A DNA stretch of 48,857 nucleotides from Emiliania huxleyi CCMP1516. Its lineage: Eukaryota. How positions within the stretch are numbered: the first letter of the stretch is position 1; each line of letters begins with the position of its first letter. The translations under genes and the position numbers were made by a program. Shown here in pieces: positions 1-48,857 of the stretch. The notes beneath the pieces are model-generated. The model saw nothing but the letters and a program-made list of their open reading frames with translations, was not told the DNA's origin and did not search any database. The DNA lies in NCBI RefSeq assembly GCF_000372725.1, contig NW_005201318.1, forward strand, positions 1 to 48,857, read 5' to 3'.

Positions 1-2103
1 CGTCAACAGTGGGTGTGAGGGTGGCGCAGGTCACCGAGCAGCTTCGAACGCGTCCCGAGCAGCAACGGCAGGACGAGGTGCAGAGCCATTGATGATCTGC
101 GCCCGCCGCGCCGGTGCCCAGATTCGGTCGATCAAAATGCCCGTGTTCGACGTGTTGCACGATTCGTGTCGGGTTTGTCGGAGATTATCGGATTCTTCTT
201 CTCTCTCTCCGTTTTCTTTCTTTCTTAGTGTGCCAGTCCGCGCCAGTCCGCGCCCTTGTCGTGCCAGTGTGCTGTGAGAGAGGCTTGTATTGTAAGAATT
301 CTCTGTTCCATGAGTACCGAGACGTGCCCCCCCTTCACAAATCAAGACGTCTGCAAATGCTGAGTAGATGCTCGGCGCGTAGGAAACATGCAATTGAGAT
401 ACAAAACCACTCGGGTGAGTCACTGAGAGTTCAGACACGCAGGCAGACACGCAGGGTTAATGCACGCGATAGATCTCTACAGGTGTGAGATAGCAGCCTT
501 GCCGGCCGCGCCCAACTGCAAACTAAGTTCGGCGGGTTCGTTTCCGTTTAGCAAACGAGGCGGGCGTGTAGGCGGCACGAAACAGCTGCGCGCGTGCCCG
601 CGGATAGCTGTTACTCAGCGCCGTGCCATCCCGGGGCGGAGCCTACCTACCTATTGCGGGCGCCAATCGCCAGGCTCCGTGCCCCACCTACCTACCTAAC
701 TTACCTATTCCCAGGCCGCGCAAGCGAAGCGGAAAAATACCCGTTAGCCCTCTGTGAATAGGCTCCCACCGCGGGCGCCGCCGCCGCTCCCGTCTCGGCT
801 GGCGTCCCAGCCGCAGGCGACTCGTCTGGCATGGCCCGTTCGCGGCTACCCGGGTAGCCGTCTCCCGCGCAAGCGAAGCGGTTTTTTTACTTTCACCCCC
901 CCACCCCCCCACACACCACCGCCACCTACCTATCTATTGCGGGGCCCTCTGGGTACCTACCTATTGCATAGGGTCTAACCGTGGAGAACAGACCCCCTAT
1001 CTGGGTAGGAGCCGGAACCCTGCGGTACTGGGTCATCACTGGCTAGCTGTTCGGTTCCCGTTTGCGAGTATCGGGAATAATGGGGCAGCCTGCTCATGCT
1101 GGAGCGCACGCACTCGCGCAGTTTCGAAGATGTCTCGTCGTACAGTGAGAGCTCGGAAGCGAGCTTTGCACGGCGATCGAGGATGGCGCGGTTCACCCCC
1201 TTCACCTCTCCGTGTATGAGTTTACGAGGGTGAGAAGGAAGAGCGTTGCCTGGCAGTAGAAAAAAAATTGCTTTAGTAGAAAAACGGGCACGCATAATCT
1301 CCCCCCTCCATTCCTGTCTGTGCCCCCCCCCCCCCCTCCCAAACGGAGGGGGCCAAGCCCCCCATCGAAAGCAAGAAGAAGTATTTTTGAATCCGCATCT
1401 CGGCTGCGCAATTGGAGCACTTGGAGTGCAGTCATCAACCTCACATCCAGGGCCGGGGAGCTGAGGAGCGCACCCAGCGGGCCGGATGATCGGTATCGCT
1501 ATCGGGTTACGGGCTAGAGAGCCCTAGCCCCGGGGGTGCGCGTTCGCAGGGAAAGGGCCGTAAAGTAAACACGGGTCTCCGAGGGTTGGACCCGCGTACC
1601 GGGTTTCCCCTTAACTGCAAGACGCCCCCTCTACTCGGAGCTAGTTAGTGGACATTACACTGTACACCACGCCCAAACACACAGACACTTGCTTAGTCCT
1701 CGGTCCCGGAGCTCCACCTTCCGTCCTATTCGTTCTCTTGCTCGCTTGCCGAGGGAGCGTCATATACGACGGCCGGTGTTGTAAATAAATAAATAAATAC
1801 AACGGACATCCCAAGCTAGGGCTGGGTCGAGGACAGACACGTCCCCACCTTTGCAGGATTTTGCAAAAGCGAGGGGGGAGGGCGCATCGCCGCGCGGAGA
1901 GGGCTGGGCACAGGGCACAGGGGATCTCTCTCGCATAGGATATGCACTCGGCGGCACGAGGGCAAGGCTGGGCGTCCTATTTGTGCTCCCCCCCCGTTCC
2001 CTCGTTCTTGGAAGGGGCTTTCTGCGCTCGGCCTTTCGTCTTCGCCCGCTTCTCTCTCGATCTCTCAGCTCCACCGGTTCCGAGCCAAAGCGTGCATGCC
2101 AGC

Positions 2104-3108
2104 ATGGACTCCGCCGCGCTGCGTACGATAACCCTCGACCACCGCCAGTACTTTGTCGCCGCGAGTGCCGTGCCCGGCGGCGGCGTCCAAGTCGCACTCA
2201 CCGACGGCGCCGACTCCTGGAGTGGCACTCTCCCCGCGTCGGAACTGACACCACCAAACCGCATGGACGCTGCAGACTATGCGAGGCGTCTCCGTGACGG
2301 GCTGCTCGGCCGCGCATCGGCAGTGGGCGACCACCTCGAGCTCGAGTTGGTGCCGCCAAGCGAGCGCAAGCTGGTCTGGCGCGCCTCTGTGCAGCACACC
2401 GGCCCGCTGCCGCTGCGCTTCGCGCTTAGCCAGGCACGCACGGCCTCACTGCATGGCCGCGCCGCGGCGCCGCGCCGCGCCCACCTGAGCCGGCGTGGCG
2501 TGGCAGGCGATCCGGCTGCCTGCGGAAGGGTCACCCGGCGAGACAGCGCGGGCGATGGCGGCGCGTTTGGCCCGACACGTGAGCGAACTGCAGGCGGAAG
2601 TGGAGGACGGCGACGAGGCGGAGCGCCGGCTGGCGGACGAGGCGGGACAGGTCCACGCCCTGCGCGCCGGCGTCTTGTGCGCCCAAGCCGAGGCGGTTCC
2701 CGAGGCACGCCGGCGCCGACACACGGGCCTGTTGCCTCGGCCCCCTCGCAGCCGAGTCCCTCGACGCTCGCGCAGGCGCGAAAAGCCATGATGGAAGCAC
2801 TCAACCGCATTAAGTTGCGCTGCTCGCGGCTCGATGCCGCGCTCGAGCGATACGAGCGCGGCGGCGACTCATTTGGAGCGCTCTCCGAGGCCGAGGGGAG
2901 TCCCTCCGAGAGTGACCACGAGTCGGGAGGCGGCGCCGCGAGAAGGGAGGGGGTGCGGGGCGGCGGCGCGGGCAGCCTCAAGCGCCCCGCCTGCACCGGC
3001 CAGACCAGCAATAAGCGGCCCGCTACACTTGCAAACGAGACGGCGGCCGCGGCAGCAGCACGACCAGCAGACCTTGCCATGAGCGAGTCTCTCGCAGACA
3101 TGCTATGA
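2104..3108 (+). CDS. XRCC4-like NHEJ scaffold protein (3 exons: 2104-2433, 2507-2704, 2776-3108)
   Basis: Head-domain motif VALTDGADSWSGTL..SEL..MDAADYARRLRDGLLG resembles XRCC4 ITLTDGHSAWTGTVSESEI..KYVGELRKALL. Two GC-AG introns (73 and 71 nt) join the frames into head + coiled coil (MMEALNRIKLR) + disordered tail. Confidence 0.65.
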   Translation: MDSAALRTITLDHRQYFVAASAVPGGGVQVALTDGADSWSGTLPASELTPPNRMDAADYARRLRDGLLGRASAVGDHLELELVPPSERKLVWRASVQHTGPLPLRFALSQARTASLHGRAAAPRRAHLSRRGVAGDPAACGRVTRRDSAGDGGAFGPTRERTAGGSGGRRRGGAPAGGRGGTGPRPARRRLVRPSRGGSRGTPAPTHGPVASAPSQPSPSTLAQARKAMMEALNRIKLRCSRLDAALERYERGGDSFGALSEAEGSPSESDHESGGGAARREGVRGGGAGSLKRPACTGQTSNKRPATLANETAAAAAARPADLAMSESLADML

Positions 3109-3361
3109 GACATCGCTCTGAAATCGCGTTCGCGAGTAGGTGTAGACTAGATGTGCGTTTCAAAGAGGCTTTCAAGCAGGCGATCGTCGGTGTGAGGTGT
3201 GTGTGGACGACACACACGGTCTAGCCGAGCAGGGTAGCACACGGTGGCTCTCCCCTCTCCGGCTCCCAGGGGGCCCGGGGGGCTGGTGAGTGTGGCGCTC
3301 CCCGGCATGAACGACACAAATCGGCACCGGATTCACGCGCTCTCAAGCAGCCCCCGCCTCT

Positions 3362-4117
3362 CTACTGCTTGGGCGGCTCGGCGATCCCCAGCTCCTTGTA
3401 GAGCTCGGCCATGCGCTGTTGCATGTAGGCGCCCGACTTTGCGTGCGCCTGTGGGGACAAAAGTCCAAACCGGGCGTCTCAGATTCGAGTGGGGCCAGGC
3501 CGGGCACAGCCAAGTCTCACGCCTGCTTCATCGCGGCCGCCACCTCCGCCGAAACCGCCTCGGCGCCCTTGGCCACCATTTCATCGCTCACCTTGACGTC
3601 CAGGGGCACCTGATATTCAAGCCCAATGGTGGCGTCTAAGCGGTGCTGCCTCGCAACCTCGCCCCCCATCCCTCCCTGGCTTCCTGCATCGCCGTGATTT
3701 TGACGAGGATCGCACCCTCGTTCGTGGCAACCTCCACCTCGGTCTGACCCAGCTCCTCCTGAAGCGCTTGGATCTTTTGGCCAAGCGCCGCGTACTTCTT
3801 CATGTTTTCAGGGTTGAACATGTCCTTGGCGGCCTTCATCTGCGAGCCGGTGAGTGATTGGTCGCTGGACTATCCTCAGGGCTTGCCGGCGAGCGGATCC
3901 ACACGGCGGCGCACACCTGCTCCATGAAACCTCCCATCCCGCCCTCGCCGTCCGGCTTGCCCCCTGCGCCCCCAAACATCATGCGGCAGCAGCTGCTAGA
4001 CGACGCGCTGCTCGCAGCGGCGCCAGCTGGCAGCCGCAGACCCGCGGCGGGCAGGCGGAACGCGTCGCACGACAGGCAGAAGGAGGCGAGCAGCACGACG
4101 AGATCGCGTGGCGTCAT
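3362..4117 (-). CDS. Plastid-targeted YbaB/EbfC (STIC2-like) nucleoid-associated family protein, 4 exons
   Basis: Signal peptide + transit-like MTPRDLVVLLASFCLSCDA-FRLP. Core KIQALQEELGQTEVEVATNEGAILVKITAMQ|VPLDVKVSDEM..AEVAAAMKQ|AHAKSGAYMQQRMAELYKELG matches the YbaB pattern. Introns near 3916-3840, 3683-3610 and 3522-3449. Confidence 0.8.
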
Positions 4118-4249
4118 CGTGTGCGGCAAGCTCGACAAAAAATGAATGCTGGCGCTTCACACATGACACGTCCTCACGTATTTTTCATTTAATTGCTCGA
4201 GGATTTTCACAGGGGCGCGGACTGGCGCGATTTCCTTGGGCCTCCAGTG

Positions 4250-5690
4250 GGAAGGAAGCCGGGGAAGATGACTCCGAGGAGGACGAACCAGTGGAAATCC
4301 AGTTGTCAGATGTCACGATGCACCCGAAGGGGACCCCAGCGCCGGCATCATCCGTAGTGCGTAGAGGCACGAGTGTTCGAAGTACGAAGAGAGAGTGGAC
4401 CTGAGCAACGACATGACTTGGAGGCAAGATCGGAGTGGGAGTCAGAAATGTGGTCCTTGCGCGAGGGGAGCTCGATAGACTCGAGGGGCCAGGATACGCC
4501 GCGAGGAGGACGGAGTTGCGCCGAAAGGCCAAAGAAGCCGCGAGAACAAGGGACCGCGGCAGGCGGCGGCGTCGCAGGACGAGGCAGAAGAGAACGACGC
4601 GACAGAGGAGGAAGTGACAAGGGAGAGAACGACGAGAGTGGGACGACCGCGAGGTGGCATGAAGGTTGCAGCGAGAAGCGGCGAGAGACTGCGAAGAGAG
4701 ATAGGAAGAGGCAGACTCCCTAGGGTGGGCGACGGCTAGCACATCACACACCTCTCCTTAAAATCCCTGTGTGGTGGCGGCCTGAGGGAGGGTGTAGAGG
4801 ATGTAGAGTGTAGAGCGCTGTAGAGCTGTAGAGATGTAGAGCGCTGTAGAGCTGTAGAGCTCTACATCCGCCGCGGGACGAAGCGCCTCCGTTGTAGAGC
4901 GATGTAGAGGCGCTCTACAACGTGAAATCTCTACAACAAACTCTACATCATAAGCGGCGAACGAGGCGCGTTGCACTTGCCAGTGCTGCCCTGGCCTTCT
5001 GTCTGCCCGCCCAATGGGTGGCAGGTGCCTCTGCTGCTGTGGCATGCCTCACGGCTGCGACTGGCCGGCGCCTCGGCGCGTCAGCTCGGCTCGGCGTAGC
5101 GATCGTGGCCAGCGCAACTCGCCTGGACTCAACGCTCAGCCAGGAGCTCCCGCACGCGCTGGCGCGAGGCATGGCGCATGCAACGCGTCTGAATGCTCGC
5201 CTCGCTCGCGCAAATGCGACCGTCCTCGCAGCCGACAGTCCACCGCCTGCTAAAGAAGCACAGCGACGAATGCGGCACCGGCGACACATGGCAGGCTGGT
5301 CATGACGCAGTTATAGGGTGTTGTGTGCCGTCAGAGTCACTCTCTGTGTGTCAGAGATAGTCAGGGCTGTCCATCAGAGCTCCACTAAGCTCGGAGACAC
5401 CCCATTAGCGCGGCTCGACCTCTTTGAGTCACTGCCTTCCCGGCGGTTTGGCTGTAGAGCCTCTACAACAAACTCTACAGCAAAATCGCGCTCTACATCG
5501 CTCTACAACGGAGGCGCTTCGTCCCGCGGCGGATGTAGAGCTCTACAGCTCTACAGCGCTCCAGAGCGCTCTACATCTCTACAGCTCTACAGCGCTCTAC
5601 ACTCTACATCCTCTACACCCTCCCTCAGGTGGCGGCGTGCCGTCCTCCCACCCCTCCCTTGGGTTGTCTGTTTTCTTTCTTTCTTTCTTT
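4250..5690 (+). mobile_element. 5'-truncated LINE-like 3' fragment (copy of 29560-30135), interrupted by a MITE
   Basis: 4250-4781 is a slightly diverged, frameshifted copy of ~29560-30079. 5629-5690 continues the same 3' UTR into a (TTTC)n tail. Confidence 0.75.
4782..5628. mobile_element. Non-autonomous TIR element (MITE) with ~130-bp TIRs built of TGTAGAG subrepeats and an 8-bp TSD GTGGCGGC
   Basis: The left end ctgagggagggtgtagaggatgtagag... is the reverse complement of the right end ...ctctacaccctccctcag. GTGGCGGC lies at 4774-4781 and 5629-5636. The empty site is present at ~30072. Confidence 0.85.
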
Positions 5691-6387
5691 GTGCCTGTGA
5701 TAGTACTAGCACGCGCCAGTTCGCACCTGTGTCGAGCCTTGGAGCACTTTTGGAGCAACTTGGAGTGCAGTTATCAGCCTCACATCCAGGGCCGGGGAGC
5801 TGAGAAGCGCACCCAGCCTGTCTGCTGTGAGAGAGAGTTGTTTTGTTTAAATTCTTTGTGCGACAAAAAGAATTTTACGAGAAAACAATTCAAAATTCAC
5901 AGCCACAGTTCGAAACGACAAAAGAATTATGATCGAAAAGAATTATTGATATTTTGCCGGTTTCCTCGGTTTCGCCTCAGATTTTGCAGACCGGAAACGC
6001 AAAGTGCGGGGACCCTCTCGACCGCGAGGTAGTTGGCATGATGGAGCACTTGGAGCACTTGGATGAAGGCCACTAACTACGTACGGGAGGAGGGGGTCGA
6101 TCGAGAGAGGAAGGAAGGAGAGACTGCGACGAGCGAGAGGTAGGGAGGGAGGGAGAGAGAGGCAGGCAGGCAGACGCGCCCGAGGGCAAACAAAGATGGA
6201 GGTCTAGCCGATAAATTAGGGCAAACAAAAAGATGGAGGTCTAGTTAGGCACTCCAAGTGCTCCAACTGGCCTGATAAATTCTTTCGTTAAACAAAGAAA
6301 GCAAACGCAGCCCCGGCAGCCGTAATCAGTAGCCAGTGCTATGTTAAAGACCGCATGTTGTGCGCCGTCGCGGCACGGAACGTGTGT

Positions 6388-9300
6388 ATGAGGTCCGCTA
6401 TTGTCACCCTGTGCCTCGCGGCCGCGCTGAGCGAGTCGCCCCCGCCGCTGTCCCCGCCGTCCCCGCCCTCTCCTCTTCGTCCGCGGCCTGAGGGTCCTTC
6501 TTTTTGGGACGTCGTCGCCGGCCCCTCTGGCGACGGAAGATACACGTCAAACGACTACGACCTGGCTCCCGACCAACAGGATATGGCCGTCGAGTGCCCA
6601 GCAGGCCAGTCAGAGTACGATTGCATAGAGAGGTTCATAGACGATCCCACCACGGCCCAGCCGCCCGTGGGTACCACGATGGCATGGCAGCTCACCGGGA
6701 CCGCCCCAACCACTGCGAGCGCCGTGGGTACCATCAGCTTCTCTGGCCCAGCTTCGATATTTCCAAAGACGCACATCACCGGCGTGGAGATCTGTCCCGT
6801 GGCGGGTGGGTGCGGCTTCACCGACCCCTACGGGCTCGAGATCAGGAACTCGGCGGAACTCTTCATCGAGTGGATCAACAAGGAGCGCGGAGGCCTCACG
6901 GTGGCGGGCCAGAAGTTCGGGTTGTGGTACTCGATGGTCGAGGACTACTCGAGCGTCAAGCACGTCGGTCGCGCCCTCTCCTCCTCCTCGCGCGCGCTCA
7001 CTCAGCTGGCCGCGGCTCAATTCATTCTCGCGCCGTACTCGTCCACGCTCACGCCGATCGCGGCCGCCCAGGCTGCCCAGGAGGGGCTGATAATGATCGC
7101 CTCGGCCGCGGCCGTCGAGTCCGCCATCACGCAGTACGACAAAACGTTCGGCATCCTCGCTCCTGGCAAAGACTACATGAAGAACCCGATCGCCTCGATC
7201 GTGGCGAAGGCGGGCGCGACAGTTGCGCCAGAATTTGAAGCCGACTACGGCAGCGGTCAGGCGCGGGGCATTGATCCCGGGAGTGGCGCGGAGCTCGAGG
7301 AAGGAAGCGGCCAGGAATTCGGCGTCGGTGTGTTCAGCCGCGAAGCTGAGACTGCACCGAGGCTCAATGACATCGGGCCCTGCCACGATGCCTACAAAGG
7401 GACAGAAAGCTGCCTCCGCCACCTCAAAGTGGGGTTCATCCAGGCGGATGCAGCCTTCAACAAAGACGTGTGCGAGGGCGCCATTCTTTGGACGGAGGCA
7501 CGTGACATTCACCTTAGACGCCCAATGAGCAGAGACACACGCCCAGCCTGTTACTAGAGACGCTGACGTAGCGCCTGACTCCTCCACTCGCTCGCCCTTA
7601 GGAGCTGCTCGGCGCGGACCAGGTCGCCAAGCAACCCGGAAACACCGAGGCGGATCTGGTGATGACCATCCCGAAGGAGCCGGGCCTGAAGGAAACGAAG
7701 GATGCTCTGCAGGGTCTGCGGGACCAAGACGTCAACGTCATCATCGCTTGCACGGTGTCCAGCACTGCGGAGAAGGTGATCGCCGCGCTGGAGCAGATGG
7801 AATGGACGCCGCTCGCCCTAGTCACGTCGAGCTCCGTGGGCGTTGGAACCTACGGCGCGAGGGTGGCGAGCGGCTGGTGGCAAGGGGAGTCCGTCATCGG
7901 ACCCGCGTTTTGGTACCACACCGAGCCGTCCGGCACGGTCGGCGAATTCACGGGCATGACCTCGGCAGATTTTTATGCGCTCTACGAGCTCGGGCACACC
8001 AACCAAGCTGTCTCGTACATTGGCGCCTCTGCATTCACAGGACTCGCCAGCCTCAGCAAGGCGATCGAGACGGCGGTGGACACAGACGCACTGCTGGGAG
8101 ACGAGGTGGAGACGCGTTGCAAAGAAATACTTTTCGGCGCCGGCAACGTGGCACCGCTTAATTCGCCTTGTGTCGGCGTCGCCTCGAAAACCGCGGGAGA
8201 GCTGGCGACGGAGCTCAAGGATCAGACAGGGACGTTCGCGGCGTGGCCTTACGGCTCTTGGCCTCGGGCCGCCGGGTACATGCAGATGGTTGGCTTCTAT
8301 GACAAGGTTCTTGCTGCCCTGAACAACCTCCAGCTCACGGAATTCTTCGCGCCGGTGGACTTCACCACTTCGCGCCAAAACCAAGCCGACCAGCTTGTGC
8401 TCCAGTATCGCAGCTTCGACGTGCAGACGGGCGACGCCGTGGTGATAGCCGATGCCGCCAGCCAGCTGGAGTTTCCCATCAAATCGTGGAAGATGCGCCG
8501 GTGCGAGAAAGAGGGCCCGTCGATCAACTGGAAGTACTCCTCGATTCGATGTGGGTTCAGCTGGGACGACGCGGATCAGGAGTGCCATGCGGACTGTAGC
8601 GGCGACGAGGCGCTAGACATGGGGCAGACTAAGTACTGCGAGTCCTTCGGGTACGATCAGTGCTACGTGGATCTAGCCCCGTGCACGATTGGGAGCACCC
8701 TTCTGGACGACGACGAAGACGCATGTAATTGGCGTGGCCTCTGCGACGATGATGGCAACTGCGACTGTGACGAGGGCGCGTTTGGCGATAGATGCGAGAA
8801 AGATGTCGCAAATCAGAATTACCTGCCGCTCCCTTCGCGGTACGGCAGCTGGGGCATCGCCGCTGCTGGAATCGCCTTCGCCTATTTTTGTATCGGCTGG
8901 ACGTGCGTGAACCGGAAGACCAAGGTGTTGAAGGCCGCACAGCCATCGTTCCTCGTCGTCATCGCCATCGGCTGCATTTGCTGCATCTCGGCGATATTCC
9001 CCGCTTCGTTTGACCATCGCGGCCGTACAGAGGTGTGGATCGAGGACAACTTCTTCGTCCGTGGCAATCGCATGGGCTACCCTGAGCTCGACGTGGCTTG
9101 CAACACTCAGGTCATCCCGCCCCCCGCACCGACTGGCTACACCCTGCACAACGAGCCCTGCACGCTGATGCACGCTGAGCCCCCCCCCCCCCCCTCCACC
9201 TTCTGGCCCACTCGCCTTATCTCAGGTCTGGATCTACTGCCTGGGCTTCACCATCACCTTTGGGGCGCTCCTCACCAAGCTTTGGCGGGTCATGCGAATC

Positions 9301-10455
9301 GTGAACAACACCTCAGTCACACTCAAGAAGATGCCCGAGTGGCAGCTGTGGTCGATTGCGATGACGCCCTTCCTGGTGCAACTGGGCATCGTGCTTGCGT
9401 GGTGGCAACTAGCGCCCCTCCGGTGGGTGGTCACGACGGACGTCGAAAACGACGTGGGGCTTTTGCAGCAGCATGGCTCATGTGTCATCTCGAGTGACGT
9501 CAGCGGCGAGGCGACGGCATCCTTGGGCATCATATTCCTTGCACTCTCCATCGGCGTGCAGCTGGGCCTGCTACTCATCGGCAACTTCCTCTGCTTCCTC
9601 GCGCGCGGTATTCCGACAGAGTATGCCGAGACGAAGTACATCGCCTTCACTATGGCGTCGCACCTGCAGACGAAGCTCTTTGCACTGCTGGCTGGCTCAT
9701 TCATCTACAACTTGCCCTACGTGCTCTTCATTGTCAAGGTCCTCGTGGTGTTCATCTCAGACATTGGGACGCTAATCTTCATCTTCGCTCCAAAGATGTA
9801 CATGCTGTGTCGGGAGGGGGAGGAAGGCATGGCGGCAGCGGGCATGCAGCTCCGCGCTTACGCGGCCAAGCGCTGGGAGAAGGATGCGGCAACTGACAGC
9901 CGCTTCACCGACCGAGGCGTCGAAGAGAGCAAGGGGGGCGCCCCGTACACGCGTCAGCCCGAAAAGATGGTGATGAGCATCAAGACTCAGACCGGCGCCT
10001 CGCTAGCTGACCTGACCACCAGCAAGGACGACGACGATGAGCAAAACAGGTTGCCCGTTGTCGACGTCCACGAGACGGCAGTGCAATCCGCCGTCGACGA
10101 GGCGCGCCAGGCCGATGCTCCCACACAAAGCGCAGGGGCGGCGATTATGAGACAGCTATCTGGACTTGGCGGGAGATTCGGTGCACGACCACCGTCAACC
10201 TCAAACGCTGCGGCGGACAAGGTGGAAATCGTAACGAATGTGTCGAGGCTGTCGGCGGCAGCCCCACCACCTCCGGTCAAGCCCTCCGCGACCCCGCCTG
10301 CCAGCCGAGCATCGCCCGCACCGCCGCCGCAGAGCATGCTCTACGGTACCCACAAGCCATTGGCGCCCCGCCCCGCCGTCGAATCGGGCAGGGCCGCTGG
10401 CTTTTGGGGAAGAGCTCCGCCCAAGAAGGAGCGTGCCTCTGGCGACATGTTGTAG
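6388..10455 (+). CDS. Class C (GABA-B-like) GPCR: signal peptide, periplasmic-binding-protein/Venus-flytrap ectodomain, EGF-like Cys module, 7tm_3 (exons 6388-7497, 7602-9110, 9226-10455)
   Basis: Signal MRSAIVTLCLAAALS. PBP1-type motifs INKERGGLTVAG and FILAPYSSTLT. EGF-like CNWRGLC..GNCDCDEGAFGDRCE. Class C motifs KVLKAAQPSFL, WIYCLGFTITFGALLTKLWRV, ARGIPTEYAETKYI and IFAPKM. The introns keep the frame. Confidence 0.85.
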
Positions 10456-10965
10456 TTGATCGAATCGTTAGCTTGTACGTACGTCTCTCTCAGCTTGTTA
10501 ATCTGTTTTAATTAATACTGGAGGAAGAAGGCAAGAACAACCATATCCCGCTCTCCCGACCCACAGCCGACCAAGAGAGTGAGATCCGGTCAGAGAGATA
10601 TTTCCCCGGCTGGCCGCTCCCCGCAGCCGCACCCCCCCCGGCACCAACTTGATTCGTAGATGCGCGTCTCACGGCCGGACCCCGCGGGACGGGGAGGGAG
10701 GGGGGTGGATCCGTAAATCCGTAAGTCCGTAAATCGTGTAACAAAAAACCAAGACTCCCCCGCCGCACCCAGCTACAAGGCAGGCAGAGGAGACACAGCA
10801 CTCGCGACACGCTGAGAAGCCGGGGGCTGGCCTCTCCAATGCTCGCGCAACGCTGTCTGAGTGTCTGTGCACGCGCAGCAGCTCTCCGGGGTCCGCGCGG
10901 GCGGCGCACACAGTGGGAGGGCGACGACCGTGCGACTGTAACGCTACGTATATCTCTTAACAACC

Positions 10966-11969
10966 TCCGGCACCAAACTTGATTCGTAGATCGGCGTCTC
11001 CCCCTCCCCCTATGGGCCGCCACCCCCCTTCAATCCGTAAATCCGTAACATCGCGTGAAAAGCGCCCAAATTGAGCGTGGAAGCGGCTCCAGCCGGTTCG
11101 GAGCGTGCCCCAGCTTGCGGGAGGCGATACACGGCGTGAACGAGGACTTCGGCGACGTCCGTTGCGTTGGGCTTGGACACGCGACACATATGGCACGGAC
11201 GATCTCAGCATTGTGCTGGAGGGTCTGCTCAACGAACTCGGGATAGCTGACCTCAGTACGTTCGAGGCTTTGCTCTTGCACGATACAGGCGCGGTGCTCG
11301 ACGCGATCCGAAGCACCGCTGCAGCCGCAGAGGCTGGTGCGGCGGCTTATGCCAGCTCGGCCACGAGCAATGTTGTTGTGTCCCCAAGCAGCGCTGATGT
11401 AATCTCCGCGCAGCACAAGGGCAGCTTCTCCCGCACTCTCGTCAGCACAGACGCGCAAACCACGCTAAAGGGCTCGGACATCCATGCAGCTGTGAGTAGT
11501 GCGAGTGCTGAGATGCTGCTCCAGAGGCGCGCTGATGCCGCAGCGAGGCGGAGAGGTCAAGGCGCTGCACAACAAGATGGAGGGGATTATGCACACGCGT
11601 GAGGGGTTGATAGTCGCACTCGCAGAGGCGCAGCACGGCAAGCACGAATATAGTGATTGTTAAGAGATATACGTAGCGTTACAGTCGTACGGTCGTTGAC
11701 CCTCCCACCGTGTGGCCTGGAACGCCCGGACCCCAGAGCTGCGCACGTGCAGACAGCGTTGCGCGAGCGTTGGAGAGGCCAGCCTCCGGCTTCTCAGCGT
11801 GTCGCGAGTGCTGTGTCTCTATCTGCCTGGTGGATGGGTGTGGTGGGGGACTCCTGGTGGCTTTTTGTTACAAATTTACGGAATTACGGATTTACGGATC
11901 GACCCCCCTCCCTCCCCGTCCCGCGGCCCGGCCGTGAGACGCCGATCTACGAATCAAGTTGGTGCCGGA
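10966..11969 (+). mobile_element. Inner copy of the same TIR element, internally deleted, opposite orientation
   Basis: TIRs tccggcaccaaacttgattcgtagatcggcgtctc and gagacgccgatctacgaatcaagttggtgccgga. It lacks ~300 nt of the coiled-coil ORF found in the outer copy. Confidence 0.75.
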
Positions 11970-12023
11970 ATACACTATATTCGCGCTTGCGCTGCGCCTC
12001 TGGGCCCTCTGCGAGTGCGACTA

Positions 12024-12776
12024 TCAACCTCTCTCGCGTGCGCATATAATCCCCTCCATCTTGTCGTACAGCCTTGACCTCTCCGCCTTTGCGGCATCAG
12101 CGCGCCTCGCCTCTGCCTCCATCGAAATCTGCAGCGCGTCGAGCTGCTCGCGCAGCTCGGCCTGCATCTTGGCCCGCATCTCGCCGATACGCCACTCACA
12201 CTCAGCTCGAGCTGCGTTTTTTGCCTCGTCAGCCATCCGCTCGGCCGCTTTGATGTCGCGTTTAGTAGCCTGCTGCGCTGTCCTCAGGCTGTCGCGGTCG
12301 GAACGCCTAAGCTCTTGTGCCGCAGCAAGCTCAGCCCGCGCCGACGCGAGCGCCTTCTTCACAGCGCTCGCAGAGCGCTGCTCAGAAGCGAGCTCCTTGG
12401 TCTGTGACCGCAGCTTCTCTTCCAACTCCTGCCGGAGCAGCACCTCAGCACTCGCACTACTCGCGGCTGCATGGATGACCGAGCCCTTTAGTGTGGTTTG
12501 CGCGTCTGTGCTGACGAGAGTGCGGGAGATGCTGCCGTTGTGCTGACCAGAGATTACGCCAGCGGTAGCAGTGCTGCTTGGGCACACAACAACATTGCTC
12601 GTGGCCGAGCTGGCATAAACCGCCGCACCAGCCTCTGCGGCTGCAGTGGTGCTTCGGATCGCGTCGAGCAATGCGCCTGTATCGTGCTTGAGCATGGCCT
12701 CGAGCGTACTGAAGTCGGCTTCCCCGAGTTCGTTGAGCAGGCGCTCCAGCACAATGCTGAGCTGCGTCGGTGCCAT
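12024..12776 (-). other. Element-borne ORF (250 aa, coiled coil, no transposase motif seen); coding status uncertain
   Basis: Open in the outer copy. The homologous deleted version is ORF 11105-11602 in the inner copy. Confidence 0.35.
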
Positions 12777-13354
12777 GTGTCGACGTGTCCAAGGGAACCG
12801 ACGTCGCCGAAGGCCTTAGTTCACGCCGAAAAGTACGTCTAACGCCTCCTGCTAGCTGGGGCACGCTCCCACGCGGCTGGGGGCCGCTCTCCAGCTCGAT
12901 TAGGGCGCTTTTCACGCGATGTTACGGAATTACGGATTGGAGGGGGGTGGCGGCACATAGGGGGAGGGGGAGACGCGCATCTACGAATCAAGCGTGGTGA
13001 TCTGGTGACTGGGTGTGCCGGCCCGGGGCCCGTTAGGGGCCCGTCCCCGCGCTCGAGCCGGCCCGGCGCCGCCTGGGTGCTGCCGCTGTGTGTGTGGGTG
13101 GGTGGGTGGGGGGGGGGGGCTATCTCCGAGGACTCTCGGACGCGCCAGTCCGCGCGCACAGTCCCACCGGGGGAAGTTTTTGCATCTGCCCTTCCCCCGG
13201 CCGCGCGCCCCCCGCCGCCCCCGCGCGGCCGCGGGAGACTCCCGAGAGAGCCGCAGAGTGCTCGAGTCCTCCGAGAGAGTCCCAGTCCGCCCCGCCGTTT
13301 TCGCAAACGATTATTTACGTACCGTGTGGGTCACTAACTCTCCACCTCTTCTAA

Positions 13355-14353
13355 CTAGTACAACCGGACCGGCTTGCCCATGGTCGACTTGATGTAGAGC
13401 ACCTTGATATTCTGCCAGTTCTTCTTGAGCAGCGAGACGAGGAAGTTGATGGAGAGCTTCAGGTTATCCACAATCTCCGACTCTGACATCCCACAGTGGC
13501 CGACGGCGACGTTGAGGCAGAGCACCTTCTTGAGCTGGAACTTGATGGTGGCCTTGATCTCGTCAACCTTGTTGGAGAGGTCCTCCTGCTGCTGCACCAG
13601 GGTGGGGAACTTGCCCGCCTTGTTCAGGCCGGGGCCGAGCAGCCGCGGGATCTGCTTGATGAGCGACTCGGAAGCGAGGAACGCGTGGTACTTTTTGGCT
13701 GCGGAGCAGGGAGGCAAGGGAGGCGGCGGAAGCTGAGTGAGGGCGGCAGCCGAGTGACTCACAGGCGAGGGGGGTATGTGGGTTGTGGGGGTGGAGGCGT
13801 TGGGCCGGGTGGATGGGCCGGGGGCGTCGGAGGGTGGGTGGGTGCGACTCTGCGCCGGCCGCCAACTGGCCCTCCACAGTGGGTCGCCCAGTTGATGAAT
13901 GGGGCGAGGAAGAGGGCAGGCGGCTGGGGCCACGCGCACCAAACTTCTTGATGAGCTTCTTGTTTTTGTTGAAGTTCTTGAGGCCGTCCGCATTCTTGTG
14001 ATCCAGGCCGAGCGAACCAGCCTGCGCGCGGGCCGGTGCGGTGGTGGGGTGGTTTGGGGCGGGGGTCGTTGCGCGCAATAGCGCGGGGGAAGTGGCGCGG
14101 CGGTGCAGCACGCGCATCCCGCGCACGCCTTTTCGCAGTGAAAGGCATCGCCAAGCACGCAGACGCGCATCTTGGGGCGCGGGATGTGCGGCAGCTTGAT
14201 GTTGCCCGCGAAGCGCTTGTCCTTTTGCGGGTCGTAGTTCTTGAGGCCAATCTGCAGCTCGATCGTCTCGAGAAACTCGCGCTTCTTCTCCTCGGAGCCC
14301 TCCAGGACTTGCTGGATGCAGGAGCGCAGGTGGGCGTTCGCGATCTTCGCCAT
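13355..14353 (-). CDS. RPL10A: 60S ribosomal protein L10a (uL1); exons 14353-14129, 14021-13940, 13698-13355
   Basis: Diagnostic [42 protein letters not shown] and [16 protein letters not shown] and GT-AG introns. Probable 5' UTR intron at ~14578-14368. Confidence 0.97.
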
Positions 14354-15515
14354 GCTGCCGGTAGCCCTGGAGGTGCGGGGGCAGCGCGGGATCAGGACGG
14401 CGGGCGAGGGGTGCCGCCCAGTCGTCTGGGACTTACGCGGCGCTCAGGCCTCCCCCTCGGCGCGCCGTCCGGGCGGGGGCGGGGCGCCGCTCCCATGCCC
14501 TCGGAGCGGCGACCGTGCCGCAGATTGGGATGCGTGGGCGGGCGCGGCCGGGTAGGGGAGGGAGCGGCTAGGGCGTGCCTCACACCACGCGCACAGGTCC
14601 GAGTTTTTTTCTTCTGTGCCTGTGTAGAGGAAGTAAGCCGTCGATGTGCACTCAGGGACGGTGCCGACGGGACGCGGCTCGAAGGGGTGGCTCCGCAGCG
14701 CGGCTGGCACTCGTCGCAGAGGCCTCACCTTCGAAAAGTCGGGCATGGCTCCACCCGCAACTTTCTCGCTAACACGCGCGCACCGCCGAGCCTGCGGCGG
14801 GCGCGCTGCGGCCGCACGTCTAACTTCGTCATAGTGCCACGACGTGCGGCCTAGATTTAGCCCACGCGCCTCTGCTCGCAAACACTCACCCATTGAATTG
14901 TCACTGCCCGTGAGTGCGAGATAGGGCTAGCAGTAGGCAGCTAGCCTCTGAGGAGGGCGTCCATAGACACCTCACAAGACCCCACACACGGTCTCGTCCG
15001 TGCCTCGCCGGCCGGCGAGATTGCTAGAGGCGGAGCGGTCTGCTCTAGTCTCACATGTTACTTCTAGTCGTCTGTTGTTTGTTGTGCCCTTGTTTGTTCT
15101 CTTGGCACCTTGGAGTGCTGGGGGGGGGCGACAGGGAGGATGTGGCCTTGAGTTATGTGTACGCCAACTCAGGGTGTGTGGCAGCCAGCTGGCTGTGTGT
15201 CTTGTGAGCCTGTTTGTGTCTGTGTGTCGCTCGTGCGTGTCGTCATCATCTGTCTAGCCGTCTAGCGTCCACCCATACCGCGTTGGTGTCCAGTCCGAGC
15301 CTGGCTGTTCTTCACCTTTCTACCTACCTACCTACCGGTCGAGAGGTGTGCTGTGAGAGAGGCTTGTATTAAAAGAATTCTTTTCTTGCGGTTGAGATTA
15401 GGGGAAATAACTGCGAGCGGCTGCAACCTCGCCCTCCTCCACCGCCGACCGCAGACAGAAAGCTGTTTGACCCGAGGACGCCGGCGGTGCTGCCGGAGGA
15501 GCGCCTCGCGCCCTT

Positions 15516-15680
15516 CTTGAGCACTTGAGCACTGGATAGATAGGATCGATTCCGCATGGTACGGGACCCCTCGATCGTCTCGCCCTCCCTCGCTGGTGTG
15601 TTCATTGGGTGGGGTCATAACAAACACGGTACAGGATCGAGGTGCACGCTGCTGGAGCAGTGTCGTCCCCCCTCTCGCCC
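15516..15680 (+). repeat. Dispersed ~165-bp repeat, copy 1
   Basis: cttgagcacttgagcact..gattccgcatggtacgggacccctcgatcgtctcgcc..gtcataacaaacacggtacaggatcgaggtgcacgct recurs at ~17715 and ~18103. Confidence 0.85.
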
Positions 15681-16296
15681 TTCTCCTTGAGCTCGGGGAG
15701 GGTGCTAGTATGACGTGATTGATGAGCCCGATCGATCGTGCGTCGTAGGCTCTAGCGTAAAGTTAGCCCCGTAAGCGCCGCGGGCCTCTCTAGGGGCCTC
15801 TGCAGTCGTTTGTTTGACGCCCGTGCTCAGAAGGAGAGAACGGCCCCAGCTTCGGCTGAGTGAGTGAGGGCTGACAAGCTGCCGAGCCCAAATAAATCAC
15901 TGTGAGAGTCGTGTTTTCTTGTTGGTTTTCAAAAATCTCTCTCAGACTGGACAAACAAAAACGCATGAGCGAAACCTGTCAGAGATGGCTGACTATACTT
16001 TTCCTCTCGCACCCGTCTCTTTTCCTTTCCTTTTTTCTCTAACAGCACCCTCTCTTTTCCTCTCTATTTTCCCGGGGAAACCATCAACTTTTCCGGGCTC
16101 TGAGCCGAGTCTGAGGCTGGTTTGGGCCCAAAATCAGCCAAAATTAACGGCAAAATACCGGGTATTTTGCGGGTATACCTGGAAACCCGGCTCCCGGGTA
16201 TATACCTGAAAAATACCCGGTAATGTGGTATGTTGCCGGTTTCCTCGATTTTGCCTCAGATTTTGCCCCAGAGACGCAGACCAGCTCTCAGACTCA

Positions 16297-16584
16297 GAGA
16301 CTATGGAGAGTTCACGTCATGACGGTTAAAACGGCTGTTAACCGTCATGACGTGGTCAACATGTCATGACAGCGGCTGCGAAACGACAGCAGCAACGACG
16401 GCAGCAACGACAGCTGGTGACAGCTGGTGACAGCTGGTGACAGCTGGTGACAGCTGGTGACAGCCAGCTGCCAAGGAGGAGTGAAAGGCACCAGGAACAG
16501 TGACAGCCATAGTGACAGTGACAGTGAAGCCAGTGAATGCCAACGACAGGCGGTGACAATGTCAGCGCGGGGCCCCGCGAGTGA

Positions 16585-16635
<51 letters not shown>

Positions 16636-17483
16636 CGAGGCAGCGCCACAGGCACAGCCGTGAGGCAGCCATAGCCCTCGTGAACGAACTTGAGCTTATT
16701 CCAGCCATAGTCATCGTCTACGATCCACATGCAGACTGCCGGTGACAGCATGCACCTTGAGAGGTTCAACCCGAGGTGTGTTGCTCAATGCTCTGCGCGT
16801 TTGCTTGTGATCGTGATTTCAAGGTCCCAATCCTCGCGGCTGAGGATTGACACCGTTCGCTCGCGTGAGATTTTTGAGCGGCAGATGAACCAGCGCTGGA
16901 GCCCATCACGGCACATGCTGGAGGAAGGAGGGCAAGGGTTTTGCAGATTCTCCGACTCACGCCCGCTGCTGCTGAGCGTGCGTGGCTACTGTTGAGAGGG
17001 TTTCTCATGTGGCGTCGGGCGTGCGAGTGAGCGGTCTCGCGCGCATGCATCTATATCTTGAGTGTCCTGTCTCTCTCGCTAGTGGCACCACACACTGTCC
17101 TGCGGGGGTGCTCATGACAGCAGCAATGACAGCAGCAATGACAGCAGCAATGACAGCAGCAATGACAGCAGCAATGACAGCACAGCAGCAGCAACGACAG
17201 CGATGACAGCAGCAATGACAGCAGGAATGACAGCTGCGCAATTACAGCAGCAGTGACAGTTGGACCGTCGGGGATGGTTACGACAGCAGCAACGACAGCA
17301 GCAACGACAGCAGCAACGACAGCTGGTGACAGCTGGTGACAGCTGGTGACAGCTGGTGACAGCTGGTGACAGGTAGGTGTCACTGTCGCTGTCGTTTGCT
17401 GTATGACAGCTGGCAGCTGTCATGACAGCGGCTAACCGTCATGACAGCGGCTAACCGTCATGACGTGAACTCTCCATAGTCTC
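16297..17483. mobile_element. Non-autonomous TIR element with 32-bp perfect TIRs, a 3-bp TSD (TCA) and internal minisatellites
   Basis: gagactatggagagttcacgtcatgacggtta at the left end and its reverse complement at the right end. TCA at 16294-16296 and 17484-17486. Internal (GACAGCTGGT)n, (GACAGC)n and (GACAGCAGCAAT)n arrays. Confidence 0.8.
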
Positions 17484-17714
17484 TCAGGGAAACTCGCGAG
17501 TCGGAACGCGAGTTTCCAGAATGGAGAGCACCAAAATCCCAAACACCCTATGTTTTCCCTTGAAATTTCCGGAAACGCAAAGTGCTGGGGGCCCTCTGTT
17601 TTCCTTTTTGCCGGAAAACATATGTATATGCAGGCCAAGTCAGAGTCCACCCCCGGGTATGTTCGTAAGAGCCAGCGTTTCCAAATTCGAGTAGGTAGGG
17701 GGTTATCTTGACAC

Positions 17715-18260
17715 TTGAGCACTTGAGCACTGGATAGGGTCGATTCCGCATGGTACGGGACCCCTCGATCGTCTCGCCCTCCCTCGCTGGTGTGTTCATT
17801 CGGGGGGGGGTCATAACAAACACGGTACAGGATCGAGGTGCACGCTCTGCTGGAGCAGTGTCGTCCCCCCTCTCCATCATCTCACTGTGAGACGTCGGCG
17901 GTGATGGCGGTGTGACCGACCGAGCTACAAGAGGAACTTGTTCTGCAGGATCCGGGATAGTCAGACGCACTACACTGGGCCTGAGACCGCCCACGACGTT
18001 TCCCTTCGTCTCGGGTCTGTGTGGGTTCGAACCACTCCGGAATGGGCAGGCCCATCGATTGAATCATTGTTTTTCCACCTGTGGAGAGAGAGAAAGGGCC
18101 ATCTTGAGCACTTGAGCACTTGATAGGGTCGATTCCGCATGGTACGGGACCCCTCGATCGTCTCGCCCACCCTCACTGGTGTGCTCATGGGGGGGGGTCA
18201 TAACAAACACGGTACAGGATCGAGGTGCACGCTGCCGAAGCAGTGTCGTCCCCCCTCTCC
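17715..18260 (+). repeat. Dispersed ~165-bp repeat, copies 2 and 3 (~17715-17875, ~18103-18260)
   Basis: Near-identical to 15516-15680. Confidence 0.85.
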
Positions 18261-18749
18261 CCGACGGCGATGGCGGTGTGACCGATCGAGCTACAAGAAG
18301 AGCTTGTTCAGCAGAATCCGGACCGTCGGATGCACTATATAGGGCCGTCTGATTTAATTGTGAAAATTCCTGTTGTGCAAGAGCGGAGAGAGGGCTCGGA
18401 CGGGGCGCGTGGCGGGAGAGGGCAGGGAATGGGCGAGGGGGGCGGGAGGGGGGCTCAGCCGTGCAAAAAGCATCAATTAATAATAATAATAATGAAGAAA
18501 TATTGCTCGGCCGTCCATGGAGTCCGTCTCGATCTGGAGGAGACCTAGGAGGAGACGGCACGTTCACATTGTCGTAACCGAAGAGGATGTTGACCTTTAG
18601 CTCTCGGGGTTATCTAGCTTGGTTGGATGGATGGAGAAAGAAAGGAAGGAAGGGGAGAGCGAGCGAGGTGTGTTCTCTAGGCCCCTCCCTAGTTAGTACT
18701 GGGAGAAAAGCAGAATTCAATTTTACAACGAAACTCCCTCGCACAACAT

Positions 18750-18849
18750 NNNNNNNNNNNNNNNNNNNNNNNNNNNNNNNNNNNNNNNNNNNNNNNNNNN
18801 NNNNNNNNNNNNNNNNNNNNNNNNNNNNNNNNNNNNNNNNNNNNNNNNN
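18750..18849. other. Assembly gap (100 N)
   Basis: Run of n characters. Confidence 0.99.
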
Positions 18850-19747
18850 GGACGGCTCGATTGACAAGGAGAATGCGCAGCTCGCATCCTCGCACCTGCT
18901 CTCCCCCGCCTTGAAGCTGGAGGAGTGTGTCGAGGAGTGTGTCGCCGCGGCCGTCACCGCCACCGCCGCAGCTGCCGCGCCAGCCGGCAGCGGCAGCGGC
19001 AGCGGCAGCAGCGCGACACCGGCTGCTACGGCGCCCCCGAGCGAGGCCCCCCTTCTCTCGCCAGCCCAGGCGCAGCACGCTTTTGAGGACCTCGCGGCGC
19101 GGCGACTGTCGGCGCTGCCTGCGGATCCGCCGGAGCGCTTTGAGGAGTCTGCCGCTGCTGTCCCTCCCGACTTCGGAGAGCCTGAGGAGGCGGAGGAGGA
19201 GGCGACGGAGGTAAAGGAGAACGTGTCACCGCTCGGCGCCGTTGCGGCGGCCAGCGGGGAGCTCACGGCGGAGCTGCGTCCGCGAGTGTTGCGCTTGCTG
19301 AGCGAGGACACCGAGGCTGCCAGCGCCGACGTCGCCGACGTCGAAGAGTCCTCCCTTTCCGGAGCCCCCGGCGGAGCTGCGTCCGGAGAGGGGCTGCCGT
19401 TCGACGGCGAAGCGGGTCGCCCTACCGAGGGCGCAGAGGCGGGAGACGACCTGGCGGAGGAGGTTCAGGCGGCGGTCGCACTTGCCCACCCCCATTTGCA
19501 GCTTGCGCCCTCACGAGTCTGGGCTGAGGTCGACCATCAGCCCGCGCCGCAGCTTGCGCCCTCGGAGGACTTTGAGGTCTTCCGCGACGGGCCGGCCTTG
19601 CACAAGACTAGCGAGCAGCTCGTGCTGGCGCTGCAGGAGCGGCTCGATCGCGCGGTGTCCGAGATTGACGCGTTGCGCGCGGCTCTGTTTGAGGAGCGCT
19701 CGTTGAGGCAGGCGCTGGAAAGGCGCCACCTTCTCCCTTCCGACTAG
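18850..19747 (+). CDS. 3' part of an acidic, disordered protein with a C-terminal coiled coil and KEN/ABBA-like motifs; 5' end lost in the gap
   Basis: GC-rich open frame from the gap to TAG at 19747. Motifs DKENAQ, VKENVSP and DFEVFRD, then LQERLDRAVSEIDALRAALFEERSLRQALE. Confidence 0.6.
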
Positions 19748-20294
19748 GGCGGCTGGCTCCTTACCGTGGGGCTAGGAGAGGGGCAAGCGTTCGTCACGTC
19801 TGCCTCTCGCGAGGTCAGGTCACCTCGACACTATGAGTCTACGACAGGTCTCTCGTGTCGAGTGTGTGCAGTCTCGCGCGATGGCGATATGGCACTACCA
19901 CTCTCACTGCGAGGCGTCGTTGCAGCTTGCACGTCGTGGCGAGGGGGGAGAAATTGCATGAGAGATGAGTCTCGTAGGGCCCTAGGGGGTTGTAGGGGGG
20001 TTGTGCGCGGAAGCTCTGCGAGCTCGGCGGGGGCGGCACACAAGACATATACGGTTTTATGTTCTACGCTTCTACCGACACACAAAAACTAGAGAGCTCT
20101 CCAGGTCCCGCGCTCCCGGGGACGAAGCCCCCTACGAGGTACCCCTATGAGATGTAGCATGTAGGATCCGCCCAGAGTGCAAAGACGAAAGAGAACAGTT
20201 CAGCAGCATCGCGCACACGCTCACACACGCACACTCAGGGCCGCAGCAGTCGGATGCTGTCGCACCGGGGCTGCAACCTTCACGCCTCACCCGC

Positions 20295-21979
20295 CTACGC
20301 CTTGGCGGAGAAGCTGCCAAAGTCCATCTTGAGCGCAATCTTGGGCTTGGCGGCGGTGACAGCGGCACCGGGCGACGCGGCCACCGCGCGTTGCTTCTTC
20401 GCCTGCTCCTCCCGGATGGCAACCTCCATCCGCGACCGCGTCTCGGTGGAGAAATTTGCGACAGAAGCGCGGAATGCGTCCGCCGACCGGCTGGCGAGCG
20501 CCGTGAGGGCGGCGTGCGCCACCGCCGACAGCTCCGCGCCCACCTTTGATGGCGGCCCGTCCGCGGCGACGCTCATGCCTGCCGGGCGACGCCCGTGGGT
20601 GGGAGTGGGTCCGGGCCGAGGCCGGCAACAAGAGCGGTTGGGCACGGGTGGAGAGCGGGCGTGCAGAGGGGTGCACCGTGGATGAGGAGCGGCAGCGTGA
20701 GGGAGAAGAGCGCCGGCGCCGCCTCAGCTGAGCTGAGCGTGCACGCGAGCAGGAGCAGCTTGATGGCGCCGAGCCGGTCGCAGCCTACACAAGACCGCCG
20801 GGTGTCAAACACGCGTGTGGAGGATGCCGATCGTCAACTGGCAGCGCCGCCCGTCTTAAAGGAGGCTGCGACGTCGGGGAGCAGCTCAGTCAGGTAAAAG
20901 TGGAGGAGGTCCGGCTGCTCCTTGATTGCTGCGAGGAAAGCGAGGAGCGCAGCGTGCGCCTCGCCCTGCGTCTCGCTCGCCACCATCTCGCGCGCGGCTG
21001 CCGCCACACCCGTATGCACGGCCGTGGCGCCACCGCCCAGAGGTAGCCCCTCCACCAGCGCCAGCACCGCGCGCAACATCAGCCCGCGCGATGCGACAGG
21101 CGTGGCCTGCAGCACCTCGAGCGCGCTGGCGGCGGCACTCGTACGGAGCGTTGCCTTTGCGACGGCGAGACCGGAACTTGCCTCCTCCAGCCGCTCATCG
21201 GCATCGGCCGGCGCGGCGCACCGCCTGCGCAACGTCGCCACCGAGCTGAGGCACGCCTCGCGCAGCGCAGCCGCCGCCGCCGCACCCGGCGGGTCGGCAA
21301 CCGGCGGCGACGTCGCAACGGCATGGGTCACGCGCAGCACGACGGTAAACGCGGTGGGCAAATACGGCAATGCCGCGCCGGCTGGAAGCGAATCTGGGAG
21401 CGTGGCGATAGCTTCCACTGCAAGCGCCAGGGAGCGCAACTCGCCAACAGGGAGCGGCTGCGGCGGCGGCGGCTGGCAGAGTGAAGCGGGAGCGCGCAAA
21501 GCGGGGATGGCGCGCAGAGCTGGCGCAGCGCAAAGTTGTTGCGCAGCGGCGACAAGGCGCGCGGCGTCGGCGGGCGAACGGCCAAGCGGAGGGACGAGGT
21601 CGCCCGTGGGGGGCGGGGCCGCGTATCCCCCAAGTCGCGGCGCGAGGTGAGCGGCGACGGCGGCAACGGCATCCCGCATCTGCGGGTGAGGTGACGCCTC
21701 GCCCAACCGCGCAAGCAGCGACAGCAACAGCTCGAACGAACCGGGGGGCAACACATCGGGCTGCAAGTAAGCCTCGCTGAGAAGCTGCGGCAATGCGAGC
21801 GTGCATGCCGCCGCCTCGTCGTCCCTCGCGTCTGGTGGCGAGCCGTCAGCCGGTCGTCGCTCGGCGGCGGCGGCGAGCGCGTGCGTGCACATGCCAAGCA
21901 ACAGGTCGAAATCTCGCCGCGCCTCCCCTGCCTCGATAGGAGTAAGTGTCGCCGATGCATGCGGATCTTCGGGCCGAAC

Positions 21980-22027
<48 letters not shown>

Positions 22028-22753
22028 CCGGCCTGCAACCCACTCTGGCGTGGCAACCATCGAGAGCGCGGCCTACGCAACGTCTCGCGCAAACATGTGA
22101 GAAGACGCCGCCCAGCGGCGAACCATGGACGAAAGGGCGGCGCCTCGAAGACTAACGGCGCGGCATGCTCGAGGTGCTCGCGCGAGGCTGTCGCGGCGCC
22201 TTGCACGTACAAGTGCGGCACATAGCCCTTCGCGGCGCGGCCTACCGCAGCCGCCGCAGACGTGTCATCCCGCGTCCCGGCGCGGCACCTGCACCTGATC
22301 CCTGGCGGCGGTGGCCGGCGATCGAGAGTGCGGCGTGATCGCGCAACAGCCCCATCCAGCATGAACGCAAGTCCACTAGCGACGGCTGCATCTGCTTGCA
22401 GAGCTCGGCACGAGCCTATGGATCGGGTGATGCACCGCGTCGTAGACAGCGACGGGAGCAGTCGCATGGTTGAGCGCGGGCAGTGCCTCAGGCTCCCGCG
22501 CCGCCGCCGCCTGCAACGCCGCCGCCGCACGCAACGATGTGGTTCGGACCATCGTCGCGGCGGCGTCGGAGAGGGCGGGGTAGGAGATGGCGGCGAGGGC
22601 GGCTGGCGTTAGCCGCTTGGTGAGTAGCGCGAGCAACTTGCGGATGGCTGCAGGGTCGACCTGGATCGTGGCAGGGGTGGACATGGGGACGGGGGTTGGG
22701 GACGGAGCTGGGATGAGGTGCGTGGGGTGGTGGTGGTGGCGGCGGCAACGGCA

Positions 22754-22784
<31 letters not shown>

Positions 22785-25700
22785 CGTTGGTGGCGTGGTG
22801 GTGGATTTGAGTGTGTGTGTGTGGGGGGGGGGTCGACCTGGATGCCGCCGCTAGTGGTCGAGATGGCAAGAAGGTAGCGGGCGAGCAGCGCAGCACCCGA
22901 AGCAGTCAGGGACGGGTCCGCCTCGGGGCCGAAGCAAGGGCGCAACGCCGCGCCCAGCTGCGCGTGCGACTGCTCGAGGAGGAGGTGGCCCTGGTAGTCG
23001 GGGTCGGGGGCGGCAGCAAAGCGCTCGACCACGTCCAGCAGCATCAGCACGCCGGCGGGGCGCATCGCCTACGGGGACCACAACTCCGGGGATCTGTCAC
23101 GGATTTGTCCCGCAGCCTCAGCACGCCGGCAGGCACGCGGCGCCTCGATCCGCGAAGTCGCGACGGTGAAAGCGACCGAGACGAGGCGGCCCAAATGCAG
23201 GACGAGCCGCTCCCCGCTGCCGCCCTGGCGCTCGGTCTCCTCGCGCGCGAGCGTGAGGTCGTAATGCGCGGAGTGGTCGGCAACGTCGAGGAGACGCCGC
23301 ACGCACTCGGCGGCGTAGAGACGCGTCTGCCAGCGCGGAGCCACGTGCGCCCACTTCGCGTTCTCCTCCGCCTCGAGCTGCGCCTCCTTCTGCCGCTTGC
23401 GATCCTCCTCTTCATCCTCGTCATCGCCACCCACCGTCGGCAGCCCCGACGCGTTCTGATCCCACCCGCTGCCCTCCTCGCCGCCCGCCTCCTCGTCGTC
23501 TCCGCGGTTGCTTCCTCGCAGCTCAGCCTCGCTCCGCACCACCTCCTGCACCACATCGCCCAACGTGCGGAGCCAAAAGATGGGCCGCTGCCCGCCATCT
23601 GCGTGAAGCAGCGAGAGCGTGACGCGCTTGGCGGCGTCGAGCGCCTCCCGGTCCACCTCGCCATCCATCAAGCTGAGCAACGCCACGGCCGCCCGGCCGA
23701 GAGTCGACGGCGGCATCGCGTAGCCCGTGTGTCCTGTCGCCCCGCCGCCAGCCCCGGCGACGCCAAATTCGCGCAACGCCTCGACGGCGGCAGCGCGCAA
23801 CCCTGGGTGGCGGGAGGCGAGTCCCCGCAGCACCGCCTCGTGGATCGCCGGCGGCGACGCGGCGACGGCCGAGGGGAGCGTGCCACTCGGGAGCGAGAGG
23901 AGGAGCCGCTCGAAGCGCAGCTCCTCAGCGAGCAGCGCCTCGGCGGCGCCGCCGCTCCTGCCGTCGAGGGGGTGGGCACGGCGCGCAGCAGCGACGAGGA
24001 CGCGGCAACGGAACAGCATCGCCGTGTGCTGCCCCCCTTTGTGCTGCGGCGGCTTGCCAGCGCCGGCCGCCGCGGAGAGCGAGGGCAGCAGCGACGCGGC
24101 GAGCGTGGTGGACAAGGCGGCGAGCCCCTGCGCCGCCCTCGCTGTGAGCGGCGGCGCGGGCGCGAGCGCGACGGCGGAGACGCCCGAGAGGGTTGCACCC
24201 GTCAGCGGCCTGAAGTCGCCCCCGAGCACCGCCGCCACGCGTGCGAGCGAGTGCAAAGCCCACTCCGAAGCGTGCCTGCCGCCGGCCGGGGGCGGCGAGG
24301 CAGTGGCGGTGGCGGTGGCGGCGGCTGGGGTCGGCAGTAAGCTGCAGAGGAGCTGCACGCCCGACCGCACGCGCCCAAACGCCGCGTGCTTGTCGGCGGC
24401 AGCGGCGGGCGCGGAGGAGGAGAGCAGGAGCCCGAGCGCGAGCGCGTGGCCGGCGCGGGCCTCCTCTTTTGCCTTCGTGTCCGTGAGGAGCTTGGCGGCG
24501 GCGGTCGAGAACGCGTCGGCGTAAGCTGCGCCGAGAAGCTGGCCGAGCAGCCCCACCGCCTGCGCGGCTCCACGGCGGACGGAGACGTCTGGCTCGGCGA
24601 GGCACGGCGCGAGGACGGCAGCAAAGGCGGGTGTGAGTTCGGGGCGAAGAGCGGAACGCGACGGCTTGGTGGCAAGGCGCTGCAGCGACCCGAGCAAAGC
24701 GGCGCAAATGTTGACCAACCCGGACGGCGCCTCGTCCTTGGCCGCGTCCGAGCCGCCGCCGCCGAAGAAGCCGCCACCCGTGCTCGGCTTGCTCTCCTTG
24801 GTGACGCGGGCCGCCGCGTTGCCCAAATGCCCGAGCAGCTGCTGCCGAACGTCGGAGGTCTGCAGCCGAAAGACGGCGCCGAAGAGGCCAACAGCGGCGT
24901 CGAGGCAAGCACCCTCGCTCGTCGCATGCGAGCCCCCACGTAGCTCAACCAGCCACTCGCACGAGCCCTCCGCCTGTTTGCAGACCGAAGCGTAAAGAAT
25001 GCGGGGCTGTCAGCTCGAGCCGTCGCTCCCCTGCTTCGCCTCAGCGCACGTGGCGCCCCGGAGAGGCTCGCAGAGCAGTGACGCGACGGGCGCGTCGGGG
25101 GCGGTGGCGGGTGCGAGCACGGCGTCGGCGGGCGCGAGCATCGACGCGAGGGCGGTGCAAATGGCGCCATGCGTGTTGGCGGGCTCGACGATGTCGGCGA
25201 CCACGAGCGGCATCACCACATTCAGCACCTACGCTCGGCCGCGGCGAAAGCTGTGGGATATCCTGCCCAAGGTGAGGCGCCTCCCCGAAGCCGCGCGCCT
25301 TGGCGGTGAGCGCAGAGGAGGGTAGAGCGAGTAGCACCTGCTCACAGTTGGAAACGTCCAGATGTGGTTTCCACACGACGCTGCTCGTGCCAGCAGCGCG
25401 AGCAGCACCTCGTAGAGCCGCGCGCGGAAGAGCATATAGGCGGCGCGGAAAGGCTCTGACATCAGGCGAGGCGCGTGCTCGCGGCAAGCGGCGAGGAGGG
25501 CGAGCGAGGGTGGGACAAAGGTCGAAGTGACCGGCTTGAGGAGGGGCAGCGCCGCCGACTCGGGCATGCGCTCGAGGAAGGCGCGCCTGATGAAAGGCCA
25601 AGGTGAGGAGAGGCTGCCACGCTCGCTACTGGGGCGCGCCGAGGGGGCGCACAGAGCGTGCAGCGCGTGCGCGCGCGCGTGCAGCTCGGCCTCGACCGCC

Positions 25701-27653
25701 TCGCGCCGCTTGGGGGTCACCTCGGGCGGCGGAGAGGCGAGAGCGCCCTTGAGCAGCGCGTAGAGCCGCGTGAGGCGAGGCTTGGCGGAGAGCCACTCGG
25801 TCGGGAGCGAGAGGAGGGCGCGCACGAGCATCCAGCCCGCCGCGCCGCCGGCGCCGCCCGCGGCAACGAGGTCGGCGGCGGCGTGCAACGCAGCGTTGGC
25901 GAGGGAGGACGGCCCCCCGTGCGGCGTGCGCGCCATCGCGCCGAGCAGCGTGCCCACAGCCTGCGCGTGCCCGAGTAGAGCGGCGGTGGCGGCCTCCCTC
26001 GGCGCGCCCTCCTTCGCCGCGGCCGCCTCGGCGGCCGCGGCGCGCAAGCGGTTGAGCGAGACGTTGAGCAGCGGCGCGAGGTGCGACGGGAAGGCGAGGA
26101 CGAGCGCCCAGAGGCAAGCGCAAGCGGCCAGGCGCAGCTGCCGGACGGGCGACGCGGCAAGGGAGAGGAGAGGCCGCTCGCCCTGCAGCAGCAGGTCGCG
26201 CGCGTCGGCGGCGACCTCGCGGAGCTGCAGCAGCAGCAGGTAGAGCTGCGAGAGGCACACCAACGTCAGCCCCTCTGGGGAGGCGCGGCACGACGCGTGC
26301 GCCGCCAGGGACGTGGCCATCGCCTGCTGCCCGCGCTCCGAAAGCCTCTCCCCCAACCCGGCGCGCAGCGCGTGAGAGATCGCCTCGGCGGCGAAGTCGC
26401 CCCGTCCGGACGCCTTGCTGCCGCCCTGCCCCTCGGCGGCGCCGTTCAACATACCGAGCAGCTGGGCGACGAGAAACTCGGAGTGGCGCTCCAGCTCGGC
26501 GCGCTTCATGCCGCCAAACACAGCCACGGTGGCGCGCGCGAGGCCGGCCCGCACCTTGCGCAGAGGGGGGGGAGGCGGGCTGAGCTGCGGAAGAGGCGGC
26601 CGCGCAGTGCGCAATGTGCCGCTAGTGCGCGCCTCTTTCGAGGCGCCCGGCTTCACAAACGGCGCCGAGAGCACGTTGGCCGCCGCCTCGATGGGGGAGG
26701 ATGCCTCGGCGCGCTTGCCCGGCAAGTTCATCTTGAGGCCGAGCTTGCGCGGCGCCCCCTTGGCGCCCCCTGCCCCGCCAGCGGCCGATGCGGCGCCGAA
26801 GCCCGCCGGCCGCGCCAGAGAGGCGAGCAGGACGTCCGCGAGCGCGCCTGCGGCCGCCGCCCGCACGACAGGGGAGGCGTCGTCGAGAGCGCGCGTGCAG
26901 AGCTGCGTGAGCGACTCGAAGAGATCTGCCACCTAGGGGGAGGGGGGGGGGGGTCCGGAGAGAGGCCGAGCGGCTGCGAAAGCCGCGCGTTGGCAGCAAG
27001 AGTGCCCAGAGGCCTTCGGAGTAGGCCGCGAGCATGGGGGCGGCGGCGAGGGCGGCGGCGCGCAGCTCGTTGGTCGAGCCGCGCTCCGTCAGCGCGTGCT
27101 TCAGGTTCTTGACCGCCTCATCCTGCGCGGCGCGAGGCACGCCGCCCGACCCGGTGCACGCGCGGCCGAAGGCGGCCCACGCCATCGGGCGGACAGACGG
27201 CTCCGCACTGCGGGTGAGCTTGGTGAGGAGAGTGATGGAGTCCAGGCAGAGCGAGACCATCGCGCCGCCATGCGCGGCGCAGAGCCCGCCGAGCAGGTGG
27301 ACGGTTGCCAGCTTCGCCGCGGGGGCGCTGGCTGGCGAAACCTTGTTGCTCAGCCAGGAGAGGAGCTGGCCAACAGTCGTGTAGAGAGTGGTGCGCGCTC
27401 CGCGGCGGTAGATTGTGATGAGCACGTTTGCACACAGCTGCGCCACCGCCGGAGGAGGGCCGAGCAGCGCCGCGCCGAGGCAGGACGCCTCGATGGACCC
27501 CTGCACCGCCTTGACCTGCTCCTCCCCGGCAACGGAGAGGAGGCCGCTCAGCTGGTGAAGGAGCTCGAGCTGGGCGGTGACGCCGTCGGAGGCGCCGCTC
27601 GTGCGTGCCGTCTCGACCGCCTTCTCGAGACGCGACGCGACATCAGCCAACAT
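20295..27653 (-). CDS. HEATR5: HEAT repeat-containing protein 5 (HEATR5/Laa1/SWEETIE, AP-1 accessory), multi-exon
   Basis: Family motifs PRWQTRLYAAECVRRLL, HYDLTLARE, LVLHLGRLVSVAFTVAT, RFAAAPDPDYQGHLLLEQSHAQLGAALRPCF and C-terminal KPKIALKMDF, spread over spliced minus-strand ORFs. Start codon and full exon list are approximate. Confidence 0.9.
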
Positions 27654-27725
27654 TGCAGAAAGTGTGCCCACCCACAGGTAGTGTGCCCACCCACAAGGCG
27701 TGCATACGCCGGCCTCAGGGGTTAA

Positions 27726-28419
27726 GGTCCTCCGGGCCAGTTTCGGGGGGCAAACCCTGCCCGCCCCCTAGGACCCCGGGTAAGGCCCAGGTGTGGCCTA
27801 GGGCATCAGAAGGGACCAAGAGGAGTCCAGTCTGAGCCATAGAGCCCATGTCTTTGCCCCCGAAGGTCGCGTTCAAATGCCCGGAACGGACGTCACAGTG
27901 GTGTCCGGCCGGCGCGATCACCGAGCTGTGACGCTCAGGGAAGCCCGATGAGGTACTGGTTTCTTTGCCCAGGGCTGGCCTTCCCCCCAGGCTGGATCAG
28001 CTGAGCAAGGTTTGGGGAGAATCCCCCGGTCAGATCTTCAGATATTTTGACGGATGACCGAAAATGGGAAAAACGGGGTGATTTTGGTCATCCATCAAAA
28101 TATCTGAAGATCTGACCGGGGGATTCTCCCCAAACCTTGCTCAGCTGATCCAGCCTGGGGGGAAGGCCAGCCCTGGGCAAAGAAACCAGTACCTCATCGG
28201 GCTTCCCTGAGCGTCACAGCTCGGTGATCGCGCCAGCCGGACACCACTGAGACGGCCGTTCCGGGCATTTGAACGCGACCTTCGGGGGCAAAGACATGGG
28301 CTCTATGGCTCAGACTGGACTCCTCTTGGTCCCTTCTGATGCCCTAGGCCACACCTGGGCCTTACCCGGGGTCCTAGGGGGCGGGCAGGGTTTGCCCCCC
28401 GAAACTGGCCCGGAGGACC
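27726..28419. mobile_element. Foldback/palindromic non-autonomous element with ~340-bp inverted arms and TTAA flanks (Kolobok-like GG...CC ends)
   Basis: 27726-28065 is the reverse complement of 28081-28419, with about 4 substitutions and 1 indel seen by eye. Spacer is 15 nt. TTAA at 27722-27725 and 28420-28423. Confidence 0.9.
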
Positions 28420-28479
28420 TTAAAAGAAAAAGTATTCGTAGATTTTAAGAAAACTCTCTTCAGCACACCTCGGGGATAA

Positions 28480-30135
28480 CGACTCAGAGGACGCCTCGAA
28501 AGTGGTGCGGGACGCGGTGCGGACGAGGCCATGCATGTACACGGCGCGAAGGGAGGCGGCAGAGAACGCAGAGAAGAGGGAGATAGTGGACCGACGGACG
28601 TACGGACACATGTGTAAGAGCGCGCACGAGTGGGTGTGCGAGCAATATCGAAAGACAGTGAGGCCAGGATCGCACACGGCAGGGGTGGCGGGACGGTTGT
28701 GGAGCGAAGTGGCAGTAGCCAGCCTCAAGCATCGATGGGATAATAAGATGAGATTACCGGACGAGAACGGGGGGAAGGACAGGCGGGCGACATTTGACGA
28801 CGTCGGGGATCACAATGTGACGACCAAAACGATCTTGGGGGCCAGGGTGAGACAACAGGTCGGGGTGCCACACGGGGCACACCACAGGCGTATTCTAGAG
28901 GGGGAAAAGAAACGGGGAATGAGGGGCCCCGCCACGAGAAGTGCGTTCTGGGGATGCAGAGCGTGCAAGGCGGCTAGGGATGAGGCCACAAAAGAGGCGC
29001 GCGAGGCAAGGAGGAGACGCGGGGAACTGACAGACTGGGACGACTGGAAACAAGAAGACAGTGAGCCACCACAGGCGTCGTTGGCGCACATACTGAGCGG
29101 CAGCTGCGCTGGAAATAAGGAAGAGGCGCGTCACTTCATGCGGAAGCTCGACAAACACACAGCGAGGGCGACAGCAAGAGTTGAACGGGAGGCGCCGGAC
29201 TCAAAAGACACCGCCACATTCCTGAGACGAGCGAGGGCAGCCTCCTTAAAGGCGAAAGGGTCTAGATTTGGAGCGCTCGCCGAAGAGGAGTACGACAAAA
29301 TAGCGCCCGTGATTGCCTGCACGCTACCCGCACTCACGGACTCCATACCCGAAAGAAAGAGAAGGGAGCTCGCGGGAGAGGTGACGAGTGAACTACAGGT
29401 AGTGGGGAAGGCAGCCTCGATTGCCATACAGACATGGGTGCGAAACAACGACAAGACCAAGGCACGGGCAGAGGAACGAGAGAAGAATATAGGGTGGATA
29501 AAGCGCCTGTTCACGGCATGGAGGGTGAGCCACACCGAACGTACCGAGCGAAGAGCCGAGCGGAAGGAGGACGGGGAAGATGACTCCGAGGAGGACGAAC
29601 CAGTGGAAATCCAGTTGTCAGATGTCACGATGCATCCGAAGGGGACCCCAGCGCCGGCATCATCCGTAGAGGCACGAGTGTTCGAAGAGAGAGTGGACCT
29701 GAGCAACAACATGACCTGTAGGCAAATGATCGGAGTGGGAGTCAGAAACGTGGTCCTTGCGCGAGGGGAGCTCGATAGACTCGAGGGGCCAGGATACGCC
29801 GCGAGGAGGACGGAGTTGCGCCGAAAGGCGAAAGAAGCCGCGAGAACAAGGGACCGGCAGGCGGCGGCGTCACAGGACGAGGCAGAAGGGAACGACGCGA
29901 CAGAGAAGGAAATGACAAGGGAGAGAACGACGAGAGTGGGACGACCGCGAGGTGGCATGAAGGTTGCAGCGAGAATCAAAGAGAGACTGCGAAGAGAGAT
30001 AGGAAGAGGCAGACTCCCTAGGGTGGGCGACGGCTAGCGCACCACACACCTCTCCTTAAAATCCCTGTGTGGTGGCGGCGTGCCGTCCTCCCATCCCTCC
30101 CTTGGGTTGTCTGTTTTCTTTCTTTCTTTCTTTTT
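28480..30135 (+). mobile_element. 5'-truncated non-LTR retrotransposon: C-terminal part of ORF2 (open 28502-30037), 3' UTR and (TTTC)n tail
   Basis: CCHC-type motif GCRACK...SLAHILSGSC typical of LINE ORF2 C-termini. Purine-rich intronless ORF with a simple-repeat tail. Further 3'-only copies at 4250 and ~34875. No RT domain remains, so the class is inferred. Confidence 0.65.
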
Positions 30136-30149
30136 CTCTTCTCTCTTCC

Positions 30150-30660
30150 TCTACTGTGAGATGGGTAAAAAGGAACAGGAACAGGTCCCCGCCCTTGCGA
30201 TCTTTGTGCAGGGTTCTTTGTGGGTGTGGTCGGCGACTAGCCGGGGTCGTCCTCCCGATGGGGGGGGGACTAGCACTAGCCGTCTTCCACCTGGTCCCTC
30301 GGGTCCCTGCTGCTCCTAATCTCTTCGTACATCCTCCTGCTGATCTCCGCAAAGTCCTGCTCCCTCCCTCGTCTCGCCCTGCGCGTCTGCTCCGCCTCAC
30401 CGTCTTCTGCCCTCCCCTGCGTCGTCTGGCGACGCGGGGTCCTCCATACACCATAGTCGGTCGAGGTCGCCGCCCTCCTCGTGCCTCTTCCCAACGTTCC
30501 CTCGGCGGCCGATGCCGTCTGCTCCGGCTCCCCAGTCCCCGGGTCTGCCCTGCTCTCGTCTGCGCTAGTCTCTGCTTCGTTTTCACCGGCGTCTCTCCTC
30601 TACCTCTTCCTTCTCGTCCCCTTGCCCTTCTTGGCGTATGCTTTGCACATGAGCACATCC
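30150..30660 (-). mobile_element. Probable 3' fragment of a second LINE-like family, tail-to-tail with the previous element
   Basis: Purine-rich minus-strand frame ending ..EEIRSSRDPRDQVEDG*, parallel to ..REIGRGRLPRVGDG* of the plus-strand element. Confidence 0.45.
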
Positions 30661-30928
30661 ACGCGTCGATTCCTTTTCGCGTTTCGAACACAAAAACTTC
30701 TCGAGAAAAACTTTTGATTTCTTGTTGCATGTTGGCTTCTAAAATCTCAAAACAAGTTGGAGGAAAGAAGTAGAAAAAGAAACCCCGTACCGCGGGCCCT
30801 AATACATCTCTCTGCACAAACAACGGTTACGGTACAACACAAGGTTCTGGTTCGGGCATCGGTCCTATCATCCCACATGCTCATCATGTGGAGGCACCAT
30901 GAGCGAAAAAACGGGTGCATAACGCATC

Positions 30929-32032
30929 CTAGGCGTCGACGGCGCGCCGCTCAATCATCTCGTCGGGCCCGTCCTGCACACGGTTGAAGACGACAAAGGT
31001 CCCAAGCTGCAGCCAGAGAAAGCCAATCACGTCATTGTCCATCAGGAAGAGCTGGCCAGGCACGTAGTGGGCGTGCTGGAAGCCGCGCGCCGCGATGCGC
31101 CCCTCTCCCTGGTACCGCTCCACCTCGCGTTGCTGCGACGTCCCGTCCGAGCCGACCGAGACCACCTCCACCCTCACGCCGACGAGGTCCTCCTCGACAG
31201 CCTCGACGGCGGCCGGCTCCTGGTAGGGCGTCGTCAGATCGGCGCGGAAAGTGGTCTCGCCGGCGGGCACGTGCTCGTCGCCCGTCACCTGGGCGGAGGG
31301 CGAATGGGGTTCAGGAGGAGAGGGGGGGGGGGGTTGCACGAGGGGAGAGGGGGCACCTTGACAGCGACGAGGGTATCGCCCTCATAGTGAATCTTGATCG
31401 TCGCCTCGCCGTGGTTGGGATAGTTCCCTGCGGAGCGAGGCCTGGGTCAGCGCGCGCGCAGCACCTCCGGGCGGGGCTGGCGGGGGGGGCGCGGGCGGCT
31501 GGGAACGCCGCTTCAGAGCACGACCGCGCGGCCGGGGGCAGGGGGGGGCGAGAGGGGGAGGGGGGATCGGTTGGCGTGGCATCGCACCCTTCCACAAGCC
31601 GGCGAGCTGGTACTGCGGTTGAAACCGCCGCAGCACAAGCAGCTGATCGCGCGTCGTCGCCGCCTCGCCGTAGGACTCGCGCCGCACCAGCGCCTCGAGC
31701 CGCTCGCGCAGGTTGCTGGCGAGAAAAGCGGGGTCCTTTTGCCGCAGCTGGGAAATGTCGTCGCGAAGCATCGCGGCGGCGGCAAAGTCCTGCTCCTCCA
31801 CCGCCGACTGCAGATCGTTCTCAAGCCTCGCTGCCTCGGTCCGCAGCGCGGGGAGATCCGCGGCCGGCGCAAAGTGACGGAGTTTGCTCTCAAACGTGGG
31901 GGCTGCGGCGGCGCCGTCGGCGCGCGCGCCGGGGGCGCGTATCCGCGACGCCGGATGGCGCCCGCCGCCGACGAGGTGGCCCGAAGCCGGAAGAAGAGTG
32001 AGCAAAACCATGAGGTAGATGCGTCTTGACAT
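30929..32032 (-). CDS. EXECUTER-like protein: signal peptide, two UVR (UvrB/C) motifs, DUF3506/Cyclin_D1_bind domain (exons 32032-31588, 31427-31357, 31288-30929)
   Basis: UVR motifs LQSAVEEQDFAAAAMLRDDI and LEALVRRESYGEAATTRDQL. Also LAGLWKG|NYPNHG, LVAVK|VTGDEHVPAGETTFRA, YQGEGRIAARGF and VIGFLW..FVVFNRV. GT-AG introns keep the frame. Confidence 0.8.
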
Positions 32033-32206
32033 GGGTAGCAAGCAAATGGGGAGCGCAGATAGCTAGAGGTCAGAGGTTCGTCATCTGAGTGAGAAGCTTC
32101 TCACAGACCCCGTTCTTTTCTTTTCCGGAAAACTCTTTTGGACCGAGTCTGAGGCTGTTTGGGGGCCAAAATCAGCAAAATCGGCAGCATACTGGATTAC
32201 GGGTAT

Positions 32207-32207
<1 letters not shown>

Positions 32208-32264
<57 letters not shown>

Positions 32265-32290
32265 GGTAGGTAGGTAGGTAGGTAGGTAGG
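32208..32290 (+). repeat. Compound microsatellite (GA)n-(GGTA)n
   Basis: Seen directly. Confidence 0.95.
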
Positions 32291-32796
32291 TGTTACCTCA
32301 CACTGTCTAGGCAGAGACAAGGAGGGCCCCCGCACACACGAACCCACATGGGTAGCAAATGGCAGCTGCAGATCAGCCCAGAGGTCTGGTTCGTCATTCT
32401 GAGTGAGAAAAATGCCGCCGCTTCTCACAGCTGGTCCACCAGAGATTTTCTTTTTTCCCGGGAAACCCTCTCGCAGGAGTCGCTTTGGGCGGCTCTCGTA
32501 GTGTAAAGAGAGATTCATGAGAGCGCGCTTCGCATGTCGGTTGAGACGTGTCGTGATCCCCCCCCTCGATGTACCCCCTGGACGGAGACGCGTACCCCCT
32601 GTCGGAAGAGGGCGGCGGAAGAAGGCTAGGGGCATCAGAAATGTCTGCAGAGGCAGTCTGGCGACGCGAAGAAGGTGAGCCAGAGACCGAGCCAAACCGA
32701 GGGAGTATATACGGGGCCCCTGTCCTCCTCCCATCCCTCGTTTGGGTTGTCTGTTTTCTTAGACCTTCTTCACCAAAAATGGGTTCATCGAGCTAA

Positions 32797-34794
32797 TCAC
32801 ACAGGGCGCGGGGCGAGCCACATCATCACTGGCTCGCGGCAATACGGGCACTCTCGCATCAGCTCGGAGCAGGGACCGCAGACGCACAAATGGCTGCACG
32901 GCACCGCGAGGTGAGACTTCGGCCGCTCGAAGCATATGATGCACGACGTCTCGCCTCCCATGGTGGACTCGGGGGCAGCCGGCCGCCCCGTGTCGAGGCC
33001 GGCGTCCGCTAGTGAGACGGCAGCAAGCGGCTCAGTGACTGGCAGATGCTGCTCCGCCGCCTCTGCCTCTGGCCCGATCAAGCGCTCGATGGCGCTGACC
33101 CGCTCCTCGAGGCCACCCCCGGTCGCCGCGCCGAGGCTCGCCTCCAGCCGATCGACACGCCACTGCAAGTCCCCGCCGCCGCCGGTCGACTCGCTGCTCA
33201 CCGCCTCCTCGCACCGCGACACCCGACGCGCCAGCGCCTCCTCCGCATCTGCCTCCGACCGGCGCAGTGCCTCTGCTAGCTCCGTAGCTTCTCGCAGCGC
33301 TGCCCGCTCCGCCGCGCCCGCTCGCTCTGCCGCCTCGCGCTCCGCTCGCCTCGCCGCCTCCTGCTCAGCAGCCAGCCGCGCCGCCCTCTCCTCCTGATCG
33401 CGAAGCTCTGCCGCAGCCTTCGCCCTCCGCTCCTCCTCGAGCTTGAAGGCAGGCAGCGCCTTCTTGGCCTCCTTGTTCTTCGCCTTGCCCTCCTTCCTAA
33501 CCGCTTTCTTCTCGGCCGCCTTTGCGCGCTGCCTCGCCTTCTCCTCCTCCGACCTCTTGTCAGCAGCCTCCTTCTCGCGCCGCTCTGCCTCTGCTTTAGC
33601 CGCCTTGCGCTCCGCCGCCGCCGCCCGCTGCTCCGCAAGCTGCGCCTCCTCTGCTGCTCGCCTCTCCGCCTCCCTCGCCCGAAATGTCTCCTCTGCTGCC
33701 GCGCGCTCAGCGGCCAGCTTCGCCTCCGCCTCCGCCGCAATCGCTCGCCTCTGCTCCTCCAGCGCCGCCGCATCCGCCGCCCGGCGCGCCTCGTCCGCCG
33801 CCTGCTCCGCTTCGCGCTGTCGTGCCGCCTGCTCGCGCTCTCGCGCCTCCGCCGCCTCCTCCCGCTCGCGCTGCTCGCGCCGCCCCTTGGCCTCGAGCGC
33901 CTTCGCTGCCGCCTTCTCTGCCACCTCGGCCTCCCTCAATGCTGCTGCATGCTCAGTGAGAGCGCGCACGCACCCTGCGTGGTCCTTTGCAAGTGCACTG
34001 GCGGCGTCGGCGGTCGCAGGCTTGGCCGCCTTCTCCTTGGCGATTTGCAGCGCGGACATGCCGAACCTCCCACAGCGAACCTCCGTCTCTGCGCCAGCCT
34101 GCAGCAGGCAGAGCACGATGGGGAGTTGGCCGTTGACGGCGGCGCACATCAGCGCGGTGTAGCCGATGCTGCTCTGCAAGTTGACCTCTGCGCCGCGCTG
34201 CAGCAGCAGCTCGACCACCCGCTCGTGGCCATAGGTAGCGGAAAACATCAGCGCGGTGCCGCTGTCGTTCTCCTGCAGGTTGACATCCGCGCCGTGCTGC
34301 AGTAGCAAGTCCACCACTCGATCGCGACCGTTGCCAGCGGCGAGCATCAGCGCGGTGACGCCGATGCTGTTCTTCAGGTTGGCATCCGCGCCGCGCTGAA
34401 GCAGCAGCTCGACCACCCGCTCGCGGCCTTCGATGGCGGCGTACATCAGCGCGGTGCGGCCGGCGTACCTCAGCGCGCTGCTGTCCTGCACGTTGATCTC
34501 CGCGCCGCGCTGCAGGAGCAGCTCGACCACCCGCTCGTGGCCGCCGATGGCGGCGAGCATCAGTGCGGTGGCACCGTCGCTGCTCTGCAGGTTGGCCTCT
34601 GCGCCGTGCTGCAGCAGCAAGGCAGCCACCCGCTCGTGGCCGTAGCCGGCGGCGTCCATCAGCAGGGTAACGCCAGTATTTTTGCCAGTCTCGCGCGCGG
34701 TGTTTGCTCGCCCGCCTCTCTCGAGCCACGAACGCACCGCCGCTTCGTCGCCTCGCAACACCGCGGCCACGTGCGGCTCGGCCGCGCTCGTCAT
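32797..34794 (-). CDS. Ankyrin-repeat + coiled-coil + C-terminal RING (C3HC4_3-type) protein, putative E3 ubiquitin ligase; intronless, 665 aa
   Basis: About 6-7 ankyrin repeats (GxTALMxAAxxGHERVVELLLQRGA), an E/A/R/K coiled coil, and CIICFERPKSHLAVPCSHLCVCGPCSELMRECPYCREPV. Confidence 0.9.
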   Translation of the reverse strand: MTSAAEPHVAAVLRGDEAAVRSWLERGGRANTARETGKNTGVTLLMDAAGYGHERVAALLLQHGAEANLQSSDGATALMLAAIGGHERVVELLLQRGAEINVQDSSALRYAGRTALMYAAIEGRERVVELLLQRGADANLKNSIGVTALMLAAGNGRDRVVDLLLQHGADVNLQENDSGTALMFSATYGHERVVELLLQRGAEVNLQSSIGYTALMCAAVNGQLPIVLCLLQAGAETEVRCGRFGMSALQIAKEKAAKPATADAASALAKDHAGCVRALTEHAAALREAEVAEKAAAKALEAKGRREQREREEAAEAREREQAARQREAEQAADEARRAADAAALEEQRRAIAAEAEAKLAAERAAAEETFRAREAERRAAEEAQLAEQRAAAAERKAAKAEAERREKEAADKRSEEEKARQRAKAAEKKAVRKEGKAKNKEAKKALPAFKLEEERRAKAAAELRDQEERAARLAAEQEAARRAEREAAERAGAAERAALREATELAEALRRSEADAEEALARRVSRCEEAVSSESTGGGGDLQWRVDRLEASLGAATGGGLEERVSAIERLIGPEAEAAEQHLPVTEPLAAVSLADAGLDTGRPAAPESTMGGETSCIICFERPKSHLAVPCSHLCVCGPCSELMRECPYCREPVMMWLAPRPV

Positions 34795-34871
34795 TCGCAG
34801 CTCGGTGTCCAGTCCGAGCGCCGACCCAGTTCGCGGATCTGAGACAAAAGAAACCCCGCGCTTTTGGTCGG

Positions 34872-34972
34872 GGTACGACCACGAGGTGGCATGAAGGTTG
34901 CAGCGAGAATAGGCGAGAGACTGCGAAGAGAGATAGGAAGAGGCAGACGCCCAAGGGTTTGGGCGACGGCTG
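34872..34972 (+). repeat. Short fragment of the LINE-like ORF 3' end
   Basis: Matches ~29940-30037 (gaggtggcatgaaggttgcagcgagaat..gggcgacggct). Confidence 0.8.
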
Positions 34973-36346
34973 AAGAACAGTCAGGCTGCCCCGTTTCAAC
35001 ACGAAGTGCTGCGATCGGGGGTGGCCCATTTCTTGGAGCACTTGGAGCTTTTTTCTTTTCTCTTTTTGGGTCCTGTGGGCACCCTATCACTGAGTCAGGC
35101 AGGCGCGGCGGTCGCTGGCTGCCGTTTCCCGCCGCCTCGAGCGTCGAGGCTGTCGTCGGATTGCAAAGCCTGCTCGTGCAGGTGGGGGCCCTGTCCTCCT
35201 CCCCCATCCCTCGTTTGGAAAGTGCAAGGCCCGGTGCGCGGTGTAGTAACGCTGGGTGCGCTTCTTATATCACATATCCTCTCTGCTCTCACGAGACAGC
35301 AGACACGAGACACACCGGAAGGGGAGAGCGGGGGCTGGGGCGGGGGCGGGGGCGGCGGCGCGCGGCGCACGCGCGACTGAGGGCAGGGGGTGGGGACTCC
35401 CGCCGTGCACACGCTGCGCGCACACGCACCACATACCCTCATGAGACATACTGAGGGAAGGACGGATCGGCGGCGGCGGCGGCGGCGGCAGCGGCGGCAC
35501 AGCGCGCGCGCGGCGCGCGCGACGGAGGGGCGGAGCAGCGACCGCTGGCAGCGACCGCGCACGGTCGCTGCTCCGTCTGTCCCGGAGCGCCGTCTGCGCG
35601 GGGTGCGCGTCAGGACAGGGGGCAAGCGTGGCGGCGCGGGGACACGCACGCAGCAGGCGAGGGGGCGGCGGGTGACGGGGCAAGGGAGCAGCCCACACCC
35701 GACGCGTCGCTTTGAGCGAGGTCGAAGAAAGGGCCTGCGCAGGGGCCGCAGGGCGGTCAGTGGTGAGGCGAGGCGGAACTGGCCGCGGGCAAGGCGTTGT
35801 GAATGCTACGTGTGTGTGTGTAAGGCCGGTACGGAGGGGGCGCGGGGGGAGACGCACACTGTAGCTTTTGGGGGCGGAAACACGTTTTAATTCACGCGAG
35901 GGCGCACGTGAGGCTTCTCGCGCGTATAACGGTGTTCCCGAGTGTCGGAGACATGTACCCACAAGCCCATAAGCTTGGCTTACCTCGGCTCGGGGCTCCT
36001 CGAGAGCACGTTGCGAGCGAGGGTTGGGGTGGGGGGAATCCAGGGGGTCGTTGGCGGAACCGGCATGGTTTTCCACCGCGTGCGACCCCGCTAATCGTTG
36101 CATGCTCAAGCCGACAGCGTCTCTCTGCGCCGTGCATCAGAATGGGATTCTGCTTGCCTCTCGCCTCAACATAGTCATAACATGTACATGTACATGCAGA
36201 CCAACTCCGGGACTACGACGTGCTCATCGTCGCGCTACGCGCAGAAGGGCACGTCCCCTCCCACTGGCATGGAGCGCCTAGCTCTCACCAACTCACAGTT
36301 CGTTGACAAAATGCGTTCATCGGCTAGTATCCCGAGAGTCGTCGCT

Positions 36347-39008
36347 CTACACCCTGGAGAGTTGCTTGCTACTACTGCCGCGGCGCTGTTCTTCCGCGTA
36401 CTTGAGCGCGATGTCTCGCGGCACAATCGGACGGCTGCTGCCTGCTTCCGAGGTGCGGGATTTGCCGAGGCGCTTTTCCGATGTTGATTCCGGTGTGGAC
36501 GTCGGCTCTGGCTCCATGCTGATGGTGTGCGGCAGAGACGGCTCCGTGCTGACGGAGGGCCGAAAGCGTGAAGGCTCCGTGCTGACGGAGCCCCGAGTGC
36601 GTGAGTTCCGGCCGGGCTGCCGCGAAGGCTCCAGGCTACCCAGAGTGCGTCTGATTAAGCTCCCCGTGTGGCGGAGGTCCGCCGAAGCGCGCGCGTGGAG
36701 GCCCTTCGTGGCGGTCGCGCCGAGGTGCTTTGCAAGGAGCACGAGGGACACCTACAACGAGCACATGACACGTCGAGCGCTGCGCGCCTCGGAGGCAAAG
36801 AGAGTGTGAACAGAGAGAGCGCGCGCCTCGTGGTGCGGCCATGCCCTCGGGAAGCACGGGTGCGCCATGTCGCGGTACAGCCCATCTGCGATGAGCTCCT
36901 GCGGCGTGGTCTCGAAAAATCTCGCAAAGATGCAGCCGCCCTTTTCGGGGTCGTTCTCGTGCGCCATCACGATCTTGAGCTTGTCCTCGCGCGCCTGCTT
37001 GATTTGCTCGGCCAGCCCGGGCCGCTCGTCCGACCATGTCTCCTGGTTGAGGTAGAGCAGCATGTGGGTCGCGTCGTCGGCCTCCTCGGCAGTGGAGACG
37101 GTGAGGCCGGCGAAGGATTTGGCGAGCTCGTTGGCCAGATCCTCTGCGCCCGGGTTGGCAAGCGAGACCCGGACCGTCACTCGTTCGCTAAAGGCGAACG
37201 ACGAGATCCGCGACTCGTCCGCGATGCAGAGCGGGAGGGAGACCTTGTTCATGTAGGCGGGCGTGCAGAGGAGCAGCGCCTACAGCATCAGTGCGGGGTG
37301 TGGGGGAGATGCTGGTTCGGCCGTGGCTGCGGCCTGCGGCGCCTCTGCGATGATCTTGAGCGATACGCGCTGGAAGTCCTCGGCTCGCATCCAGACTGCG
37401 TGCGGCCGGTGCCTCTCAAAGATGATCCGCTGGAGGGTCTCGGGGCAATCTTCGCGCAGCTCCTCCATCGTCCCGCCGCCCTTTGTCGGGTCCGCCTCTT
37501 GCACGAGGACGATCGGCTTGTTCATCTCGAGCGACGAGCGAACCTCCCGGAGGCAGTTCTGCGGCGCGGGGGGGGCGGGGGGGGTGAAGCCCGTGTGCAG
37601 ACACCATCGGTGGGGGGTTGGCGCGCCTTGGAGCGGAAGTAGCCCTGCGAGAGGAAGAAGAGGATCATCGTCGTGTCTCGAATGTACTCCTCGAGCGCCC
37701 CGATGTCCTTGAGATCATCTACCTATGCGCACACCGCGGTGCGTCAGAGGGGCTCTGTGTGTAGCTAGCGCGGCTGAGCATGTGCGCGCGTCGAGGAATA
37801 TCTTGACCCCTGGTAGTAGCAGCATGAGCTGCTTCTTGATGACCGCGGCGGCGTCCTAAGGGAAGGAAGGCCGCCTCTCCGGACTACTCACATAAGTCAC
37901 AAGTGGAGCAGGGGGGGCCACCTGCCCCGTGCTCCAGATGTGGCTGTTGAAGAGGTGCCACTTGATCCCGTGCGCGAGGGTCAGCTCGGGCTGCTGGTTG
38001 GTCGAGACGAGGCGGAACGTGGGCAGCTTGGCGACGCGACGGGCGGCGAAGATGGCACCGATGAGGAAGAAGATGAGGACGGCGGCGACCAGGGCGATCA
38101 TCGAGTCGACAATCACATTGAGGCTGCTGAAGCCGAGGACATCGGCGGGGTCGGCTCCCTGGTACCGCTCCTCGATGCCGAGGTAGATGGTGGTCCAGTT
38201 GGTGCCGAGGAAGAGGAGGAGGAGCACGAGGCTCGTGGCGACGGCTAGCACGTCGTCCTCGACCCGATTGTAGGGGCGCACGATGGCGATCGCCACCGAA
38301 TAGCAAACGCAGACGAGCGTCGCCACCACGAGGCGAACAAAGGCGCGCTCCTCTGGGATCAGCAGCACCGCGCCCGTCAGAACGAGCTTGCGCGCCAGCT
38401 CGAGCGCCTCCCACCAGTAGTAGGTCAGCGCGTACTCTCGATGCAGGAAGCGAGTGGCGCGCGTCAGAGCAGTCCGCGTCTTCTTCTTCAGAGGCTTGTA
38501 GCAGGCGGCGAGGAGCGACATGTACAGGACCAGCGAGCCAATCGGCCAGACGACGATGAAGCCCTTGGCGAGGTTAGTGATGGGCTTGTGCTCGTCGGTG
38601 CCGCACTCAACGCTCGCGTCCTGCCGCATGTAGGAGACCTGCTCTAGCTCCTCGCCGGGCGGAGAGATGGTGTAGGCCTACGAGCAACACGTTGCGAGGA
38701 CTGAGGGAACAAGGTTGAACGACACAGTCCGGCTGGTGTGCGACTCGGAGCCTGGCACGACCACGCACGGAAGATGGAGGCGCTGACAGAAGGGACGAAG
38801 CAAAAGATGAGAATGAGCGCTGCCGGCATGAAATCGAGGAGGCCGAGGGCCGCCTCCACATACCAAGGTATCGCCGAGATCGCTGTCACCACCGACACCT
38901 CCTCCTCCGCAGGCGCTTGGTCCCTCGTCAACTGACGTTTGCGGTGGATCCGCCTGTGGTGGATCCGCAGCCCGATACCTGCCGATGGGGAGAGGGGTCA
39001 GCCCACCG

Positions 39009-39048
<40 letters not shown>

Positions 39049-41946
39049 GGCCGGGGAGGGGGGTGGGAGGTCGCCCGTGAGTAAGAGCAGCGCGATGAGA
39101 CTGGCCGGCGTGATCGTGACCGCGAGGAGTCGAGACCGGTAGGGCAGGCACTGCGGCGGCAAGAGAAAGGCAGTCCAGTCGATGCTGATCGCCTCGGCCA
39201 GCTTGTCAGTCCAGGACGTGTACTCAATGGGCAGCCGCGCCGAGTAGGTGGTGGTGAGGACAATGCAGACCTGGTAGAAGCCGAGCAGGATTTTGAGCTT
39301 CGGCGTAAAGCCCATGCCGACGTAGAAGACGACGGCGCGGTCCGCGAGGCGGAGGATGCGGCCGATGTAGCCTGGCTTCTTTCGCCAGCCCTTCTTGCTG
39401 TAGGCCCAGGCCGCGATGCCGCACGCGACAAAGACGCAGAGGAAGAGGCCGGCGATGCGACCCACCACGGAGCCAAGTGGGAGGCAATCCCTGCAAGTGT
39501 CGCCTTCGACGAGGTGGTGCTTGTCCGCGACGCAGAGCCGGCACTCGGGGCCGTAAAAGCCGGGAGCGCAGTACTCGTACTCGTCTGACGGGCTCACCTC
39601 CTCGATCATCCGGCGGCGAGAGGCGTCCCCCGCATCCAGTTCGCTGCCAGCGCATCGCGTCTTGCCGGCCTCGCCGTCGCCGCCAAAGGAGCGGCACTCT
39701 GTCAGTGCGGCACTCGAGGAGCTAGCGCGCCAGTAGCCTTGAGGGACGACGAGGGTCTCGAGCGTGGTGTTGGTCGGGCAGAAGGCGTTCGGCGGGCAAG
39801 GTTTGCAGTGCTCTGTCGGTGCCATCCAGATGTCTTTTTGGTCAACGGTCGTCGACAGCAAATAGTAGCCCTCCTTGCAAATCGAGCAGGTGACGCCGCC
39901 GCTCCCACTACTCAATGGATGGGGGCAGCGAGTGCACTCGCCCTGGCCAGGGTTGGCGGCGTAAGAGCCGGCGGCGCACTCGCTGCAGAAGTCGCTGCCG
40001 GTGCCGGAGGAGGTGCCGGGGTCACAGCTGGCGCACTTCGAGAGTCCAGGGGTGACGGCGACGGAGCCGGGCGAGCATTCCGCCGGCGGCGCCGCGCCGC
40101 CGCCGCACGACGATCCCACCGGGCAGTCGAAGCAGTCGGGATCGCCGTCGTCGTCCGTCACGTTGGCATACGTGCCCGGATCGCACGTTGCCGCCAGCTC
40201 GAGCGTCGCGCCCGCGGGGCAAAAGCGGCCGGGTCGGCAATCGATGCAGCTGGTCGCGCCGGTCGCGCTCTGGTAGGAGCCCTGTGGGCACCGCTGGCAG
40301 GCTTCGTTGCCAACCCCAAACGCGATGCTGCCGGCGCGACAAGGCACGCAAGTAGCGTTGCTGGTCGCCCCGGTGACAGAGCTCGAGGTGCCGGCAGGGC
40401 AGAGAAGGCACGATTCAATTGAGGTGGAGCGGCTTTCCGGATTGTACCTGCCCGCCGGACATGCCTGCCGCACCATGCTCCCGTCCTCCACCTCGCAGAA
40501 GCCGCCCGGCTCGCAGTCCTTACAGTCTGAGCTCCCGGTGTTGGCGGAGTAGGTTCCGTCAGGGCAGGCGGTGCAGATCGCCTTCCCGCTCTCCGACTGG
40601 TACTGTCCGCGCGGGCACGTGAGGCAATCCTCGAGCCTTGACGCTCCAAACAGAGGCATGCGTGTCCCAGGCGGGCAGGGCACAGGCAGCGCGCTTCCCT
40701 GCTCGCAGAAATGTCCGAGGGGGCAAATACCGCTGCACCCAGCGGTCGCAAGGCTGGTGGCGTTGCCGTAGTACCGCTCCGGACAGGTGTTGCAGCCGCG
40801 CACGTCGCCCGTGAACTCGCCACGAGTGGGCATCCATTCGCCGAGCGAGCAGGGGAACCAGCTTATCTCAGAGTTCGCCAGGATAGTGATTCCGTCACTG
40901 TCAGCGATGTTGCTCACAAAGATCGAGTCGTCCACCGAGCCCTGCATGGAGTCGGAGCGCCAGCCGCTATAGAAGAAGGCCGAGGCTGTGTTGGCTCGGT
41001 TGTTGCTCAGATTGGACCGCACGAGGGTTGCGATGCTCGTGGCACTCTCGAAGTTGACTCCGCCGCCGCGTCCCACGGCCGTGCTGCTCATCACGGCGCT
41101 GTCGGACAGCGAAAGCTTATCACTTTCGGTCATGGCGATGCCGCCGCCATTTGCGCCGGCGGTGCAGCCTACGATGTTCGAGCTGCCTGTGAGCGCAAGC
41201 GCGCCGCTCTGCCGGATCGAGATGCCGCCGCCGTCGCCCTCCGCGTGGCAGCCAGAGAGGCTCGACCTCTCGAGCTCGACATCTCCGCTGTCGGCCATGG
41301 CGATGCCGCCGCCATCTCCACCGGACTCGGAATCCTTGATGCTCGAGTCGGCCAGCTTGAGAGAGCCTGCACCGGAGCCTTGGATGGCCCCGCCGCCGTT
41401 CTCGGAGTAGCCGTTGACGAGCGTCAGCCCTCGGAGGGTGAGACTGCAGCCGCCGGAGAGGGAGAAGAGTCGCGAACGACCCTGTCCGTCGAGGGTTGCG
41501 CCGACTCCGCTACTGCGAATGGTTATGGTGATGTTGCCGCTGCATTCCAGCGATGAGTCGAGCACCTCGGCTGCGCGGCGGCCGATTTCCGGCGACGAGG
41601 GCGGTGGCGGCGGAGGAAGTGCTGGCGGCGGCGGAGATGAAGGAATCGGCGGAGAAGCCGGAGGTCTTGGCGGCGGTGGGGGCGGTGGCGGAGATGGCAG
41701 AGATGGCGGCGGCGGCGACGACGACGACGGCGACGGCGGCGGAGAGGAGAGCGGCGATGGCGGCAAGAGCGGCGGCAGCGGGGCAAGCGGCGGTGATGAC
41801 GGCGGCGGCAGCGGCGGAGAGATTGGCGGAGGCGACGACCGCGGTGGTGGCGACGGCGGCGGTGGCGACGGCGGAGGTGGGCTTGGGGGAGGTGGGCTCA
41901 GGGGCGGCGGTGACAGCGGAGGCGATGGCGACGTCGGAGGCCATGT

Positions 41947-41977
<31 letters not shown>

Positions 41978-44900
41978 AGTGGCGGCCGCGGTGGTGGCGA
42001 CGGCGACGGCAGATGCTCTCCATCGTGGAGCTGGAGATTTGTGATGCTCCCAGGAAGCTTACGCGTATTGTCCCAGCACCCAATTTGCCCGTTGGTGAAG
42101 CTGGCGGACTGGCCTGGCGAATTGGTCTGGCAGGTCGTATCCAGGTTACCATTGACATATATCTTCCCGTAAGCCGCCTTGCTGTAAATCAAAGTGACGT
42201 CGTATGTCGCGCCTGTCGTCAAAAACTCGCTCGAGAAGCAATTATTGATACCCGTTGCGGACAAGCCAGCCATGTACCCGTTCATGACCGCAAAATTGAT
42301 TCTGTCGGAATGCGCTAACACGTGCACGTTTCCTGGGGACCAACCGGTGTTACTCCAGATGCTCGCACCAGGATTTGCCGTGAGTTGGTTCAGGGTGAGC
42401 TCGAAACTCATGGTGAAGGCGTCTGTATCGAAATTCCGGGGATCCGACAAACACGAAGCCGAGCCCTCGAGGTTGTCCCAAGACACGACGAGTGGAGGCC
42501 ATGTCGGCGGCGGCGGCGGCGGCGGCGGCGATGGCGGTGGCAGAGGTGGCGAGGGTGGCGGCGGCGAGAGTGGCGGCCGCGGTGGTGGCGACGGCGACGG
42601 CAGATGCTCTCCATCGTGGAGCTGGAGATTTGTGATGCTCCCAGGAAGCTTACGCGTATTGTCCCAGCACCCAATTTGCCCGTTGGTGAAGCTGGCGGAC
42701 TGGCCTGGCGAATTGGTCTGGCAGGTCGTATCCAGGTTACCATTGACATATATCTTCCCGTAAGCCGCCTTGCTGTAAATCAAAGTGACGTCGTATGTCG
42801 CGCCTGTCGTCAAAAACTCGCTCGAGAAGCAATTGTTGATACCCGTTGCGGACAAGCCAGCCATGTACCCGTTCATGACCGCAAAATTGATTCTGTCGGA
42901 ATGCGCTAACACGTGCACGTTTCCTGGGGACCAACCGGTGTTACTCCAGATGCTCGCACCAGGATTTGCCGTGAGTTGGTTCAGGGTGAGCTCGAAACTC
43001 ATGGTGAAGGCGTCTGTATCGAAATTCCGGGGATCCGACAAACACGAAGCCGAGCCCTCGAGGTTGTCCCAAGACACGACGAGTGGCGGGGCGAGTGGCG
43101 GCCGCGTTGGTGGCGTTGACGGCGGTGGCGACGGCGTGGATCCCAACCTGATGTGGGCGCCCGGTGCCAGCAGGATCGATGTGTCCTGGCCCGTGCTCAC
43201 TGCTTCAGCAATCAGGTTGCGAAGCTCACTCTCCGTCGCAGCGGAAGTCTCGCGAGGCCAAAGAGGGGGCAGCGGCGGCAGCGGGGGCGGGGATGGCGGA
43301 AGCGGCGGAGCCGACGGCGGGGGTTGCGGAGGCGGCGAGGGCGGCAGCGACGGCGGCGGCGAGGGCGGCGGCGAGGGTGGCGGCGGCGAGGGCGGCGGCG
43401 AGGGCGGCGCAAAAGCCACGACAAAGGTGGCCGTGCCTGAGCCCCCGTTGCTGAAGCTGAACTTCTGATCGGTCCAGCCTGGCGCCTCCCACTCGGCTCC
43501 GTTCCACCCGTCGCCATACGAATCGAACATGTCGAGGATGCAGGAGCCCGGCGGCACCGCGTATGTCCCCGCGTAGGGGGCCCCACCCGTGATGGGACCG
43601 GCGAGGCCCTCGCAAGCGAGCGACCAGGAGACTTCGTTGGCGTACGAGCCGCTGCTCACGGCGATGTCGGAGGTGACCAATGGCGGCAGCAGTGGGGGTG
43701 GGGGCAGAGAGGGCGGCGATGGCAGAGAGGGCGGCGATGGTCGAGAGGGCGGCCGCGGTGGTGGCGACGGCGGAAGCGGCGGCGGTGAGGGCCAGCAGTG
43801 CAACGGCACAATCTGCTGCCGCCCCGACGCCTCCCAGAAATAGTCGGAGCGCGCAACACGGGTCACACCCGGCGTAGTCTCGAGCGTCTCCCAGGTCGAT
43901 CCGTCAGTGCTGCCCTCGAGAAACCACGAGGTAGGCGACCAGTGATTCGGACCGTGATCGTACATTGAGCGCACAGCGTACGACGAGATTGACACGGGCG
44001 AGCTGAAGTGGAACGCGAGCCAGCCTGTGTTGATACCTCCTTGAGAGCAGTAGTAGCTGCTGCCATCCACCGTATCCGTGGCCTGGTTGAACGCAGTATC
44101 ACAGCTGTACAAGGCAGAAAACTCGGACTCTGCGGTGCACGAAATGCTGCTTGTCGTGATCTCGGTTCCAAGTGCGTCCAAAAAGTCCAGCTCCTCGATA
44201 CACCAGTAGTTGGCGGCAGGCGCACCATACGAATCGACCCGCATCCGGACGTGCTCGTACGTGCAAGAGCCGAGTGGTGACGGCGGCGGCGGTGGTGACG
44301 GCGGCGGCGGAGAGGGCGGCGGCGGCGAGGGCGGCGGCGGCAGGAAAGGTGGCAACGGCGGCGGCGGCGGCGAAGGCGGCGGCGGCGGAGAGAGAGGCGG
44401 GAACAGAGGCGGGGACAGTGGCGGCGGGGGCGGGGGCGGGGACAGAGGCGGCGGAGACGCGGCCGCCCTGCCGACGAGCAGCACGGCGGCGGCCACGCGG
44501 ACTTGGGCGGCGGATAGGTCGAGCGAGGCGACCCGCCCGAACAGCAGCAAGGCTCCCGCGCCGATGACGCCCGTCTCGACCAGCCTCCGGGCCTTCCCAG
44601 CTGCGTCGGGGGACCACGACTCGGGCACGGTGTACATGGACAGGGCGGCCGGGAAAGTGCCGCGCCCCCGAGCGTTCGGATTGTACTTGGCGGCCGGCTC
44701 GGTCGGATTGTACTTCACGATCGAGGCCTCGAAGGCCACGACGAACAGGCCAACGATTGCGATGAAGTAGAAGATGTGGGTGTGGCAGACGGAGAGGAGA
44801 GCGCGGCAAATGCAGGCGGTGCTGCCGCCGCCGGCCTGGGTCAGGACCCGGTTCTTCTTGGCGCGCTTCGAGCTCTTCTGGCCCTTGTGTGGGCCGGCCT

Positions 44901-45582
44901 TGCTGGCCGAGGTAGACGAGGCACCCGACCGCAGCAGGCCCAGAAGCGCGAGGATGCACCCCATCATGATTAGGGCACACACGAAGCGGGACCAAGGTAC
45001 GAGCGGGACCGTCAACTGCTTGATGACCGTTTCGAGGATGGGACGGTGAAGTTGCCGTCCTTCAGGTACTGCTTGCCCGCGATGAACTCCGCGAGCAGCT
45101 CCTTCTCGACGCCCGACAGCCCCGTGTTCTCCGACGCGCGATGCCAAAGTTGGCGCACCGCTTCTCGCAGCTGCCGCTGAGTCTCGGGGTGAGCCTGAGC
45201 CGGGCTTGATCCGTGTCGCCCGCTGGCAGATGCGAGAGGCAGGCGCCGTCTCCTCCTGGAGGGCGCGGCCAGGCGCGGAAGAGGAGTGTCCGCTCATGAA
45301 GGGAAAGTGGAACGGGGAGGGCAAGTCGACGGAGAGCTCATCGGCCGGCGGGTCCGCGGGCGGCCTGTCGGTCTTGTAGAGCTCGTCGGTGAGCGCGTGG
45401 CGAGGCTCCGCGTGCCACGCATCGGCGGCGCAGCGAGGCTGCCAGTCGGCGCACACACTTGAGACCGAGAAGAGATCGGCCGACTCCGCCATCTTCGGGT
45501 CGGCGATCTGGGTGGTGTGGAGCCCTGCGGGCCGCGCTGGGTGCTTCGGCGGCTTGCCCCAGTCGCGTTCGCGGGTCCCCTC
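36347..45582 (-). CDS. Giant multipass receptor-like protein: Pro-rich linkers, discoidin/F5-8-like module, 2x LamG/ConA-like modules, Pmp-like beta-helix, GCC2/GCC3 Cys-rich repeats, ~9 TM, TIR domain + second TIR-like domain
   Basis: Exons 45582-39075, 38978-38752, 38677-37922, 37855-37790, 37722-37627, 37558-37343, 37279-36827 and 36751-36347 join in frame via GC/GT-AG introns. The TIR reads WHLFNSHIWSTGQ|DAAAVIKKQLMLLLPGVKIFLD|VDDLKDIGALEEYIRDTTMILFFLSQGYFRSK|NCLREVRSSLEMNKPIVLV. Confidence 0.85.
41972..43087 (-). repeat. In-frame tandem duplication (period 591 nt) of the LamG/ConA-like module
   Basis: 41972-42496 and 42563-43087 are essentially identical. I saw only one difference, synonymous (aattattg vs aattgttg). 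Confidence 0.95.
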
Positions 45583-45721
45583 CTGCGCCGCCAAGAGGAG
45601 TGGCTTAGATAGGCAGGCAGCCCAGGCGGCGCCCCGGCCGGGGATGGGGAGAGGTGAGAGGAGTGCAGTGAGCGAGCGCGTGAGCGGCGCGCTGACGTGG
45701 TGAGTGCGGTGCAAAAGCCGC

Positions 45722-48142
45722 CTGATCCGCCCACTCGAGCTCTCCCTGCCCGTCCTCGAGCAGCGAGGAGTCGGCGGTGCGTCGCCGGTCGGCGCACCCG
45801 CTTGAGACGGGGAAGAGGTCGGCCGACTTGGCCGTCTCAGAGCGGAGCGGGCCCCGCTGGATCGCCGTCATCAAAGTGATGTTCTTGTCGAAGATGGCGC
45901 GCACGAAGTCGCGCGCGCAGGTCCGGAGCAGCTTCTCGCCCTGCGTGCTCTCAATTGTCGGGCGTGAGGCGGCCCCCAGCGTCTCGCCGCCGTCGGCGCC
46001 GCAGGTGCGAGAGGCAGGCGCCGTCTCCTCCTGGAGGGCGCGGCCAGGCGCGGAAGAGGAGTGTCCGCTCATGAGGCAAGTCGTCGGGCTGAACTCATTC
46101 GCTGGCGTGGTGTTGGAGAGGTCGAGAACCTGCGGAGATACACGGGCGCAGGAAGAGTCAGCGTGTGGTGCTAGGAGCCTTCGCGCTCCAGTTTTATTGC
46201 TAACCGGGATCGAGGCCGCGTCGGGCACCGGCACCGACAGGAGCTCGGAGACGCCGCCAGAGCCGTACGAAGAGAGTGCAAAGGAACAGCCCAGACCGAC
46301 GACCACGGTGAGGAAGACACACAGCAGCTTTGTCGAGCAGAACTTGCCAAAGCGGAAGCCGGAGCGCGTCGAGGTCGGCTCGGTCTTCTCCCCGGCGCCG
46401 CCCTGACAGTGCGGGCGAGGGTGAGTCACGAGCAGGCAGGGTGCGCTGAACGGGGAAGGCAGCATGCGCCGAAGGCATCGACGACGTCGGCGGGGCGTCG
46501 TTGACGGACGCGTCGCCGGAGCCGACGCCAACGAGGTCTTCCTCGTCGTCGAACGCGTTGCCGGAGCCGACGCCAACGAGGTCTTCCTCGTCGTCGAACG
46601 CGTTTCCGGAGCCGACGCCAGCGAGGTCTTCCTCGTCGACTTCGGTTCCGAGCAGCGCCGCGAACCCATTGGGGTCGACGCGGCCAATCGGGGTGAGGTT
46701 CTTGGTGGTCTTCTTGGAGCGGTCGATCAGGTTGGACTCGCCCTTGCGCTCGATCTTGCGGAGCGGGGAGGGGGTCTTCCACTCGTCGATGCCCTGCGCG
46801 CGCGTGACGTGCGGCAGACGAGAGGTCACAGGGTCAATGTAAGTGCCCGCCTGTGGGACTCGCGTGTCCCCGCAATACCCGCGTGTGCACAGAAGGATGC
46901 TGGGAGGTGCTCACCGCCGGGGCGGCCGTCTCCTCTGGAAACTCCTTGGTCGAAACGTTCCAGTCGGCGTCGCCCTACGCGTCGAACGCGGGATGGGGTC
47001 ACAGAGTGGGTCGGCAGACGGCGCAGAATGTCAAGCGCTCGCCGCCGGGGCGGGCTTCTCCTGCGGAAACTCCTTGATCGACGGCAGCGTCTCGCCGCAA
47101 ACCGCCGCCGGCTTGAGGGCCGCGTCGATCTTGGTGACGGGCTTGAGCGCCGGCGGGGTCGTTTTGAGGCCGGTCTCGTCAACGGAGGCCTCCGCGCCAG
47201 ACTCTGCCGCAGGGATGTCCTTCTTGAGGGCGCCCTTGACGGCGCCGGTGGGGGCCGTCGGACGCGGAAACTTGGACCAGAAAACGGCGGTCGGGCGCGG
47301 CGCGTGGGTGGCGAACATGGCCTTGGACTTGTCCGAGTCGACCGCGCCCGCGTCGGGCGCCTTTTCCGCGGCCGGGTCCTTCTTGAGGACGTCCTCCGTG
47401 CCAGACTTCGCCACGGAGATGTCCTTGACATCGTTCTTGACGCAACACGCCTGTGGGCGAGGGAGAGTACGCGCAGGCTTTCGGAGACGGGAGAGGGATG
47501 ATCACAATCCTGGCGTGCGCACGCGCACCTTGGCTCCGAGGAGCGAAGTGGCCTTGGCCTTGTCCGAGTCGACCGTGCCCGCGGCGGGCGCCTCTGCCGC
47601 GGCCAGGTCTTTCTTGATGATGCTCTCGTCGGAGGCCTCCGCGCCAGACTTTGCGGGGACGTCCTTCACGAGGGCGTTCTTGGCGCCGCACGCCTGTGGG
47701 CCAGGGACGATACGGCGGCGTTGGGACGGGAATATCGCGCTGATAGGATGAACATGCGCACAGACAGGCACCTCGGCTCCGAGGAGCGAAGGGGATTCCG
47801 ACGCAAACGAGAGGACGATAGTGACTCGGCCGCCGTCGCCAGCCGGCACGAAGCCGACCTTTGCTTTGTAGTCGATGTTGTCCATGATCGAGTTGTCCTG
47901 TGCAAGTCGCATCATCATGAAAGTTGAGACGGGCGCTTGCATTGGATGTGCAACAGCTACATTGGAGGTGTACGGGGTCTGAAATGAGAGGGATGGGGAC
48001 GGGGGACAAAGTCGATAAGCCTGCGGGGCGGGGCGGGGCGGGGGGGGGGGAGGAGGTGTTCGCGAGTCGTGGAACGGGCGCGGACCTCGCGGGGAAGGGG
48101 GAACGGGCGTGGGCAGAGCAAGCGCACCGCATCGGCCGACAT
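45722..48142 (-). CDS. Probable upstream exons of the TIR receptor (low-complexity repeats, one TM); may be a separate gene
   Basis: Phase-0 exons at ~48142-48128, 47897-47772, 47693-47529, 47450-47043, 46974-46915, 46793-46470 and 46402-45722 can be spliced to 45582. They share the peptide MSGHSSSAPGRALQEETAPASR with the big exon. Confidence 0.5.
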
Positions 48143-48857
48143 CCCGCAGCGAGGAAGTTGGTGGAGAGGAGCGGGCGTCACGAAGGCGGGAGGAATCGAC
48201 GGGGGGGAGGACGGAGGGACTCGGGGCTGCCGAGCAGCCAGGGCGGCTGCGCCCCGCTGCGACCTGCAGGCACTTTGGTGCGAAGTCAGAAGGGGGAGAG
48301 AAATAGGTGCGGTTTCATCGCGAGGGCTGGCTTGGCGAGTGCGGGAAGTGAGAGCGAACCCGTGTGGTTGAAGGCCAGGATCGAGCCGCGCACCGAGCAG
48401 CCGAGACCAAAGTGCTGGTTCCGCGCACAGAGTCGTCGACGTTACGTAGTGGGAAGACGAGCGCCGCCCCGGCAGCCAGGAAGACCGAAGCACTTTGCGC
48501 CGGGGATTGTGTGTTTTGTGGCGGGGCGTATGCTGTGTGGCGTTTGTGCGTCTGGGAGATGCGTATGGACTAGGGGGCGCGGCCGCTCACGAGCAGCCAG
48601 AACGCACCTGTGGGTGGCATGCGTTCGGGGGTCGCTTTTCGCTGGCCAGCGGGAAGGGTTGGGCTCGGACAAGGGCGAGAGGGTCGCCTGTGTACGAAAT
48701 GCTGGAGGACACAGGTGACAGCGTGCACAATTCGAAGGGAGACGATGTGTTGAGGACACAGGCGAACTTGAGGGACACAGAGAAATGGGACGAGGATTCT
48801 CATTACATGAGAATGCATCAGCCGAAATTTCAACTTTGGGACAGCCCCCCCCCTCCC

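What the first reader, a model, noticed from the sequence alone, without database searches (positions are those of the whole stretch)
36347..45582. Giant multipass TIR-domain receptor: a candidate Toll-like/immune receptor class in an alga
Seen: splicing the short 3' exons reveals a full TIR domain (FxSH, IFLD|VDDL, ILFFLS.GYF.S.NCLREV) just after about 9 hydrophobic helices. Upstream is a ~2,000-aa ectodomain of lectin-like, beta-helix and Cys-rich modules. The Glu of NCLRE (37546-37544) sits where the catalytic Glu is in the WCxxE motif of NAD+-cleaving TIRs. Known: TIR NADases (SARM1, plant TNLs, bacterial Thoeris) signal immunity or cell death on oligomerisation, whereas animal TLRs are single-pass. 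The membrane block carries Y..WE..EL.RKL and RPY motifs as in TRP/PKD2-like (Flc-type) membrane domains, not GPCR motifs. Inference: a ligand-sensing, membrane-anchored TIR enzyme, perhaps a pattern-recognition receptor for viruses, bacteria or grazers. An odd TM count would put the TIR in the cytosol.
Basis: partly seen in the sequence, partly recalled or inferred. Interest (0 to 1): 0.88.

Follow-up and report, generated by a model that had tools for sequence, protein, structure and literature searches.

The report
Algal nine-pass receptor with tandem TIR
A bloom-forming alga carries a spliced gene for a very large membrane protein with predicted sugar-binding modules outside, nine predicted membrane helices and two TIR immune-type domains predicted to lie inside, and it likely acts as a surface receptor that cuts NAD+ into a signal; relatives were recently reported as virus-induced genes, but neither enzyme activity nor an immune role has been tested.

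Summary

The gene belongs to a large haptophyte family (host most likely Emiliania/Gephyrocapsa huxleyi). Shaler et al. 2025 already reported multipass, Glu-keeping TIR genes of apparently this subtype as virus-responsive in G. huxleyi, so the class is not unknown. The full layout (variable ectodomain, CRMP/Flc-like nine-helix core, active-plus-degenerate TIR pair) was not found in my literature searches.

Best reading: a ligand-gated TIR NADase receptor. Activity, ligand and immune role are untested, and some relatives have small-molecule-type sensor domains. No contig spans ectodomain to TIR for this gene.

The parts
45722..47918 (-). Upstream spliced, multicopy module (disordered repeats, one hydrophobic helix); its last exon joins the receptor frame; start codon unresolved
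   Evidence: RNA joints at 46204-46130, 46914-46794, 47042-46975 (may come from other copies); one X1 contig joins 45722 to 45582 in frame; similar sequence fused upstream in models P0025 and P0062; no Pfam hit in 2 minus-strand frames scanned
45583..45721 (-).
   Evidence: (table 8, X1 record 5)
39075..45582 (-). Giant exon, 2,169 codons: N-terminal hydrophobic segments, ectodomain, TM1-TM3
   Evidence: shuffle control
44470..44988 (-). 3-4 hydrophobic segments, the last signal-peptide-like; targeting unresolved
   Evidence: hydropathy 2.42, 2.37, 1.59, 1.45; no Pfam hit
43786..44271 (-). F5/8-type (discoidin / galactose-binding-like) module
   Evidence: PF00754 E 1.6e-5 and PF22633 E 2.9e-4, both below cut-off
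43408..43677 (-). 90-aa module with a DSYGDG motif, no family name
   Evidence: no Pfam hit; shared with 4 paralogue models
43141..43251 (-). N-cap of the beta-helix, separated from its body by the inserted lectin cassette
   Evidence: cap-to-body gap 554 aa here, 26 in P0005, 123 (a different insert) in P0289
42601..43086 (-). LamG / concanavalin-A-like module, copy 1
   Evidence: PF13385 E 1.4e-7, 32.2 bits, cut-off 27.6
42010..42495 (-). LamG module, copy 2 (recent tandem duplication, between Pro-rich spacers)
   Evidence: 485 of 486 nt identical to copy 1 at 591-nt offset; not checked against reads
40825..41589 (-). Right-handed beta-helix body
   Evidence: NosD E 5.4e-4, below cut-off; Beta_helix above cut-off in paralogue P0004
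39475..40824 (-). Cys-rich ephrin-receptor-like / TNFR-like repeats (stalk)
   Evidence: PF07699 E 1e-19, 5 stretches
38045..39468 (-). Nine-helix membrane domain, split by two introns; predicted N-out, C-in
   Evidence: hydropathy and loop charges; AlphaFold model of paralogue P0009, pLDDT 86; no clear PDB fold match
37277..37963 (-). TIR1, spread over 5 exons, with all conserved motifs
37544..37546 (-). Catalytic-position Glu of TIR1 (NCLRE)
   Evidence: 186 of 187 rows; aligned to the Glu of RPS4 and Cat1 in weak HMMER alignments, E 0.12-0.14
36719..37183 (-). TIR2: degenerate tandem copy; FxSH and DVDD motifs lost, Gln at the Glu position (37006-37004)
   Evidence: blastp to TIR1 E 2e-8; hhalign probability 98.2, E 4e-14 over 90 columns; five-strand alpha/beta order in the model; Glu 92 and Gln 29 of 157 rows
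36347..36718 (-). Ser/Arg-rich C-terminal tail and stop codon
   Evidence: covered by RNA contigs

Best explanation
This is a spliced gene for a cell-surface protein that likely works as a ligand-gated TIR enzyme: predicted glycan-binding modules outside would sense a surface ligand, the nine predicted helices would relay or cluster the signal, and the predicted cytosolic TIR1 would cut NAD+ into an ADP-ribose-type messenger that likely feeds defence signalling. Shown: the reading frame, the splice joints from TM3 through TIR2, domain order and the conserved Glu. Predicted: TIR fold, nine helices, C-terminus inside (each about 0.9). Inferred: TIR1 is an active NADase (about 0.7); TIR2, which has lost the first-strand and loop motifs but keeps its C-terminal half, is a built-in structural or regulatory partner; the family varies its specificity by swapping modules between Pro-rich spacers; the main role is sensing viruses, bacteria or grazers (about 0.5).
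For: 7 of 7 introns seen in RNA contigs, two of them in contigs with 0-1 mismatches to the window. TM+TIR1+TIR2 in 124 of 235 proteins held, including named E. huxleyi and Prymnesium parvum records; the set was fetched with these domains, so the share is biased. Paralogue P0016 holds Cys repeats, nine TM and both TIRs in one protein. Glu 186 of 187, Ser 187 of 187, His 186 of 187. Best fold match is the SARM1 TIR. Odd loops carry more K/R (8, 7, 8, 2, 4 against 4, 3, 1, 1 in the window protein; mean net charge +5.1, +2.1, +2.2, +0.4, +1.7 against -0.5, -3.6, -0.6, -3.0 in 88 rows). TM-end to TIR distance is nearly fixed (median 33 aa, IQR 32-35, n = 164). Ectodomains differ widely on a constant core. 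In G. huxleyi, cogent2584_i1 (annotated TRP, DUF1863, TIR; 5 TM) rises log2 5-6 in infection and 373cFLNC_128518286 log2 2.6-2.9 (PMC12489294 Tables S2, S9); I matched them to this subtype by eye from motifs.
Confidence: 0.45

Rival explanations
1. Same receptor-enzyme, but for general sensing (nutrients, contact, prey or mates) or for triggering secretion, as CRMPs trigger exocytosis in alveolates; virus induction of relatives would be a side effect.
For: ANF_receptor in 5, FG-GAP in 5 and GPS in 4 of 51 long relatives; EF-hand and PDZ add-ons. CRMPs have Cys repeats, lectin domains, nine TM and a cytosolic C-terminus, and act in rhoptry exocytosis (PMC9670195, PMC9815656). The core also occurs without TIR (P0290-P0294).
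Against: Motif-matched relatives respond to virus and one is a core resistance gene; a recent duplication and module swapping are typical of conflict genes (inference).
Confidence: 0.25
2. TIR1 is a non-enzymatic scaffold that recruits adaptors as animal TLR TIRs do; the Glu is structural.
For: Adaptor TIRs are nearly tied with SARM1 in the fold search; only 4 of 29 protist TIRs gave a product in one screen.
Against: Pocket-type residues are nearly invariant in TIR1 but lost in TIR2 of the same proteins, which points to selection on a catalytic or nucleotide-binding site.
Confidence: 0.12
3. The nine-helix domain is an Flc/Pkd2-like Ca2+-permeable channel or transporter, and the TIR pair regulates it or supplies its ligand.
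For: PF06011 hits in 9 of 73 relatives (best E 1.6e-4) and an HHsuite TRP annotation in PMC12489294; fission yeast Pkd2 has nine predicted helices, an outer N-terminal domain and a cytoplasmic tail; conserved Lys, Gln, Trp and Glu inside helices.
Against: All PF06011 hits from my scans are below the cut-off of 28.5 bits, and the window's own exons gave none.
Confidence: 0.1
4. The 3' TM-TIR part is expressed, but the giant 5' part of this copy is a chimera with a multicopy element, is not on the same transcript, or holds an assembly duplication.
For: RNA contig cover is patchy over 41.7-44.5 kb, the 45.6-48 kb module is multicopy, and the two LamG copies differ by 1 base in 486.
Against: One 2,169-codon frame carries ectodomain and TM1-3 without a stop; an X1 contig with 1 mismatch bridges Cys repeats to TM4; many relatives have ectodomain-to-TIR in one protein.
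Confidence: 0.08

Closest known systems
G. huxleyi virus-responsive TIR genes (Shaler et al. 2025, PMC12489294; cogent2584_i1, cogent9830_i1, 373cFLNC_128518286, cogent2074_i1)
   Same: Same TIR motif pattern (compared by eye), conserved Glu, multiple TM helices (5 and 8 predicted for two of them), receptor-like role proposed
   Different: This gene is not in their Table S9; the sections I read do not describe the nine-helix core as a unit, the second degenerate TIR, a giant shuffled ectodomain or the family's size
SARM1 / TIR-1 and plant TNL TIR NADases
   Different: Those are soluble, with ARM-SAM or NB-LRR activation; here a multipass membrane protein with a tandem TIR; activity untested
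Animal Toll-like receptors
   Same: Predicted outside sensor, membrane crossing, cytosolic TIR
   Different: No LRR hit, nine helices instead of one, two TIRs, enzyme-type TIR1; an analogue, not a member
CRMPs of Toxoplasma, Plasmodium and Tetrahymena (PMC9815656, PMC9670195)
   Same: Lectin, beta-helix and ephrin-receptor-like Cys modules before nine TM; C-terminus cytosolic (shown for TgCRMPa); GAIN/GPS in some members of both sets
   Different: No TIR is mentioned for CRMPs in the passages read; homology to a named CRMP was not shown here
Fungal Flc / fission yeast Pkd2 (Pfam PF06011 'TRP')
   Same: Nine predicted helices, outer N-terminal domain, weak profile hits over the same block
   Different: Hits below cut-off; no Ig-like lipid-binding domain found; no TIR described in Pkd2; channel activity untested here

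Membership tests
TIR domain superfamily | Five-stranded alpha/beta TIR fold | tested here: met
TIR domain superfamily | Pfam TIR_2 above cut-off | tested here: inconclusive
   The window's spliced TIR could not be scanned and its single exons gave no hit; closest paralogues score 23-27.6 bits against 28; others pass, e.g. P0023 32.3 and P0024 33.1
Enzymatic (NAD+-cleaving) TIRs | Glu in helix alphaC | tested here: met
   186 of 187 rows; aligned with the RPS4 and Cat1 Glu (weak E-values)
Enzymatic (NAD+-cleaving) TIRs | NAD+ cleavage on oligomerisation | not testable with these tools
   needs an assay
Enzymatic TIRs (second copy, TIR2) | Conserved pocket motifs and Glu | tested here: not met
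   First-strand and loop motifs not conserved; Glu in 92, Gln in 29 of 157 rows, Gln in this gene
Toll-like receptors | LRR ectodomain | tested here: not met
   no LRR hit in the ORF or its modules
Toll-like receptors | Single membrane helix | tested here: not met
   nine helices
Toll-like receptors | Cytosolic TIR | tested here: met
   prediction only: odd helix count and positive-inside pattern
CRMP | Ephrin-receptor-like Cys repeats followed by nine TM | tested here: met
   definition from PMC9815656
CRMP | Sequence homology of the core to a named CRMP | tested here: inconclusive
   TM profile reached 5 distant, unnamed, TIR-less proteins among 11 hits, no named CRMP; search limited to 7,985 candidates
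CRMP | Role in regulated exocytosis | not testable with these tools
   needs cell biology
Flc/Pkd2-type (PF06011) | Pfam TRP above cut-off | tested here: not met
   0 of 73 relatives pass, 9 of 73 give weak hits; none for window exons; one precomputed label on P0086 was not rescanned
Flc/Pkd2-type (PF06011) | Nine-helix membrane domain with outer N-terminal domain | tested here: met
   helix count only, no structural comparison possible
GPCRs and six-helix TRP/polycystin channels | Shared membrane fold | tested here: inconclusive

The most novel reading that the evidence does not exclude
Haptophytes have independently built a large, fast-shuffling repertoire of Toll-like surface receptors on a CRMP/Flc-like nine-helix core, each wired to an active TIR NADase paired in cis with a degenerate TIR; ligand binding at the surface would directly make a cADPR-type immune signal, giving the E. 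huxleyi-EhV system its missing pattern-recognition receptors.
Probability: 0.3. Interest if true: 0.85.

Novelty: new variant of a known kind. Interest (0 to 1): 0.6.

Why it matters
How bloom-forming algae detect giant viruses is open, and PMC12489294 points to TIR genes without a mechanism. This family offers a concrete receptor design that can be tested at once: TIR1 against TIR1+TIR2 and the Glu mutant in the E. coli cADPR/Thoeris reporter assays of bioRxiv 10.64898/2026.04.20.719644. The nine-helix core has no clear match among solved structures and recurs in many proteins, so a version with an enzymatic output would be a handle on how that core signals. GC-AG introns, the majority type in E. 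huxleyi (PMC4028052), break automatic models of these genes, which may hide the family's size.

Tried and rejected
No whole genome is held for this window, so paralogues were not counted in the assembly.

Complex prediction on two copies of the tandem TIR gave 'no answer' (score 0.01, mark 0.32, alignment not used); it is no evidence either way.

PDB sequence searches: A1 gave 0 hits at E <= 1; A2 gave only weak hits, E 0.12 and above; the LamG module gave 0. Fold searches with the TM model gave no clear match; this does not show a new fold.

Viral contigs: 146 pattern matches, none confirmed. Prokaryote genomes: 1 of 12 matches passed, a 27-residue hit judged chance. ESM Atlas: P0001 gave haptophyte TIR_2 clusters; P0002 with TIR and ephrin families skipped gave no usable hit; P0009 is not held.

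A search for named CRMP or Flc relatives gave none. Parts of the 5' region without RNA cover were not taken as evidence of absence. The identifier search was probably malformed and was redone.

Literature searches that found no description of the full layout. The library lacks most subscription journals. Rose et al. 2014 on lipid-raft TIR proteins was seen only as cited in PMC4236053. One supplementary file of PMC12489294 (s001.txt) was too large to read, and I did not see the supplements of bioRxiv 2026.04.20.719644, whose Table S4 may list tested haptophyte TIRs.

Rejected: a pseudogene or frameshift reading of the 3' end (the joints restore one frame), a GPCR reading (nine helices), and true TLR membership.

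Full report
Gene model. The region is about 65% GC. On the - strand one frame runs without a stop from 45582 to 39075 (2,169 codons; longest frame in 200 shuffles 604). Seven introns of 63-96 nt, six GC-AG and one GT-AG, join eight exons into one frame ending at 36347; counted from 45582 the product is 2,908 aa. GC-AG is the majority donor type in E. huxleyi (56% of 241 curated junctions; PMC4028052, passages). Of 13 runs listed I laid four on 36100-41700. All seven predicted introns match joints in length and place: X2 7 of 7, X1 5 of 7, X5 5 of 7, X12 0 of 7. The likeness limit was 92%, so some joints may come from paralogues, but two X1 contigs crossing joints have 0 and 1 mismatches over 540 and 947 nt. 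No contig spans the gene. At the 5' end one X1 contig joins 45722 to 45582 across a GC-AG intron in frame, so the gene continues into a multicopy spliced module at 45.7-48 kb and the start codon is unresolved.

Host. The best hits are E. huxleyi CCMP1516 models at up to 81% identity, many labelled 'TIR domain-containing' in UniRef (11 of 22 hits; four more). The host is most likely E./G. huxleyi or a close relative (inference).

Outside part. After 3-4 hydrophobic segments come about 1,660 aa of modules between Pro-rich spacers: an F5/8-type domain, an unnamed 90-aa module, two LamG copies, a beta-helix and five ephrin-receptor-like Cys repeats (LamG and ephrin above cut-off, the others below). 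The LamG copies are 485 of 486 nt identical and sit between the cap and the body of the beta-helix. The cap-to-body gap is 554 aa here, 26 in P0005 and 123, with an unrelated insert, in P0289 (only these three matched my pattern). Among 51 long relatives scanned (53 chosen, 2 dropped for size), the same TIR-bearing family carries beta-helix, ANF_receptor (5), FG-GAP (5), GPS (4), CUB, MAM, LamG, chitinase, WD40 or Kelch domains.

Membrane part. A simple hydropathy scan found 7 helices above 1.5 in this block; nine were then defined by hand, with family mean hydropathy 0.94-2.19, and the AlphaFold model of paralogue P0009 (62% identical, pLDDT 86) fits them. Loops after odd helices are basic, and loops after even helices are neutral or acidic and hold the conserved Cys, so the C-terminus is predicted cytosolic. 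No solved fold matches clearly. Pfam PF06011 gives only sub-cut-off hits in 9 of 73 relatives. Fission yeast Pkd2 has nine predicted helices (bioRxiv 10.1101/2022.08.11.503631, passages). Apicomplexan CRMPs have Cys repeats plus nine helices, with the C-terminus shown cytosolic for TgCRMPa (PMC9815656 and PMC9670195, passages). Both are likenesses; homology to a named member was not shown. That PF06011 is the fungal Flc family is partly recalled and partly from the listing.

What is in print. Shaler et al. 2025 (PMC12489294; abstract, passages, section 20, rows of Tables S2, S7, S8 and S9, Fig. [quoted passage not shown] Four listed genes share this TIR's motif pattern by eye; cogent2584_i1 is also annotated TRP. 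This gene is not listed. bioRxiv 10.64898/2026.04.20.719644 (passages, sections 5 and 9) shows some protist TIRs are active (4 of 29 tested) and places a 3'cADPR-making algal TIR in a group that includes haptophyte and thraustochytrid TIRs; whether TIR1 belongs there was not tested, though a thraustochytrid TIR was a weak hit (P0096, E 2e-8). PMC13142454, PMC4236053 and bioRxiv 10.64898/2026.10.11.758280 (passages) do not describe this family in the passages read. Searches found no account of the full layout. An unchecked note of this scan (e1-7365674) reports a similar nine-helix, two-TIR layout in another protist; it is a lead, not support.

Verdict. The protein works like a Toll-like receptor in layout and like SARM1 in its predicted output domain, but it is a member of neither family. 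Best mechanism: ligand-gated, membrane-bound TIR NADase in defence signalling (0.45). Rivals: general sensing or secretion (0.25), scaffold TIR (0.12), channel (0.10), split or chimeric 5' part (0.08). Novelty: new variant of a recently reported kind; interest 0.6.

Noticed in passing
window 45722-48300 (- strand): A spliced, repeat-rich module without Pfam hits that is extremely deep in run X10 and multicopy in X12; similar sequence is fused upstream of receptor models P0025 and P0062. It may be an abundant gene family or a mobile 5' cassette.
   Followed up: partly
protein P0018 (residues ~270-400): The same membrane block is fused to a different C-terminal domain that looks TIR/HET-like by eye and has no Pfam hit above noise: the output domain seems swappable.
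   Followed up: partly
protein P0098: Holds two complete membrane+TIR+TIR units in one 2,498-aa record; it may be a fused gene call.
   Followed up: no
proteins P0032, P0042, P0046, P0048, P0052, P0099: EF-hand or PDZ domains on the TIR side, some between TIR1 and TIR2, suggesting Ca2+ or scaffold control.
   Followed up: no
proteins P0063, P0070, P0103, P0104, P0135: Venus-flytrap (ANF_receptor) ectodomains on the nine-helix tandem-TIR core: a class C GPCR-type sensor wired to a TIR.
   Followed up: no
window 7602-10455 (+): Class C GPCR-like gene (7tm_3, E 2.6e-27).
   Followed up: no
window 32797-34980 (-): Ankyrin-repeat plus RING finger gene just downstream of the receptor.
   Followed up: no
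window 13355-14443 (-) and 23069-26932 (-): Ribosomal L1-family domain; weak HEAT-repeat hits.
   Followed up: no
window 18750-18849: 100-base assembly gap of N.
   Followed up: no
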